Shown: positions 1 to 64,000 of the stretch, one piece after another
How the letters are laid out: each line of letters begins with the position of its first letter
Position numbering within the stretch: the first letter of the stretch is position 1
DNA from: Nitrospinota bacterium
GTDB taxonomy: Bacteria; Nitrospinota_A; UBA7883
Direction: 5' to 3'
Assembly (NCBI GenBank): GCA_029881335.1
Contig: JAOUMU010000002.1
Span: 1-64,000, forward strand
DNA length: 64,000 bases
Notes under the pieces: model-generated
The model's input: the letters and a program-made list of their open reading frames with translations, nothing else
Database searches by the model: none
Told to the model about the DNA's origin: nothing
Translations under genes and position numbers: made by a program

Positions 1-256
1 AGTTCGACTGGGTGTCCGTGTAATACAGGTTGGATGTATGCCCAAGCCGGGTCATCTGCTTTTGCAGAGCCTTGCTCACCACTGAATTGCAGTGGCCCAG
101 GTTGGTCACGGCCACCCCTGATACGAAGTCAAGGTACTTTTTTCCCTCGGCGTCCCACACGTAAGCGCCTTTTCCCTTGACCAAAGCGAAGGGCTGGCGA
201 GTATAATTAGGCGAAAGGTACACGCCAGCCATGTCAATTATTTCCTTGTTTCCCAT
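1..256 (-). CDS. argD: class-III PLP aminotransferase, acetylornithine aminotransferase-like. Only the N-terminal 85 codons are present; the gene runs off the window start
   Basis: Manual minus-strand translation from the ATG at 254-256 gives MGNKEIIDMAGVYLSPNYTRQPFALVKGKGAYVWDAEGKKYLDFVSGVAVTNLGHCNSVVSKALQKQMTRLGHTSNLYYTD. This matches the conserved ArgD/class-III N-terminus (YxRxP..V.G.G.Y.WD..G..YLDF..G.AV..LGH). It is absent from the ORF track because it is truncated. Confidence 0.75.
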   Translation of the reverse strand, partial: MGNKEIIDMAGVYLSPNYTRQPFALVKGKGAYVWDAEGKKYLDFVSGVAVTNLGHCNSVVSKALQKQMTRLGHTSNLYYTDTQSN

Positions 257-480
257 CGTATTATCCCAGGAATCGCTGTTAGTGACGCGCAGGCCGGAAA
301 TTATGGGCCGCGGTCCGTGAAATTCGGCATTGTAACCCAAATCTTCTTGATTTTCAAGGAGCATTGCAGGATTTTTTGACGGATAGCAGAGGAATCAGCC
401 CATCCGGTATCTTATGGGCTCTCCGCACAGGCGGGCTGCATATATTGCCCGAGGGGGCCAGGCGGCAGGGGCTTGGGTTG

Positions 481-1698
481 TTACTTTACTTGGCCAAGCG
501 CGGTCTGCCATAGCTTGACCAGCTCCTTGGGGATATAGTCAACCAGGAGCCCTTGGCTCCACAAGAAATAGCCGACCGCTCCAGCAAGGACTAGCATGAT
601 GAAAAGCAGCTTTGACAGGAACCGGGAGCGCCTCGGTCGGCTATCGGTGTCATCGCCGAAGTCATCGGCGTCTTTTCTTGGTTGCCGGATTATGGCCAGG
701 GTGGCCATGGTGGCGCTGGTCCTGGTTTTGCCCGGCCTGACATTCAACCCCTCAAGGGCTTCTTTCAGATTTTCCGCGCTGGCGTATCTTTTCCCAGGTT
801 CCTTTTTCAGGCAGCGAAGGATGACGGTCTCCAATCCCTTGTTTAACTTGGGATTTTTCAATGTGGGCTTGGGGGGCTTTTCGTTTATATGTTTGGCTAT
901 CATACCGAATGGGGAGTCCGACTCGAACGGCAATGCCCCGGTAACCATCTGATAGAATATAACTCCCAACGAATAAATATCGCTGGCGACGCCTATTTCC
1001 TTTATCTCTCCCCTCCCCTGCTCCGGCGACATGTAAGCCGGAGTCCCCAGGATCATCCCGTCTTTGGTAAGGTTGGCCCCCCCCAGCGACATTGCATCCG
1101 TGTCCGCGTCCACCGCCTTGGCGATGCCGAAATCCAGAATCATGGCGGCCAGCTTGCTCTCCAGCTCGGTCACAATGATGTTCTCCGCCTTCAGATCCCG
1201 GTGGATTATCCCCTTGCGATGGGCGTATTCCACTCCCTCCAGAATCTGGTATGCCAGGTCTAAAAACACAGGCAACTCGATATACCCCAGTTCCGTCACC
1301 AATTCATCCAGCGATCTGCCATCAACATAAGGCATCACTATGAAAAACTGCCCCTTTGGCGACTTGTCAAAGTCGTACACGGTAACAATGTTCGGGTGTT
1401 CCAGCTTGCTCTGAATACGCATTTCCCGTTGGAACCGGGCGGCGCTCTCCGGGTCGGCGGTCATCTTTTTGCTGATAACCTTGATGGCGACGGTTTTTCC
1501 GGTGGTGATCTGCTTGGCCCTGTACACCACGCCCATCCCACCGCTCCCCAGCTTGTTCAATATGGTGTAGCGGCCGGCGAACACCTTTCCCGATTCGCCA
1601 TCCTTGGTCCTGATAACCAGTTCGGCTCCGTCGTTCGGGCAGAACTTGATACCGCGCTTGAATTCGCTCTCGCACACCGGGCAGTATGGCTTTGACAT
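481..1698 (-). CDS. Ser/Thr protein kinase with an N-terminal zinc ribbon and a C-terminal TM anchor
   Basis: An N-terminal CPVC...CPNDG zinc ribbon is followed by the Hanks kinase motifs GSGGMGVVY, AIKV, HRDLKAENII, DFGIA and a C-terminal hydrophobic helix. Confidence 0.85.
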   Translation of the reverse strand: MSKPYCPVCESEFKRGIKFCPNDGAELVIRTKDGESGKVFAGRYTILNKLGSGGMGVVYRAKQITTGKTVAIKVISKKMTADPESAARFQREMRIQSKLEHPNIVTVYDFDKSPKGQFFIVMPYVDGRSLDELVTELGYIELPVFLDLAYQILEGVEYAHRKGIIHRDLKAENIIVTELESKLAAMILDFGIAKAVDADTDAMSLGGANLTKDGMILGTPAYMSPEQGRGEIKEIGVASDIYSLGVIFYQMVTGALPFESDSPFGMIAKHINEKPPKPTLKNPKLNKGLETVILRCLKKEPGKRYASAENLKEALEGLNVRPGKTRTSATMATLAIIRQPRKDADDFGDDTDSRPRRSRFLSKLLFIMLVLAGAVGYFLWSQGLLVDYIPKELVKLWQTALGQVK

Positions 1699-1804
1699 TA
1701 CATCTTCCTGATTTATTATCTGGATCCCGACCCTTGTTGAAATGTATCAGGACGACTGGTTTTTGTCAAAAGACGCGTCCCATGGCGGACCGGTACAGAC
1801 ATCC

Positions 1805-3289
1805 CTAGCCGCACAGGGAGCAGCGTAGCTGAGGCCGGCGGGCGGCGGCGGCCTCGTCCAGCCGGGTCCTGACAGTGGTCACCGGCGCGGCTTTAATCGA
1901 TTCCGGGTCCCTCCGGGCCAGGTCCGCTATCTCTATCATCGCCTCGCAGAAACCGTCGAGCGTTTCCAGGCTTTCCGTCTCCGTCGGCTCGATCATCATG
2001 GCCCCCCTGGCGATGGTGGGGAAGTATACTGTGGGCGGGTGGAATCCTCGATCAATAAGCGCCTTGGCGATATCCAACGTGGTGACTCCATATTCGGCCT
2101 GCAGCTTGTCTGTGATCACCAGCTCATGCATGCAGCGGCCTGGGTACGGAATATGGTAATGGTTTCCCAACCGGGCGCGAATATAATTGGCGTTTATCAC
2201 CGCCGCTTCGGCAACCTGGGCCAGCCCCTGGGGGCCCATGGAGAGTATATACGCAGCCGCCCTCAAAAGCACACCGGTGTTACCGAAGAATCCATGCACC
2301 CGCCCCACGCTTTGGGGCCGGTCATACTCCAGCCGGTAAGCGCCGTCGCCCGCATGCTCCACCACGGGAAAGGGTAGGTATGGCGCCAGCTCCCTTTTCA
2401 CCACCACCGGCCCTGCCCCCGGCCCGCCACCGCCGTGGGGAGTGGAAAAGGTCTTGTGCAGATTAATATGCGCCACATCCACCCCCATGTCGCCGAACCG
2501 GGCCTTCCCCAGAAAGGCGTTCAGGTTCGCCCCGTCGCAATAGACAAATCCGCCTCTATCGTGGACCAGCCTCGATATGCGGATGATGTCCGACTCGAAA
2601 ATGCCGAGAGTGTTGGGGTTCGTCACCATCAGCGCCGCCGTTTCGTCATCCATCACACGGTCCAGTTGGGCCATGTCCACCCGGCCATCGGGCCCGCTGG
2701 GCAAGGTTACGGCCTCGTATCCGCAATATACGGCGGACGCCGGATTGGTGCCATGGGAGGAATCTGGCAGAAGCACCTTCTTGCGGGGATTTCCCCTCTC
2801 CGTCAGCGCCGCCCGGATCATTAGCAGTCCAGTAAACTCACCATGCGCACCGGCCGCCGGTTGCAGCGTGGCCGCGTCCATGCCGGATATCTGGCAAAGC
2901 CATCTTCCCAGATCGTTAATTATCCGCAGCGTCCCCTGAGCCTGCTCCTGGGGGGCCATCGGATGCAAAGTGGAAAATCCTCCTATCCGGGCCACCGCCT
3001 CGTTGATCCTGGGATTGTATTTCATAGTACAGGAGCCCAACGGATAGAAGTTCAGGTCCACAGCGAAGTTCCACTGGCTCATCCTGGTGTAATGGCGGGT
3101 CACCTCCGGCTCCGACAGGCTTGGGAAGCCCTCAAGCTCCCCCCGCAGCGCCCCGGCAGGCAGCGCGCTTTCCGGGTCCAGGGCCGCCAGGCCGCTCCAC
3201 GGCGGGGTGTAGCCTTCTCTACCTGGGTTACCCCGGCCGAATATTTCCTCTTCTCTGAAGTTTATTCCTCTTTGAGACTCGACGCTCAT
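1805..3289 (-). CDS. gcvPB: glycine dehydrogenase (decarboxylating) subunit 2 (P-protein C-terminal half)
   Basis: 494 aa with a PLP-lysine region NLHKTFSTPHGGGGPG. It follows gcvPA with a 4-bp overlap. Confidence 0.9.
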   Translation of the reverse strand: MSVESQRGINFREEEIFGRGNPGREGYTPPWSGLAALDPESALPAGALRGELEGFPSLSEPEVTRHYTRMSQWNFAVDLNFYPLGSCTMKYNPRINEAVARIGGFSTLHPMAPQEQAQGTLRIINDLGRWLCQISGMDAATLQPAAGAHGEFTGLLMIRAALTERGNPRKKVLLPDSSHGTNPASAVYCGYEAVTLPSGPDGRVDMAQLDRVMDDETAALMVTNPNTLGIFESDIIRISRLVHDRGGFVYCDGANLNAFLGKARFGDMGVDVAHINLHKTFSTPHGGGGPGAGPVVVKRELAPYLPFPVVEHAGDGAYRLEYDRPQSVGRVHGFFGNTGVLLRAAAYILSMGPQGLAQVAEAAVINANYIRARLGNHYHIPYPGRCMHELVITDKLQAEYGVTTLDIAKALIDRGFHPPTVYFPTIARGAMMIEPTETESLETLDGFCEAMIEIADLARRDPESIKAAPVTTVRTRLDEAAAARRPQLRCSLCG

Positions 3290-4635
3290 ATAGCCTCCCT
3301 GGCGATCAGGTCCACCAGATCGTCCATGTTCCTTTTTGAGTGAACCTCCGTAGCGCTGATAAGTATGGTGTTCTTCATATCGGGGTACCAGCGGCCCAAG
3401 TCCAGCCCGGCCAGGTATCCGACGGAGGCCAGCGTGGCCAGAAGCGGGCCTGGGTCCTTGGGCAAGGTCACGACAAATTCATTGAAAAACTGCTTATCGA
3501 ACGCCAGTTTCACTCCGGCGATTTCCTCCAGTCGCCGGGCAAGGTAATGGGCCGCGGTAAGGTTCGCCAGAGCCACTTCCCGCAATCCGGAGGCGCCCAG
3601 CAGGCTGATATGGATCGCCGCGGCTGTGGCCATCAGCGCCTGGTTGGAGCAGATATTGGACGTGGCCTTTTCCCTTCTGATAGGTTGCTCCCGGGTGGAG
3701 AGGGTGAGCGTGTAGGCATCCCGGCCTATTGTGTCTTTGGTCTTTCCCACCAGCCGTCCCGGCATCTTGCGGGCCAGGCTGCTCTTCACGGCGAACATCC
3801 CCAGCGCTGGGCCGCCGAAGGAAAGAGACCCGCCGAAGGATCGCCCCTCCGCAACAGCCATATCCACCCCGAATGCCCCAGGCCCTTTCAAAAGCCCCAG
3901 GGACATCGGCTCCGCCACCGCGCCGATCAACAAAGCTCCCGATTCCTCCCTGGCCCTGTTTATGGAATCCAGATCCTCCACGCAGCCGAAAAAGTTTGGC
4001 GACTGGACCACCACCACGGCTGTTTCATGGTCCATGGCGGCAGCCAGCTTCTCAGGATTGCAGACTCCATCTGACGCCAGTTCCAGGTTTACAATCTCAA
4101 TCCCCAGATGCCGGGTATAAGTCTGGACTACCTGGCGCCAGTTGGGATGGACCAGGTCAGGCATCACAACCTTGTTCCTGCCCGTGATCCTGCAAGCCAT
4201 GATCACCGCCTCGGCCAGGGCCGATGGGCCGTCGTACATGGAGGCGTTTGCCACTTCCATCCCCAGCAGGGCTGCTGTATAAGTCTGGTATTCGTATATC
4301 GCGGCCAGAGTCCCCTGGCTCACTTCCGGCTGGTATGGGGTGTAGCATGTGAAAAACTCGGTGCGGCTGATCAGATGGTCCACCGCCGTCGGCACGTGGT
4401 GCACATATGCTCCCGCGCCGATGAAAGTTCTCCTGGGTCCGGCGTGAGTATTCTTATCCGCAGCCGCCTCGAACCAGTCCATCAGGTCCATTTCCGATAA
4501 TGGACCCGGGATATCCAGCGGGTGGGCCATCCTGGCCTCGGCTGGAATATCTTCGAAGAGTTGATCAACAGAACTGGCGCCGATTACCGCCAGTGCCCTT
4601 TCTCGATCACTGGCCGACAGTGGGATATACCTCAT
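3286..4635 (-). CDS. gcvPA: glycine dehydrogenase (decarboxylating) subunit 1
   Basis: 449 aa. The N-terminus MRYIPLSASDRERALAVIGASSVDQLFEDIP is typical of GcvPA. Confidence 0.9.
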   Translation of the reverse strand: MRYIPLSASDRERALAVIGASSVDQLFEDIPAEARMAHPLDIPGPLSEMDLMDWFEAAADKNTHAGPRRTFIGAGAYVHHVPTAVDHLISRTEFFTCYTPYQPEVSQGTLAAIYEYQTYTAALLGMEVANASMYDGPSALAEAVIMACRITGRNKVVMPDLVHPNWRQVVQTYTRHLGIEIVNLELASDGVCNPEKLAAAMDHETAVVVVQSPNFFGCVEDLDSINRAREESGALLIGAVAEPMSLGLLKGPGAFGVDMAVAEGRSFGGSLSFGGPALGMFAVKSSLARKMPGRLVGKTKDTIGRDAYTLTLSTREQPIRREKATSNICSNQALMATAAAIHISLLGASGLREVALANLTAAHYLARRLEEIAGVKLAFDKQFFNEFVVTLPKDPGPLLATLASVGYLAGLDLGRWYPDMKNTILISATEVHSKRNMDDLVDLIAREAI

Positions 4636-4645
4636 GGAGCGGCCG

Positions 4646-5032
4646 TTACCCCTTCTGCGTAAGATCGCGGTAGTCCTGGGCGGAGAGAAGGCTTTCCAGC
4701 TCCTTCGGATCTTCCATCTTCATTTTGATGATCCAGCCTTCACCGAAAGGGCTCTCGTTGACAAGCTCCGGGCGCCCTTCCAACTCCGGATTAACCTCTA
4801 TCACCCTGCCGGCCACCGGACTGTAAAGGTCAGACACGGTCTTGACAGATTCCGCCACGCCGAAGGACTCGCCCGCCTTCAGGTCTTGGCCGATCTTGGG
4901 TGTCTCCACGAACACAATGTCGCCCAGCTCATCCTGGGCAAAATCGGTAATCCCGATGATGGCGGTGTCGCCACCCTCAACGCGCACCCATTCGTGCTCC
5001 TTGGAATACTTAAGGTCCTTTGGAAATTCCAC
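4646..5032 (-). CDS. gcvH: glycine cleavage system H protein (lipoyl carrier)
   Basis: 128 aa. The lipoyl-lysine motif ESVKTVSDLY and the HEW start are typical of GcvH. Confidence 0.9.
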   Translation of the reverse strand: MEFPKDLKYSKEHEWVRVEGGDTAIIGITDFAQDELGDIVFVETPKIGQDLKAGESFGVAESVKTVSDLYSPVAGRVIEVNPELEGRPELVNESPFGEGWIIKMKMEDPKELESLLSAQDYRDLTQKG

Positions 5033-6207
5033 TACTCCTCCTTGGCCGCCGCTTCGCCGCCATTAGCTGACACAGCGGGCGCAGGCTTGGCTTTTTTGGT
5101 TTTAGAGGGCAAAAACGGGCGACGAACCACTGTGGCCTCCACCGCTTTGCCCCGGATGTCTATCTGTATGGGAGTTCCAGGCTTCGAGTGCTCGGCCAAG
5201 ATATAGCCCAGTCCGATAGTCTTGCCGGAGCAGGGGCTCATCCCGCCGCTGGTAACCTCGCCCACGATCCTGCCCTCCGCCAGTATTGAATAGCCATGGC
5301 GAGGCAGGCCGCCGCGCTCGTTCATCTCGAATCCGGCGATCTTTCTGGCGGCGCCCTCCGTTTTTTTCCGGGTCAGGGCCTCCTGGGCCACCAGGCCCCC
5401 TTCCTTATCCAGCTTCACGATCCACTCCAGCCCGACTTCATACGGGGTCACGGAGGCGTCCATATCCACGCCGTGAAGCAGGTACCCCATCTCCAGCCGC
5501 AAAAGGTCCCGGGCTCCCAGCCCGCACGGCTTTAAGCTCCAATGCTTCCCCTTTGCCATCAATGCGTCCCAGAGGATGTCGGTGTCCCGCCAATCGCAAT
5601 ATATCTCGAATCCGTCCTCGCCGGTGTAGCCGGTGCGCGAAAGGATGACGTTTTTTTCCGCCATGTTGGTGATCATGAAATGGAAATACTCCATCCCAGC
5701 CGCCCTGGCGCCTGCCAGGCTCTTGATCAGGACTTCCGAGTTTGGCCCTTGCACAGAGAGAAGGCCATACTGGCGGGTGAGGTTTCGCACTTCCACGTCC
5801 GGATATTGGAGGGCGAATTCGGCGATCCAGCTTATATCCTTTTCGGTGTTGGCTGCATTGAGGCACAAAAAGAACCTGAACCTGGATATCTGGTAAATCA
5901 CCAGGTCGTCGATTATTCCTCCCTGATCATCGATCAGAGCGGTGTATTGGGCCTGTCCTTCTGAAATCCTGGACAAATCGTTGGTGGAAATATGCTGGAG
6001 CAGCCTGAATGCGTTTTTCCCTTTTACTTCCACCTTGCCCATATGGCATATGTCGAAGAGGCCCGCCGATTTGCGCACCGCCTTGCACTCATCCATCATC
6101 GACATGTACTGCAGCGGTAGGCTCCACCCGTGGAAATCCGTCATCTTCGCCCCGGCGGCGACATGCTTGCGGAACAGCGGCGTTTTAAGCAAAGTGGTGG
6201 GGCTCAT
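5032..6207 (-). CDS. gcvT: aminomethyltransferase (glycine cleavage T protein) with a Lys/Ala-rich C-terminal tail
   Basis: 391 aa. The N-terminus ...TPLFRKHVAAGAKMTDFHGWSLPLQY is GcvT-like. It is the first gene of the minus-strand gcvT-H-PA-PB operon. Confidence 0.88.
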   Translation of the reverse strand: MSPTTLLKTPLFRKHVAAGAKMTDFHGWSLPLQYMSMMDECKAVRKSAGLFDICHMGKVEVKGKNAFRLLQHISTNDLSRISEGQAQYTALIDDQGGIIDDLVIYQISRFRFFLCLNAANTEKDISWIAEFALQYPDVEVRNLTRQYGLLSVQGPNSEVLIKSLAGARAAGMEYFHFMITNMAEKNVILSRTGYTGEDGFEIYCDWRDTDILWDALMAKGKHWSLKPCGLGARDLLRLEMGYLLHGVDMDASVTPYEVGLEWIVKLDKEGGLVAQEALTRKKTEGAARKIAGFEMNERGGLPRHGYSILAEGRIVGEVTSGGMSPCSGKTIGLGYILAEHSKPGTPIQIDIRGKAVEATVVRRPFLPSKTKKAKPAPAVSANGGEAAAKEE

Positions 6208-6347
6208 GGGCGTATCTGTGGCGTCATCCCGCCAGTGGCTCCGGAGAGCTTTGTCGCGATATGGATTGTCATAAGCTGAAGTGATATCCTATCCAGAGAC
6301 AAGGGTAAAAGCATCGTAAAAGTATACCAAACCCGCGCTGAAAGCAA

Positions 6348-6869
6348 GTGGCGCTTTTCGTGATGGACCTGATGAAGAGAAAAAACCGAGCTCCCGATCA
6401 TATCGGTTCCGTACTTGAGAGCCTTTCCGTCTCCATGGGCAAGCGGGAGCTTTACGATTTCGCGGCCATCTGTGGTAATTGGCGGGGGATAGTGGGCCAT
6501 GCCTTGGCGGAGGTCTCCTCCCCGGCCCGGCTTGCGCGCAAATCCCTCACCATAGAGGTGGCCCAGCCTGTGTGGGCGGACTCCATGGGGTATATGAAAA
6601 ATGAGATCATCGAGAAGGTGAACTCGACGCTGGGGCGTCGTATGGTATCCAGGATCAGAATGATCGTGCGAAAGGGGAGCGGAAAGGGACTTGGCGCGGA
6701 GGAAAATGGGCCGACGAACCGGCCGCCCCTCCCCCAGTCGGCGGTGCGGGAGGCCGAAGAGGCGGTAAAATATATTGATGATTCGCAATTGCGCTCTACA
6801 TTCAAAAGGATTATTCTGAAGGACGTTAGCCTGAAATACTACTTAAACGACAAAAAGAAGAACCCTTGA
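6348..6869 (+). CDS. DUF721 / DciA-like protein
   Basis: 173 aa. The pattern IGSVLESL....W..IVGHALAEVS.P..L....L.I.V....W..S.....NEI resembles DUF721. Assigned by recollection only. Confidence 0.45.
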   Translation: MALFVMDLMKRKNRAPDHIGSVLESLSVSMGKRELYDFAAICGNWRGIVGHALAEVSSPARLARKSLTIEVAQPVWADSMGYMKNEIIEKVNSTLGRRMVSRIRMIVRKGSGKGLGAEENGPTNRPPLPQSAVREAEEAVKYIDDSQLRSTFKRIILKDVSLKYYLNDKKKNP

Positions 6870-8662
6870 GAGCCGAATACAAAGTTATTATATCCGCGGT
6901 TATTGTCGCAGTGTCTTTTCATTCCTCCACGGCCACCGCCTTTCCCGGAAAAAAAGAGAAGTCGGCCGAGGTGAAGAAGGAGGCGCCGCTAACCCCCGGT
7001 GACGGGGTGGACCGCTCCGGAGCATACGACATGTTCCTGCAGGCCGTGCTCGAGGAGCGGGCGGGCGACTATCCGGCCGCCATCGCGCTGTACCAGAAGG
7101 CAGCCCGATCGGATGAAACATCCTCCCAGGCCCTGCGCCGCGCAGCCGGGCTGTATTTAATAATCGGTGATATAAAATCGGCGCTTAAAACAGCTGAAAA
7201 ATGTGTGCGGATAAACGCTGATTCGACGGAGTGCCTCGATATCCTGGCCGGAATAAACACGAGCCTGGACAAAACTGAAAAAGCCATCAAATATCTCCAG
7301 GAGAAAATCAGAATATCTCCGGAGGATATAAGCGCCATAGTGGCGCTGGCTGTGGTCCACCTTCGGGCGGAGTCCCCAAAAAAGGCGATTGAGATACTAG
7401 AGGCGGCCCCTCCATCCACTAGCCACCAGTTCGTCTTCGACAAATACTTTCTTGGCCGCTCGTACATCGCCAGTGGCGAATATGAAAAAGCCGCCGAAAA
7501 GTTTGAAATGCTGTTGGGTGGCCGCCCGGACCTCTCCATTGCCTTTGAGAATCTAGCCTGGACATACAGGATGTTGGGGAAGTGGGACAAGGCTATCGAT
7601 CTGTACAGAAAATATCTGGTCATAAATTCCAACGACCTTAATATCCAGGTGGCTATGGAGAGGGCGCTTTCCGAACAGGAGAGCGGCAAGCCGGTGGCGG
7701 AGCTGCACGGCGACATATTGAAAGACATACCGGAGGAGATCAATTACCGGTTCTTTCTGGGCATGACCAAATGGCAGCAGGGGGAGATGACTCGGGACAT
7801 GAACCTGATCCAGGAGGCGCTGGCCCAGTTCCAGCTGGTGAGAGCCGCAGAGCCGGAAAACCAGACTGTGATTTCGTATATCGCGTCTATCTTCGAGAGC
7901 CTTAACCTTTTAAATGAAGCGGTGAGCGCCTGGAAACAGATTCAAGCCTCCAGCGATGACGAGAAGAAAAGCATCAACCTGAAGATAGCGGACCTGTATG
8001 ACAGGATGGGTAAATATGACATGAGCCTCAAGCATGCCCAGATCGCGGCTAAACTGGATCCGACTGATCCTGAACTGATGTTTATGACCGGTTTCATGCA
8101 TGGAAAGCTGAAGCAGTACGACGACTCCATAGATGTGTTTAAGGCCGCCCTGGATATGAATCCGAACAACCCCAAGTATTACTTCCACCTGGGCGTGACA
8201 TATGAAAAAATGAAGAAGTATGACCTGTGCATCGAGGCGATGAAAAAAGCGATCACGCTCAAGCCGAACCATTCCAACGCTCTCAATTACCTGGGCTACA
8301 TCTACGCGGAGCAGGACATCAACCTGGACGAGGCGGAAAAATATCTTCTACTTGCCCTGGAGCTGGAGCCGGAGAACGGATATTTTATCGACTCCCTGGG
8401 ATGGGTGTACTACAAAAAGAAACTGTATGAAGAAGCATTGGACCAGCTTCTGACCGCTGTGCGCAACATCACTCCGGACCCGACGGTGCTGGAGCACCTG
8501 GGGGACGTATACATCGCGCTAGACAGGATTGAGGAAGCGGCCAAAACCTATCAAAGCTCCCTGGACGCCAAAGTTTACGACGACCGAATCCTGGACCGTG
8601 AAGCCACCCGCAAAAAGCTGGACACCGCCAGGAAGCTTCTCAAGAAAAGATCAAAGAACTAG
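6866..8662 (+). CDS. secreted tetratricopeptide (TPR) repeat protein
   Basis: 598 aa with a signal peptide and many 34-aa TPR-like repeats of the form A...Y.KAL..NP. Confidence 0.8.
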   Translation: MRAEYKVIISAVIVAVSFHSSTATAFPGKKEKSAEVKKEAPLTPGDGVDRSGAYDMFLQAVLEERAGDYPAAIALYQKAARSDETSSQALRRAAGLYLIIGDIKSALKTAEKCVRINADSTECLDILAGINTSLDKTEKAIKYLQEKIRISPEDISAIVALAVVHLRAESPKKAIEILEAAPPSTSHQFVFDKYFLGRSYIASGEYEKAAEKFEMLLGGRPDLSIAFENLAWTYRMLGKWDKAIDLYRKYLVINSNDLNIQVAMERALSEQESGKPVAELHGDILKDIPEEINYRFFLGMTKWQQGEMTRDMNLIQEALAQFQLVRAAEPENQTVISYIASIFESLNLLNEAVSAWKQIQASSDDEKKSINLKIADLYDRMGKYDMSLKHAQIAAKLDPTDPELMFMTGFMHGKLKQYDDSIDVFKAALDMNPNNPKYYFHLGVTYEKMKKYDLCIEAMKKAITLKPNHSNALNYLGYIYAEQDINLDEAEKYLLLALELEPENGYFIDSLGWVYYKKKLYEEALDQLLTAVRNITPDPTVLEHLGDVYIALDRIEEAAKTYQSSLDAKVYDDRILDREATRKKLDTARKLLKKRSKN

Positions 8663-8666
8663 GCCG

Positions 8667-9365
8667 ATGCCTCGCCTCGGCCTTGCTATCCTTTCGCTTT
8701 TTCCGGCGCTGGGGCTTTTCTCCTGCGTCACTTTCGCTTTCCCCCCTCAAGAAGCCACCGGGGATCTGGGCGCCATGGCCAAGCCAGGCTATCCCACTTT
8801 CCGGGGATTGGGCCAGCTGACCATGGAAAACCTTCGGGGAAAATTTACCGGCGCCATCCTGCTTGCCCTCGATGGAGAAAGATTCCGGGTGGAAATATCT
8901 GACAAAACAGGGCGAACTGTGCGGACCTGGGCATGGAACGGAGCCAGGCTAATGCGTCTTAACCTTTCCACCGGGGCCAAGGAGTGGATGGACGAAGGAT
9001 TCATGAATAAAGCGCCGATGTCCCTTGCCCGAACGATGGTGACGGGGGCGCCGCCCGGCTATACAAAGGTCATTTCCACAAAAGTGTCTGGAGGGATGAA
9101 GGTGGCGTGGGTATCCGGCCCGGGCATGGGCCTTTCATACCAGGCGGAGAGGCTGGTCAAGGTGGAAGGGGGCGGCGCCTTCTCCTGGGAGATGGCACTG
9201 GGCCCTTTCTCAGATGGCCCGACTGCCCCATATGTGGAGTCCGCCACCCTTTCCGCCGCGGGGAGCAGGCTCTTTGTCCAGTGGATCAGGGTAGAGCAGG
9301 GTGTGAAGTTTGCCCCGGGATTTTTCATGTTTGAAGAGGATGTCCTGGACCCGGAACAGTGGTGA
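8667..9365 (+). CDS. lipoprotein, unknown function
   Basis: The in-frame ATG at 8667 gives MPRLGLAILSLFPALGLFSC, a signal peptide with a lipobox. The upstream part of the ORF-track frame overlaps the TPR gene. Confidence 0.6.
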   Translation: MPRLGLAILSLFPALGLFSCVTFAFPPQEATGDLGAMAKPGYPTFRGLGQLTMENLRGKFTGAILLALDGERFRVEISDKTGRTVRTWAWNGARLMRLNLSTGAKEWMDEGFMNKAPMSLARTMVTGAPPGYTKVISTKVSGGMKVAWVSGPGMGLSYQAERLVKVEGGGAFSWEMALGPFSDGPTAPYVESATLSAAGSRLFVQWIRVEQGVKFAPGFFMFEEDVLDPEQW

Positions 9366-9378
9366 CCGGCTACCAGGA

Positions 9379-10143
9379 TCAGATATCCAGTACAAGACCA
9401 TCCCAGGCCAGGTGGACATTCTCCGGAAGGTCAGCCGAACCCTCCTTGTGGGTTTTGCTGTGGTTTAGATGGGTGAGGTAAGTCCTTGTCGGCCTTATCC
9501 GCTCCACCGCCTCCAGGGCCTTTTTCATGGTGAAGTGGGTAGCATGACGCTCCAGCCACAGCGCTCCCAGGGCCAGGGTGTCCAGCCCCTCCAGAAGCGG
9601 GAATGACTCCTCCGGAATGAAAGAGCAATCGGTGATGTAGGCGGTGTTTCGGATACGATACCCGAAAGCGTCTATGCTTCCATGCTTGACCGGGATTGGA
9701 ATCACTCGTACCGTCCCCACGGAAAAGGGGCCCTCCACCGCGTGCAGGTCCAGCTGTGGCTTGGCAGCGCCTTCGCTGGCTTTCCCGTCGAAGATATATC
9801 CATGCAGTTCCCGGATCCGCTCCAGACTTTTTTGGTTTCCATAACAGGGGATTTGTCCCCCCTGAAAATAATTATACGCCCGTAGTTCGTCCACGCCGTG
9901 GATGTGATCGGCGTGGTGGTGTGTATACAACACCGCGTCCACACCCCCGATCTTCGCGCGCAGAGCCTGGGTGCGCAGATCTGTGGTGGTGTCGACTAGC
10001 AGGCTCACGCCGCCTGCTTTTATCCAGACCGAGGAGCGCAGCCTTTGATCCCTTGGCTCGATAGAACTGCACACACCACACCTGCACCCCAGCATCGGAA
10101 CGCCGGTGGAGGTGCCTGTTCCTAAAAAAGTAATGGTTCCCAT
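9379..10143 (-). CDS. MBL-fold metallo-hydrolase (PhnP / phosphoribosyl cyclic phosphodiesterase-like)
   Basis: 254 aa with a CxxC N-terminal segment, the HHHADH metal-binding motif and the beta-lactamase fold pattern. Confidence 0.75.
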   Translation of the reverse strand: MGTITFLGTGTSTGVPMLGCRCGVCSSIEPRDQRLRSSVWIKAGGVSLLVDTTTDLRTQALRAKIGGVDAVLYTHHHADHIHGVDELRAYNYFQGGQIPCYGNQKSLERIRELHGYIFDGKASEGAAKPQLDLHAVEGPFSVGTVRVIPIPVKHGSIDAFGYRIRNTAYITDCSFIPEESFPLLEGLDTLALGALWLERHATHFTMKKALEAVERIRPTRTYLTHLNHSKTHKEGSADLPENVHLAWDGLVLDI

Positions 10144-10252
10144 GATCGTCTAACTTTATTATATCCTTTCAGGAGCTTTGGCGCTGTCCGGGGTTATAAT
10201 AGGCGTAAGTTTTACAAATGCGGGCGGCTGCGTCCGGTTCAATTCTTTTTAA

Positions 10253-11554
<1,302 letters not shown>

Positions 11555-11575
11555 TTTGGTGGATAATATTACTTC

Positions 11576-11896
11576 ATGAAGAGCAACAGGGGTAGCGCGG
11601 CTCTCGGTATGTCCATACTGTTTTTTGGCATTATGGCCTCCGCCGCGTATTACAAGGACAACGGCCTGTACGATGTAGGACGCTTGCGCGAGGAGATAGG
11701 CGCCATCCAACTGCAGAACCTGCGCCTGACTCAGGAGAACGTACGGATGCGCCACGAGCTGGACAACCTCAAGTTCGGCGATTTCATCGTGGAGTCGATT
11801 GCCCGCGAGGATCTGGGCCTGGTTAAGCCGAACGAGGTGGTCTATGAATTTATCTACGCTAAGACACTCCAAGACCCATTGGGCCACAAAGAATAA
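11576..11896 (+). CDS. ftsB: septum formation initiator FtsB/DivIC family
   Basis: 106 aa with an N-terminal TM helix plus a coiled coil. It sits in the conserved position immediately downstream of eno. Confidence 0.7.
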   Translation: MKSNRGSAALGMSILFFGIMASAAYYKDNGLYDVGRLREEIGAIQLQNLRLTQENVRMRHELDNLKFGDFIVESIAREDLGLVKPNEVVYEFIYAKTLQDPLGHKE

Positions 11897-11954
11897 AAGG
11901 CGCCCGCCTTTTGAAATACCGCTTTTGCCTTTTGCGGCGCCTGTCATCGTCGCA

Positions 11955-12977
11955 ATGGCGCTGTTTACATCAGGCGCGCCTTTCGCCATGGCCCATGGCC
12001 CGGCCGCCGGCCATGGCCCGGGCTTGCAGGGAAGGAACCTTTCCGGAGCGAACCTGAGCGGCCAGGATTATTCCGGCGCGAGCATGCAGGGGGCGGACCT
12101 TTCCGGCGCCAATTTATCCCGAGCGGACCTGAGTATGGCCAACCTGCAGGGTGCGGACCTGACCGGCGCCAACCTGGAAGGAGCCGACTTGAGCCGCGCC
12201 AGGATGGAAGGCGCCACGGTGTCCGCCGCGCGCATGGCCGGGGCCATCCTTAAATACGCCAGCGCCCAGGGAGTGGACTTTAGCGACAGCGACCTTAGAC
12301 GGGTGGACTTTTCCCGCGCAATGATGCAAAGCGTGGATTTGCGCGGGGCGGATCTTTCCGCTGCCAGGATGTCCGATGTCCATCTGGAAGGAGCGAAGAT
12401 GGCGGAGGTTGTCATGCCTGGCGCTGACCTTTCCGGCGCCAACCTTCAAAGCGCCCGGCTTTCCCGGGCCAACTTGGCGGGGGCCGATCTTTCCGGCGCC
12501 AGGATGGAAGGGGCGGATTTTTCCAGGGCTGTCCTGGCGGGGGCGGACCTGTCTTTCGCCAACCTGCAAAGCGCCGATTTTCGAAAGGCGGACCTGCGGG
12601 GAGCCCTGATAGTTGGGGCCCGCATGGAGGGCGCGGATTACTCCGGGGCGGACATGTCCGGCGCGGTCATCATGGAGGCGGACCGGGACAAAAAGGCTGA
12701 TCCGAGGGATTTTTCCGGCGCCCACACCGATTTCACACACTTGGGCAGGGACGGGGATGAATACTTCATCCAGGCCAGGCTGGCGGCGGCGTGCCACAGC
12801 AAATACGCGGCGGCGGGCATATTGCGCCAGACCGCGGGGGAAAAACCCAGAGCGCCGGAGAAAAACGGTGTTTTGAACCATATCGTACATCTGGACAAGG
12901 ACCTGGAGGGCCATATCAGGAAAAAATGCGGCAAGGAAACAGTGGATTATCTTAAAGATGAGGGACTGCTGGAATAG
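11955..12977 (+). CDS. secreted pentapeptide-repeat protein
   Basis: Dozens of A(D/N)LSGA-type pentapeptide repeats are present. The start is placed at the in-frame ATG at 11955, which gives the signal-like MALFTSGAPFAMA. Longer upstream frames overlap ftsB. Confidence 0.6.
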   Translation: MALFTSGAPFAMAHGPAAGHGPGLQGRNLSGANLSGQDYSGASMQGADLSGANLSRADLSMANLQGADLTGANLEGADLSRARMEGATVSAARMAGAILKYASAQGVDFSDSDLRRVDFSRAMMQSVDLRGADLSAARMSDVHLEGAKMAEVVMPGADLSGANLQSARLSRANLAGADLSGARMEGADFSRAVLAGADLSFANLQSADFRKADLRGALIVGARMEGADYSGADMSGAVIMEADRDKKADPRDFSGAHTDFTHLGRDGDEYFIQARLAAACHSKYAAAGILRQTAGEKPRAPEKNGVLNHIVHLDKDLEGHIRKKCGKETVDYLKDEGLLE

Positions 12978-13061
12978 TCCCGCGGGCGGCAAACACCCTC
13001 GGCCGGGGGATAATGAACCATATATGGGCGGCTGCAGCGGAAGAGAGAAATGTGAGGGGAA

Positions 13062-13802
13062 ATGAGCTGGCTGACAAAAACCATCGGGGGAACCGATGGG
13101 CTGACGCTGGGAGGGCCGATGGGTGAAGTATGCGGCCGGGCGCTGGAGGCTTTTTACGAAACAAACGTGATAAGCCCCGCCAAGCTGCGGTTGCTGGAGG
13201 AAAAATATTACTCCTCCAGGCTCGATGCCCGGGAGAAATCCCAGCTTCTTTTTTTCCTGGCCCTTTGCTCTTTGCTGGGAAAGATTTGTGTGGAGGACGA
13301 GAAAATATCCGCCGAAGAGGTGGATATCTCCACCAAAATAATGGTCGGCCCATTGAAGCTCTCGGGCGTATCGCTGGCTTTCGCCAAAATAGTGTTCCAC
13401 CAGGCCCGGGCCAGCCGACATTCCGCCAGGTCCATCGCTGCGCAGTTCCAGGCCCAGGTCGGCAAAAACGGGAGCAAGTCGGCTCAGTTCCTGGTGGAGT
13501 CTCTTCTGGTGGTCGCCTACGCGGATGGAGAAATGCACACGCGTGAATGGAGGATGATCAGCTCCATCGCCAGGATCCTTTTGGTGGATGGAAAGCGCCT
13601 GAAGCTGACCGCCGTCAAACACTCCCGAAAGACTGGCAATCTCTCCGCCCCGAGTGAAGAGGTGGAAAAGCGCCGAAAGCAGCTTGCCCGATTGTTCGAC
13701 CCAAAGACTATGGAGAAGAAACGAATCCCTCCGGAACTGGGCAAGTTCGCCGCCACCCAGCTGCGGGAGTTTAAAAAAGGCGGGATAAGCCGGGGAGGAT
13801 GA
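13062..13802 (+). CDS. TerB-like (tellurite-resistance TerB family) domain protein
   Basis: 246 aa. It shows VAYADGEMHTREWRMISSIARIL and a similar earlier half-repeat. The assignment is tentative. Confidence 0.4.
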   Translation: MSWLTKTIGGTDGLTLGGPMGEVCGRALEAFYETNVISPAKLRLLEEKYYSSRLDAREKSQLLFFLALCSLLGKICVEDEKISAEEVDISTKIMVGPLKLSGVSLAFAKIVFHQARASRHSARSIAAQFQAQVGKNGSKSAQFLVESLLVVAYADGEMHTREWRMISSIARILLVDGKRLKLTAVKHSRKTGNLSAPSEEVEKRRKQLARLFDPKTMEKKRIPPELGKFAATQLREFKKGGISRGG

Positions 13803-13906
13803 CATCCGTCCGGCTTACTTTTCCCATCAGCGCGAGTAGACATTAGTCCTTCCAGAATCCACACGCCAGGAGTAGCATGGAACGATATGGAGGAAGATAC
13901 CAGGCA

Positions 13907-14766
13907 ATGACGCGCCAACTTCGAACAATTCTTATTTTGATGGCCTTTCTTGCGGCCCTCCCCACCCCAGCCCAGGCAGCCGACTATGCGGAAGCCATGT
14001 ATGCCGTGACGCATGGCGACCGAAAGAGGGGATATCAGATGCTCATTCCCCTTGCCCAGGCTGGAGACGCCAGAGCCCAGAATAGCCTTGGAGTTATGTG
14101 GCAGAACGGGTATATCGGCACAACGAACATGGAGAAGGCCATCGAGTGGTTTATGATGGCTGCGGATAGCGACCTGCCTGAGGCGCAATATAACCTGGGA
14201 ATGATATACGCCAAGGGGGAGGGGGTGGAGCAGGATTACAAGGAGGCGGTAAAGTGGTATGAAAAAGCGGCGAACCAGGGGGTGCACCAGGCCCAGTTCA
14301 AGCTGGCCACTATCCTGCTGGAGGGGCGCAACGGCCGGGCTGATCATGAGAAAGCGGCCCAGTGGTACCGAAAAGCGGCGGATAAGGGAATGCTAAAGGC
14401 AATGACCGCCCTTGCCGGCATGTACCAGAGGGGACTGGGGCTCCCACTTGATCCGTCGGAAGCGGCAAAATGGTGGCGGAAGGCCGCTCAAAATGGGGAG
14501 ATTGTGGCCCAGTACAAGCTGGGGCTGGCATATGCCAATGGCCGAGGAGTGAAACAGAATCCCACGGAGGCGTTTAAATGGCATATTGCTGCCGCGACGC
14601 AGGGTTATCACCTTGCCCAGCTCTCCGTCGGCAATATGCTGTTCGAAGGACGGGGCGCCCCCGCGACAAATATCGGGCAAAGCGATGGTGGAAACGCGCG
14701 GCGAACCAGGGGAACGCCGATGCACAGCTTAAGCTGGAGAAGCTGAAACAAAGCGAAGATATGTAG
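13907..14766 (+). CDS. secreted Sel1-repeat (SLR) protein with an apparent +1 frameshift in a C5 run near 14658-14662
   Basis: Seven Sel1-like repeats (A..W..KAA.QG...AQ..LG..Y..G.GV) are present. The final repeat continues in another frame (ORF 14578..14766: KRWWKRAANQGNADAQLKLEKL). Confidence 0.7.
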
Positions 14767-14788
14767 CGCGCCAGGCGTGCCGCCGGAT

Positions 14789-15220
14789 CTATTTTTTCTT
14801 TTTACCAGCGGGCTTCGCAGAAACCTTGCCCTTCGCCTTGGCCCTTTTTTTGGCCTGGCGCTGACGCTTCTTTTTTTCCATATCCATATACTCCTGCAGC
14901 TCTGTTGGGTCGTGGAACATCACGTCGGCGATCTCCCCGTGGAACTCGCAGCCCGGCGGGTTATGGTCCCTGCACACTTGTGGCCTTGTGTCGTATATGC
15001 CGCAACGGTTGTCCTGCCCCAGATAGCGGCACCGTCCGGTGGACATCTTGTACCATCGTTTGTTGCGTATGAACACCATGGTGTTCACAAAGTAGAGCTC
15101 CCACTTCAGGTTCTCCACCTCCTGCACGGTGGTGGGGCGGATGATTGCCTCCTCCAGTCCATGACAGCACATGGCCGGGCACCCCTGGCAGCCATCATTC
15201 CCTAGCGGCATAGATTCCAT
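14789..15220 (-). CDS. YkgJ-family cysteine-cluster protein (UPF0153, CxxCxxCC putative Fe-S/Zn) with a Lys-rich tail
   Basis: 143 aa with GCQGCPAMCC plus later conserved Cys residues and a KKRQRQAKKRAKAKGK tail. Confidence 0.7.
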   Translation of the reverse strand: MESMPLGNDGCQGCPAMCCHGLEEAIIRPTTVQEVENLKWELYFVNTMVFIRNKRWYKMSTGRCRYLGQDNRCGIYDTRPQVCRDHNPPGCEFHGEIADVMFHDPTELQEYMDMEKKKRQRQAKKRAKAKGKVSAKPAGKKKK

Positions 15221-15301
15221 ATTTCAACTCTCACAGGTCAGGTGATAACAAAAAGCGTCAGCGCAAGATTGTAACCGATCACAGATCGACTTGCCACGCC
15301 G

Positions 15302-17065
15302 TTGGCGATCTCATTGCGGAAGAGGCCAAAGGTTCATGCTATACTTGGCCCCATGATTTTTGCTCGCTTTCAATCTCCTTTTGCCAGAATAGTTTTCGCC
15401 GCGGTGTACATATTGCTGGCCTTCGCAGCCATTTTTGTGTCCAGGGATATCATGGAGAAGAACCGCCAGAAGGTGTTCTACCAAGTGAATCTGGAATGGC
15501 ATGGCCAGGGATTCTGGAATGGTCGCAAGGCTGTGGAGCTATCCTCCCCCAAGGAGATGCTGCCGGTGCAACTGCCAGGCCCGGCGGATGGATGGGCCGG
15601 CGGCGATAACAAGGAAATACGCATCAAGGCGCCTTTTTACCACAAGACGGAGTTCACGGTCCGGTTCCTGGAAAGCCATGAGGCTGCGCCCCCTTTCATC
15701 GAGGTGTGGGCCGATGATGCGAAAGTGGCGGAATTCCAGGTGGAAAAGGGAACAGGGTATCCAAGGATCCATTGGCCCAGGGAGGGGAAGACCTCCAAGG
15801 CCGGCTTCATCATACATTCCAGGAACCTCAAGAAGGGAACGATCATCACATTCAGGACCGTCTCCGGCTCCTGGGCTGCGCTGCAGACCATATCGGCCGC
15901 GGCCATGCCGGAGCGGTGGGAGAGTCTTGTGGCCTACGGGTGCTGCGCCCTGGTGGTCCTGATGACGCTTGTGTGGATCGCGCTCAAGATCACCCAAAGC
16001 GCGCTGAAGCCACGGCAAGTGATTTTCGCCGCTATTCTTATGGCAATTGGTGTTCTCTTTGGTCTGGCGACCGGGGAAGTGACGTTCCGTGCGCTGGATG
16101 TTTTGCCCAAGCCGATGCGCACCCAGCCTGTGCGGGATTTCAAGCTCTCCAGCAATCCGGTTATCCTGTATGAATACCGCCCGGGAATCAGGCAGGGGGA
16201 TATGACCCCGGAGGGCATAGAAAACAGGATATCGACAAACAGCGCCGGTTTCCGCGATATGGAAAGGTTGATCGACAAACCGGAGGGTACTTACCGGATA
16301 ATCGTAATCGGTGATTCCACAGCCGCAGGCAGCGGTGTGAAATCTGGGGAAGCGTTGTTCAACCGTATCCTGGAAAAGCAACTTAACAGGCCAGGAGAGT
16401 CCCGGAGTTATGAGGTTATCAACATGGGCGTGCATGGTTACCAGACCCTGCAGGAGGTGGAGACCTTGAGGGCCACGGGGCTGGCCTACCATCCGGACCT
16501 TGTCATTACGCTATTTTGCCACAACGATTTCCAGCTGAACGTGGACGGCAACACATACTACAACCTGCTGGCCAGCAATCCCGATTTCAAGTTCGAGAGC
16601 AGAACGCCGGGATTGCGCGATTGGTTTTTGAGCCATTCCCGTCTGGCGTTTGTGGTGTACCACCGGCTAATGGCGCTGATCCAGCCGCCCACCAGTTTTG
16701 ACGAGATTGTTAGCGAGTATAGGGAAAAATACCTCCACGGTAAAAGCACGGTGGAGGTGGGTATGGAGTCATTCTCCCGCATGGCCAAGGAGAGCGGATT
16801 CACCGCTGTGATGGCCATCCTGCCGGTCTTCGACCGCCCCTTCGACAAATACCGCCACGAATACCAGCACGACAGAGTGAAAAAGATAGTGGACAAGTTC
16901 GACAATATTGAGCTGTTGGACCTTAAGGATGGTTTTGCCCGGATCGACAACGACGCGTCGAAGTTCACCACTGACGGGCTGCACATGAATGAGGCTGGTC
17001 ACGCGGCGTTGGCCGATATACTGCGCGGGTGGATGAAGAATCGCCAAGGCTCGGGCGACAGGTAA
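15302..17065 (+). CDS. membrane-anchored SGNH/GDSL hydrolase family protein
   Basis: N-terminal TM helices are followed by a C-terminal domain with the IVIGDSTAAGSG block I and the DGLHMNEAGH block V. The start may instead be the in-frame ATG at 15353. Confidence 0.75.
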   Translation: MAISLRKRPKVHAILGPMIFARFQSPFARIVFAAVYILLAFAAIFVSRDIMEKNRQKVFYQVNLEWHGQGFWNGRKAVELSSPKEMLPVQLPGPADGWAGGDNKEIRIKAPFYHKTEFTVRFLESHEAAPPFIEVWADDAKVAEFQVEKGTGYPRIHWPREGKTSKAGFIIHSRNLKKGTIITFRTVSGSWAALQTISAAAMPERWESLVAYGCCALVVLMTLVWIALKITQSALKPRQVIFAAILMAIGVLFGLATGEVTFRALDVLPKPMRTQPVRDFKLSSNPVILYEYRPGIRQGDMTPEGIENRISTNSAGFRDMERLIDKPEGTYRIIVIGDSTAAGSGVKSGEALFNRILEKQLNRPGESRSYEVINMGVHGYQTLQEVETLRATGLAYHPDLVITLFCHNDFQLNVDGNTYYNLLASNPDFKFESRTPGLRDWFLSHSRLAFVVYHRLMALIQPPTSFDEIVSEYREKYLHGKSTVEVGMESFSRMAKESGFTAVMAILPVFDRPFDKYRHEYQHDRVKKIVDKFDNIELLDLKDGFARIDNDASKFTTDGLHMNEAGHAALADILRGWMKNRQGSGDR

Positions 17066-17077
17066 CGAGCAGGTTTC

Positions 17078-18154
17078 CTAGCTTAGCGGATCCTGCTGGT
17101 CGTATACCACCTGGTAGGAGAGTGGCCGGACCGAGTTGTTCTCCTTATTGGGGAGCAGCAGCTGTTGTCGCACGCGGGTCCATTGCAGATCCGGTTTCAA
17201 TTCCCTCATCTTCCCATCGGCCGGTGGCTTGGAATGCTCTGTATGGACATATACCACCTGAAACACCGCCACGCCGAACTCCTTCGTCCTGTGGATCAGA
17301 AACTTCCTGGCGAACTCAGGATCGCCTTTAGGGTGTCTTTCGATCTGTTCGATGGTGTTGTTGTCCAGCCGGATCAGCAGATGCTTGATGATCCCGTCCT
17401 CGCTGATCTTGGTCATGGTCCTGCTCTCCGAGGAGGAGACATACACCGTGCTCAAGTATCCGGAGTTGCGCAAAAACTGGGCGGCGAGCATGGCTGCCGT
17501 CCTGCGGCCAGAGGCGCTGTGGTGGAAGGAGTAATACTCGAACAACTTCTCCATCATCTCCTGTGCGTGCTGATCCCCTTTTTCATACAGATCCTTGGAG
17601 ATATAACGCAACTCCTTGCCCAGCGATTCGGCCGCGCTGTCTATCATCCAGTCCACCCGCACATGGAAGTGGCTCAGTGCAAAGCGGTTCTTGCTTTTGG
17701 ATGAGGTATCCCGCTGAATCAGCAGGGCGTAGTCAACTAGCATCAGGTCTCGCATCAGGGTGAAAAACCGAACGCTTTCGAAATACTTCATTTTGGCGTG
17801 GAACCTGTCGGCCAGGTTCAGCCCGGTGAGCTTCAGCTCTCCCAGGTTTTCCTTGGTCACCTTGTTGTGGGAGAAAAAACGGATGTACTTTTTGATATCG
17901 CTGTCCAGGGCTCGCTCCGTGAAGATCACGATGAAAGCGTTCATCAGCTTGTTTTCCATCTCCCCCACCTTGGCGCGGGGCTTAAGATCGCGCATGGAGA
18001 CAAACGGGTATGGTTCCCCCTTCTCCAGGGTATTGACGTATGAATCCACAAGAGCGTAGTCGATAAGGTATGAGTCCAGCTCGTTGCGCAATGCCTGATA
18101 CAGCAGGCGCACCTGCTTCTCTTCTTTGCTCAGATCATTTTTATGCAGCCACAT
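17078..18154 (-). CDS. hypothetical protein; contains an H-x5-R(T) loop reminiscent of a Cys-to-His substituted protein-tyrosine/dual-specificity phosphatase P-loop
   Basis: 358-aa ORF with a coherent codon pattern. The motif FHHSASGRRTAAMLAAQFL is similar to the PTP signature HCxAGxxR(S/T)G. No other confident similarity was recognised. Confidence 0.45.
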   Translation of the reverse strand: MWLHKNDLSKEEKQVRLLYQALRNELDSYLIDYALVDSYVNTLEKGEPYPFVSMRDLKPRAKVGEMENKLMNAFIVIFTERALDSDIKKYIRFFSHNKVTKENLGELKLTGLNLADRFHAKMKYFESVRFFTLMRDLMLVDYALLIQRDTSSKSKNRFALSHFHVRVDWMIDSAAESLGKELRYISKDLYEKGDQHAQEMMEKLFEYYSFHHSASGRRTAAMLAAQFLRNSGYLSTVYVSSSESRTMTKISEDGIIKHLLIRLDNNTIEQIERHPKGDPEFARKFLIHRTKEFGVAVFQVVYVHTEHSKPPADGKMRELKPDLQWTRVRQQLLLPNKENNSVRPLSYQVVYDQQDPLS

Positions 18155-18362
18155 TCCACACCCCTGGACAATCTAAAGAACCCACCGAGCCCTTTGCGAC
18201 CATAACCTTTTATATATTAACATGTTCCAAGCTGTGTTACAATAGGTAAAAAGGATTTTCAACTTATGTTTTGCCCTGGGATTAGCTCTTTTCGGCTTTT
18301 GTTCCCGCCACAACCGGTCTCTGAAATCTACGCGGAGAGAATTACGGATAAATAATGGATAT

Positions 18363-20645
18363 ATGAAAGAGAGTCAGCTGAAGAAGTCCCTGGCCGAGCT
18401 GTTGGCCACCCCCCTGCCCATGCGCGAAATACTGGTCAAGCTCAAGATCAAGGGGGAAGAGAAGGTGGAGGTCAAGAGCCGAATCCGGGATCTTGCCCAG
18501 CAAGGTCACATCATCCGGCTGCGCGGCGCCCGCTATGGCCTGCCGGAAAAGATGGATCTGGTTATCGGCGTGGTGCAAGGCCATAGGGATGGGTATGGAT
18601 TCGTGATACCGGACGATCCGGACCAGGAAGACCTGTTTTTGAAAGCCTATAACTTTCACGAGGTGATGCATGGTGACCGTGTGGTGGCCAGGGTGGAGCG
18701 CCAGAAAGCTGGCGGCAAGAGAGAAGGAAGGGTCGTCAAAATCCTGGAGCGGGCCAATGAAACCATGTCCGGGGTTCTGGAGACCTTCCATGGCGGCGCC
18801 TATGTGGTCCCTTTCGAGCGAAGAATAGCCCAAGACATATTCATCCCCCCGGGAAAGGCCATGGAGGCCGCCGATGGACAGGCGGTAGTGGCTAGAATCA
18901 CTATCCACCCCTCAAAGACCAGGCAGGCCATGGGAGAGGTGATAGAGGTGCTGGGTGACCCGGAAGACCCACAGGTGGAGATCCAGCTCGCTTGTTCCAG
19001 GTTTCATATCAGGAACCAGTTCCCTCTGTCGGCGCTGGAGGAAGCAAAAAAGGCAACCCCCCCCGCCGGAGGGACATACGATGGGAGGATCGACTTTCGC
19101 GGCCGGCAGATAGTCACTATAGATGGCGAGACCGCCAAGGATTTCGACGACGCGGTAGAGGTCCAGGACCTGCCCGGCGGAGGCTGGGAGCTGGGTGTCC
19201 ACATCGCCGATGTTTCCCATTACGTGACGGAAGGATCCTCCCTGGACAAAGAGGCCGCCCTCCGTGGGACATCGGTCTACTTTCCTGGCACGGTGATCCC
19301 CATGCTCCCCTTCGAGCTCTCCAACGAAATCTGCTCCCTCAATCCGAGGACGGACCGGTTCACCCTAAGTTGCGTCATGCAAATATCCCCCGCAGGGGAG
19401 GTGACAAACTCACAGATCAGCGAGTCGGTGATAAGCACCGTGGAGCGAATGACATACACCGATGTAGCGGCGATCCTGGAAGAGGAGGAACCATCGGCCA
19501 AGGAGCGGTACGCCGACCTGGTCCCCATGTTCCGGCGAATGGGCGCCCTGGCGGAGGTGTTGAGGGAGAGGCGGCACGCTGATGGCGCGCTGGATTTCGA
19601 CCTGCCGGAGTCTGAAGTGATCCTGGACATCACCGGCCGCCCGGAGAATATCATCAGGGCCCAGCGCAATGTCGCCCACAAGCTGATAGAAGAGTTCATG
19701 CTGCTGGCCAACAAGACCGTGGCTGCCCACCTGCACGACCATGGGGCCAGGCTGCTAAGCCGGGTGCATGAACGACCCGACCCCATGAAGATCGATGTTT
19801 TTCTCAACTTCATCTCCGCTTTTGGCATCAGAACCACCGAACCGGAGAAGATAAACTCCAAGTGGCTGGCCAACATTCTGACGCGTTTTTCCGGCAGGCC
19901 GGAGCAGAAGCTGGTGACCCACGTCATGCTCCGCTCCATGAAACAGGCGCGTTATAGCGCAGAGGCCAGGGGCCATTTCGCCCTGGCGTTTGCCCATTAC
20001 GCCCATTTCACAAGCCCTATCAGGCGATACCCGGACCTGATCATCCACCGGACCATAAAAAGGGTGGCGAGAAAAGAAGCAGCCTCCCCTGGATGGGAGG
20101 AAGGCCTGGACAAGATCGCGGAGCATTGCTCCACCACCGAGCGCGCCGCGGAAGAAGCGGAGCGGGATATCGTGAAGCTGAAACAAACCCAGTACATGGC
20201 CAACAGGGTGGGGGAGGAGTTCGAGGGAATGATCTCCGGTGTGACCAACTTTGGCTTTTTCGTGGAGTTGGACGATCCGGCAGTGGAAGGCCTGGTGCGG
20301 ATTTCCACCATCGGGGACGACTACTATATTTACGATGAAACTGGCCACACTCTCACCGGCGACAGGAACGGAAAGGTGTTCCGCCTGGGAGACCCGGTAC
20401 GGGTGCTGGTGTCGGAAGTCTCCGTCCAGCGACGCCAGATAGATTTTGAGCTTATCGAAGCTTCTGGCGCCGCCCTGACAACCGGGCGAGGCAACAAGTC
20501 GCGAAGTGACAAGTCACGGGGCGACAAGTCACGGAGGGATAGGTCGAAAAGCACCAAGCCAGCCAGTGGCAGACCTCGCCCAGAGGGGGCCAAGGGCAAA
20601 GTGAAGGGAAAGGCTTCTGTAACGCGGAAAAAACGGCGGAAATGA
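18363..20645 (+). CDS. rnr: ribonuclease R
   Basis: 760 aa with cold-shock-like N-terminal domains, an RNB catalytic core, a C-terminal S1 domain and a Lys/Arg-rich tail. Confidence 0.95.
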   Translation: MKESQLKKSLAELLATPLPMREILVKLKIKGEEKVEVKSRIRDLAQQGHIIRLRGARYGLPEKMDLVIGVVQGHRDGYGFVIPDDPDQEDLFLKAYNFHEVMHGDRVVARVERQKAGGKREGRVVKILERANETMSGVLETFHGGAYVVPFERRIAQDIFIPPGKAMEAADGQAVVARITIHPSKTRQAMGEVIEVLGDPEDPQVEIQLACSRFHIRNQFPLSALEEAKKATPPAGGTYDGRIDFRGRQIVTIDGETAKDFDDAVEVQDLPGGGWELGVHIADVSHYVTEGSSLDKEAALRGTSVYFPGTVIPMLPFELSNEICSLNPRTDRFTLSCVMQISPAGEVTNSQISESVISTVERMTYTDVAAILEEEEPSAKERYADLVPMFRRMGALAEVLRERRHADGALDFDLPESEVILDITGRPENIIRAQRNVAHKLIEEFMLLANKTVAAHLHDHGARLLSRVHERPDPMKIDVFLNFISAFGIRTTEPEKINSKWLANILTRFSGRPEQKLVTHVMLRSMKQARYSAEARGHFALAFAHYAHFTSPIRRYPDLIIHRTIKRVARKEAASPGWEEGLDKIAEHCSTTERAAEEAERDIVKLKQTQYMANRVGEEFEGMISGVTNFGFFVELDDPAVEGLVRISTIGDDYYIYDETGHTLTGDRNGKVFRLGDPVRVLVSEVSVQRRQIDFELIEASGAALTTGRGNKSRSDKSRGDKSRRDRSKSTKPASGRPRPEGAKGKVKGKASVTRKKRRK

Positions 20646-21106
20646 ACCGTGCGGATAGAGTCATGATTGGTCCTAGCATCTATTCGGCTGGCAGGATGGC
20701 CGTTATCACGGTTTGCCTGGCGCTCTTCACTGTGTCCGCCATCAAGCAGGCCCTCACCCATCATTCCTTGTATGAAGCTTTTTTTAAACCGGATCGAAAA
20801 GGGGATAATTACAGCCCGATGCAACTCAAGGAAATAGCCCTTCGTCCAGTGTTGCCTGATTCCGGGGTGGAACTGGCCGGTTATTATTCCGACTTATACG
20901 AAGTGGGCTATAGCAAGTGGGGGAATTTTTTCAGGGCCCGATACGTGGCTCTCCCTCTCATACTCACGAGGTTCCACCCTAGCCAACCCCTGGTTTTGGT
21001 GGAGATGAGCTCCGCTGATGGAGTGAAGGAATTTTGCCTGAAATGGGGATATAAAGTCTCCAGGGAAGGCGCCCCGGGAGTGGCTCTGTTAGAAAAGGCG
21101 CCCTAA
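20642..21106 (+). CDS. hypothetical N-terminally TM-anchored small protein (module copy 1, A1)
   Basis: 154 aa. It is a paralogue of the gene at 22583..23026 (shared ...ARY(V/M)ALP(L/I)IL..F.P.Q.LV...M.SA.GV..FC..WGYK......G..LLEK.P). Confidence 0.6.
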   Translation: MNRADRVMIGPSIYSAGRMAVITVCLALFTVSAIKQALTHHSLYEAFFKPDRKGDNYSPMQLKEIALRPVLPDSGVELAGYYSDLYEVGYSKWGNFFRARYVALPLILTRFHPSQPLVLVEMSSADGVKEFCLKWGYKVSREGAPGVALLEKAP

Positions 21107-21108
21107 CC

Positions 21109-22578
21109 ATGCCGCAGGCCAGTATCTTAGTTGGGATTGTTACCCCAGCGCTGTTCGGGTTTTTCCTTACGAGCATTCTGCTTCGGCCAGAAAGGGGGGT
21201 GGTGTCCTTTCTCGTCCGGCTATCCCTGGGCTGGGGCGTCGGTGTCGGTTGCTTTTCCATTCTTCTCTTTTTTCTGATGATATCGCCTATCAATCCGCGT
21301 TTTTTACCGTGGATCGAGGTCGCCGCCGCCGGTTGCCTGGTAGCGGCCTACTTTTTATCGATCCGGGGCAGGGGTGGATATGACGAGGATTTTTCCGCTC
21401 CATCGCGGCGGCAGGGCTGGATAGCGCTTATGGCGGGAGTGGTGTTTATTATTGTCATGGCCGCGGCGGCATATGTGTTCGCCGCCAAAGTGGCGATTAC
21501 TCCTGAAGGCGAGTGGGATGCATGGATGACGTGGAACCTTAGGGCCAAAGCGTTTTATTATTTCCAGGATAACTGGGACAAGCCCATAAATTACATCTAT
21601 GGCTGGACCCACCTTGACTATCCCCTTCTTCTGCCTCTGTCTGTCACCCGGTTATGGATGCTGAGTCAATCCGCTTCACACTCCATCGAGCCGATCATTA
21701 TAGCTTTTCTTTTTACATTCTCCCTGCCACTTATGGTTTTTTCCTTCATCTGCTCATTGCGCGGAGCCGCCCTGGGCCTGGCGGCTGGCGGCGCGCTACT
21801 CTCGGCGGAGACTGTCTATCTGCTGGGGGGATGGTTGTACGCGGATCTACCCCTGACATTCTATATAACCGCCTCTGTAGGCCTGGCCGCCATGGCCACT
21901 GAAAAGCCGGAACGGGCTGGAAGGACTTGGGCCCTGGCGGGGCTATGCGCCGGGCTTGCCGCATGGACCAAGAACGAGGGAATGTTGTTCCTGGTGGTGA
22001 TTATTGGCGCCGTGGGCGCCGTGACCCTGGCCAGGAGTGGGTGGCGCCAGGCGGCGCGCAGGCTGGGAATGATCGGCGTTGGGATCGCCGCGCCTACGAT
22101 CACACTAATTGCTTTCAAACTCGCCATACCCTCCCAGAATTTCCTGATACGCTCCAATTCCTTGGAGAGGATCTTAGACAGCCTCACCGATCCGGAGCGC
22201 TATGCTTCCATAGTCATCGGGGTTACATATGAGATATTTCATTACGGTGGATTTGTGGTGGCCGGCAATCACTTCTCGGCTCCCGTGCTGGCCCTGATAT
22301 TTCTGGCGGCCTGGGGTCCACGTAAGGGGTCTATGCGTCTGGAAGCGATCCAGATATCCCTGGTTTGCCTGGCAGCCATGCTGGCCGGATACTCTACTGT
22401 ATATCTTTTATCCCCCCTGGATATCAATTTCCAGATACTTACAACTGTGTCCAGGTTGCTGACCCATGTTTGGCCGCTGTTTCTGCTGTGCGTAATGTTA
22501 GCGGCCTCTAGGGACCAGGAGAATGAGTCCACCGCTCCCGTCCCAGCTGAAGAATCGGCGAAGAACCGGGATCCATGA
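21109..22578 (+). CDS. polytopic membrane protein, GT-C-fold glycosyltransferase-like (module copy 1, B1)
   Basis: 489 aa with more than 10 predicted TM helices. It is a paralogue of 23029..24519 (shared WTKNEGMLF, YEIFHYGG, FLAAWG blocks). Confidence 0.6.
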   Translation: MPQASILVGIVTPALFGFFLTSILLRPERGVVSFLVRLSLGWGVGVGCFSILLFFLMISPINPRFLPWIEVAAAGCLVAAYFLSIRGRGGYDEDFSAPSRRQGWIALMAGVVFIIVMAAAAYVFAAKVAITPEGEWDAWMTWNLRAKAFYYFQDNWDKPINYIYGWTHLDYPLLLPLSVTRLWMLSQSASHSIEPIIIAFLFTFSLPLMVFSFICSLRGAALGLAAGGALLSAETVYLLGGWLYADLPLTFYITASVGLAAMATEKPERAGRTWALAGLCAGLAAWTKNEGMLFLVVIIGAVGAVTLARSGWRQAARRLGMIGVGIAAPTITLIAFKLAIPSQNFLIRSNSLERILDSLTDPERYASIVIGVTYEIFHYGGFVVAGNHFSAPVLALIFLAAWGPRKGSMRLEAIQISLVCLAAMLAGYSTVYLLSPLDINFQILTTVSRLLTHVWPLFLLCVMLAASRDQENESTAPVPAEESAKNRDP

Positions 22579-22582
22579 AATC

Positions 22583-23026
22583 ATGAGCAACGCCCCATTC
22601 CTGCAACAGGTCAGGGCTCTGGCCGTTGGATTATGCCTTGCGCTAATGGCCCTTTCCGCCGGACAAATGCTGGTGGATCATCATGCCATTATGCAAAGAG
22701 TTTTCAGTTCGGCATCTGGTGAAAATAGCATTGATCCGGTGATGGTCAAGGGGCGAAGGCTTCTGCCGGTGCTGCCGGTTTCCGCAGATGAGCCGGTAGG
22801 TTATGTCACGGATTTCGAGGAGCCAGGATTCCGAAAACAGGAAAATTTTTATATAGCTCGATACATGGCTCTGCCGATTATCCTGAAAATGTTCAAGCCT
22901 GGGCAGCGCCTGGTTGTGGCGGATATGCGCTCGGCAAATGGTGTGGAGATATTCTGCCAAACATGGGGCTACAAGGCGATTAAAGCGGAAGAAAGCGGCG
23001 CCACTCTGCTGGAAAAGGTTCCCTGA
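22583..23026 (+). CDS. hypothetical N-terminally TM-anchored small protein (module copy 2, A2)
   Basis: The start is set at the ATG at 22583, just after the B1 stop at 22578. The ORF-track start at 22523 overlaps B1. Confidence 0.6.
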   Translation: MSNAPFLQQVRALAVGLCLALMALSAGQMLVDHHAIMQRVFSSASGENSIDPVMVKGRRLLPVLPVSADEPVGYVTDFEEPGFRKQENFYIARYMALPIILKMFKPGQRLVVADMRSANGVEIFCQTWGYKAIKAEESGATLLEKVP

Positions 23027-23028
23027 CT

Positions 23029-24519
23029 ATGACGAGTCTGTATATAGCGCCCGGATTCATGGTTTCGGCGTTGATCGGGTTTTTTCTTGTAAGCCTGCTA
23101 CTGACATCCAGGGAGGGAGAAATGTCCTTGATAATCAGGCTATCCATGGGCTGGGGTGTCGGGACGGGCCTCTTGTCCATCCTCTTTTTTTTCTGGATGA
23201 CCATTTTCCAATCAAGCAGCCTTTTGCCCATGGTTGAGGCAGCGGTCACATTAGCCCTCGGTATATTTTATTTCAGATCCAGGGGCAAGTGGGCGCCCCT
23301 GCCGGGAGCCCATTCTCCAGCTACACAGGAAAGCAGGGCCATCACCCTCTTCGCCGGTGTGGTGTCGCTTTTTCTTTTGGCCTCCGCGGTTTATGTATTT
23401 CTGGTCAATTTGGCTATACTGCCCCATGGAAGATGGGACGCATGGATGATCTGGAGCCTGCGTGCAAAAGCCCTGAGCTATTTCCACGACGACTGGAGGA
23501 TGGCATTCGACCCTTCATATGGCTGGACCCACGCGGGATATCCGCTCTTGCTGCCAGCGTCCATGGCCAGAGTGGCGATCCACTACAACCTATCCGGTTG
23601 TCTTCCCATGAAAGTGTTCGAGCCCATTATTCCAGCCATTACTTCGTTTTTGTTCACCTTTTCGGTTCCGGCTCTGGTTTTCTCTTTTATTTTCCATTTG
23701 CGAGGGGCGGCCCTGGCCCTGGCCGCAAGCGCTATGCTGCTATCTGCGCAGATGATCTGCTTGCAGGGCTCCTCACTATATGCCGATCTGCCTTTGGCGT
23801 TTTACATGCTGGCGGCCGTGGGGCTGGCGGCAATCGCCATGGAGGGGAAAAAGGAGAATGGGAGGACATGGGCGCTGGCGGGTTTCTGCGCTGGCCTTGC
23901 CGCATGGACCAAAAACGAGGGGATGCTATTTGTGTTGGCGCTTATATGGGCCGTGGTGTGCGCATCTTGGCTCAAGGGTGGTTTTCGGCGAGCCTTGCCA
24001 AGGCTGGGGATGTTGGCCTTGGGATTGGCCCCGCCAGTGTTTACCATCATTGCCTTTAAAATTGCCATACCCGCCCATAATTACCTGATATCCGCCAACA
24101 CTGTGGAAATGATTTTGGCCAAGGCTCTTGATCCGGATCGATACCTCTTTATACTTTTCGGCATGGTATACGAAATATTTCACTATGGCGGAGTAATTTT
24201 TGCCGGATACACATTACCTGCGCCGGCCCTGGCCCTGATGTTTCTGGCCGCATGGGGAACCAGGGAAAGAGCCTTGCGTCAGGAGCCGGTCATGATGATC
24301 ATGCTCTCCCTGACGGCAATGCTGATCGGATACACTGCGGTTTACATCATCACGCCCATGGGGCTTCAATATCAGTTCACCACATCCGTGGCGCGGTTGA
24401 TCACCCAGGTGTGGCCGATTTTTGTTATGCTGGTGACACTAGCCGCCCGGCATGGGGATGGAGAGGGTAGCGCCGCGGCTTTTACCGAACTGGCCGACAA
24501 TGGAGGCGAAGATGGCTGA
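23029..24519 (+). CDS. polytopic membrane protein, GT-C-fold glycosyltransferase-like (module copy 2, B2)
   Basis: 496 aa, co-linear with B1 over its full length. Confidence 0.6.
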   Translation: MTSLYIAPGFMVSALIGFFLVSLLLTSREGEMSLIIRLSMGWGVGTGLLSILFFFWMTIFQSSSLLPMVEAAVTLALGIFYFRSRGKWAPLPGAHSPATQESRAITLFAGVVSLFLLASAVYVFLVNLAILPHGRWDAWMIWSLRAKALSYFHDDWRMAFDPSYGWTHAGYPLLLPASMARVAIHYNLSGCLPMKVFEPIIPAITSFLFTFSVPALVFSFIFHLRGAALALAASAMLLSAQMICLQGSSLYADLPLAFYMLAAVGLAAIAMEGKKENGRTWALAGFCAGLAAWTKNEGMLFVLALIWAVVCASWLKGGFRRALPRLGMLALGLAPPVFTIIAFKIAIPAHNYLISANTVEMILAKALDPDRYLFILFGMVYEIFHYGGVIFAGYTLPAPALALMFLAAWGTRERALRQEPVMMIMLSLTAMLIGYTAVYIITPMGLQYQFTTSVARLITQVWPIFVMLVTLAARHGDGEGSAAAFTELADNGGEDG

Positions 24520-25315
24520 TATATTTGAAAACAGGGTTCTGGGCAGAACCGGTTTTAATGTACACCCTCTGGGCGTGGGCGCAAGCTATGGAGTGGGAGC
24601 CCAGGGAATCCGGGAGGCTTTCGACCGGGGAGTGAACTACTTTTACTGGGCGTGGCGCCGCAGAGGCGGAATGGCCGATGGAATACGTGAAATCGCCAAA
24701 TCCGACCGGGAGAAGGTCTTCATTGTAGTCACCAGCCTGGCGCCCAGCGAGTTCATGATCAGACGAAGCGTTGAAGGAGCCCTGCGCGCACTGGGAACCG
24801 ACTACCTTGACGGACTTCAGTTCTATGTCCGCAAGGACCACCCTCCCTCCATGGGGTGGTGGATGGACGCGGCGCTGAAGCTGAAAGAAGAGGGAAAAAT
24901 CCGCCATATCTGCTCCACTGGCCACCACCGACCAAACTTCGCCAAATTCCACAGCGAGCCCTTCATGGATATCTTCCATGTGCGATACAACGCTGTTCAC
25001 CGTGGAGCGGAGACAGAAGTGTTCCCCCAACTGCCGGAAAAGGGAAGCCCGGCCCGGCCAGGTGTGGTGGCATTCACCGTCACCTGCTGGAGAAAGCTCA
25101 TCAACGCATCGCCGAACAGGATCGGCGGGCTGCCAGTCCCCACCGCCGGAGATTGCTACCGCTTCGCCATGACCAACCGGAACATAGACGTCACCATCTG
25201 CGGTCCCGCTGACGAGGAGCAGATGCGCCACGCCCTGGACGCAGTGGAGAAAGGGCCTATGACGGAAGATGAGATGGAATGGATGCGAAAGGTGGGCGCT
25301 CTTCTGTATGGATAA
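24512..25315 (+). CDS. aldo/keto reductase family oxidoreductase
   Basis: The start is placed at MADIFENRVLGRTGFNVHPLGVGASYG (ATG 24512, overlapping the B2 stop). This is the AKR N-terminal signature. Confidence 0.8.
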   Translation: MADIFENRVLGRTGFNVHPLGVGASYGVGAQGIREAFDRGVNYFYWAWRRRGGMADGIREIAKSDREKVFIVVTSLAPSEFMIRRSVEGALRALGTDYLDGLQFYVRKDHPPSMGWWMDAALKLKEEGKIRHICSTGHHRPNFAKFHSEPFMDIFHVRYNAVHRGAETEVFPQLPEKGSPARPGVVAFTVTCWRKLINASPNRIGGLPVPTAGDCYRFAMTNRNIDVTICGPADEEQMRHALDAVEKGPMTEDEMEWMRKVGALLYG

Positions 25316-25439
25316 CAGTGCGATGGCCGCCTTCAGCTTGTGCGAGCACATCTGGTCCATGGCCATCCATAGGGCCTTTAAGTGGATTATGACGGCCTGG
25401 TCGTAAACCGGCTTGGGGCCTGGCTTGCGGGCTGGAGCC

Positions 25440-25598
25440 CTCTTCCTTCCTGGCGTTGAGGATCCGGACGGCGTATTTGCGGTCGCAGCCGCAAACGGCG
25501 CAGAATTCGGAGAGGATGGCGCCTTTTTCCTTGCGTCCGGCTTTGCGGTATCGGACCCTGATCTTGGCAAGGCATTCTTTTCGCGAGTTTTTCCCCAT
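25440..25598 (-). pseudogene. remnant of an IS transposase N-terminal HTH domain (about 50 codons, no catalytic domain)
   Basis: MGKNSRKECLAKIRVRYRKAGRKEKGAILSEFCAVCGCDRKYAVRIL matches the conserved N-terminus (..R.RY..A.KKEK..ILDEF...TGYHRKYAIRLL) of a widespread transposase family. The remainder of the reading frame is antisense to the AKR gene. Confidence 0.5.
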
Positions 25599-25764
25599 AT
25601 TCCACGCTCCTTTCGGTTACATGAAACATGAGGCGCCGAATCATTTTCGCCCCTTACTTCGGTTACATTTAATTTGAGGCAATTCGGCAGATCGCTATTG
25701 CGTTTGGTTTTTGGAAGACAGAATGTATAATCTAAAGTCCGTTGCGCATAAAATTGCGAACGTG

Positions 25765-25840
25765 GCCCCCGTAGCTCAGGGGATAGAGCGCCGGATTCCT
25801 AATCCGTAGGTCGCAGGTTCAAATCCTGCCGGGGGTACCA
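25765..25840 (+). tRNA. tRNA-Arg (anticodon CCT) with encoded CCA
   Basis: Manual cloverleaf. Acceptor GCCCCCG / CGGGGGT (G1·U72). D-arm GCTC-AGGGGATA-GAGC. Anticodon arm CCGGA-TTCCTAA-TCCGT (U33, anticodon CCT, A37). T-arm GCAGG-TTCAAAT-CCTGC. Discriminator A73, then CCA. Confidence 0.8.
25795..25838 (+). repeat. attL: 44-bp core identical to 45277..45320 (anticodon loop to acceptor 3' end of tRNA-Arg)
   Basis: The exact 44/44 match ATTCCTAATCCGTAGGTCGCAGGTTCAAATCCTGCCGGGGGTAC was read directly. Confidence 0.9.
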
Positions 25841-26068
25841 TTAAATCAATGGGTTATCGGGTATAGCAAAAACCGGGTTATGGCCTAGTAAGCACCTGGT
25901 AAGCAGTACGTGGCAATTTCAAGCGTAAATTCAGATAAATTTCCATAGCCCTTTATATATCTAAACCGCCACTTTTGCCCTCCACCACGTCCATTGAAAC
26001 AATTTTTTTCCCCACCAGATCAAAAAAATTCCCGGCTCAAATATGGCCGGGAAGGGTATTTTTAAAGT

Positions 26069-26500
26069 TTAATCATCACCGTTATATCCCCAGACTTGAC
26101 GCCTTATTTGGTTCAATTCTTCCGGCGTTATTGTCCCAAGCTCAGGCTTTACCGGCTCAAGCTTTGTCGGCGCGTCCAGGCCGAGCAACTTGGCTTGACG
26201 CTCCATGGCCTTTAACATCAGACTGGCGGCCTTCCAATCCCCTTCCTTGGCTTTCTTGTAGCTTATGCCGATAATGGACTCCAGACGCAGAAGGGCGATA
26301 TCCCGCTCCATGATCGCTGTTTCATGGGTATCCGCGCGAATTGCCTCCAGCTCGCTTTTAATGTACTTGTGGACCATCACGGCGGAAACACCCAGCCGCT
26401 GGCCAATTTTCGCCAAGGTCAGCCCCTCCTTGCGAAGCTGGACCGCTTCCCTTTTCCGCTCCAGGGATATTACCTGCGTCTTACCTGTAATTTTTTTCAT
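26069..26500 (-). CDS. HTH DNA-binding protein (phage-type regulator or terminase-small-subunit-like)
   Basis: 143 aa. The LTLAKIGQRLGVSAVMVHKYIK helix-turn-helix is followed by a coiled-coil region. Confidence 0.5.
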   Translation of the reverse strand: MKKITGKTQVISLERKREAVQLRKEGLTLAKIGQRLGVSAVMVHKYIKSELEAIRADTHETAIMERDIALLRLESIIGISYKKAKEGDWKAASLMLKAMERQAKLLGLDAPTKLEPVKPELGTITPEELNQIRRQVWGYNGDD

Positions 26501-26790
26501 TTTTAACCTCTATGGTTAACCTATTATAACATATTTCATGTAGAATATGCTTAATTTGCTTAGGTTTTCTATTTGCCTTCCGTTTACCCTCGCTTAAAGT
26601 GTTCTATGGCTCCGAAAACCCGCCTGCAAGGCACGCTTCGCTCTGAAGGCCTTGAGGGCGGAACTTCTCCGCCATCTACGAACACTGCGAGGGACGAGAC
26701 GGAAACAGGTTAAATCAATATCCTTGTTAAAAATAGGTATTTAGAATATCCTTTCTTAGGGTGAGCGCTAAAGAAAGGATCGTTGCGTAA

Positions 26791-27966
26791 TTGAAAACCT
26801 TAAGAAAGGGAAAAAGAACCGGAGAGTTTGTTCTCAACGCCGTTGGTGGTGAACAGGTTCGCGCCTATCTGCCGCCACCACTGCCGCCAGAACCATCGCT
26901 CAATCTGGAAAAACTCTATGGTCTGATGGAAGACGCCAACAGGTCATTAGGACGGCTTGACGGCATCGCCTCAATCCTGCCGGACACTCCGTTATTCCTC
27001 TACATGTATGTCCGCAAGGAAGCGCTGCTTTCTTCCCAGATCGAAGGAACACAATCGTCCTTGTCTGACCTCTTGCTTTTTGAAAGCGATGAGGCTCCCG
27101 GAGCGCCGCTCGATGACGTCCAGGAAGTCTCCAATTACGTCGCCGCCATGAATTACGGGCTGGAGCGATTACGCGGCGGGTTTCCGTTATCGCTTCGGTT
27201 GATAAAAGAAATCCATGGAATCCTGCTTGCGATGGGGAGGGGGGCGACCAAGCAACCTGGTGAATTCCGGAGAAGTCAAAACTGGATCGGTGGCACACGT
27301 CCGGGCAATGCAATCTATGTTCCGCCGCCGCCCGACAAGGTGCTCGGTTGCATGGGTGAACTCGAAAAATTTATCTATGAGGAAGAGTCAAAGCTTCCAA
27401 CGCTAATCAAGGCGGCCCTGATCCATGTACAGTTTGAAAGCATTCACCCCTTCCTGGATGGTAACGGACGTTTGGGCCGGTTGCTCATCACTTTCCTTTT
27501 GTGCGCGGAAGGGGTTTTAAGCGAACCGATTCTTTATCTCAGTCTCTTTTTTAAAACGCATCGTCGCCGGTATTACGATCTTCTGCAAGACGTGCGTGAA
27601 GAAGGCGACTGGGAAGGGTGGCTGGAATTCTTTCTAACCGGCGTGAAAGAAACATCAGATCAGGCGGCGGAAGCGGCCCGCCGAATTCTTGCCGTTTTCG
27701 AGCGGGATCGGCGCAAGATCGAGGACCTTGGCCGACCAACCGCATCCGCGCTCAGAGTGCATCAATATCTGCAATCAAAACCGATTCTGTCTGTACCTGT
27801 CGCGACCAAGGCACTGGGCCTGACCGCTCCTACGGTCAGGAAATCCGTTGAGCATCTTCTGGAGCTGGGAGTCATGCGAGAGATCACCGGAAAAAAACGA
27901 GGCAAGTTATTCGTCTACGACGATTATCTCAACCTCCTCAATGAAGGAACGGAGCCGTTGCGATAA
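26791..27966 (+). CDS. Fic/DOC family protein (AMPylase-type fold) with a C-terminal winged-helix domain
   Basis: 391 aa with the canonical Fic motif HPFLDGNGRLGRLL. Its stop overlaps the SNF2 gene start (TAATG). Confidence 0.9.
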   Translation: MKTLRKGKRTGEFVLNAVGGEQVRAYLPPPLPPEPSLNLEKLYGLMEDANRSLGRLDGIASILPDTPLFLYMYVRKEALLSSQIEGTQSSLSDLLLFESDEAPGAPLDDVQEVSNYVAAMNYGLERLRGGFPLSLRLIKEIHGILLAMGRGATKQPGEFRRSQNWIGGTRPGNAIYVPPPPDKVLGCMGELEKFIYEEESKLPTLIKAALIHVQFESIHPFLDGNGRLGRLLITFLLCAEGVLSEPILYLSLFFKTHRRRYYDLLQDVREEGDWEGWLEFFLTGVKETSDQAAEAARRILAVFERDRRKIEDLGRPTASALRVHQYLQSKPILSVPVATKALGLTAPTVRKSVEHLLELGVMREITGKKRGKLFVYDDYLNLLNEGTEPLR

Positions 27967-30900
27967 TGCTACTCGATAACAAAAAGAACGGAAAGGTGGG
28001 TGACAAACTACGAACTCACTTAGCCAATGGCTCAAAGCTATCAATCATATCCGGTCTGTTTTCGATCTACGGTTTTGAATCTCTGAAAAAGGAACTGCAA
28101 AATATAGACGCTTTACGCCTTGTCTTGTCACAAAATCCAATAAACAGTAATTTGCAGGAAGCGGGAATTGCCTCCCTATCCGGAGACAGGTTTGAGCTAC
28201 GGTTCAAGAACCAGCTCAATCAGGCACAAGTTGCTAAAGAATGCGCTTCCTGGCTTAAAGAAAAAGCTGAAATACGTATAGCAACAAACCCCATGGCCAT
28301 AAGCCAAAATCTCTTTCACGTTCAAGAGGGGAATGGGGAAGCAATAGCCATTCAAGGCAGTTCCGAGTTCACCAGCACCGGTTTTGGATACACGGAAACT
28401 GACCGGTACCACATGAATACCTGCTCAACGGGCAAGGCAAGTACGATAGCAATGCTGGAGTGGTTTGAAGCCATCTGGGATGATCCATCGGCTGTTCAGG
28501 ATGCAAAGGAGCTACTTTTACGTCAGCTTTCCAACCTGACAAAGGATCATTCTCCTGAATTTATCTACTTTCTTACCCTCTACAACCTGTTTAAGGACTT
28601 CATCGAAGACATTGACGAAGACAACATTATCAAGGCCAAAACGGGATTCAAGGAAACCATCGTTTGGAAAAAGCTCTATAAATTTCAGCGCGACGGAGTC
28701 CTGGGTGCAATAGACAAAATCGAAAAATACAATGGTTGCATTATCGCAGACAGCGTGGGCTTGGGTAAAACTTTCGAGGCGTTGGCCGTTATCAAATATT
28801 ACGAGTTACGCAATGATCGCGTGCTTGTGCTATGCCCCAAAAAGCTAAGGGATAATTGGACGGTCTATACAGTAAACGACAAACGTAATCTGCTCGCCAA
28901 GGATCGGTTCAACTACGACGTTCTCAACCATACTGACCTGACCCGCCTGCAAGGCCGCTCTGGCGAAATCAATCTCGAAACCCTGAACTGGGGTAACTAC
29001 GATCTGGTTGTGATTGATGAGTCTCATAATTTCCGCAACAGCAGCTCATCAAGGGAAGGTCTTACCCGTTATTCCCGCCTGATGAATGAAATTATCCTAT
29101 CTGGCGTTAAAACCAAAGTCCTTATGCTTTCAGCCACTCCTGTTAATAGCCGAATGAACGACCTGAAGAATCAGGTCGCTTTTATTGCTGAAGGACTAGA
29201 TTTTGCCTACAGCGACTTCGGCATTGTAAGTATTGAGCAGACCTTGAAGAAAGCGCAAACCCGGTTTAATCAATGGCTCAAGCTGGACGATGAAAGCCGG
29301 TCGGTCGAAGGATTGCTTGACAGTATGAACTTCGATTACTTTAAGCTTCTGGACATTTTGACAATTGCCCGGTCGCGCAAGCACATTGAAAAATATTACG
29401 ACATAGCGGAGGTAGGCGATTTTCCCGAACGTCTAAAACCGATAAACATTAAGGAAGATATCGATAAGGGAGGGAAGTTTCCGCCCTTGGAAGAGATCAA
29501 CCGGAAGATTCGAAAGCTAAATCTCAGCGCTTATTCCCCACTTAAATATGTGCGAACAGAAAAGCGAGAGGAGTATAACCGCAAATACGATATCGAAGTA
29601 AAAGGCGGATCAATCTTTCGACAGGTTCACCGAGAACAAAGTCTGATCCACCTTATGCGAGTGAACCTGCTCAAACGCATGGAAAGCTCGATAAATTCAT
29701 TCAGCCTCACTTTGGGAAAGCTTCAGGGAGAGGTGGATCGCCTGATGGAAAAACTTGAAAACCACAGTAGCGAAGACCTCGAGGAGCTGGGGATCGAGGA
29801 TATTGAAGTCGATGAACCTGAATTTGACCCCTTCCTTATTGGCAAAAAAGTAAAGGTGCTAATCAAGGATTTGGACGAAGTTCGTTGGAAACAGGACCTT
29901 GAGGATGACCATGACAAACTGACCGAACTGCTATCAGAAGCACGAGACATCGAGGCGAAGCGCGATGCCAAGCTATACCGGTTACGCGCAATGATCGAGA
30001 ATAAATGCCAAAATCCGATCAATGACGGCAACCGCAAGATCATCGTCTTTACAGCTTTTACCGATACCGCCAATTATCTCTATGAACATCTTGCCGAGTG
30101 GGCAAAGGAGACCTTGGGCGTGTATTCGGCTAAAATCACAGGAAGCGGCACCAACAAGACTACAATGCCAGGCATGGGGAGCAACTTCGATACTCTTCTC
30201 GCTTCCTTTTCTCCAATCTCGAAGGAGCGGAGCAAAATAGACGAAGGGGCAACTGATGAAATTGACCTCCTGATCGCCACGGATTGCATATCTGAAGGGC
30301 AAAACCTTCAGGATTGCGATTATCTGATCAATTACGATATACACTGGAATCCAGTCCGCATCATTCAACGCTTTGGCCGCATAGACCGTCTTGGCTCAAA
30401 GAATAAGGTTATCCAACTCGTCAACTTCTGGCCAAACATGGAGCTGGATGAATATATCAACCTGGAAGCGCGGGTAAGCGGCCGTATGGTTCTTCTCGAT
30501 ATTTCCGCAACTGGCGAGGAAAATGTAATCGAGCAGGACACCACTGGCAAGATGAACGATCTTGAGTATCGGAGGAAACAGCTTCATCAGCTCAAGGATA
30601 CTGTCATCGATCTGGAAGATATATCGGGTGGCGTTTCAATCACCGATCTTACCCTAAACGATTTCCGGATGGACCTGTCCGCATTCATGAAGGAGCACTT
30701 GGGCGAATTGGAGCAATCACCCACCGGGCTTTATGCGGCCACGACGCTAGATTCCGAACTGCAAAAGGAAGAGCTGGAACCTGGTGTGATCTTTTGCCTG
30801 AAAAACATTGGCAAGACGGTTGCAGAGGAGGAAGGCTACGCGCTTGCTCCCTATTACATGGTCTACATCACCGACGATGGCCAGGTGAAATACACCTTCA

Positions 30901-31184
30901 CCCAGTCAAAGAGGATTCTTGACGTTCTGAAAAAGCATGGCCATGGGCAAAAACAAGCAGATGCCAAGGCCATTGAGCGCATGAACAAACGAACCAGAAA
31001 CGGCAAAGATATGAGCCATTACCGTTCGCTTTTGGAAACCGCCGTCAGTAGTATCGTAGGCAAGTCAGAAGAGAAGGGCGTAGAAAGCCTGTTCAGTCGT
31101 GGGGGAACCAACCTGACCAAGGAGAGTTTTCAGGGGATGGAAGACTTCGAGGTCATCAGCTACATGATTGTGAATACGCCATGA
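27966..31184 (+). CDS. SNF2-family helicase/ATPase with an N-terminal degenerate PLD-like domain
   Basis: 1072 aa. SNF2 motifs are ADSVGLGKTFEA (I), DLVVIDESHNFRN (II) and C-terminal QRFGRIDRLGS (VI). The N-terminal 150 aa carry an HKD-like segment HVQEGNGEAIAIQGSSEFT, with HxK degraded to HxQ. Confidence 0.85.
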   Translation: MLLDNKKNGKVGDKLRTHLANGSKLSIISGLFSIYGFESLKKELQNIDALRLVLSQNPINSNLQEAGIASLSGDRFELRFKNQLNQAQVAKECASWLKEKAEIRIATNPMAISQNLFHVQEGNGEAIAIQGSSEFTSTGFGYTETDRYHMNTCSTGKASTIAMLEWFEAIWDDPSAVQDAKELLLRQLSNLTKDHSPEFIYFLTLYNLFKDFIEDIDEDNIIKAKTGFKETIVWKKLYKFQRDGVLGAIDKIEKYNGCIIADSVGLGKTFEALAVIKYYELRNDRVLVLCPKKLRDNWTVYTVNDKRNLLAKDRFNYDVLNHTDLTRLQGRSGEINLETLNWGNYDLVVIDESHNFRNSSSSREGLTRYSRLMNEIILSGVKTKVLMLSATPVNSRMNDLKNQVAFIAEGLDFAYSDFGIVSIEQTLKKAQTRFNQWLKLDDESRSVEGLLDSMNFDYFKLLDILTIARSRKHIEKYYDIAEVGDFPERLKPINIKEDIDKGGKFPPLEEINRKIRKLNLSAYSPLKYVRTEKREEYNRKYDIEVKGGSIFRQVHREQSLIHLMRVNLLKRMESSINSFSLTLGKLQGEVDRLMEKLENHSSEDLEELGIEDIEVDEPEFDPFLIGKKVKVLIKDLDEVRWKQDLEDDHDKLTELLSEARDIEAKRDAKLYRLRAMIENKCQNPINDGNRKIIVFTAFTDTANYLYEHLAEWAKETLGVYSAKITGSGTNKTTMPGMGSNFDTLLASFSPISKERSKIDEGATDEIDLLIATDCISEGQNLQDCDYLINYDIHWNPVRIIQRFGRIDRLGSKNKVIQLVNFWPNMELDEYINLEARVSGRMVLLDISATGEENVIEQDTTGKMNDLEYRRKQLHQLKDTVIDLEDISGGVSITDLTLNDFRMDLSAFMKEHLGELEQSPTGLYAATTLDSELQKEELEPGVIFCLKNIGKTVAEEEGYALAPYYMVYITDDGQVKYTFTQSKRILDVLKKHGHGQKQADAKAIERMNKRTRNGKDMSHYRSLLETAVSSIVGKSEEKGVESLFSRGGTNLTKESFQGMEDFEVISYMIVNTP

Positions 31185-31939
31185 CCACAGCTATCACCCT
31201 CGATCAGTTCTACCAGAATATGGCCCTGCCGGAAGCATGCGCCCTTGGAAAGCGAATATTCAAAAAGCAGTTTTACGACAACGGCCAGCTAAACGCCGCC
31301 GACAAGAAGGCGTTTGTCGAGGATATAGAAAGCATCGAATGGCGTTACACGCTAAAACCCTCAACGATCAATATCCCCAAGCACGAAGACGAAACCCATG
31401 AATATCTGGAAGTGGCCATTCTTCAGGTTCTGCTTTCGGCTATGGGGAAAAGCGCACGAATCGCAATGGCCATGCAGAAAGCCATTCCTTATCCGGTTCT
31501 GATTGTCTTCGTTTACGGCGGCCAGCTTTCGCTTAACGTGGCGGAAAAGCGAATCAACCGCGCCGACAGCAACAAGATCGTTGTTGAGACCGCACACGAT
31601 AGCGGATGGATATCCTTGCAGGAACCGGAACAATGGCAGACCGATTTCTTCAATGATTTTCAAGTCACTAATTATTCCTTTCGCAACTTCTTTGACTTCT
31701 ATAAAGATATGGTGAAGCGGATCATAGCCCTGAACTGCGCCTGTCATACCGGTCAATATTCGCTAGGTACAAGCGTTGATAGGGTGGAAGCTTTGCGGCA
31801 GATGGAAAAGTTACAGCAGGAACGGAACGAGACCAGCAACTTGCTCAAAAAAGAAAAGAACCTGGGAACACAGGTTCAACTGAACACACGGATCAAACAG
31901 ATTACGGATCGCATAGAAGCGATTAAGGGCGAATTATGA
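31181..31939 (+). CDS. hypothetical protein; recalled as a DUF4391-like family member habitually encoded between SNF2 helicase and type III methyltransferase genes
   Basis: 252 aa. It overlaps the SNF2 stop by 4 bp (ATGA) and ends 5 bp before mod. The family assignment is by recollection only. Confidence 0.5.
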   Translation: MTTAITLDQFYQNMALPEACALGKRIFKKQFYDNGQLNAADKKAFVEDIESIEWRYTLKPSTINIPKHEDETHEYLEVAILQVLLSAMGKSARIAMAMQKAIPYPVLIVFVYGGQLSLNVAEKRINRADSNKIVVETAHDSGWISLQEPEQWQTDFFNDFQVTNYSFRNFFDFYKDMVKRIIALNCACHTGQYSLGTSVDRVEALRQMEKLQQERNETSNLLKKEKNLGTQVQLNTRIKQITDRIEAIKGEL

Positions 31940-31943
31940 GGGG

Positions 31944-33821
31944 ATGCGCATGGAAAAAATGACAAAGCAGGACGGCAAAAGCCTCGATATGGTGAAGGGG
32001 AATCTAGAAGCTTTAAAAACCATCTTCCCGGAAGCTTTTACAGAGGATGGCGTTAACTTTGAAACACTGCGGCAGTTGCTTGGCGACGAGGTTGATGATG
32101 GCGAGGAGAAATACGGTCTCAACTGGCATGGCAAGAAAAAGGCCCGCCAGATCGCATTGACTCCTTCTCTGGGAACTCTGCGCCCATGCCCGGAAGAGAG
32201 TGTCGATTGGAACACCACACAGAACCTCTTTATCGAAGGGGACAATCTGGAAGTCCTGAAGCTCTTGCAGAAAAGCTACGCCAACAAGGTCAAGATGATC
32301 TATATCGACCCGCCCTATAACACAGGGAAGGAGTTCATCTATCCCGACAAGTTCCAGGACAATCTTGATACATATCTCAAATATACCGGTCAGAAAGATG
32401 ATGAGGGGTTCAAGGTCAGCTCCAACACGGAAAGCTCAGGCAGGTACCACACCAACTGGTTGAATATGATATATCCCCGCTTAAAGCTAGCGAGGAATCT
32501 TCTTCGGGATGATGGGGTCATTTTTATCTCAATAGATGATAATGAATCTACAAACCTAAGGATAATTTGTAATGATATTTTTGGAGAAGAAAATTTCATT
32601 GGGTCATTAATATGGAAACGCCGAGTGTCATCAGCAATGGCTGATAATAACGTTTCATCTGATCACGACTATGTAGTTTGCTATCAAAAAGGCAATCTAA
32701 AAGGGTTTGCTGGATTTGAAAAGGATTTCAAAAGATATTCCAACCCAGATAATGATAAAAGAGGTCCTTGGATTTCAGACAATTTGACTGTAGGTATGAA
32801 TTCGTCAATGCGCCCTAATCAAGCGTATGATTTAGTCGATCCAAAAACAGGTAGTACATACCCATATAATCCTAATCGTGTTTGGGCTTTTATTCCAGAA
32901 ACGATGAATAGAATGATTGCTGAAGGCAGGATTATTTTCCCGGACGATCCTGCAAAGCGTCCAATGCAAAAACGATTTCAGAATGAGCTTAATAATACAC
33001 ACAACCCTTTTTCTACTTTGATGCTGGATAGAGTAGGGTTAAATACAGAGGCTACCCGGACTATCCAAGATGTAATGGAAAGGAATGTTTTCGAGTATTC
33101 AAAGCCTGTTTCACTGCTTAAAACATTAGTTCCGCAAATATGTGTAAGCAAAAACGATATAGTTTTAGACTTTTTTGCAGGTTCGTGTGTAACTGCTCAT
33201 GCAGTTCTGGACTTAAACAAAGATGGAGATGATAATCTCAAATTTGTCATGGTTCAGCTTCCAGAACCATGTGATGAAAAGTCAGAAGCATTCAAAGGAG
33301 GATATAAAACCATAGCAGACATTGGTAAAGAACGTATCCGCCGGGTAGCCGCTAAAATCAAGGAGGAAACTCCGTTATATCAAGGCGATCTTGGATTCAA
33401 GGTCTTCAAGCTCGATAGCAGTAACATCCAAACATGGAATCCGGACAGGGATGATCTGGAACAGACGCTTCTGGATCATGCGGATCATCTTGTGGAAGGG
33501 CGGAGCGAAGAGGATGTTCTCTATGAATTGCTCCTGAAGCGTGGTGTTGATCTGACCGTACCCATTGAGCAAAAGGAAGTATCCGGCAAGGCTGTTTATA
33601 GCATCGGTTATGGAGTGTTGTTCACTTGCCTGGACACCTCCATCAGCCGGGATGATGTGGAAAGCCTCGCCCAGGGGATCGTCGCATGGCATGAAGAGCT
33701 GAAGCCGGAGAGCGACACACAAGTGGTCTTTCGGGACAGCGCGTTCGCCGATGACATTGCAAAAACCAACATGACAGCCATTCTTGAACAGAACGGCATC
33801 GCTCATGTGCGTAGTCTGTGA
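31944..33821 (+). CDS. mod: type III restriction-modification Mod subunit (beta-class N6-adenine DNA methyltransferase)
   Basis: 625 aa. Motif IV is IYIDPPYNTG. Motif I is FFAGSCVTAHAV, in the C-terminal part (beta-class circular permutation). The middle region is the presumptive variable target-recognition domain. Confidence 0.88.
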   Translation: MRMEKMTKQDGKSLDMVKGNLEALKTIFPEAFTEDGVNFETLRQLLGDEVDDGEEKYGLNWHGKKKARQIALTPSLGTLRPCPEESVDWNTTQNLFIEGDNLEVLKLLQKSYANKVKMIYIDPPYNTGKEFIYPDKFQDNLDTYLKYTGQKDDEGFKVSSNTESSGRYHTNWLNMIYPRLKLARNLLRDDGVIFISIDDNESTNLRIICNDIFGEENFIGSLIWKRRVSSAMADNNVSSDHDYVVCYQKGNLKGFAGFEKDFKRYSNPDNDKRGPWISDNLTVGMNSSMRPNQAYDLVDPKTGSTYPYNPNRVWAFIPETMNRMIAEGRIIFPDDPAKRPMQKRFQNELNNTHNPFSTLMLDRVGLNTEATRTIQDVMERNVFEYSKPVSLLKTLVPQICVSKNDIVLDFFAGSCVTAHAVLDLNKDGDDNLKFVMVQLPEPCDEKSEAFKGGYKTIADIGKERIRRVAAKIKEETPLYQGDLGFKVFKLDSSNIQTWNPDRDDLEQTLLDHADHLVEGRSEEDVLYELLLKRGVDLTVPIEQKEVSGKAVYSIGYGVLFTCLDTSISRDDVESLAQGIVAWHEELKPESDTQVVFRDSAFADDIAKTNMTAILEQNGIAHVRSL

Positions 33822-36800
33822 GCGGGGATTACTACATGAAATTACATTTTGAAGACAATCTGGAATATCAGCATGCGGCTATTGAGGCCGTTGCCGACCT
33901 GTTCAGAGGGCAGGATATTTGCCGGACGGAATTTACCGTTACTTACCAATCCGACGATGGCGCACAAGGCAGGCTTGGCATTGCAGAAAGTGAACTAGGT
34001 ATCGGGAACCGTCTTCAGCTCCTGGATGATGAAATACTGAAGAATTTGCACGATATCCAGCTCCGTAATGGATTGCCCCCGTCGGACTCCCTTGCCAATG
34101 GCGACTTCACCGTCGAGATGGAGACCGGAACCGGCAAGACCTATGTTTATCTGCGTACCATATTCGAGCTGAACAAGCGTTATGGCTTCACCAAATTCGT
34201 TATAGTCGTCCCTTCCGTGGCCATCAAGGAGGGAACCTACAAGACACTCCAGATCACGAGGGAGCATTTTGAAAACCTCTTTCCGATAGCCAAAGGCTAC
34301 GAGTATTTCCTCTACGACTCCGGCAAGCTTGGGCAGGTGCGCAATTTTGCAACCAGTCCTAATATCCAGATCATGGTTGTGACCGTCGGCGCGATCAATA
34401 AAAAGGACGTGAACAACCTCTATAAGGATAGTGAAAAAACCGGTGGCGAAAAACCGATTTATCTTGTCCGGGCAACCCATCCAATCATCATTGTTGACGA
34501 ACCGCAGAGTGTGGATGGTGGCATGAAAGGTCAGGGAAAAAAAGCTCTTGAAGCCATGAACCCGCTCTGCACATTACGTTATTCAGCAACCCATGTAGAT
34601 AAACATCACATGCTCTATCGCCTAGATGCCGTGGACGCATATGACCGTGAGCTGGTCAAACAGATCGAAGTGGCCGCTCTGGAAGTGGAAGGTGGCCATA
34701 ACAAGCCTTATGTGAAGCTGGTCTCAACGCACAACAAAAAAGGCTCGATCACGGCCAAGGTGGAGCTGGATGTTCAACGAGGAAAGAACATCCGCCGCGA
34801 CATAGTGACCGTGGAGGATGGAGACGATCTGGAGCAGGAAACTGGCCGTGCAATCTATGAGAATTTCCGAATAGGAACAATCACCTGTGGGAAGGGTAAT
34901 CAGTCCTTGGATATCAGCATGCCTGGCGGTGAATACACCATGCAGCCGGGTGAGGAGGTTGGCGGCGTTAATCCAGACGATCTAAAGAGGCTGATGATCC
35001 GCCGCACGATCAAGGAACACCTGGACAAGGAAATACGCTTTGCGGCGCAGAAGCGGGAAGTGAAAGTGCTTAGCCTGTTCTTCGTTGATAGCGTCGAATA
35101 TTACCGAAGCTACGATGAAGACGGGAATGCGGTGAAGGGAAAATACGCCCTGATGTTTGAAGAGGAATACCGCAAGCTGGCGAAACAGGCGGACTACCAC
35201 ACGCTGTTTGAGAAGATCGATCTCGATACCGATGCCAGTGATGTTCATAATGGTTATTTCTCAATCGACAAAAAGGGCGGATGGACAGAAACAGCGGAGA
35301 ACAATCAATCCAACAGAGACAGTGCTGAACGCGCCTATAACCTGATTATGAAGGATAAGGAAAAGCTTCTCAGCTTTGACTCTAAGCTCAAATTCATATT
35401 CTCCCATTCAGCCCTGAAAGAAGGGTGGGATAATCCGAACGTCTTTCAAATATGCGCTCTGCGTGACATGGGATCAGAACGCGAACGGCGGCAAACCCTT
35501 GGGCGCGGTTTGCGGTTATGCGTCAACCAAGAAGGCCTTCGGCTCCGTGGTTTTGACATTAATACGCTTACCGTAATCGCAACCGAGAGCTATGAGCAAT
35601 TTGCAGAGAACCTCCAGAAGGAAATAGAGGAGGATACCGGAATCCGGTTTGGCATCGTAGAAAAGCATCAGTTCGCCACACTGCCCGTGACTGCCGAAGA
35701 TGGTACGACGCAACCTCTGGGGGTGGAGAAATCAGAAAAAGTCTGGGATTTCCTGAAGGTGAATGACTATCTGGATAACCGAGGGAAAGTTCAGGACAGC
35801 TTGAAAACAGCGTTAAAAGAAAACACTCTGAAGATACCAGAGGAATTTAAGGAGCAGGAAGCAGGGATCAAAGGTATTCTGCGCAAACTTGCCGGGAAGC
35901 TGGATATCAAGAATGCGGATGAGCGTGTTACCGTCCGGACACGAGAGGCGGTACTGGAGAGTGAAGAGTTTAAGGCTCTATGGGATCGCATCAAGCACAA
36001 GACGACTTATCGTGTCGAGTTTGACAATGCGAAACTTATTGAGGATTGCGGAAAGGCCATTTTGGCCGGGCCACCAATTACCAAAACCCGAGCGCAATTC
36101 CGTATGGCGGATATTGCTATCGGGAAGGGTGGGGTGGAGGCTAAAGAAACAGCTACGTCGGGATTTACATCGATCAACGAAACCGATATTGAACTTCCGG
36201 ATTTACTGACGGATTTGCAGGACAAGACGAGCCTGAAGCGGCGGAGCCTGGTCGAGATTCTCACCGGTTGCCGTCGCTTGAACGACTTTATGAAGAACCC
36301 GCAGGAATTCATCGAACTAGCGACGGAGGCAATCAACAGGATAAAACGCCTTGCGCTTGTTGACGGCATTCGATATCGGCGTGTCGGTGACGATCACTAC
36401 TACGCCCAGGAGCTTTTTCAGCAGGAAGAGTTGACCGGATATCTCAAGAATACTCTGGAAACGCAAAAATCTGTTTATGAGCGTGTCGTTTACGATTCCG
36501 CCGGTGTTGAAAAACGCTTTGTCGAAGATTTGGAAGGGAACGAGGCGGTCAAAGTCTACGCCAAGCTCCCCGGCTGGTTCAAAGTGCCGACGCCGCTTGG
36601 CACATACAACCCTGACTGGGCGGTTCTGGTGGAAATCGACGGGCAGGAAAAGCTCTATTTCGTTGTCGAGACCAAGGGCAGCAATTGGTGGGACGATCTG
36701 CGCCACAAGGAAGGGGCCAAGATCAAATGCGGTGAAAAACACTTCGCCGTGCTGGCCGAAGGCGACAACCCGGCCAAGTACATTAAAGCCACCTGCGTCG

Positions 36801-36823
36801 ATGACATGATGAAGAATGGTTGA
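33818..36823 (+). CDS. res: type III restriction enzyme Res subunit (SF2 helicase plus C-terminal PD-(D/E)xK nuclease)
   Basis: 1001 aa. Walker A is METGTGKTY. DEAD-like motif II is IIVDEPQS. The C-terminal nuclease motif is YNPDW...VVETKGS. It overlaps mod by 4 bp. Confidence 0.88.
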   Translation: MSGDYYMKLHFEDNLEYQHAAIEAVADLFRGQDICRTEFTVTYQSDDGAQGRLGIAESELGIGNRLQLLDDEILKNLHDIQLRNGLPPSDSLANGDFTVEMETGTGKTYVYLRTIFELNKRYGFTKFVIVVPSVAIKEGTYKTLQITREHFENLFPIAKGYEYFLYDSGKLGQVRNFATSPNIQIMVVTVGAINKKDVNNLYKDSEKTGGEKPIYLVRATHPIIIVDEPQSVDGGMKGQGKKALEAMNPLCTLRYSATHVDKHHMLYRLDAVDAYDRELVKQIEVAALEVEGGHNKPYVKLVSTHNKKGSITAKVELDVQRGKNIRRDIVTVEDGDDLEQETGRAIYENFRIGTITCGKGNQSLDISMPGGEYTMQPGEEVGGVNPDDLKRLMIRRTIKEHLDKEIRFAAQKREVKVLSLFFVDSVEYYRSYDEDGNAVKGKYALMFEEEYRKLAKQADYHTLFEKIDLDTDASDVHNGYFSIDKKGGWTETAENNQSNRDSAERAYNLIMKDKEKLLSFDSKLKFIFSHSALKEGWDNPNVFQICALRDMGSERERRQTLGRGLRLCVNQEGLRLRGFDINTLTVIATESYEQFAENLQKEIEEDTGIRFGIVEKHQFATLPVTAEDGTTQPLGVEKSEKVWDFLKVNDYLDNRGKVQDSLKTALKENTLKIPEEFKEQEAGIKGILRKLAGKLDIKNADERVTVRTREAVLESEEFKALWDRIKHKTTYRVEFDNAKLIEDCGKAILAGPPITKTRAQFRMADIAIGKGGVEAKETATSGFTSINETDIELPDLLTDLQDKTSLKRRSLVEILTGCRRLNDFMKNPQEFIELATEAINRIKRLALVDGIRYRRVGDDHYYAQELFQQEELTGYLKNTLETQKSVYERVVYDSAGVEKRFVEDLEGNEAVKVYAKLPGWFKVPTPLGTYNPDWAVLVEIDGQEKLYFVVETKGSNWWDDLRHKEGAKIKCGEKHFAVLAEGDNPAKYIKATCVDDMMKNG

Positions 36824-36835
36824 GGGATATTAGAA

Positions 36836-37051
36836 ATGATGGAAGATAATAAGCCACTCAATGTGCAAGTCACCTCCAAAGAAACACCCACTCTTTTAAA
36901 TACTGACCGCCTTCGGTTGCACTTGAAAGAAGATGGATTGGCAGTGGCTTTACTTGACGTATGGCTTGATGATCCAAAACTCGATAATCAGGCGCGTATG
37001 CTTCAAATTATCGATAGTTATCATAAAAAAAAGCAAGTGAACGATGGCTAG
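36836..37051 (+). CDS. small hypothetical protein (71 aa), translationally coupled to the downstream ABC ATPase
   Basis: It starts 13 bp after the res stop. Its stop overlaps the ATPase start (ATGGCTAG). Confidence 0.5.
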   Translation: MMEDNKPLNVQVTSKETPTLLNTDRLRLHLKEDGLAVALLDVWLDDPKLDNQARMLQIIDSYHKKKQVNDG

Positions 37052-39566
37052 GCCCCAACTACGAAAAATTGAAATCCAGGGATTCCGTAGCTTTGGCTCT
37101 GGGAAACAATCATTTGAATTATCCCAAACTGTATCGGTCCTTTGGGGTGGGAATAGCCAAGGTAAAACGAGCCTTGCCGAAGCTATTGAATTCCTTTTTA
37201 GTGGCCAAATCGCCCGTCGCGAGTTGCTAGCCAGTACGAAGGACGAGTTTTCAGACTCACTCCGAAACGCTCATATCCCTAATACACTCCCTGTTTTTGT
37301 ATCCGCTGAAATAGTATGTGCTGACGGAAAAATAAGGCAATTAAAGCGCGTATTGAGCGAGGATTACAAGAAAGGAAACCATGGATGTATCAGCACACTG
37401 GAAATTGATGGACTTCTTTGCCTAGATGGCGATATTGAAACAAAATTGGGTATTAAGCTCTTCCAAGCACCCCTAAGCTCACCAGTGCTGGCCCAACACA
37501 CTCTTGGATATATATTTTCCGCTGGCCCAAATGATCGCTCCACCTATTTTAGGGCTGTGCTGGATACACAGGATTTAGAAGATTTCCGTGCGGCTATTGC
37601 CGCCCTATCAGAGTATATTCCCACACCAGTCCTAAAAGAAAATGGACTCTTGCATGCTATCGAGATCATACCAGAGCTGGGTAATACAAGCAGTGCCATA
37701 CGGAAATCCAAATCGCTGTCCAATTTAGAGAATAGTTTACTTGATGCAACAACTGCTCTCCTAACCAGCCTGGGGCTTAATCCACAAGATCAGCTTGCGG
37801 CACAGGCTATACAGATCGAGGAGGAGTTAATAAAAAGACGTGCAAAGTCATTTCCCCTCGATCTGTTTACCAAATCCTCCTTCGTGCCATGGGATAAGAA
37901 TTCAGGTAGCTTGGATCAACACATTAAAATATTTTACGAGGAACGCGCTAAAATTGACGTGGAAACCCGAAGACTTGTCGATTTATTCAAGATGGCTTTG
38001 CTATTGCCTGAAGCCAGTAATGAGCCTGAAGTAGCAAACTGTCCATTATGTGGCACGATTGACGCTTTAACGCCAAAGCGCATCCATGCGATACGCGAAC
38101 AGGTTAAAGATACAGAAATATACCAAGCGGCCGAGAAAGATATCTGTCAAACTCTACAAGCAATATCAACAAGGTTGTCTTCCTTGACTACAGCTCTGGA
38201 TTCCTCTTTGCCAAAATTTATTTTGGAACAACCACAGGCCAGACGTGCAAAAGGATTTACCGTAACCCGCATGCGTGACCTCGTGAATGATGCAGCCATG
38301 GTTACAAATTGGCTTGTTCCTACACGCCAAATTATCCGTGCTTCAGTAACCTTTAGAAAATCAATTATCGATGCACAAACAACTATCAATACTGTCATAG
38401 ACAGTCTAGATATATGGAACGATAAAACATCGATAACCCGTGCACTCGATAAAGTTAAATCAGCTCAAGATGTATATGCACAAAGCATCGATAATTATAC
38501 GCAAGTGGCAGAGTTGCTCGTCGGGCCACTGAAGAGTGCTGTTGACCAAAGCACGAACACTAAAGGCTGGGAAGAACTGGCCAAGCTGGCACACAGTCCT
38601 ACCGCCTTGTGGAATGCACTTGTAGAAACGGCCACGTATGAGCAGAAGAAGAAAGACCTTAACAGGGCACTCAAGGAAATTGACGCTGGCAATGGCAGGG
38701 TTGCGGATGATAAATTCGCCGATATGAGCACAGAAGTTAAAAAATGGTGGGATTATTTGCGACCTGATGAAACAACATTCTTTGATGCTGTGCAACGGCG
38801 TAGCACAAAAGCACGGCGAAATATTGACATTAAAGTCGGCCTTTCTGCTACTGAAGATCGTAGCAATCCGGCATTCCGAAATGCTGTTGCCGTATTTAGT
38901 CAATCGCAATTGCATTGCCTTGGTCTTTCGATGTTCCTAGCCCGAGCTGTGCAAGCTAAAACGGGATTCATTGTAATGGATGATCCTGTTTTGACTAGCG
39001 ATGACGATTTTAGACCTAATTTTGCTTCAACTGTCATCGAGGGTCTGTTGAATGAAGGGGTGCAATCCATAATTCTGACACAAGATCATTCGAGCTGGAA
39101 AGATATTGGACATCGTTGGGTACACCGCGATGTTGCCCAATTTCAAATTGTGTGCAACAACCCACTTTTGGGAACTGAAATCAGAAATCAGAATGATGGT
39201 CTTGCTACTATGATTGCAAGGGCACAGCCATTTGTTAAATCACACGACCTTGACCAACAAAAAACAGGTGCTACCCAAATACGATTATCTATCGAACGTT
39301 TCGGTAAAGAAATTCTTGTACGGAAAAGTCGCCTTGACGGTAACCAGATAGCTTCCATAACTGACTATGACGGAAAGAACTTCGGTGAATTCAGTAATTC
39401 TGTTTATGCCCTTCTCACAAAAGACCCTGCTCATCCAGGCAAGCTGAAGGCTGCGCATTCATACGTTACGCCAGGGGCACACGACGATACTCCTCCATCG
39501 TCAGGCAAGCTTTCAACGGCACTTGGAGACCTGAAGAAAATGAAGCGCGACTATCTAGACTCATAA
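37044..39566 (+). CDS. Rad50/SbcC-like ABC ATPase with a coiled-coil insertion and a CxxC zinc-hook motif; candidate RloC-like anticodon nuclease or other defence ATPase
   Basis: 840 aa. Walker A is GGNSQGKTS near the N-terminus. A long helical middle region contains CPLCG near residue 330. A signature-like QLHCLGLS and Walker B FIVMDDP are followed by an extra C-terminal domain of about 170 aa containing an R-x3-E...H pattern (IRLSIER ... DPAH). Confidence 0.6.
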   Translation: MARPQLRKIEIQGFRSFGSGKQSFELSQTVSVLWGGNSQGKTSLAEAIEFLFSGQIARRELLASTKDEFSDSLRNAHIPNTLPVFVSAEIVCADGKIRQLKRVLSEDYKKGNHGCISTLEIDGLLCLDGDIETKLGIKLFQAPLSSPVLAQHTLGYIFSAGPNDRSTYFRAVLDTQDLEDFRAAIAALSEYIPTPVLKENGLLHAIEIIPELGNTSSAIRKSKSLSNLENSLLDATTALLTSLGLNPQDQLAAQAIQIEEELIKRRAKSFPLDLFTKSSFVPWDKNSGSLDQHIKIFYEERAKIDVETRRLVDLFKMALLLPEASNEPEVANCPLCGTIDALTPKRIHAIREQVKDTEIYQAAEKDICQTLQAISTRLSSLTTALDSSLPKFILEQPQARRAKGFTVTRMRDLVNDAAMVTNWLVPTRQIIRASVTFRKSIIDAQTTINTVIDSLDIWNDKTSITRALDKVKSAQDVYAQSIDNYTQVAELLVGPLKSAVDQSTNTKGWEELAKLAHSPTALWNALVETATYEQKKKDLNRALKEIDAGNGRVADDKFADMSTEVKKWWDYLRPDETTFFDAVQRRSTKARRNIDIKVGLSATEDRSNPAFRNAVAVFSQSQLHCLGLSMFLARAVQAKTGFIVMDDPVLTSDDDFRPNFASTVIEGLLNEGVQSIILTQDHSSWKDIGHRWVHRDVAQFQIVCNNPLLGTEIRNQNDGLATMIARAQPFVKSHDLDQQKTGATQIRLSIERFGKEILVRKSRLDGNQIASITDYDGKNFGEFSNSVYALLTKDPAHPGKLKAAHSYVTPGAHDDTPPSSGKLSTALGDLKKMKRDYLDS

Positions 39567-40020
39567 AGACGGCAACCGCTAAGGGTAAGTCCCCTTTTCA
39601 AACATGATAAAATACATTATCACGTTTAAAAGAAAGAAACATTGTCAAGGTCTGAAGACTCAATAGCAATATCATGCAGGACAATGATATCCTTGATCCG
39701 GCCATGTTTTCTCCGCCCACCTGGCTTTGATCACACCTCTCCTAATGAAGTTTTTTTCCATTATGCTCAAAATATCGCATCATGGTTAACTGCGCCGCGC
39801 AAAGGTATAGCTAGAAATTGGAAATGCTTTTCTGTCGTCAATGTGAGAAAGCCATATGTAAATCTGGAATTTCCCATATACCTGTCATTGAATGGATTAC
39901 ATTGCCAGACGGATAATTACATGACCTATGATTCATATACAAAACATACAAAACCCTAATCCAAAATGAAATCGCCAGAGTTTTGTATGTTTTGTATACG
40001 TGTATACGCAAAGGCCTTTC

Positions 40021-40047
40021 CAAAAAGATAGGGGGCGCGAGCCCCCC
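40021..40047 (-). terminator. rho-independent terminator for the minus-strand primase operon
   Basis: A GC hairpin GGGGGC-GCGA-GCCCCC (40031..40047) is followed, on the minus strand, by TATCTTTTTG. It lies 10 bp downstream of the primase stop. Confidence 0.6.
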
Positions 40048-40057
40048 ATCGTTTGGC

Positions 40058-42652
<2,595 letters not shown>

Positions 42653-42756
42653 CTTTTCGTTCCATCAAGTAATGTTGATAATCAACGGCAACCGCGCCGC
42701 TTAAAGGATATAAAATCACACTCTCGATGATATAAAAAACTACCATTTCTATTTAT

Positions 42757-42873
42757 GGTAGGTTTGTTTTTGAGGTAGGTTTATTCGAGCGTGTATTGGA
42801 GCGGGTTTTATGTGATACCTATCTTGAGAATATTTCGATCCGAGGTAGGTTTTAGAGGGAAAAGGTAGGTATT
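42757..42873. promoter_or_regulatory. four direct iteron-like repeats GGTAGGT(T/A)T plus a palindrome TACCAT-N8-ATGGTA upstream of the alpA-primase operon
   Basis: Copies were read at 42757, 42774, 42844 and 42864. The palindrome at 42741..42760 overlaps the first copy. Confidence 0.55.
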
Positions 42874-43597
42874 AATTTGGCGATTCTTGCTTTCGCGGAC
42901 GGCCATGCGGCTTTTTACCGGTTTGCCGAATAGTTTTTTTGAGCGTAATATCTGAATATTCGTGAACTGGAAACTGCGTTCTATCTTTATATTTGCCCTC
43001 CCGATAAAGGCGGATTAATTCGTCATGAGTTGAGCTGGGATTTTCCTTCACAAGGCGATTGAGAACACCAAAGCGTTCCGCCGCCTTGGCTTGGCGTGTC
43101 TGCTTCCCTTTGACCGGCGATTCGATGCGCCACATGGATTCCTGCGCCTGGGCTTTGCGATTCTTCGGAAAAAGGAAGGCGGGCTGTTGGTGAAGGCGCT
43201 TTGCTAGGTCTTTCAATATATCGCGGGATACCTTTGTTTCATACAGAAACATATCCTGCCATATCATCCTGCCATCGATGACTGTTGGTTGTCCTGCTTG
43301 CTTTCCTATGTTCAAAAAGGCCTTCGCTTGCAGGTTCATATGATTACTATATGGTCTTGCATAGTTTTCAGATAATGGCGATTCAGCATATTCGCGACTA
43401 TCCAAAGCGCCAATAATGAGGGAGAGTATTTTTCCGACACATAATGGGATTTCGCTCTCTCTCAAGGGCGATACTTTTATTCCTCCAATATGTTGTGGCG
43501 GCGCAAAACCACACCAAAGAAAACATACCTCGTATAGAGTAAAAGATCCATCAACCTTCAACTGTTCATAGTCATTATCGGTCAGTGGCTTCAGCAT
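42872..43597 (-). CDS. hypothetical island protein
   Basis: 241-aa ORF between the integrase and the alpA operon. No recognisable motif was found. Confidence 0.5.
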   Translation of the reverse strand: MLKPLTDNDYEQLKVDGSFTLYEVCFLWCGFAPPQHIGGIKVSPLRESEIPLCVGKILSLIIGALDSREYAESPLSENYARPYSNHMNLQAKAFLNIGKQAGQPTVIDGRMIWQDMFLYETKVSRDILKDLAKRLHQQPAFLFPKNRKAQAQESMWRIESPVKGKQTRQAKAAERFGVLNRLVKENPSSTHDELIRLYREGKYKDRTQFPVHEYSDITLKKTIRQTGKKPHGRPRKQESPN

Positions 43598-43811
43598 CGC
43601 GCCCTCCTTCCGGCGCCCTGAAATAAGATATTGACCGGCGGGGCTGGTTCAGGAAAGCCAGCTTTTCGGGGATCAACCTAGCCGGTCAAAGTGTAGCAAA
43701 AATAGCATGAATAGCAATTGCAGGCCGCCAAAGCGAATTATCGCGCCAAGGCTAGCGGATGCCGTTAAGTCAATCTATTGGCAGTAATGGCAGTGGCTTT
43801 ACCTTAGGTAT

Positions 43812-45074
43812 TTAATCAATCCCGCCCGCTTTCTTGAATGGCAGAACGTCCGCGCCACCTTTTCGCCCGGCCCGTGTAAGGATTGCGTCCGTTATCCTTT
43901 GCATGGGCGCCCTTAGCCTTTCCGCGTCGTGAACTATATAGCCCTCCGTCACGTCTCCGGCCTGCTTGTGGTTCAATAATCGCTTCAAAGCGTATCCGCT
44001 TATGTCCAGGCTTTCCGCCACCGTGGCGAATGTCCGCCGCAAGTCATGGACAGTAAACTTCACCCCAGATATGGCTGTTATCTTCTTCATTTGGCGCCGG
44101 GGCTCCATAAGGTGGCCGGTTTTGCTTCTATCTGGGAATACATATTCACTTGATAGGTTCGCACCACGGCGCCGGTCCAGCATTTCATAAACCATATCGC
44201 TCATGGGCAAGGTTAGCGGCTGGCTGTTCTTTGTGTCCGTTATGGTGAAGGTCTTTTCTGCCATATCAACATCGGCCCATTTCAAATGGGCCGCCTCTTG
44301 CCGTCTTAATCCCGTAAAGAGAATCAATTCCAGATAATCCGGGACAACTTCCGTTGTCTTTGTGCTTTCCATCAATTCGCTTCTTAGCGCGTCCAGAGCG
44401 TCAAGAAACACGCCAAGGCTTGAATCCTTAATGTAGGTCCGTTTCCTGTCCACTTTATACCAAGCTCGTGTTTCGGAAAGACGCTTGACGGGATTTACCT
44501 GCAATAGCGGCTGGCCATCGTTTGTTTCGTATTTTGCCATCGCGAAATTGAAAACCGCCCGCAATACCCTCATGGCCTGATTCCCCTGGGCGGGGCCGTG
44601 ATCCTTGGCGATATCAGCATGGCGTTGTTGAATCATGTTCTTAGTAATTCCCCTTACCTGCTTCCCCAGCCAATCGCCAAACCGCTTTTCCACTTGGTAC
44701 CTATAATCAAGAACTGTCCGGGGCTTTAATTGTTTCCGCGCCATCATATATTCATCAAACGCTTCCCTTAACGTCACCTGGGCCGCTCTGGCCGCTTGCT
44801 TTTCCGCCATGGGGTCCACGCCCTGGGTCATTTCCGAAAGCCGTTGTAATGCCATTGAGCGGGCTTGGTCCGGAGTTAATTTCCCATGCTTCCCTAAGGT
44901 AACCCTTACTGAGCGGCCTGATACGCGTGATTGAACAACATACACCTTCCCGGAAGGAACAACCTTTACACCGAAGCCTTGCAAAGCCTTATCCCAATAA
45001 AAGACCGATTTCCCCGGCTCTGTAACGGGGGGAAGACCGTCAACCGCCGATTTTGTGATCTTCATTTTCGCCAT
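43812..45074 (-). CDS. int: tyrosine-type site-specific integrase (P4-like, with an N-terminal DUF4102 arm-binding domain)
   Basis: 420 aa. The N-terminus is GLPPVTEPGKSVFYWDKALQGFGVKVVPSGKVYVVQSRV (Arm-DNA-bind type). The C-terminal catalytic region carries the R...HDLRRTF...Y pattern. Confidence 0.9.
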   Translation of the reverse strand: MAKMKITKSAVDGLPPVTEPGKSVFYWDKALQGFGVKVVPSGKVYVVQSRVSGRSVRVTLGKHGKLTPDQARSMALQRLSEMTQGVDPMAEKQAARAAQVTLREAFDEYMMARKQLKPRTVLDYRYQVEKRFGDWLGKQVRGITKNMIQQRHADIAKDHGPAQGNQAMRVLRAVFNFAMAKYETNDGQPLLQVNPVKRLSETRAWYKVDRKRTYIKDSSLGVFLDALDALRSELMESTKTTEVVPDYLELILFTGLRRQEAAHLKWADVDMAEKTFTITDTKNSQPLTLPMSDMVYEMLDRRRGANLSSEYVFPDRSKTGHLMEPRRQMKKITAISGVKFTVHDLRRTFATVAESLDISGYALKRLLNHKQAGDVTEGYIVHDAERLRAPMQRITDAILTRAGRKGGADVLPFKKAGGID

Positions 45075-45276
45075 TTCCGCCTTGCCTCCGATAATCGGTT
45101 TCTGCTTACTAGAAATCCTAGTAAGCGCCTAGTAAGCGCCGCGTGGAAATATGTAGGGCTGGCTGTACAACCCTGTATAACGGAACATCTTCAAATAATG
45201 GCGTAAATAAAGGCGATTGTCAACTATGTGGATATTTATATCACTGGGTAAAACCCAGTAAACCGGGCCATATTCA

Positions 45277-45320
45277 AATTCCTAATCCGTAGGTCGCAGG
45301 TTCAAATCCTGCCGGGGGTA
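45277..45320 (+). repeat. attR: duplicated 3' 44 bp of tRNA-Arg
   Basis: Exact match to 25795..25838. It is followed by TTTTT instead of CCA. Confidence 0.9.
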
Positions 45321-45782
45321 CTTTTTCTACTGTATACCAAAAACGCCGCTTCTCCTCTCCGCCAATTCTGAAGACGGGGAACACGTAAGCGTTCCTCCAT
45401 GACAGAATCCACTTTCCACGGCGTCCACACCTCCTGCTGGTTAAACAGAAAGTGTAACGCATGACTCCGGTACGATATGTCACCTATGTCTCGGGTAGCT
45501 CAGAGACTCTTTACTCACACAAACGGGATGGTGCGGTCCTCCCCGGCTTATCCGATTTTCCAAGCCGCTGTTGTTCGCGTCCACCCCGATGGCGCAGACT
45601 ACGTGCAGGGCCCTCAAGAAAGAGCGCAACATCCTTTAAACTCCATGATAAATATGGTAGAATCCGCGCATTGCATCTCTGATGCTAGGTGGGGCGAATG
45701 GTTATCCAGGTCAAATGGTATTTCATTGCCGCGAGATTGGCGGCGATCCTCGTAGCCTGTGTGTATAATTATGGATGAAGTC

Positions 45783-46571
45783 ATGAGCAGAAATGCACTC
45801 CTTTATATTCTGGTTGCCATGGTGGCTGTTCCTCTGTTCATTCTGAGCAGTTGCGGAAAGATACAGGACAGGGAGCCTACTGTAGCTCCTGGCGCATCCG
45901 CTGGTCCCGGAACAGACCAGCCTGGGACAGGCCAGCCTGGGACGGGATCTTCCAATTGCGGACCCGACCAGAAGATGGAGAACTACAAGGCTGTGTGGGT
46001 GTATACCAATTGCTCGCCTCCCGCCACCTTGCTGATCAATCCGGATACGGAAAGCGACAATGGGACGCCGCTGAAAACTCTGGATGTAAACCGAGGGATG
46101 ATCTCCTTTCGATATAGCGGCATGCATAATGACATGATCCCCAGCAATCCCACTTTCGCCTTGTTCTTCAAATCCAGGGGTTGGGAAGGTTATGAAGCTA
46201 ACTGGCAGTGGATGACCACGAAGCAGGGGGGCAAGTTCCTGCAGCACAGGCTGGTCTCCCAACGGTTCGATGGCACCTGCGGCAGACGTTATTGTGAGGT
46301 GTGGGAAGCTATAAACGAGTTACAATTCTTCGACGAAACCGATGTATTTCAATGGGACTGCCAGTGGGATACATCCGCCAGTAAAATCGCCTGCGTGGTT
46401 GTGAAGGTTGGCGATCCGAAGATCATGTTCAGCTTGCAGACAGATCCGAAGGGCCCGTTTTTCATCCTGACATACCTGGGCCTGGGCAATGGCGCATACG
46501 ATGGGGACAAGTACCTGGGCTACCAGGGGCAACTATCCGATGTGAAGCTGACTTTCTTCGAGGCCCCCTGA
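45783..46571 (+). CDS. lipoprotein, unknown function
   Basis: The start is set at MSRNALLYILVAMVAVPLFILSSC (signal plus lipobox). A Gly/Pro/Thr-rich linker precedes a Cys- and Trp-rich domain. Confidence 0.55.
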   Translation: MSRNALLYILVAMVAVPLFILSSCGKIQDREPTVAPGASAGPGTDQPGTGQPGTGSSNCGPDQKMENYKAVWVYTNCSPPATLLINPDTESDNGTPLKTLDVNRGMISFRYSGMHNDMIPSNPTFALFFKSRGWEGYEANWQWMTTKQGGKFLQHRLVSQRFDGTCGRRYCEVWEAINELQFFDETDVFQWDCQWDTSASKIACVVVKVGDPKIMFSLQTDPKGPFFILTYLGLGNGAYDGDKYLGYQGQLSDVKLTFFEAP

Positions 46572-47426
46572 GAGATATTTGAAGGCTGTTAAATATCTCC
46601 ATAGACGCTGACAATCCAATGTGAGGCATCAGACTTTTCAATGGTTGTCTGTGTCGTGGCATTTACGATCGGTTGACATTTTCCCCGGAGGCATGGATTT
46701 TTGGATACTATTTTTCCATACACTATCCAGGCGTTTTCTGATTTGACGACCGGCACACATTGCTCGTTACCATCTTTGGATCTGAACGAAATATAGGTCG
46801 TTTGCGGATTGCGCTCCCCGCTGGAGAAGCAACGGTCCTCGTGTCTGGCAGGATAGCTCCACCCAGGTTTCCTCTGGTAAAAAACGCGTATAGATCCTTA
46901 GCCGAAGGAGACGATAGAATCTGGATAGACTGGACCTCTACTGATACCGCAATCTCCGCCGACGCGGAATGCGCCTCCCGCCAATGCGCTGACATGATGG
47001 TTAACACCAGAATAAGCACTGTTCCGCACTTTACACTAAACATCATACTACCTTGGACGGGTAATACCCGAGTGCCATTAGCTACCGCATATCTTATGCC
47101 ATAATATGCTTTCAGTAGACATTATTATATCTAACGGAAAATGGTGGGATTACTAAAGATCGGAAATTCCGGAGAGGTGCAACCAGAAGAGGTGTACTAT
47201 TTATAATAGGACTCGAATCCTAATAGTTAGATATTAATGGGTCCATTATGGTGCTCTGATTCGGGTCTGAAACCTGACTGAACTGGCTGTCATAGAATGA
47301 CTATAGAATGACTATTGATTATGGAAGGCGCCCTGCGCGTCACTGTAAAAGGTTAATAAGATAGGCCTTAGGGCCTTTCTGGTGGGAAATGACTGAAGTG
47401 TGCTGGTCAAACGCCCTCACCCCCCG

Positions 47427-48605
47427 CTACCGCCTCCGGAAAACCACTTCCCCCCCTATCATCGCCATATGACACACCGCCGCCGGGTCCAATGGGTGGC
47501 TGGAGTAGACCGCCACGTCCGCGTCCTTCCCTCGTTCCAGCGTGCCTGCGCGGCGGGCGATCCCCAATGTGGCGGCGGGAGTGGTGGTGATCGCCTTGAA
47601 CACCTCGTCGCGGTGGGCGCCATGGTCGCGCACCAGCTTGATCGCCTCCTGGCGCAGCTCCTGGATGGGAATCACCGGGTGGTCCGTGATCAACGACACG
47701 ATGCACCCGGCCTTTATACAGCGGGAGGCGTTATCGCGCACCAGGTCCTTTAGCTCCACCTTGGAGCGGCCGGTGGTGGATGGGCCAAGGTTCAGCGGTA
47801 TCCTTTTTGCCGCCAGGATGTCGGCTATCTTGTATGCCTCGGTTCCATGCTCGATAACGATTTTCATCCCAAACTCCCCGGCGATCCGCACTGCGGTCAT
47901 GATGTCGTCGGCGCGATGGGCGTGGACTCGGGCCGGTTTCTTCCCGCCGATGACAGCCTGCAGCGCCTCCATCCGCAGGTCCAGCGGCGTTTCGCTTTTT
48001 TTCTTTTTTCTTTTCTCACGATAGTTTTGCGCCTCCACCAGGGCTGTCCGCATCAGGGCTGCGATCCCCATGCGGGTCATGGGAGCCTTTTTCTGGCCAC
48101 CGTACACCCTTTTCGGATTCTCGCCGGTGGCCATCTTCTGGCCGATGTCCTGATCCACGATCATCTCCTCCACTGTGCGACCGCGAGTCTTCACCACGCA
48201 TGCGGCCCCGCCGATCACGTTGCCGGAGCCGGGAGTGATCATGACGGAGGTGACACCATCCGCCCGGGCCTCGGCGAATGCGGGGTCCTCCGGGTCTATG
48301 GAGTCTATGGCGCGCACATGGGGAGTAACGGGGTCTATCATCTCGTTACCATCCTCGCCCATCTCACCGGAACCCTCGGCGTATACGCCCAGATGTGTAT
48401 GAGCGTCTATCAGGCCGGGAGAGGCGGTCATCCCGGTGATGTCGATGGTCTCGTATTCGTTTTGGGGGTACCCGCGTTCGGCCCCGGCGTATTCTATTTT
48501 CCCCTCTTTAATGAGTATCAAACCCTTCTGCGCGATCCCTTTCGGCAGGATGACCGAGCCGCCGCGCAGGGCGATTTTATTTGCTTTAGCTTTCATGTGA
48601 ACCAT
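47427..48605 (-). CDS. amidohydrolase-family metal-dependent hydrolase
   Basis: 392 aa. PGLIDAHTHLG is the HxH metal site. The fold resembles imidazolonepropionase or dipeptidase enzymes. Confidence 0.75.
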   Translation of the reverse strand: MVHMKAKANKIALRGGSVILPKGIAQKGLILIKEGKIEYAGAERGYPQNEYETIDITGMTASPGLIDAHTHLGVYAEGSGEMGEDGNEMIDPVTPHVRAIDSIDPEDPAFAEARADGVTSVMITPGSGNVIGGAACVVKTRGRTVEEMIVDQDIGQKMATGENPKRVYGGQKKAPMTRMGIAALMRTALVEAQNYREKRKKKKSETPLDLRMEALQAVIGGKKPARVHAHRADDIMTAVRIAGEFGMKIVIEHGTEAYKIADILAAKRIPLNLGPSTTGRSKVELKDLVRDNASRCIKAGCIVSLITDHPVIPIQELRQEAIKLVRDHGAHRDEVFKAITTTPAATLGIARRAGTLERGKDADVAVYSSHPLDPAAVCHMAMIGGEVVFRRR

Positions 48606-48738
48606 CTCCCTTTCGTCCGGGTATTGTATCAGGTTAGGGACGGGGATAGGAGAGGGCGACGGCTACTCATAAGGGATCGACAGATACGTACTTACCTCCT
48701 TGGCTGAACAGCCTTGGATTGAATTTTCCAATTAAATA

Positions 48739-49188
48739 TCATCCTCCCATCTTCCTCACCACTTGGGCGACCTTGGCCGCTACCCTCTCCGGTGATTTCA
48801 TGATCGCGCTTTCCCAGATGCGCACAACTTTCCATCCCGCTTTTTTCAGGTTCGCGTTCACTCGCCGATCCCGCTCCATGTTGCGCTTTATCTTCGTCAG
48901 CCAATAGGAACGGTTGCTCACCCCTGCCAGTTGTTCCTCCAGGCTTTTATGTCCCCGCAGTTTCCACTGATTGCCGTGCCAGTAGTCTCCGTCCACAAAC
49001 ACGGCCACCCTGGCGGAGAGGAACAGGATATCCGGTTTCCCCGGGAGAGCGCTCCCCTGGCTGCTCCCCCCCAGCCGGTAGCGCAATCCCATGGCGAACA
49101 GAGCCTTGCGCAGAGCTATCTCCGGTGTAGTATCCCTGCTTTTCACAGCGGCCATGATGGCGCTGACGCTCTTTGTGTCTCTTGGCAT
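48739..49188 (-). CDS. vsr: very-short-patch-repair (Vsr) endonuclease
   Basis: The start is placed at MPRDTKS. The blocks TPEIALRKALFAMGLRYR, PGKPDILF, FVDGDYWHG and GWKVVRIWE are Vsr hallmarks. Confidence 0.8.
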   Translation of the reverse strand: MPRDTKSVSAIMAAVKSRDTTPEIALRKALFAMGLRYRLGGSSQGSALPGKPDILFLSARVAVFVDGDYWHGNQWKLRGHKSLEEQLAGVSNRSYWLTKIKRNMERDRRVNANLKKAGWKVVRIWESAIMKSPERVAAKVAQVVRKMGG

Positions 49189-49274
49189 GGTATAGAAAGG
49201 GTAGCACAAGGGGATGGATGGCTGAATCGTCCGCTGGGGGCGCCGAAGAAGCCACAGACGCAATGCACCGATGT

Positions 49275-50465
49275 TTAGTTGGGGGATTCCTTGACTGGCA
49301 CGGAAAGGGTTCCTCCACCTCGGATAACGACTGCTGTCACGATCATCATCACGAATAGAAACAGAAAGACAGTCGACTCATGCCTGGAGACCAGAAGCCC
49401 CGCGGAGACACCTCCCACGAAGGTGCCCATGAACTGGCTGAAGTTATAGACGCCGATTATCGATCCCTTGTGGGTGGGATCCGCCAGCTTGGAGACAGCG
49501 GAGGGTAATACAGCCTCCAGCACGGAGAAGGCCGTGAAGAAGATGGAGAATCCAGCCAGGGTGTATGGCAAAGTGGTTCCCAACCCCAGGATAAGGTATG
49601 CCACGCATAACGATATCAGCGATCCCGCGATCACGCCCCGGGCCCCGCCAGCATCGGCTTTTTTGGCGGTGAGCATCATGGCCACGGCGCCCATTATGCT
49701 CAGTGGCAGGTATATCTTCCACAGTTGGCTGGTCTCAAACCTCTCCGCGAGCCGGAGGGGAACCACGAAAAAAGTGGCTATCATGGCCATGTTGACCATG
49801 AAGCCGGTCATGTTCAGGCGAAGCAGGTCCGGCTTGGCCGCGTGTTTGATTATCACCCTCGGGTCGAGGGTATTGAATTCGGTTTCGTGGTTATCGGCTT
49901 TCTTTTTTTCCGGCACCAGGAAAAGCGTCACAATCAGGGCCCCAAAGCAAAACAGCACAGCCAGCCAGAAGAGAAACCGGATCCCGGTGGCCCCGGAGAT
50001 GATCGGACCGAAGATCATCCCCATAACGATGCTCCCTCCCACGGAAATCCCCAGAAAGGCCATGGCGGTGCTCCTGTGGGAGGGCTCCGTCAGGTCCGCC
50101 ACCCAGGCGAAGCAGGCGGAGGCGATGGCCCCGCCCCCCTGGAGCATTCGCCCGGCGATGAGAACATATATGTTGTCTGTCAAGGCGCATATGGCGCTAC
50201 CAAACCCGAAAAGAATCAGGCCGAACGCCACCACCTTTTTTCGTCCTATTCGGTCGGAATAATATCCGAATGGAATTTGCAGCATGGCCTGAGTGAATCC
50301 GTATACGCCGAAGGCCAGCCCTGCTAATAGCGCGGAGGAGTGGGGCAACTGCAAGGCGTATATACTGAAAACCGGAATTATCATCGATAGCCCGAGCATA
50401 CGGAGGGCAATCACGCCGGAAAGACCCGCGATCGACTTTTTCTCTAATGAAGTAAAACCAGCCAT
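49275..50465 (-). CDS. MFS transporter
   Basis: 396 aa with 12 predicted TM helices and the MFS motif GYYSDRIGRKK after TM2. Confidence 0.8.
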   Translation of the reverse strand: MAGFTSLEKKSIAGLSGVIALRMLGLSMIIPVFSIYALQLPHSSALLAGLAFGVYGFTQAMLQIPFGYYSDRIGRKKVVAFGLILFGFGSAICALTDNIYVLIAGRMLQGGGAIASACFAWVADLTEPSHRSTAMAFLGISVGGSIVMGMIFGPIISGATGIRFLFWLAVLFCFGALIVTLFLVPEKKKADNHETEFNTLDPRVIIKHAAKPDLLRLNMTGFMVNMAMIATFFVVPLRLAERFETSQLWKIYLPLSIMGAVAMMLTAKKADAGGARGVIAGSLISLCVAYLILGLGTTLPYTLAGFSIFFTAFSVLEAVLPSAVSKLADPTHKGSIIGVYNFSQFMGTFVGGVSAGLLVSRHESTVFLFLFVMMIVTAVVIRGGGTLSVPVKESPN

Positions 50466-50689
50466 AAGTAGATAAATGGAGTATCGGATTTTGGAGACAA
50501 AGGATGTTAACCCGATATGAGGGAAAAGACCATTTAATTTGTTCGTATTTCAGTCTCATCGAGGGCTGATGGAAAGACTCCTTTTCGATAGCGCTCCAGC
50601 CAGGCCGGGCGGAGGCCTGACATTATTGCCCCCTCGCGCAATATTACATGTATACAGGAACCCAACAATATTGCAGGCTGATATGCCGC

Positions 50690-50900
50690 CTGATAAAGAC
50701 TCCCAGGACCGATATGACGCTTTGACTCGCAATCCCAGGGCATTGGCCCACCCACACGGAGCTTTCTGGTCGAACAGCTTAGGGATGGTGGAAGATGCGT
50801 CTGCGCGCTACAGACGTTGGTCAACGCTAATATATCGACTCTGTCACGCCATTTGGCTGCCCTGAGAAGCACCGGTGTTGTTGTTGATTACCTTCATCGG
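50690..50900 (+). pseudogene. degraded ArsR/SmtB-family HTH regulator (frameshifted)
   Basis: The recognition-helix-like NISTLSRHLAALRSTGVVV sits in one frame (ORF 50817..). A possible N-terminal part sits in another frame (ORF 50539..). There is no intact ORF. Confidence 0.3.
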
Positions 50901-51298
50901 CTTTATCTTCTATGCTTTTGCACGGGGTATCCCCTCCTTCCGCGACGGTTCGCGCTCCCCCGGCGATCATGGGGTGGACAAGAGATGGAACTTCCTATCT
51001 AAATACCAATAGCTCTCTCTGTATTGGTTTCGTGGAGAGGAAATCCACGGACCCGGGTTCACACTACCTCGGTTTATTACATTGCTCCTTCAGTGGGATA
51101 GATTTCGGGATGGGTCTATATATGACATTTCTTGCCCTCCGTCCAACAATTTGTGCGATATAAATCACACTTTAACCGCCTCTCTTCTCTTCGCTAGTTA
51201 TGTCGCGGTAACTGCACAAGATACAACGACATATACTCGCCTTTTAGAACGAATTGGCATGATATATGCCTCTATATGGATACAGGAGTATGAATGAG

Positions 51299-51472
51299 AT
51301 GAGACATGGAAGGCATGAGGGAAAGGGAAAACTGAGCCGCAATGCGCTTATGTCCATTTTCCTGGAGGAAGCCCGAAGAATATTGGATGACGACCAATCC
51401 GCCAGATCAGCGGCGGAAGAGGCTATACGCAACTTTTTGCGGAATTATCCGCAAATGTTCGAATCCGACTGA
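51299..51472 (+). CDS. small hypothetical alpha-helical protein (57 aa)
   Basis: An AGGAG at 51284..51288 lies 10 nt before the ATG at 51299. The product is a helical acidic peptide. Speculative. Confidence 0.3.
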   Translation: MRHGRHEGKGKLSRNALMSIFLEEARRILDDDQSARSAAEEAIRNFLRNYPQMFESD

Positions 51473-51675
51473 CGGCTTGATATGGGCGGGCAGACGAGCC
51501 ATGGGAGAAAAACCTTTGGGGTTTGCTGACTGGGCAGGCAGGGCCAACCCACCCCCGATTCCGCGGCCGTGACATCCCCGGAAGAGGAGACCTTCATATA
51601 CGGTGCGAACCGAGGATACCGACATGCAACCATGTCTAGCGGCAAAGCCGCTCCAGCGCGCCCCACGCGGTGGAG

Positions 51676-52005
51676 TCAGACCACCTTGCGGACCAACGCC
51701 ATGTCCTCTTCCGATGGCTCAATGAACTCGACACCGATCTCGATAGTACCATCGTCGTTTTTATGGTAGTGGGCCAGCTTCCCCTTTATCCGGACCACAT
51801 CATCCTCAATTCCCAATGCGACATTTATGGGAATCTCGAAAGGCATGGCGGCGGGAAGCTCCATCAGAATACCCCCTTCGGATACGTTGATGGACCTGCC
51901 CATGCTCGGTGTGCCCTGGGCGCCACCCTCGGTGAACGGGGTCACCTCGGTAAACAGCAGCTTGGCCACTCTCTGGCTTTTTCTGGTCTTGCTCATTGCT
52001 TTCAT
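51676..52005 (-). CDS. PilZ-domain c-di-GMP-binding protein
   Basis: 109 aa with RKSQR (RxxxR) and NVSEGG (D/NxSxGG), the PilZ signature motifs. Confidence 0.75.
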   Translation of the reverse strand: MKAMSKTRKSQRVAKLLFTEVTPFTEGGAQGTPSMGRSINVSEGGILMELPAAMPFEIPINVALGIEDDVVRIKGKLAHYHKNDDGTIEIGVEFIEPSEEDMALVRKVV

Positions 52006-52204
52006 TCACTCCACCTCCTTAACAGACCCACTTCTACGTATAATATTGGTCTAATCCACCAGATATGATTATATATTATAAAAAGTCTCCCATGTACCAA
52101 GGGCATGGGATGACGTGGCGATCAAGGATTCCTTGCGCCTGGCTTCAATGGTTCCAGGAGCAAGCTGCGGAATTATGCTCAAAAAGCTATCCGGGGCGCC
52201 ATCT

Positions 52205-53065
52205 TCACTTGGCGGAGCCGGCTTTTTCTTCTAGTTTATCAGTCAGTTTGACGAAATTCTCTGGTGTGAGGGGGAATCCGAATTTCTCCACCAGGTCGGC
52301 CCCCGGTGAATGAAGAAAGTTATCGATCTTCTTCTTCAGATCGAAAGGCGCGGATTTGTCCAGCATGTAGTGGCTTAGAAAATTGGCAAAATGCACTATG
52401 GTGGAAAGCTCCTGACTCTTGTCATCTTCCCAGGGATTGTGGTGGAATCTGATGCCACCGACCAAAGCTGGAGGAAGACCCCATTTCTCCAGTATCCTCG
52501 CCCCGACCTCGGCGTGGGTGGCGCCGAACTCCGATTTCTCCAGCTCCCATATATCCTTGTCCTCGCTGGAGGTTTGGGAGACCAAGCCTGAAAAGGATCC
52601 CCAAAAGGAACGGGACAGCAGCAAAAAACCCACATCGTGGATAAGACCCGCCAAGTAGAACATGGCGCTGTCGCTCTGACCCATCTCCTCGGCCAGAACC
52701 CTGGCCACCTGCCCGGTGAGCACACTATGATCCCGCATGCGAATCAGATACACATAGCCGTCGTCGGCTCCGGTGGAAAAGTAGCTGGAGGTGGCCGATT
52801 TCATGACCAGTTCCGCCAGTTCCTTGATGTTCAGGATTTCCGACGCCTGGTTGATAGAGCTAACGGCGCCAGCGCGTCCGTTCTCCGGGGAGTTGGCCAC
52901 TTTCATCACGTTTGCGGCAATGGCGGGATCCCGCTCGATGATGGAAACCATATCCCGGAACATGAAAGCGCTGCTGTTGGCAAGTTCAATAAGTTCCAAG
53001 GCCGCATCCGGCAGGATGGGAAAAGAGACCAAATCAGAAATGGCCTTTTCAAGCTGCTCGTTCAA
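52205..53065 (-). CDS. HDOD-domain signalling protein
   Basis: 286 aa with an HD-related output domain pattern (VMKVANSP..., HDVGFLLL). Confidence 0.75.
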   Translation of the reverse strand: MNEQLEKAISDLVSFPILPDAALELIELANSSAFMFRDMVSIIERDPAIAANVMKVANSPENGRAGAVSSINQASEILNIKELAELVMKSATSSYFSTGADDGYVYLIRMRDHSVLTGQVARVLAEEMGQSDSAMFYLAGLIHDVGFLLLSRSFWGSFSGLVSQTSSEDKDIWELEKSEFGATHAEVGARILEKWGLPPALVGGIRFHHNPWEDDKSQELSTIVHFANFLSHYMLDKSAPFDLKKKIDNFLHSPGADLVEKFGFPLTPENFVKLTDKLEEKAGSAK

Positions 53066-53382
53066 CTCACGCTCCTAGGAGGTAAACAGTCTTAACTTAA
53101 TTTTTTCGACGCTTCCCGCATTTCCCAATTACTTCCAGGTCAAGCGCCCTTTCAACTTCAACGGGGTGAACAGCTGGGGATATCGTGTCTCCACCCGGTT
53201 TTAATACCCTACTCGTTGTATTTTAACATATTTGCTATATATCGCCTACAAGCAAAAGCGGCGGAACCACGGGAGCTGCCCTTGCCGAGAACCACAGCCC
53301 AACCATAAAACCGCCACGGTGGGAACCGCCACGGCGGGAACCATCGCGACTGACACCATGGCCCCCATTCCCCTCTCGTCTG

Positions 53383-53565
53383 TTAAAACAGTGTGTATAT
53401 AAACGGCGCCACAACCGAACTTTCTGTCAGAATGATCAACGCGCCAAGGGCCAAAAGGGATATTATCACCGGCAAAAGCATCAGCTTTTTGCGGACTTGC
53501 ATATACTCCCAGAACTCCTGCAAATCGCTATTCGGTTCTTGCTTGTCTTCTTCCATATTTTCCAT
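53383..53565 (-). CDS. DUF5989-like small membrane protein
   Basis: From MENMEED the product ...EFWEYMQVRKKLMLLPVIISLLALGALIILTESSVVAPFIYTLF matches a widely conserved small membrane protein family as recalled. Confidence 0.55.
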   Translation of the reverse strand: MENMEEDKQEPNSDLQEFWEYMQVRKKLMLLPVIISLLALGALIILTESSVVAPFIYTLF

Positions 53566-53696
53566 TATTGACCTCCGTTTACAATTTACCACAGTCCCAC
53601 GCCTTTTCAAAGCCGCCATGGCTACCCCTTTTCATCACCGCATCTCTTTGTCATAATGGTCATAATCCGAAACAAATTAAATCCGACTACAGCGCA

Positions 53697-54311
53697 ATGA
53701 CACTACAAGCGGCTTTCTGGTTCCCCCGATATAGACTTCCCGCGCCGATCACCCGGAAGCGTTTCTACATTATCTTTGCCCTATCCATGGCGCTGGTCAT
53801 GATGGCCGCCGTCACGTTCATGAGCGGCGCCTCGAAACAGGAGATCACCACGGCCAACGGTTTCACCTGGTGGGAGAGGGGCGCCGAAAAGCCGCTGCTC
53901 GATTCACCAGCGCTGCCACATTCATTTATCTGGCCCATAACAAGAGTAGATGTTTCATCCCCATTTGGCATACGAGATGGGCAATGGCATAGAGGAGTTG
54001 ACCTGCGCGGGCCAAAAGGGACCCCAATCCTGGCGGCGGCAGGGGGAGCGGTGGTCTATTCCGGCATGGGTGAGGCAGGTTATGGTAATACAGTCATCAT
54101 CGACCATGGAGAGGGCGTTCAGACTCTCTATTCCCATAATAATCGCAACGTATTCAGGGCTGGGGCCATCGTCCCCAAAGGCGAGACCATCGCCTACGTC
54201 GGCAAGACCGGAGCCGCCACAGGATATCATGTCCACTTCGAAATCCGACTGGCCGGCCGCCCCCTGGACCCCGCAAAGCTGTTGCCCCCATTGCACTCCA
54301 GCAAGCCTTGA
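53697..54311 (+). CDS. M23-family (LytM-like) peptidase
   Basis: The start is at MTLQAAF. The HxxxD and HxH zinc-site pattern GVDL...GYHVHFEIR plus a TM anchor are present. Confidence 0.8.
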   Translation: MTLQAAFWFPRYRLPAPITRKRFYIIFALSMALVMMAAVTFMSGASKQEITTANGFTWWERGAEKPLLDSPALPHSFIWPITRVDVSSPFGIRDGQWHRGVDLRGPKGTPILAAAGGAVVYSGMGEAGYGNTVIIDHGEGVQTLYSHNNRNVFRAGAIVPKGETIAYVGKTGAATGYHVHFEIRLAGRPLDPAKLLPPLHSSKP

Positions 54312-54716
54312 GTATTACCTGACGCTGATCCGACCCGTCATAACCTTCCTCCCATCGGCTATCCCAAGTCCGCATCGGGTGAAACACCCTGCGGTTTCCT
54401 TTGTCAAGTTCGGATGAAAAGCTCGAAACAATCGGGACATAGCCAACACAATACGTACCATGACATGAGATGATCCGTGACATAAGGTGCTGGCATACCC
54501 GGTTGGTTTATCTCCTTTTTTGCACAATAATTGAATTTGTTTGCTTAAGTGAAGAAATGATATAAGATCAGACTCACAAGGGGAATTCCGGGTAAGTTTG
54601 GATAATTGCGCCTTGTATTCAATGCGCATGTTGTAATTTATCGCATCGGCGGCAGATAGGCGATTGTGTGGGGCCATGCCGTGTCGTTGGATGCGGCCTT
54701 ACCACAGGAGATGACC

Positions 54717-56786
54717 ATGCCCAGCGCCGAGAACATATTATTAGCCACATTCCGTTGCTCCAGGCACGGAATGATTCTGGTTCGCCTGGACCAGCGGCTT
54801 GTGCAAGTAAATTCCAAATTCTGCGGGCTTCTGGGTTACCAGGAGAACGAATTGCTGGAAAGGCCGCTTGCCGAATTCACTTACCCCGAGGACGCCATTC
54901 TGGCCCAGAAGCTTTTCGACAATGTGGCTAACGGGCGAATGAAGCGATTCGAGATTGTTTTGCGCCTTGTTAACGAGAGGGGGGAGAACCTGCTGAGTCA
55001 TCTAACCGCCCATTCTGTATTGGACGCCTCGGGGAAACCTGGGCTTTGCGCCATCGCCGTGGAGGACATTACCGAAAAAGATAAAGCGGAAGATAAGCTG
55101 AGGATCGCGGCGAAAATATATGAAAGCTCCGAGGAGGGGGTGGTGGTCACCGACAGGGAGGGGATTATCCAGTTTGTAAATCCCGCCTTCACCATGATAA
55201 CCGGCTACTCCCCTGAGGAAGCGTTAGGCAAAAATCCGAACATACTCAAGTCCGGAAGGCACACCCAGGAGTTTTACGAGCTGATGTGGGGCTCCCTGAA
55301 CACAGAGGGTAAGTGGGAGGGGGAGATATGGAACCGAAGTAAGAACGGCGAAGCTTATCTGGAGCGCTTGAGAATAACCTCCATTAGGGACGCCGCCGGC
55401 AGGACAACCCATTACACAGCCATTTTCAGCGACCTTACCCAGATCCGGGATACTGAGGAAAAGATCCGCTATCAGGCATATCACGACATCCTTACCGGAC
55501 TGCCCAACAGATCCTTGTATTTCGACCGTGTTCGACAGGCCATCACCCGGGCCCAGAGGGGGGGGAAGAAGCTGGGGGTGATGTTTCTTGACCTGGACGA
55601 CTTCAAGAAAATTAATGACAGGCTGAGCCATTCGGCCGGCGATCTGATGCTGCAGGGTGTGGCCACCAGGCTGGTAGGTTGCTTGCGGGATACAGACACT
55701 GTTGCGCGAATCGGCGGCGACGAGTTCACAATCCTACTAGAAGATGTGGACGGCGAGAAACAGTCCTCCGTGGTGGCAGGGAAAATCATGAGATCCATTT
55801 CGGAACCTTATTTTTATAATTCAGAAGAGCTCTTCGTCTCCGCCAGCCTCGGGATAGCCATCTACCCCGCCGATGGCGCTAGCGTGGAGGATTTGACAAA
55901 GAACGCCGATATCGCCATGTATCACGCCAAGGACTTGGGGAAAAACAATTTCCAGTTTTTCACCGAGTCGATGAATCAGAAAGTGGTCAAACGGCTGGAA
56001 GTGGAGACCAACCTGCGAAAGGCGCTGGACAAGGATGAGATGTTCGCATGCTACCAGCCAAAGGTGGACCTGAAGACGGGGCGAATTGTGGGGATGGAGG
56101 CGCTGATCCGCTGGCGCCGGGATGGGCTGGACATTGTGCTGCCCAACGAGTTCATCCCCCTGGCCGAGGAGACGGGGCTTATCCTGGGACTGGACGAGTG
56201 GATGCTGGGGAAAGCATGCGCCTTCAACAGGAGAATCCATGATGGAGGGGACGAGGAGTTCTCCGTGGCGGTGAACGTGGCGGTGAACGTATCCGCCAAG
56301 GCCTTTGAAAGCCCCGACCTGGTGAAAAGTATCCAGGATGTGGTGGCCCTTTCCGGCCTGTCTCCACGCTACATCGAGCTGGAAGTGACCGAAAGCTCCA
56401 TTATCCGCAACATGGATCAGGCGGTGACCGTCTTATGCAGGTTGCGCGAGATTGGATTTAATATTTCCATGGACGATTTCGGCACCGGCTACTCGTCACT
56501 AAGCTACCTGGCCAAGCTTCCCATAAACATCCTGAAGATCGACAGATCATTCATCGTCGACCTGGTTTCCAATCCAAAATCACGGTCCATCGCAAAGGCG
56601 ATTGTCTCCATGTCCCACGAAATGGATATCAAGGTGGTGGCGGAGGGAGTGGAGAAGGCGGAACAGCTCGAATACCTTCGTGGCATAGGTTGCGACGAGG
56701 TGCAGGGATACCTGTTCTGCCGCCCGCTGCTGGAAAACGATATGGAAGACCTGATCAAGAGCAGGGTGCAGTACCAGAGCCACTGA
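54717..56786 (+). CDS. PAS/PAC-PAS-GGDEF-EAL c-di-GMP turnover protein
   Basis: Two PAS domains are followed by a GGDEF domain (RIGGDEF) and an EAL domain (EALIRW...DDFGTGYSS). Confidence 0.9.
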   Translation: MPSAENILLATFRCSRHGMILVRLDQRLVQVNSKFCGLLGYQENELLERPLAEFTYPEDAILAQKLFDNVANGRMKRFEIVLRLVNERGENLLSHLTAHSVLDASGKPGLCAIAVEDITEKDKAEDKLRIAAKIYESSEEGVVVTDREGIIQFVNPAFTMITGYSPEEALGKNPNILKSGRHTQEFYELMWGSLNTEGKWEGEIWNRSKNGEAYLERLRITSIRDAAGRTTHYTAIFSDLTQIRDTEEKIRYQAYHDILTGLPNRSLYFDRVRQAITRAQRGGKKLGVMFLDLDDFKKINDRLSHSAGDLMLQGVATRLVGCLRDTDTVARIGGDEFTILLEDVDGEKQSSVVAGKIMRSISEPYFYNSEELFVSASLGIAIYPADGASVEDLTKNADIAMYHAKDLGKNNFQFFTESMNQKVVKRLEVETNLRKALDKDEMFACYQPKVDLKTGRIVGMEALIRWRRDGLDIVLPNEFIPLAEETGLILGLDEWMLGKACAFNRRIHDGGDEEFSVAVNVAVNVSAKAFESPDLVKSIQDVVALSGLSPRYIELEVTESSIIRNMDQAVTVLCRLREIGFNISMDDFGTGYSSLSYLAKLPINILKIDRSFIVDLVSNPKSRSIAKAIVSMSHEMDIKVVAEGVEKAEQLEYLRGIGCDEVQGYLFCRPLLENDMEDLIKSRVQYQSH

Positions 56787-56953
56787 TAATCCGCTACTCG
56801 TCATGCGGGGTGGCTGGGCCACCTATACCCGTTGTTTTCCAAAAGCCTCATATCCTGTACAATCTTGCGGTAACATCGCTTGCGATGATATCGCCTGCGA
56901 TAACATTGTGGGCAATTACCAAAAGTTAACATAGGCTCAGGAGAGTTTTAGAT

Positions 56954-58720
56954 ATGACCGACATCCACGCCGCGCGTCACTCTGCGGCCCACGTCATGGC
57001 GGAGGCCATACAGCAGCTCCATCCCGGCGCCCAGTTTGCCTACGGCCCGGAGACGGACGATGGCTTCTACTACGATGTCAAGATACCGGAAGGCTCCATC
57101 ACCGAGGAAGACCTGCCGAAGATCGAGAAGATCATGAAGAAGATCGTCAAGGCTCGCCACAAGTTCACCATGGAGGCGGTCCCCCGCAAACAGGCCATAG
57201 AGCTTTTCGCCGGGCAGAAATACAAAGTCCTGACTCTGGAGAACCAGCTGGCGGATCAGGAAACCGTGAGTGTCTATCGCCAGGGAACGTTTACTGATCT
57301 GTGCCGGGGCCCCCATGTGGAGCATACCGGCCAGATATCCGCCTTCAAGGTGGACCGTATCGCCGGCAGCTACTGGCTGGGGGACTCAAAGAATGAGCCG
57401 CTGCAGAGGGTGTATGGTCTCTGCTTTTCCACCAAAGAGGAGCTGCTGGAACACGTCACCCGCGTCGAGGAGGCGAAGAAACGGGACCATCGGCTGATCA
57501 GCAAACAGCTGAAGCTTTTTTCATGGCACGACGAAGGGCCAGGATTCCCCTTCATGTTGCCCCATGGCCGGGTGCTGTTCAATCTGCTGATAGACTACAA
57601 CCGCGCCCAGAACAACAGGCGCGGATATGTGGAGATTCACACTCCCCAGATGTTGGTAGAGGATCTGTGGGCCACCTCTGGCCATACAGGATACTACCGG
57701 GAGAACATGTACTTTTCCAAGGTGGACGACCGGCAGTTCGCCATCAAGCCGATGAATTGCCCCGGCGGGATATTGGTTTATAAGGAAGACCGCCGATCCT
57801 ACCGAGAGCTGCCGCTGCGGGTGGCGGAGTTCGGCCTGGTTCACCGACATGAGCTCTCCGGCGTGCTGCATGGGCTTTTCAGAGCGCGCGCATTCACCCA
57901 GGATGACGCGCATATCTACTGCGCCCTGGAGGATATGGAGAAGGAAATCCAGGACGTGGTGGCCCTCACGCTGGAAACCTACCGCGACTTCGGATTCGAC
58001 GAGTATGTGATATACGTCGCCACCCGGCCGGAGAAAGCTATCGGCGAACCGGAAGTGTGGGACCGAGCCACGGAAATACTTAAGCGCGCCCTGGCGCACC
58101 AGGGGCTGGAGTATAAGATCAAGGAAGGGGAGGGAGCCTTCTATGGACCGAAGATCGAGTTCAATGTCAAAGACTCCATCGGCCGCCAATGGCAGCTGGG
58201 TACGGCGCAACTGGACTTCTTTCTGCCAGAGAGGTTTGGCATGGAATATATCGGCCACGACAGCGCCACTCACACTCCGGTGATGCTTCATCGCGCCATC
58301 TTCGGTTCGCTGGAGCGGTTCATCGGCATATTGATTGAGAACACAATGGGCGCCTTCCCCCCATGGTTGGCGCCTTTGCAGGCGGTGGTTCTGCCGATCA
58401 CCGACGACCAGAACGACTACGCCATAGCCACTGCGAAAAAGATGCGGGAAGCGGGATTGCGCGCCGAGGCGGACGTATCCTCGGAACGGTTGCAGAAGAA
58501 GATTCGCAACGCCCAATTGTTGAAGATACCACACATGCTTGTGGCCGGTGGGCGGGAGGCGGAGGCGGGCGCCGTGGCGGTTCGCCTGCGCACCGGGGAG
58601 GATCTGGGAGCCATGCCGCTGGAGGATTACATAGCCGGAGCCACATCGCAAGTGGCGGCGCGGTCTTGGGACCTTTGGAACAAAACGGAAGCAGAGGAGG
58701 AGAATAATGGCCAAGGATAG
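56954..58720 (+). CDS. thrS: threonine--tRNA ligase (short form starting at the editing domain; no N-terminal TGS domain)
   Basis: 588 aa. The N-terminus RHSAAHVMAEA is the HxxxH editing-site motif. Class II aaRS motifs and a C-terminal anticodon-binding domain are present. Confidence 0.9.
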   Translation: MTDIHAARHSAAHVMAEAIQQLHPGAQFAYGPETDDGFYYDVKIPEGSITEEDLPKIEKIMKKIVKARHKFTMEAVPRKQAIELFAGQKYKVLTLENQLADQETVSVYRQGTFTDLCRGPHVEHTGQISAFKVDRIAGSYWLGDSKNEPLQRVYGLCFSTKEELLEHVTRVEEAKKRDHRLISKQLKLFSWHDEGPGFPFMLPHGRVLFNLLIDYNRAQNNRRGYVEIHTPQMLVEDLWATSGHTGYYRENMYFSKVDDRQFAIKPMNCPGGILVYKEDRRSYRELPLRVAEFGLVHRHELSGVLHGLFRARAFTQDDAHIYCALEDMEKEIQDVVALTLETYRDFGFDEYVIYVATRPEKAIGEPEVWDRATEILKRALAHQGLEYKIKEGEGAFYGPKIEFNVKDSIGRQWQLGTAQLDFFLPERFGMEYIGHDSATHTPVMLHRAIFGSLERFIGILIENTMGAFPPWLAPLQAVVLPITDDQNDYAIATAKKMREAGLRAEADVSSERLQKKIRNAQLLKIPHMLVAGGREAEAGAVAVRLRTGEDLGAMPLEDYIAGATSQVAARSWDLWNKTEAEEENNGQG

Positions 58721-59204
58721 TTCGTTTGATATTGTCTCCAAGGTGGAGATGGCGGAGGTGCAAAACGCCGTGAACCAGGCCACGGCGGAGATTAAACAGC
58801 GCTTCGACTTTAAGGGATCGAAAGCGGAAATCGATCTGGACCAGAAGGAGGGATCGTTGACCCTCATGGGGGATTCGGAGCCGCAGCTGAAAACCATAAT
58901 AGACATCCTGCAATCGAAATTCATCAAGCGCAACGTGCCGATAAAGGCGCTGATCTATGGCGACCCGGAGGCGGCGGGAGGGGGCATGAGCCGACAGAAA
59001 ATAACACTGCAGCAGGGGATCCCGATAGAGAAGGCGCGGGAGATAGTGAAACTGGTGAAGCAGATGAAGAACAAGACCCAGGCCTCCATCCAGGATGATC
59101 AGGTGCGGGTTTCCGGGAAAAACAAGGACGACCTGCAAGCCGTGATGGCGATGATCAAGGAGCAGGATTTCGATATCGACATGCAGTTTACGAACTACAG
59201 ATGA
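58707..59204 (+). CDS. yajQ: YajQ-family (UPF0234) nucleotide/c-di-GMP-binding protein
   Basis: 165 aa. MAKDSSFDIVSKV...KQRFDFKGS is the YajQ N-terminal pattern. Confidence 0.85.
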   Translation: MAKDSSFDIVSKVEMAEVQNAVNQATAEIKQRFDFKGSKAEIDLDQKEGSLTLMGDSEPQLKTIIDILQSKFIKRNVPIKALIYGDPEAAGGGMSRQKITLQQGIPIEKAREIVKLVKQMKNKTQASIQDDQVRVSGKNKDDLQAVMAMIKEQDFDIDMQFTNYR

Positions 59205-60019
59205 GCATACCCCTCTTCTGCGTGGACGCCTTCACTAGCCTGCCGTTCAAGGGCAATCCGGCCGCCGTGGCGATCCTGGATAACGAAGCGCCGGAGGAGT
59301 GGATGCAAAATGTGGCCGCGGAGATGAATCTGGCGGAGACAGCGTTTGTGGTCAAGCAGAAGGTGGGGGAATATGGTCTGCGTTGGTTCACTCCCGCCAC
59401 CGAGGTGGACCTGTGCGGCCACGCCACCCTGGCTGCGGCGTATGTGCTGTGGGAAGAGGAGTTGGAGAGATCGAAGACGATAACCTTCCACACCAAAAGC
59501 GGGGCGCTGATTGCCAAACAGGATGGCGAAGCCATCATGGATCGAACCATCGCTATAGACCTGCCGGTGGTGGAGGTTGCGCCCGCTTTGGCGCCTGCCG
59601 GACTGATGGCGGCGATGGGTTTACCAACGGACCTGCCAGTCTACCTGGGTGAGCGATATTGCCTGATCGAACTGGAGAGCGAGGCCGCCGTCCTGGCTGT
59701 GGCGCCGGACTTTTCACAACTTAAAAAAGTGAGCGCATTTGGCGTGATCGTCACCGCCGAGGGTTCAGAGCCAGAGGTGGATTTCGTCTCCCGTTTCTTC
59801 GCTCCGGCGGTGGGGGTAGATGAGGACCCTGTCACCGGCAGCGCCCATTGCCGCCTGGCGCCATACTGGTCCAGGAAGCTGAAGAAGGAAAATCTTTCAG
59901 CCAAACAAATCTCCCGCAGGGGTGGCGAGTTAAATGTCCGCCTGCCCGGTGATGGACGGGTGATCCTGCAAGGTCGGGCGGCGCTGGTGTGGAGAGGCGC
60001 CATCAACACCTCATTCTAA
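59201..60019 (+). CDS. PhzF-family isomerase
   Basis: 272 aa. MSIPLFCVDAFTSLPFKGNPAAV is typical of the PhzF/YHI9 fold. Confidence 0.85.
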   Translation: MSIPLFCVDAFTSLPFKGNPAAVAILDNEAPEEWMQNVAAEMNLAETAFVVKQKVGEYGLRWFTPATEVDLCGHATLAAAYVLWEEELERSKTITFHTKSGALIAKQDGEAIMDRTIAIDLPVVEVAPALAPAGLMAAMGLPTDLPVYLGERYCLIELESEAAVLAVAPDFSQLKKVSAFGVIVTAEGSEPEVDFVSRFFAPAVGVDEDPVTGSAHCRLAPYWSRKLKKENLSAKQISRRGGELNVRLPGDGRVILQGRAALVWRGAINTSF

Positions 60020-60145
60020 ACGAGACGTGGTTTCATAAGTTTCCCCTTTTCTTCTATAGCCATGGACACGGAGAAATCCGGAATGGCGTCCAGACTTGGG
60101 ATTTTTGGCTGCGATCTCCGCCGGTTTTTAAGTTACACTAGGCTC

Positions 60146-61015
60146 ATGAGACCTATCGCATTGACTATCGCGGGGTCCGACTCTGGTGGAGGCGCTGGAA
60201 TCCAGGCGGATCTGGCCACGTTTTTCGCTCACAAGGTATACGGGACCTCTGTCATCACCGCGCTGACGGCGCAGAACACCATGTCCGTGGCCGGTGTCCA
60301 TGCCGTCCCAGCGGAATTCGTGGCCCTGCAGATGCGGACCGTGCTGCAGGACATCCCCGTAAACGCGGCAAAAACCGGTATGCTGTTCAACGCCCTAATT
60401 GTGAGGGCCGTGGCTGAAGAGATCAGCGCCACCGGGCTGACTACGCTGGTTGTGGACCCGGTGATGATCGCGAAGAGCGGCGATTCTCTGTTGCTGGATG
60501 ACGCCGTGGAGACACTGATCGCAGAGCTTTTGCCCCTGGCTTATTGCGTCACCCCGAACATCCCGGAGGCTGAAAGGCTGGCCGGCGTGACCATCCATGG
60601 TGTGGACGACATGAAGAGAGCGGCGGAGAAGATCCTTGCTCTGGGGCCCAGAAACGTGGTGGTGAAGGGGGGCCACATGAGGGGGGAGAAGACGCTGGTG
60701 GATGTGGCGCTGGTGAATGGAATGTTCCACCAGCTAGCGCGGGAGCGCATCGATACACAGAACACTCATGGCACCGGGTGCACATTCTCCGCGGCTATCA
60801 CCGCCGGGATGGCCGGGGGGTTGGATATCTGGTCCGCGGTAGAGAGCGCGTGGGTGTACATCGGCAAGGCGATAGAGAATGCATGGTCCCTGAACGAGGG
60901 GCTCACCCCTGGAAAGGGGCTCACCCCCGGAAAGGGGCTCACCCCCGGAAAGGGGCTAGCTCCTTCGGGCGACAGCCCTGTAAAAAGCCACAGCCCGGTG
61001 GAGCGATTTTTCTAG
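60146..61015 (+). CDS. thiD: hydroxymethylpyrimidine/phosphomethylpyrimidine kinase with a C-terminal (GLTPGK)n repeat extension
   Basis: The start is at [23 protein letters not shown]. The C-terminal extension is encoded by an 18-bp tandem repeat. Confidence 0.88.
60898..60960 (+). repeat. 18-bp tandem repeat GGGCTCACCCC(T/C)GGAAAG, about 3.4 copies, within the thiD 3' end
   Basis: Read directly; it encodes GLTPGK three times. Confidence 0.85.
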
Positions 61016-61037
61016 AGCCTGCGATCCGGGATCAAGT

Positions 61038-61970
61038 TTATTCCACTTTGTCCGGGGTGGACTGTTCCTTTTCCATTTGCATCATGGGGCATTTATCAGT
61101 CCCCTCTTTCATATGCATCATTTGGTGATCGCTTCCCTTGTGCATGGCGGCGCACTTTTCCGGAGTCATGGCGCATTTGCCATCTTTCATCATGGGGCAT
61201 TCATCCTCGCCAGCGTGCATTCCAGGCTTCCCCTTCATCATGATGCAATCGGCCATGCCTTCATGTTCCGCTTTCATGGCTTCATGTTGCGCACGCATAG
61301 CGGGATATTGCGACTGCATGGCTTCACTCTTGCCATGCTCCTCACCAATTGATGGGTGGTTCAGAGGGAAGATTCCTTCCCGTCCGCCAAATTTGGTGGC
61401 CTTGCCCGCCAGTTTTGGAAACCTCTCCTGAGCGTAAGTGGCGTGGCAGTTCATGCACCCCTCACTCAGCCGATAGTAGAGATAGGGGACAACGTTCCAT
61501 TGTTCGGCTTTGGCGGCGCTGGCCAGCATCCCGGAGAAGTCGTGGAAGTCGGTATCCATTTTCACGAATCCCGGCGGCAAAGAGTGGTGTAGCTCCTTCA
61601 TTTGCTCCGGCTTCAGTTTTTTCGCCAGGATAAAGCTCTCTTTCATACGAGTGGCTACATCGGCCACCTTCACCGAATCACCGGAGGCGATGGCGGGAAC
61701 CAGTTCCGTCATCCCCTGCTGAATAAACCGCATCTCCTCGGCCAGCAACGTTTTCAATTCGGGGGAAAGGTTCAGCTTCCCCTCCGGCGCCATGGATTGG
61801 CTCTCGCGGGAATGGCCTTCCGCTGATTGACTCTCGTCGTGGGTTGCCGATGCCGATGGGGCATGATGGGCCATTGCCCCACCGCCGTAGGCATTGTGGT
61901 GGCACCCGGCCATGGAAATGATGGCCGCAGCCAGAGGAGCGAATATGGAGTATCTTGTATTTTTATTCAT
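61038..61970 (-). CDS. lipoprotein class-II cytochrome c (cytochrome c'-like, CxxCH near the C-terminus of the helical domain) with His-rich N-terminal and Met/Cys/His-rich C-terminal repeat regions
   Basis: It has a signal peptide with lipobox ISMAGC and the heme motif CMNCHATY. The tail carries five C(P/A/I)MM-type repeats (CIMMKGK, CPMMKDGK, CAMTPEK, CAAMHKGS, CPMMQMEK). Confidence 0.7.
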   Translation of the reverse strand: MNKNTRYSIFAPLAAAIISMAGCHHNAYGGGAMAHHAPSASATHDESQSAEGHSRESQSMAPEGKLNLSPELKTLLAEEMRFIQQGMTELVPAIASGDSVKVADVATRMKESFILAKKLKPEQMKELHHSLPPGFVKMDTDFHDFSGMLASAAKAEQWNVVPYLYYRLSEGCMNCHATYAQERFPKLAGKATKFGGREGIFPLNHPSIGEEHGKSEAMQSQYPAMRAQHEAMKAEHEGMADCIMMKGKPGMHAGEDECPMMKDGKCAMTPEKCAAMHKGSDHQMMHMKEGTDKCPMMQMEKEQSTPDKVE

Positions 61971-62070
61971 AGGAGTTTTCCTTATCTATATCGACTACTT
62001 GACACAAGGAGAACCTCAACTTTAGCACACCGGAAGACCCATCGCGAGAAAAACCAGGGCCGGATTAAGT

Positions 62071-64000
62071 TCACTCAGCCACCGCAGGCAGCTCAACATA
62101 AAACACGCTTCCATCACCCGGCTTGCTTTCCGCGCGGATGACGCCTCCATGGGCGCTGATGATCTCGTGGCAATAGGCCAATCCCAGGCCTGTTCCCACT
62201 TCTCCTGCGGTGCCTGGCGTTGTTAAGCGCATGTCGATCCGAAAAATATCCTGAAGCAGCCTGTAGTCTATTCCCGTTCCAGTATCCCGCACCGCCACGA
62301 CCCCTTGCTGGATATCGGGCCGGAAGAACGTCACCGTGTCCCCCTTGTGGCAGAACTTTATGGCGTTGGAAAGGAGGTTTGCCAGCACTTCGCCGAAGAG
62401 GTCCGGGTCCACCGAAATTACGAAATCATGTGGCATGTCATTGACAATGGTCACTCCCTTGTCCATGGCCAGAAATTCCAGATCCAGAATATGGGAATTT
62501 GCAAGATGCCACATATCCGTGGGCTTTCTGGAGACACCTATCTTACCGGAGGAGAGCCTGCTGATATTCAATATGTTGTCTACCAGACGTAGCAACCTTT
62601 CCGAAGAAGCAAGGACACGGGTGACGATCTCCTCGTTTATGGCGATAGTGGGGGTGTCCGGATTTTCCAGCTTTAATAACTTTATCATGTTGATCAAGGA
62701 GCCTATGGGAGCGCGCAGGTCGTGGGAAACCATGCCGACGAATTTGTCCTTTAGCTCGGTGGCCTGTTCCGCCTGTTCCTTGGCTTGTGTCAGCTCCACG
62801 GTGCGTTTTTCCACCATCGCCTCCAGGTCGTGCTTCGATTCCGTGAGTACTATTCGTACTTCCTCCTCGGCAAGATCCTTTGCCACCATTTCGATTCTAA
62901 TTTTGTCCGCCAGTGCAAAAGAGAGAAGCAAAGCGTTGAGCGCCATACCCACCTCCATCGAATGGATTGATACAAGGTCCGCTTGGCCATGCCCCAACAG
63001 AGCCAGATTTGTAAACATAATCCCAATAACGGATGACACCCACGCCAGGATGAAATACCTGGCCTCGCGAAACTTATAGAAATATGCCGCCACCCCGATG
63101 AACGTCATGATCCATGGGAAGATTGTCGCGATGACAATGGAGGTGTGGTTGGCTGAATGGTGAGCTCCATTTAGAACACCATACGCCGCCACTGTCAGAA
63201 GAAGCGCTTGAAATCCCGAAAGAAACCGGTTTATCCGTGGCATCCGCTGTGGAGTGTTGAAAAAGACTTTTGTAAAAAAGACTCCCAGAAGCATTGACAA
63301 GTACGCCGCCAGGAATAGCGCCCGGTCCTGAAGCCATGGAGATCCGGGCCATAAATATTGATATGAGTATCCTGTATGGGCGGAAATCATGAAAGCAAGG
63401 CTAGCGATATAAATTACAATATATGCATGGCCTTTATTCCCTAGCAACAGAAACATAAAGATGTCGTACAGAAACACGGCCAGAAGAAGGCCGAACCACA
63501 AGCCGTAGTAGAGGTTCAATCCTTGAATATGGGCGCTTAGGGCGTGCTGGCCCCAGAGCATGAAAGGCGCCTGGAGCGGCTCATCGCCGGTTATCCGGAC
63601 AAACAGCAGGGTCTCTTCGTATGCATTGTTCGATAGAGGGAAAAGAAAGTGCGGGCTGACGATGGGCCGCCGGGCAAACGGATAATTGGCGCCAGCTTTC
63701 ATGCTGGTCCTTTTCCCCTTATCTTGGATCAAATAAACATCAATCGAATCTATCCAGCATGAAAATTGCTGAAGGACCAGATGGTCATGTTTATTGGTAC
63801 TGTTTCTGATGATAGCGCGAAACCAGAAAGCGCTCCTGGAAATCCCGAAATTCGGGATTTCCTGCCCTAATGGAGCGAACCGGTCCCTGTATGGGGGGGC
63901 GATCACATCTTCGAAAGTCAGCTCTCCGGTTTTGTCCTCCAGAACATCCATATGGGGACCCAGCAGATAGCTGGAAGTATTGGCGTCGAGTTCCAGCGCA
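62071..64000 (-). CDS. 7TMR-DISM-type sensor histidine kinase, N-terminally truncated by the window end
   Basis: A 7TMR-DISM extracellular region and seven TM helices are followed by HisKA (MVSHDLRAP) and HATPase_c (DTGTGI, GLGLAYC). The reading frame stays open to position 64000. Confidence 0.85.
   Translation of the reverse strand, partial: ALELDANTSSYLLGPHMDVLEDKTGELTFEDVIAPPYRDRFAPLGQEIPNFGISRSAFWFRAIIRNSTNKHDHLVLQQFSCWIDSIDVYLIQDKGKRTSMKAGANYPFARRPIVSPHFLFPLSNNAYEETLLFVRITGDEPLQAPFMLWGQHALSAHIQGLNLYYGLWFGLLLAVFLYDIFMFLLLGNKGHAYIVIYIASLAFMISAHTGYSYQYLWPGSPWLQDRALFLAAYLSMLLGVFFTKVFFNTPQRMPRINRFLSGFQALLLTVAAYGVLNGAHHSANHTSIVIATIFPWIMTFIGVAAYFYKFREARYFILAWVSSVIGIMFTNLALLGHGQADLVSIHSMEVGMALNALLLSFALADKIRIEMVAKDLAEEEVRIVLTESKHDLEAMVEKRTVELTQAKEQAEQATELKDKFVGMVSHDLRAPIGSLINMIKLLKLENPDTPTIAINEEIVTRVLASSERLLRLVDNILNISRLSSGKIGVSRKPTDMWHLANSHILDLEFLAMDKGVTIVNDMPHDFVISVDPDLFGEVLANLLSNAIKFCHKGDTVTFFRPDIQQGVVAVRDTGTGIDYRLLQDIFRIDMRLTTPGTAGEVGTGLGLAYCHEIISAHGGVIRAESKPGDGSVFYVELPAVAE

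Follow-up and report, generated by a model that had tools for sequence, protein, structure and literature searches.

A conserved gene pair on a mobile island encodes a Rad50/LmuB-like ABC ATPase with a C-terminal HEPN-like domain and a small partner protein

Two overlapping genes close a type III restriction operon in a Nitrospinota bacterium, and the question is what they encode. A first-pass annotation, made from the sequence of the window (the whole stretch of 64,000 nucleotides that was analysed), had recognised in the larger product the architecture of RloC, the zinc-responsive anticodon nuclease that excises the wobble nucleotide (PMC2610378, PMC3458546). We asked whether the pair belongs to RloC, to another known ATPase system, or to neither.

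The gene pair and its setting

The small gene (71 aa, 36836..37051) and the ATPase gene (840 aa, 37044..39566) were located on the forward strand exactly where they had first been annotated, and they overlap by 8 nt (ATGGCTAG). The type III res gene stops at 36823, the 71-aa ORF starts 12 nt later, and the sequence GAGGGA lies 8 nt 5' of its ATG. Chance ORFs are ruled out because both proteins belong to conserved families. Homologues of the 840-aa protein (n = 235) are nearly all ∼838 aa long, and the family is rare: hmmsearch with a profile of the C-terminal domain retrieved 231 representative clusters from 1.84 billion proteins.

The small protein consists of a variable acidic N-terminal tail, a conserved core of the form N-x-x-R-L-x-x-H-L-x3-[SG]-L-A-x-x-L-[VL]-x-A and a second amphipathic stretch. 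Its family comprises 63 clusters of 52 to 129 aa, all annotated as hypothetical, in which N22 and L30 are invariant. Searches of Pfam, PADLOC, NCBIfam and the PDB returned no match, the best PDB E-value being 0.05 to an unrelated protein. When genome loci were searched with the family profile, the small gene was found directly upstream of the ATPase gene, and overlapping it, in 32 of 37, and also in loci L038-L042; all loci retrieved through the contigs that encode the homologues have it too. In the five loci without it, the 5' end of the ATPase gene is cut or interrupted. Because the small gene is immediately upstream wherever that 5' end is intact, the two genes form an obligate module, and the coupling originally proposed between the ATPase and the 71-aa ORF is strongly supported.

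The pair is the last of an operon that encodes Fic/DOC, SNF2, DUF4391, Mod and Res. The HKD+SNF2 helicase (27966-31184), DUF4391 (31181-31939), type III Mod (31944-33821) and type III Res (33818-36823) genes are all on the forward strand and constitute upstream context outside the module. All of this lies on an integrative island of 19.5 kb bounded by a 44-bp repeat of tRNA-Arg. The same SNF2/DUF4391/Mod/Res set precedes the module in Rhodopseudomonas (locus L047), and a type III restriction-modification (R-M) system, co-oriented with the module, lies ahead of it in the window and in loci L009, L010, L042 and L047. The position directly after res, which the first reading had found fitting for a back-up to R-M, holds in the window and recurs, but it is not a rule: linkage to R-M is facultative and confined to a minority of loci. 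Other genes found near family members encode SIR2, GmrSD, Hachiman, KAP NTPase, ArdC, integrases and relaxases. Neighbours vary from locus to locus, defence genes are present in most loci examined, and the module always resides in mobile or variable regions. No third conserved gene follows the pair in related loci. IMG/VR contained no relative, and PLSDB gave no match at E≤1e-20. The two genes are a conserved, unnamed pair on a mobile island.

ATPase head, arm and hook

The AF2 model of the 840-aa protein (pLDDT 88.1) shows a head in two parts, N-terminal (residues 1-135) and C-terminal (578-715), with an arm between them (156-572) and an extra helical domain at the end (719-837). Conservation was counted over 67 diverse representatives with 27-41% identity, and all features that follow are on the forward strand. 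Walker A, GGNSQGKTS, occupies residues 35-43 (37146..37172), with N37, G40 and K41 invariant (67/67). The arm inserted in the ABC head (37509..38759) is ∼415 aa long and almost entirely helical, with block pLDDT values mostly between 80 and 97. At its turn is the zinc-hook-like motif CPLCG (residues 333-337; 38040..38054), which the model places within a loop between helices 322-325 and 344-388; C333 and C336 are found in 67/67 representatives and P334 in 66/67. The ABC signature, FSQSQLHCLGL (residues 618-628; 38895..38927), has invariant S619, S621 and Q622 (67/67). Walker B and the D-loop, FIVMDDPVLTSD (residues 642-653; 38967..39002), are of the hhhhDD type, with D646 and D653 conserved in all 67 and D647 in 65. 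The H-loop equivalent is LTQD (residues 678-681; 39075..39086). Note that position 680 is Gln here; across the 67 representatives it is His in 31 and Gln in 21.

The motifs and the model bear out the architecture of the first-pass annotation, namely an ABC head, a coiled-coil insertion with a CxxC and an extra C-terminal domain. The annotation had also proposed checking the CxxC for conservation and the hook by structure prediction, and both came out in its favour, as the invariant cysteines and the loop joining the helices of the arm indicate.

For relatives of the ATPase, the full-length model was compared by Foldseek, which returned Rad50 (7zr1) at 1.8e-13, followed by SMC heads, JetC and MukB. 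Pfam gave only the generic SMC_N and AAA_23 families, and the family profile, when searched against PDB sequences, gave only P-loop matches to SMC, Rad50 and RecF. The head-arm-hook plan and these best structural matches are shared with Rad50/SbcC-Mre11/SbcD, from which the family differs by its shorter arm, its extra C-terminal domain, its mobile-island context and the lack of a nuclease partner. Neither the window nor related loci contain an Mre11/SbcD gene, and SbcC was rejected for want of an SbcD partner. Similarity in fold and motifs to Rad50, SMC and RecF would also be expected of a housekeeping or element-encoded protein for DNA repair or maintenance, comparable to SbcC or RecN and without a role in defence. 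We consider such a function very unlikely, given the missing Mre11/SbcD partner, the sporadic occurrence and rarity of the family, its location on islands beside defence genes and the presence of an additional HEPN-like domain with invariant polar residues.

OLD and Gabija were rejected because there is no TOPRIM partner, and residues 5-63, in the N-terminal P-loop region, are all that GajA models cover. The first reading had stated that no SbcD/Mre11 or TOPRIM partner is present. This stands, but a Toprim-containing gene does occur close to the pair: the DUF3987 primase gene of the island (40058-42148, reverse strand), which is not a conserved partner.

Among defence families, LmuB of Lamassu supplied the best models for all 26 members compared (best 3.5e-22, ∼55-65 bits, model coverage 4-585/611). 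The family resembles long Lamassu systems (LmuA-LmuC-LmuB) in having an SbcC/Rad50-like ATPase with the hhhhDD Walker B and the single CxxC of long LmuB, and a small gene directly before the ATPase gene, where Lamassu operons have LmuC (PMC12663957); both are located in defence islands. It differs in lacking a separate gene for an LmuA effector, the ATPase instead carrying the presumed effector fused at its C-terminus, and in that its small protein (about 65-90 aa) is without detectable similarity to LmuC and matches neither LmuC nor any other PADLOC model.

The C-terminal domain and its relation to RloC and PrrC

The C-terminal domain spans residues 719-840 (39198..39563) and is basic, with a pI of 9.2. 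It had first been given as about 170 aa with an R-x3-E motif followed by a His. The R-x3-E part is correct and invariant; the domain is only ∼120 aa, residues 670-715 belonging to the ABC head. In its long second helix (736-764) is RLSIERFGK (residues 747-755; 39282..39308), where R747-x3-E751-x3-K755 is invariant (67/67). The His originally taken as catalytic was that of DPAH (residues 794-797), but only 36/67 representatives have this residue, H797. It is H813 that is invariant, in the loop PGAHDDTPP before the last helix (39471..39497), where H813 is present in 67/67 and D814 and P818 in 65/67 each. H797, often preceded by Ser, is at X45 from E751 and H813 at X61.

As in HEPN domains, the fold is an up-and-down bundle of four helices in which an insert separates helix 2 from helix 3, and E751-x3-K755 corresponds to the acidic motif of HEPN helix 2 (E-x3-[KR]). 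In the HEPN survey (PMC3710099), the active site is formed by E-x3-K in helix 2 and a His in the loop before the last helix. The canonical HEPN R-x4-6-H, which sits where helix 3 ends or in the loop leading to helix 4, is absent. H813 is in that loop, but no conserved basic residue lies 4-6 positions ahead of it in the 67 representatives; some HEPN families retain the His and draw basic residues from elsewhere (PMC3710099). From this pattern of sequence conservation, R747, E751, K755 and H813 are the predicted active-site residues, and the domain is probably an RNA-cutting HEPN RNase.

The domain was also compared with known families. Profile searches of the C-terminal region against anticodon nuclease and other nuclease families, as the first-pass annotation had suggested, produced nothing: residues 686-840 and 601-840 gave no family for the domain in Pfam, NCBIfam or PADLOC, even at E≤10. 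Among the matches listed for the C-terminal profile against 1.84 billion representatives there were only proteins of the same architecture or fragments of them, and no bridge to PrrC or RloC. A Foldseek search of the domain model against the PDB found a generic helical bundle.

RloC carries the anticodon nuclease triad Arg-X3-Glu-X36-52-His, often with Ser before the His (PMC2610378). Its excision of the tRNA wobble nucleotide responds to zinc and DNA. As a control we used the RloC of a Shewanella ANA-3 plasmid, which matched Pfam AAA_13 (PF13166) at 3.9e-178 and PADLOC PDC-S06 at 2.9e-266. The 840-aa protein had no match to AAA_13 at E≤0.01. PDC-S06 matched it only weakly and only in the signature/Walker B region (1e-5), and did so for 11 of 26 family members (best 3.3e-8). 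Since neither model matches the protein as a whole, whereas the control passed the same test, membership in canonical RloC was rejected and the family identity first proposed could not be upheld. When full-length profiles were compared with RloC by hhalign, only the segment from Walker B to the H-loop was significant; there the Walker B region of the family pairs with RloC VVVIDDPISSLD and the H-loop equivalent with RloC LLTHN. For the C-terminal domain, hhalign gave P = 0.26, and P = 0.013 with deeper profiles (probability 0.2-3.4%). The alignment with P = 0.013 is co-linear and places R747/E751/K755/H813 on RloC R651/E655/K659/H694, so that RLSIERFGK pairs with MRRIIENYFK, where the catalytic Arg and Glu of RloC are located, and the H813 loop with WINDGSH, the site of its catalytic His. 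This value is suggestive of a link between the motif and the RloC active site and is not proof of one; the sequence link of the domain to PrrC/RloC is not statistically solid.

The resemblance to RloC is otherwise one of design. Both have an ABC head, a coiled-coil insertion with a central CxxC and a C-terminal domain of ∼120-150 aa classed as divergent HEPN; both have an hhhhDD-P Walker B followed by an x-S-x-D D-loop, and a conserved R-x3-E-x3-K with a later G-x-H. The protein also falls within the 658-897 aa size range, and both are occasionally linked to R-M systems of type I or type III, to ArdC and to integrases. They also differ in other respects. The invariant His of the family lies 61 residues after the Glu, compared with 36-52 in RloC. 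RloC acts alone as a single polypeptide with an internal switch (in Shewanella, no gene is annotated within the 757 nt that precede it), whereas the family always occurs with its small upstream partner. Finally, the ATPase is nearer to LmuB models than to those of RloC.

PrrC likewise combines an ABC ATPase with a C-terminal HEPN-type RNase that has an R-x3-E...H triad, and it backs up a linked restriction system. However, PrrC is ∼400 aa long, is without a coiled coil or hook and is always inside a type Ic hsd locus, whereas the neighbours here are of type III. PrrC was rejected on size (840 aa, with a 415-aa arm) and on the lack of an hsd locus. The PrrC model of PADLOC matches the RloC control but not the 840-aa protein.

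The resemblance to LmuB could be taken further. The 840-aa protein would then be a diverged long LmuB in a Lamassu-like, DNA-directed system, with the small protein as LmuC equivalent and the C-terminal bundle as a non-catalytic docking or oligomerisation element, comparable to the helical domain at the C-terminus of LmuA. The effector would act in trans and could be the neighbouring restriction enzyme or another nuclease. The rank of the LmuB models, the Walker B and CxxC types, the gene order, the helical bundles at the C-terminus of short LmuA (PMC12663957) and the generic bundle seen by Foldseek speak for this reading. We nevertheless judge it unlikely. In the loci examined, the small gene is the only conserved neighbour of the ATPase gene; no gene for an LmuA-like or any other effector recurs beside the pair, and the neighbours differ between loci. 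LmuB scores are low (about 65 bits), the small protein lacks an LmuC match, and four invariant polar residues (R, E, K and H) in a small domain are more in keeping with catalysis than with docking.

Proposed mode of action

The reading that we favour, and hold to be probably correct, is that the two genes constitute a self-contained defence module in which a HEPN RNase is fused to a DNA-sensing ABC ATPase and controlled by it, with the small protein in a regulatory role. The logic would most likely be that of RloC, although by lineage the ATPase would be nearer to Lamassu LmuB and SbcC. According to this model, the Cys-x-x-Cys zinc hook and the ATP-engaged heads would join two copies of the 840-aa protein into a dimer, which would monitor DNA and probably its ends or breaks. 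Once the ATPase cycle changes, the two basic HEPN-like domains would be licensed to cleave RNA, with tRNA anticodon loops as the most likely target by analogy with PrrC and RloC. Translation would stop and the infection would abort. The translationally coupled small protein is a putative stoichiometric regulatory subunit; it may be an antitoxin-like brake on the RNase or, alternatively, an adaptor on the arm or head resembling LmuC or the C-terminus of SbcD. In this window, the pair is plausibly a second line of defence behind restriction.

The small protein could have a simpler role, as the labile antitoxin of an addiction module, masking the HEPN RNase directly. The ATPase would then assemble or tune the toxin instead of sensing DNA, and the module would stabilise the island rather than defend against phage. 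Type II toxin-antitoxin pairs typically have this gene order, with the small gene first and its stop overlapping the next start; the module is confined to mobile or variable regions, HEPN toxins commonly occur with protein antitoxins (PMC3710099), and the small protein is mildly acidic where the HEPN-like domain is basic. We give this reading little credence, since a simple toxin would hardly call for a 700-aa ATPase whose catalytic motifs and zinc hook are invariant, defence genes are neighbours in most loci examined, and sequence searches detected no DNA-binding domain in the small protein, unlike in a typical autoregulating antitoxin.

Within the favoured model of an ATPase-controlled RNase, a bolder version is possible but doubtful. 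The family may be an independent second invention of the RloC design, in which an ATPase of the SbcC/Lamassu lineage gained a fused HEPN RNase and kept a nuclease-gating subunit resembling LmuC or the SbcD tail. The result would be a two-component switch from DNA damage to translation arrest, placed repeatedly behind type III restriction operons as a fail-safe.

Defence catalogues miss this family. PADLOC-DB v2.0 (2023) gives only weak matches, to the ATPases of other systems, NCBIfam gives only weak P-loop matches far below the cut-offs, and the ATPase proteins are named 'AAA family ATPase' or 'hypothetical' in databases. RloC and PrrC couple DNA surveillance to translation shut-off, and in Lamassu a Rad50-like sensor releases a separate effector. 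The family stands between the two, with a Lamassu-like ATPase, a predicted RNase domain fused as in RloC and an obligate small subunit. That subunit would provide a genetically separable handle on the control of a HEPN nuclease by an SMC-like ATPase. Due to the recurrence of the module downstream of SNF2/DUF4391/type III R-M operons, the idea that suicidal RNases back up restriction becomes directly testable.

The two-gene module and its operon

The small open reading frame (71 aa; 36836-37051, forward strand) starts 12 nt past the type III res stop codon; GAGGGA lies 8 nt ahead of its ATG. The ATPase open reading frame (840 aa; 37044-39566, forward strand) overlaps it by 8 nt, such that the stop of one and the start of the other share the sequence ATGGCTAG. 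Both positions agree with the first-pass annotation, as does the coupling that it proposed. A consensus scan of the interval between res and the pair revealed no convincing promoter or terminator, so in the window the pair probably closes the operon. Gene order is Fic/DOC (26791-27966, forward strand), then HKD+SNF2 helicase (PADLOC C3a139), DUF4391, type III Mod and type III Res (together 27966-36823, forward strand), followed by the small gene and the ATPase gene. The Fic/DOC protein (391 aa) matches Fic_N (3.4e-29) and Fic (1.7e-20) and carries a weak C-terminal HTH; the stop of its gene and the start of the SNF2 helicase gene overlap.

A profile for the small protein was built from ORFs upstream of the ATPase gene. 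Of 37 loci obtained by scanning one genome per species, 32 have a match that extends 2-29 nt into the ATPase ORF, as do loci L038-L042; L046, L047 and L048 have called genes of 88, 82 and 69 aa in the corresponding position. In all five exceptions the 5′ end of the ATPase gene is damaged or cut. The contig ends there in L004 and L025, and L037 has only a partial match. In L028 and L032 the ATPase gene is interrupted, and 3-4 kb separate the small gene from what remains of the ATPase match downstream. ATPase genes that look interrupted or decayed (L028, L032, also L030 and L037), in some cases leaving a fragment only, suggest insertions in, or pseudogenization of, a costly module. The profile has no other match in the 42 loci. 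On its downstream side the ATPase gene has no conserved neighbor. A Bradyrhizobium locus (L038) has a 78-aa gene (12516-12752) 2 nt past the ATPase stop, not conserved elsewhere, and a KAP NTPase a few kb downstream of the ATPase gene. Gene arrangement thus marks the unit as a strict two-gene module with predicted translational coupling.

The small-protein family has 63 clusters (52-129 aa); every one is annotated as hypothetical, and none has a Pfam domain. In alignment, a variable and often acidic N-terminal tail precedes the core N-x-x-R-L-x-x-H-L-x3-[SG]-L-A-x-x-L-[VL]-x-A and a second amphipathic stretch. The median pI of the small protein is 5.6, versus 9.2 for the C-terminal, HEPN-like domain of the ATPase. 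A small acidic protein made together with a larger one that bears a basic domain might also be a toxin-antitoxin-like addiction module; we consider this unlikely, as an SMC/Rad50-like ATPase that is intact and has an invariant hook seems more than a simple toxin would need.

The ATPase and its C-terminal domain

All motifs quoted in the first-pass annotation are present in the ATPase: GGNSQGKTS (residues 35-43), CPLCG (333-337), FSQSQLHCLGL (618-628), FIVMDDPVLTSD (642-653), RLSIERFGK (747-755) and DPAH (794-797). An identical protein is recorded as an “AAA family ATPase” of a Nitrospinota MAG. We detected 235 homologues, nearly all of ∼838 aa, in Bradyrhizobium, Rhodopseudomonas, Sinorhizobium, Mesorhizobium, Sphingomonas, Omnitrophica and others. 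The 37 scanned loci are mostly from Alphaproteobacteria, and the remainder are from Planctomycetota, Acidobacteriota, Methylomirabilales, Gammaproteobacteria and Bacteroidota. Pfam recognizes only SMC_N (at its cut-off) and AAA_23, and NCBIfam gives only weak P-loop matches far under cut-offs. An AF2 model (105 homologues in the alignment, mean pLDDT 88.1) has an ABC head split between residues 1-135 and 578-715, a nearly all-helical arm (156-572) whose turn is a loop containing CPLCG, and a separate helical domain (719-837). When compared with the PDB using Foldseek, this model matched Rad50 (7zr1, 1.8e-13), SMC heads, JetC, MukB and RecF. Such matches include a DNA repair protein; that the ATPase is itself a repair protein seems highly improbable to us, given its fused HEPN-like domain and its setting in a mobile defense island.

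Conservation was assessed using 66 full-length representatives, 27-41% identical to the window protein, and the window protein itself. The hook residues C333 and C336, which the first-pass annotation had taken as zinc-hook-like, are present in 67 of 67 sequences, and K41, S619, S621, Q622, D646 and D653 are likewise invariant. To judge from this alignment, selection clearly acts on the zinc-hook-like motif and on a working ATPase site. At H-loop position 680 (39075-39086 in the window), the window protein and those closely related to it have Gln, but about half of the diverse members have His (H 31, Q 21, Y 7, F 5); kinetics of ATP hydrolysis may differ between subclades by the residue present here.

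The extra C-terminal domain measures ∼120 residues in the AF2 model rather than the ∼170 first estimated, because residues 670-715 complete the ABC head. It had been suspected of being a nuclease, and searches of Pfam, NCBIfam and PADLOC matched it to no family, nuclease or otherwise, even at E ≤ 10. A PDB profile search returned P-loop matches only, leaving the domain unmatched. An exhaustive hmmsearch of 1.84 billion representatives gave 231 proteins, and all 150 of those listed have the same architecture or are fragments. Structure comparison tells more about this domain than do sequence methods. A separate AF2 model of residues 700-840 (pLDDT 85.9) has no Foldseek match at E ≤ 1e-3; the top two matches are to HEPN proteins (E of about 0.3), and those ranked next are to unrelated four-helix bundles.

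R747, E751, K755, G799 and H813 are present in 67 of 67 diverse representatives, D814 in 65 and R752 in 61. The His of DPAH (H797), singled out initially as a catalytic candidate, is His in only 36 of 67 (Glu 23, Asp 7), and the invariant His is H813. HEPN active sites have a conserved acidic residue in helix 2, usually within E-x3-[KR], and a catalytic His placed where helix 3 ends or in the loop that joins helices 3 and 4 (PMC3710099). In the model, E751-x3-K755 lies within the long second helix (736-764), and H813 is part of the loop that separates helix 797-808 from the last helix (820-837); both predicted positions fit that description. On these models the HEPN assignment is probable, not certain. 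The canonical HEPN Arg, 4-6 residues ahead of the His, is absent before H813. By inference, R747 may supply the missing function, in the way proposed for the triad Arg of PrrC/RloC.

Comparison with RloC and Lamassu

The features that define RloC are ABC motifs, a coiled-coil insert bearing CxxC, and the triad Arg-X3-Glu-X36-52-His (PMC2610378). As a positive control we used RloC of Shewanella sp. ANA-3 (746 aa; Table S1 of PMC2610378), encoded on plasmid NC_008573 (L045:10255-12495, reverse strand), whose gene adjoins a type I R-M locus and a Qat system. The control matches Pfam AAA_13 over its full length (3.9e-178), PADLOC PDC-S06 (2.9e-266) and the PrrC model (1.6e-13). PADLOC sees this RloC from the 2008 list only as candidate system PDC-S06, and PDC-S06 therefore corresponds to RloC in that library. 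The window ATPase as a whole matches none of the AAA_13, PDC-S06 and PrrC models, its weak match to PDC-S06 covering the signature/Walker B region only. Of the RloC architecture proposed initially, the ABC ATPase, CxxC arm and R-x3-E motif stand, and membership of the RloC family was rejected at the profile level.

In hhalign comparisons, the only significant alignment of the ATPase family (105 sequences) with 31 RloC sequences runs from Walker B to the H-loop (E 2.5e-4, probability 43%). When the comparison was limited to the C-terminal domain, lR-AiERFcKel paired best locally with MRRIiENYFKIL (P=0.26); with deeper profiles (102 versus 119 sequences) the best local pairing was lnPG-H813 with WINDGSH694 of RloC (P=0.013). 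A relaxed co-linear alignment places R747/E751/K755 on RloC R651/E655/K659 and H813 on H694, and needs an insertion of ∼23 residues in the window family. Both families have the pattern R-x3-E-x3-K...G-x-H, and the alignment is suggestive.

Lamassu LmuB models score best for 26 of 26 members tested (best 3.5e-22) and RloC-type models match only 11 of the 26, so the ATPase moiety appears closer to the LmuB/SbcC lineage. The Walker B of the window ATPase has the form hhhhDD, as does that of the control RloC and as reported for long LmuB (PMC12663957). A small gene, lmuC, also precedes lmuB in Lamassu (PMC12663957), although the small protein described here has no LmuC similarity detectable by sequence. 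These likenesses would accommodate a Lamassu-like, DNA-directed system in which the C-terminal bundle is non-catalytic, a reading to which we assign little weight given the invariant polar residues of that bundle. Unlike the window family, in which the small subunit is obligate, PrrC has no small subunit and the control RloC lacks a small upstream partner.

The island and a proposed function

The pair lies on a 19.5-kb low-GC island (G+C 0.43-0.52, versus about 0.55-0.60 around it) with the whole Fic/SNF2/DUF4391/R-M operon, a primase and an integrase. Its boundaries are a perfect 44-bp direct repeat (25795-25838 and 45278-45321), the first copy being the 3′ part of tRNA-Arg(CCT) (25765-25840). 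A tyrosine integrase (43812-45074, reverse strand) occupies the far end. The replication/excision module, also on the reverse strand, includes a DUF3987/Toprim primase-like protein (40058-42148), an overlapping 94-aa CHC2 zinc-finger ORF (42145-42429) and a 77-aa HTH_17 (AlpA-like) ORF (42419-42652). Note that the primase zinc finger is a separate gene, and that a 241-aa ORF between the HTH_17 and integrase genes (42872-43597, reverse strand) has no match in Pfam, PADLOC or NCBIfam.

In Rhodopseudomonas sp. P1 (L047 1-7851), the SNF2-DUF4391-Mod-Res set is upstream of the same pair (identity to the window 71% for Res and 56% for SNF2), with a GmrSD gene inserted between. In L009, L010 and L042, type III R-M genes precede the pair and share its strand; in L031 they follow it. 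Other loci have SIR2, Hachiman, NERD, KAP NTPase, ArdC, relaxase or integrase genes near the pair, and many have no R-M genes within 10 kb. The position directly after res is therefore true of the window, and R-M linkage of the module is recurrent but facultative, as reported for RloC. Searches of IMG/VR viral contigs and, at E ≤ 1e-20, of PLSDB plasmids returned no relatives. Around certain RloC-like genes, a “three-level defence” neighborhood made up of R-M, a DOC toxin and ABC-HEPN has been described (PMC3710099), and the window neighborhood has this same composition.

The design of ABC ATPase, hook and HEPN is already known from RloC. By profile comparison the window family is separate from RloC, with an ATPase nearer LmuB and an obligate small subunit. 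It is unnamed in the Pfam, NCBIfam and PADLOC libraries used, and no paper describing it was found in a search of literature other than the ABC ATPase classification of Krishnan et al. 2020. In RloC, the hook and a DNA-dependent ATPase gate the nuclease (PMC3458546), and in Lamassu, DNA-end sensing releases the effector (PMC12663957). It is reasonably likely that this family is a DNA-sensing ATPase controlling a fused HEPN-like RNase, with the small protein as regulator, given an intact SMC/Rad50-like ATPase whose hook is invariant, its fusion to a HEPN-like domain that is basic and has four polar residues conserved throughout, an obligate, co-translated small subunit and a setting in a mobile defense island. 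By analogy with RloC and Lamassu, the dimeric ATPase would sense DNA ends or damage, and changed head engagement would allow two HEPN-like domains to form an active RNase. The small protein would act as a brake on this RNase or as an adaptor on the arm or head. The target would most likely be tRNA, and its cleavage would halt translation.

Follow-up and report, generated by a model that had tools for sequence, protein, structure and literature searches.

The single 310-codon open reading frame located at positions 61038..61970 on the minus strand of the window (the whole 64,000-nucleotide stretch of DNA analysed) encodes a protein in which a four-helix monohaem cytochrome c is joined to a conserved and uncharacterised Cys/Met/His-rich tail, a combination of domains that is new. 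The 310-residue product, which is identical to the 'hypothetical protein' OEZ32_00725 of a Nitrospinota metagenome-assembled genome, consists of four successive parts: a signal peptide with a lipobox, a His-rich tether, the four-helix monohaem core, and the Cys/Met/His-rich tail (Table 1). The function that we tentatively propose for it, at a probability of roughly 0.45, is that of an electron-transfer cytochrome anchored by lipid in the periplasm, with flexible ends by which soft metal ions, most likely Cu(I), are captured. An earlier note on this DNA had described the same reading frame as a cytochrome c'-type lipoprotein with a CMNCH haem motif, a His-rich N-terminus and a repetitive metal-binding-like tail, and translation bore out that description in substance, the haem motif included.

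Table 1. Features of the cytochrome gene, of the adjoining kinase gene and of the three other secreted proteins built from the same repeat unit. Residue numbers are those of the 310-residue product; positions are those of the window, except in the last three rows, where they are those of the locus named.
Feature	Position	Strand	Basis or remark
7TMR-DISM histidine kinase, neighbour	62071..64000	-	PF07696, PF07695, HisKA, HATPase_c
Spacer, kinase stop to cytochrome start, 100 bp	61971..62070	.	Promoter/terminator scan
Signal peptide and lipobox, residues 1-23, MNKNTRYSIFAPLAAAIISMAG followed by C23	61902..61970	-	Translation
His-rich flexible tether, residues 24-65	61776..61901	-	6 His; Ala/Ser/Gly-rich
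Four-helix-bundle monohaem cytochrome c core, residues 66-190	61401..61775	-	AF2, Foldseek, profile, phmmer
Met80, probable sixth haem ligand (by analogy)	61731..61733	-	Invariant, with Glu79, in 137 members
Haem-attachment motif C172-M-N-C175-H176	61443..61457	-	Sequence; invariant in 137-member alignment
Linker and Met/His-rich helix, residues 191-241, ...AMRAQHEAMKAEHEGM	61248..61400	-	AF2 pLDDT
Cys/Met cluster region, residues 242-297	61080..61247	-	CIMMK, CPMMKDGKC, CAMTPEKC, CAAMHK, CPMMQ
Polar/acidic C-terminal end, residues 298-310, and stop codon	61038..61079	-	Translation; pLDDT ~50
Secreted protein, L033	3464..4069		CPMMKDGK..., then CC-rich repeats
Secreted protein, L034	2704..3432		Helical domain, then repeats of CPKMKKGECPMMKKGTC
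Secreted protein, L035	7..315		Repeats of DCPMMKDGKMACMKDGKC

The N-terminal segment conforms to the lipobox pattern, in which [LVI..][ASTVI][GAS]-C is preceded by a basic n-region and a hydrophobic h-region; both regions are present, and S-M-A-G-C follows them. The lipoprotein assignment made previously is further upheld by the canonical L-A-G-C of the closest orthologue, P0002, the signal of which ends in L-L-A-G-C; the orthologues P0003 and P0004 possess ordinary signal-peptidase-I-type ends with no lipobox. Immediately beyond the putatively lipidated residue the translation reads ...SMAGC23-HHNAYGGGAMAHHAPSASATH, the His-rich start quoted in the earlier note, and the tether as a whole contains 15.8% His and was assigned AF2 pLDDT values of 50-56.

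Searches conducted with the whole protein against Pfam and NCBIfam returned no family at E ≤ 1, and a plain sequence search of the PDB yielded class II cytochromes at E-values of about 0.4-1 at best. An exhaustive phmmer search for relatives of the core recovered 393 representative clusters (at 50% identity) with E ≤ 0.001, nearly all of them proteins of 160-180 residues that aligned to query residues 60-190 only; all ten of the clusters whose names were checked proved to be unnamed or labelled 'hypothetical protein'. In a family alignment (A3) assembled from 137 of the 393 clusters, E79, M80, C172, C175 and H176 were invariant, while L131-P132, F135, D139 and F142-H143, which together form an LPxxFxxxDxxFH motif, were nearly so. 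When supplied with this alignment, AF2 predicted a four-helix bundle with pLDDT values of 89-98 over residues 70-190 and helices at 70-95, 99-130, 133-154 and 161-179, the CMNCH motif lying within the last of these, as in class II cytochromes, which carry a single CxxCH near the C-terminal end of helix 4.

Structural and profile comparisons placed the core in the same company. The best Foldseek matches were to cytochromes c', to cytochrome b562 and to the Kusta0087/Kusta0088 pair from Kuenenia stuttgartiensis, with TM-scores of 0.56-0.73 on target length, and the family profile run against the PDB matched Kusta0087/88 (6r6m) at 3e-6 and the C-terminal halves of many cytochromes c' at 4e-5 to 1e-3. 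With PF01322, the Cytochrom_C_2 model that the earlier note had put forward as a check, 131 of the 137 relatives matched at E ≤ 0.1 (best E-value 1.9e-8), sampled typical members scored 14-26.1 bits against a gathering cut-off of 26.5, and no match at E ≤ 1 was returned for the query, P0002, P0003 or P0004. The core agrees with class II cytochromes c in fold and haem site but misses the Pfam threshold, and is thus a divergent sister group of them. It belongs to a large, unannotated, secreted family of proteins of about 170 residues that is remotely related to those cytochromes and most members of which fall short of the PF01322 cut-off. The class II assignment made previously is thereby retained, on the combined evidence of AF2, Foldseek, the PDB profile and the sub-threshold PF01322 scores; the label 'cytochrome c'-type' was too specific, given the missing PF01322 match of the query and the invariant Met80.

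In true cytochromes c' the distal residue is variable and the haem is five-coordinate and high-spin, with no sixth ligand provided by the protein. The simpler reading of a Met that is invariant in helix 1 is as a sixth ligand, a role in which Met is known from cytochromes b562 and c556, and by this analogy Met80 suggests His/Met ligation rather than a true cytochrome c'. With the one c-type haem attached at Cys172 and Cys175, His176 would be the proximal ligand and Met80 the most likely sixth, and such a centre would be expected to function as a low-spin electron carrier and not as a gas-binding cytochrome c'. An hhalign comparison of the family with cytochrome b562, aimed at placing Met80 onto Met7, returned a probability of 1.5% in a register a few residues off.

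The query shares with the class II cytochromes c (PF01322: c' and c556) and cytochrome b562 its secretion, its four-helix bundle and the lone CxxCH where helix 4 ends towards the C-terminus. Its family differs from them in the invariant E-M pair, the near-invariant LPxxFxxxDxxFH motif and the His-rich termini, and the class II cytochromes encountered in the PDB searches, all of 106-135 residues, are tail-less, whereas the query carries a lipid anchor and a 115-residue tail. The best PDB profile match, the Kusta0087/Kusta0088 pair (6r6m/n/o; target-normalised TM-score 0.69-0.73), likewise consists of small soluble proteins of 110 residues from an anammox organism, without tail or lipid anchor, and the sequence alignment is limited to the last 50 residues.

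Potential metal ligands are not confined to the tail-bearing members of the family. At least two His occur among the last eight residues of 75 of the 137 aligned members (55%), the core itself containing 4.4% His; typical ends are GHKH, HSH, HGH and HHH (of H-x-H type), about 20 residues past the haem motif. Moreover, in 35 of the 137 the 30 residues that precede the core include at least three His. From these counts, ligand-rich termini are a family-wide property, and the Nitrospinota tail has the appearance of an enlarged C-terminal ligand patch of the kind that occurs throughout the family. Other members bear different additions, namely a C-terminal Gmad2 Ig-like domain (P0029), a C-terminal SnoaL-like domain (P0120) and an N-terminal membrane domain (P0139), from which the core may be viewed as a modular redox unit.

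The tail is longer than had been reported: 134 residues, rather than about 90, follow the CMNCH motif, the Cys-bearing portion being residues 242-297. Met, His, Lys and Glu abound in residues 191-310, and the tail is composed of 15% Met and 30% charged residues. Its last 115 residues include 30 Cys, Met and His, or 26%, as against 6.1% in the 40 other long open reading frames of the window (binomial 7e-12), and the richest other stretch of 115 residues in the 64 kb reaches 15.7%. Each of the five tail Cys (242, 258, 266, 273 and 294) is followed by Met, in the units CIMMK, CPMMK, CAMTPEK, CAAMHK and CPMMQ, so that the five Cys-led repeats described earlier are indeed present, although just three of them fit the C-x-M-M-[KQ] pattern then given. 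In all five cases a Met stands at +1 to +3 (P 0.007 against shuffles of the tail), and CPM occurs twice against an expected 0.05. AF2 assigned pLDDT values of 41-59 to the linker (residues 191-220) and to most tail blocks, and moderate values of 69-78 to the Met/His helix at residues 223-236 and to CPMMKDGKCAMTPEKCAAM.

A Cys/Met tail of this kind was found in four of the clusters only: those of the query, P0002 (56% identity), P0003 (45%) and P0004 (43%). Three of the four are taxon-labelled, all as Nitrospinota, and as their cores also make the four mutual nearest relatives, a single origin of the tail is probable. Conserved without exception across them are C258-P-M, G264, C266, C273 and C294-P-M-M; in these four clusters, which amount to few related sequences, a Met stands no more than three residues beyond 22 of the 26 tail Cys, a number that averaged 9.7 in shuffled sequence and was attained in none of 20,000 shuffles, and CPM occurs 11 times against an expected 0.29. 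These sequence statistics mark the tail as a product of selection rather than noise; absence or lack of conservation in orthologues, which the earlier note had named as evidence against it, was not what the comparison revealed, the tail being real, compositionally biased and retained.

The numbers of tail Cys in the four proteins are 5, 8, 7 and 6, and two of them, with the odd counts of 5 and 7, cannot have a tail domain in which every Cys is paired in a disulfide. Tail length and repeat number vary among the orthologues, and the P0002 gene contains an 82-nt direct repeat (L001 5404..5485 and 5521..5602; 88% identity) spaced at 117 nt, attributable to a recent duplication of a Cys/Met/His unit of 39 residues, while short, diverged DNA repeats surround the CPMM codons of the query gene. 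As read from such repeats, the tail evolves through unit duplication.

When the four tails alone were searched against Pfam and NCBIfam at E ≤ 10, only chance-level matches were returned, among them DUF6799 (13 bits) and a CrpP-related family (17 bits), both below cut-off and treated as chance; no MXKDX/MrpX model matched at that threshold, and no HMM of either collection linked the tail or the protein to CusF, CopB, SilE or MrpX. The likeness to CusF and to CopB tails drawn in the earlier note is consequently one of composition. Equivalent shuffles applied to the HxxM/MxxH motifs typical of SilE/PcoE revealed no excess, with 10 in the four tails against 8.4 expected (P 0.33) and no enrichment in the query tail alone, with 3 against 2.4 (P 0.43).

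A scan of metagenome contigs with the conserved peptides of the tail returned P0002-like genes together with three unrelated secreted proteins (L033, L034 and L035 in Table 1), each containing repeats with the consensus C-P-M-M-K-(D/K)-G-x-C and each with uninformative gene neighbours. Recurrence in three unrelated secreted proteins built from it indicates that C-P-M-M-K-x-G-x-C is a recurrent, uncharacterised Cys/Met/Lys module, and speaks for the unit having a function of its own.

With respect to known systems, the tail resembles periplasmic metal-binding and Met-rich segments in composition only, as far as sequence comparison can tell. SilE/PcoE, CusF and CopG bind Cu(I) or Ag(I) in the periplasm by means of Met and His, with the addition of Cys in CopG; they differ from the query in having other folds, no haem and no HMM match. 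The closest functional precedent is PcuC (PCuAC), a periplasmic copper chaperone in which, as in the query, a folded periplasmic domain is followed by a disordered Met/His-rich extension, the proposed task of which is to retain a second copper ion or pass it on (PMC12860648). However, the folded domain of PcuC is a cupredoxin-like copper site and not a haem bundle, its C-terminal extension is short and Cys-free, and there is no sequence relationship between the two proteins. No class II-type cytochrome with such a Cys/Met tail was found described in the literature searched.

As proposed, the protein would face the periplasm as a lipoprotein anchored through a lipidated Cys23, and its class II-type bundle would be flanked on either side by flexible segments rich in metal ligands, the His-rich tether at the N-terminus and the Met/His helix plus five Cys-Met units at the C-terminus. 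The composition and conserved motifs of the tail suggest that it probably binds copper-like soft metals, for which thiolate, thioether and imidazole groups would serve as ligands and of which Cu(I) is the prime candidate. The protein would thereby buffer or chaperone metal in the periplasm beside a one-electron redox centre, with the haem either exchanging electrons with bound copper or keeping the thiols reduced.

The gene neighbourhood provides little by which to decide between this and other roles. As stated previously, the cytochrome gene follows a 7TMR-DISM histidine kinase gene on the same strand, at a distance of 100 bp; the kinase, which comprises 7TMR-DISMED2, 7TMR-DISM_7TM, HisKA and HATPase_c domains, is called as 666 residues on its own contig, from which its first 24 or so codons lie beyond the end of the window. 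The spacer contains neither a consensus promoter nor a terminator on the minus strand, and no response regulator adjoins the kinase. The functional link with the kinase that the earlier note implied is not borne out by conservation: the kinase is adjacent in this organism only (L002 and L003), and is absent upstream of the orthologues in all three of their lineages (P0002; P0003/P0152; P0004/P0153), as represented by the loci L001, L004/L038 and L005/L039, so that the conserved adjacency by which a two-component partnership might be recognised is lacking.

The sole neighbour common to three of the four tail-bearing lineages, these three being Nitrospinota, is a convergent ThiD gene downstream. 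Within 8-10 kb of any tail-bearing gene in the four lineages (or to the contig end on shorter contigs), no copper- or metal-homeostasis, msrP/msrQ (yedYZ) or chlorite-related gene was detected, and no ECF sigma gene was found near the four. A weak 'Penicillinase_R' (CopY/BlaI-type) match to a 127-residue gene upstream of P0003 was not reproduced for the corresponding gene of L038, and was dropped. A genome scan conducted with 10 family sequences provided 24 further family loci, from Burkholderiales, Methylococcaceae, Nitrospirota, Sedimenticola and others, none of which lay beside a metal-resistance operon or metal gene; DsbB was a neighbour in three Sedimenticola-like loci. A conserved operon was rejected, because no neighbour was common beyond close relatives among these 24 loci and the four tail-bearing ones.

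Some other features of the window were also recorded. The ThiD-like reading frame (60062..61015, plus strand) includes an 18-bp tandem repeat at 60897..60957 on the same strand (3.4 copies, 97% match) that encodes GLTPGK three times just before the C-terminus of this hydroxymethylpyrimidine-kinase-like protein; as the orthologous ThiD proteins of L004 and L006 end in ...GHGPVE(H/R)FF and lack it, the repeat seems to have expanded in frame recently. The region of about 33800..45100 is probably a mobile or defence island, with genes for a ResIII/restriction-endonuclease-like protein (33818..36823), an SMC_N/AAA protein (37044..39566), a DUF3987 protein (40058..42148) and a phage-type integrase (43812..45074). 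An ENA assembly of the same sample divides the window between separate contigs, k141_2246282 corresponding to ~11.4-25.7 kb (~11390..25690) and k141_101832 ending at ~33.66 kb, which identifies the window as coming from a different and longer assembly.

Other functions for the protein can be set against the proposed metal capture. The main one, unlikely though credible, is that the tail forms a sacrificial oxidant sink tethered to the cytochrome, of the MrpX/BcrX type, in which exposed Met residues, together with Cys, would scavenge hypochlorite, peroxide and other oxidants and be re-reduced by methionine sulfoxide reductase. Service as an oxidant sink is documented for Met-rich peptides of the periplasm. 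The tail is predicted by AF2 to be largely disordered and exposed, and the nitrite oxidisers among the Nitrospinota can make chlorite from chlorate, which may be counted in its favour. Furthermore, its proportions of Met and charged residues resemble those of the Met-rich periplasmic peptide MrpX (20% Met and 44% charged; PMC4436054), its M-M-K-D-G unit resembles the M-x-K-D-x (MXKDX) repeat of BcrX/MrpX (PMC8315932), and the PcuC study likewise proposes a protective role for Met in tails of this kind (PMC12860648). MrpX and BcrX, which share with the tail a periplasmic location, an abundance of Met and charge, and M-x-K-D-like units, are nevertheless free, small, Cys-less peptides encoded alongside msrPQ and an ECF sigma gene, and neither those genes nor a match to the relevant models accompanies the tail-bearing cytochromes. 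The four invariant Cys, the fixed C-P-M spacing and the family-wide enrichment in His would, moreover, be unneeded by a pure sink.

It is likewise rather unlikely that the tail is a fast-evolving, low-complexity spacer or docking segment without ligand chemistry, possibly stapled in part by disulfides, that positions the cytochrome towards a redox partner or the outer membrane, the protein itself then being a lineage-specific electron carrier. The different additions borne by other members of the family, the variable length and repeat number of the tail with its internal duplication in P0002, the low pLDDT values and the uninformative gene context would all accord with such a segment, whereas a Cys, Met and His content far outside that of the rest of the window, the retention of Cys positions and C-P-M-M motifs across proteins of 43-56% identity, and the recurrence of the C-P-M-M-K-x-G-x-C unit in unrelated secreted proteins would not. 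A highly improbable alternative is a redox or gas sensor operating with the adjacent kinase, in which a Cys, Met or His of the tail would alternately ligate and leave the haem iron, or else take up a metal signal, and the resultant state would be relayed to the periplasmic domain of the kinase. The close tandem arrangement with no intervening terminator is consistent with this, as is the deposition, for the nearest solved relative Kusta0087/88, of mutants in which Cys is altered (C32M/C101M and C32G); against it stand the missing kinase in every orthologous lineage, the want of an adjacent response regulator, and the invariant Met80, which would already supply the sixth ligand.

Capture of soft metal ions by the flexible ends of an electron-transfer cytochrome is accordingly the reading we retain for the tail-bearing protein. 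Its extension to the whole family is quite improbable: on that view all members would be haem-coupled periplasmic metal handlers, in which the haem oxidises or reduces a metal (e.g., Cu(I)/Cu(II)) held at the terminal patches, and the Nitrospinota proteins would represent a high-capacity form built from the reusable C-P-M-M-K-x-G-x-C module.

Should the tail prove to be an oxidant sink or a spacer, it would amount to a modest, lineage-specific decoration. The analysis brings to light two uncharacterised items, the widespread cytochrome family with its Glu-Met pair and H-x-H ends, and the C-P-M-M-K-x-G-x-C module. The Nitrospinota include marine nitrite oxidisers with respiratory chains rich in both haem and copper. 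If the tail does bind copper or another soft metal, the protein would be, as far as searched, the first instance in which a segment that captures metal is joined to a class II cytochrome c, and, in the case of copper, it would place a one-electron centre within reach of Cu(I)/Cu(II) in the Nitrospinota periplasm.
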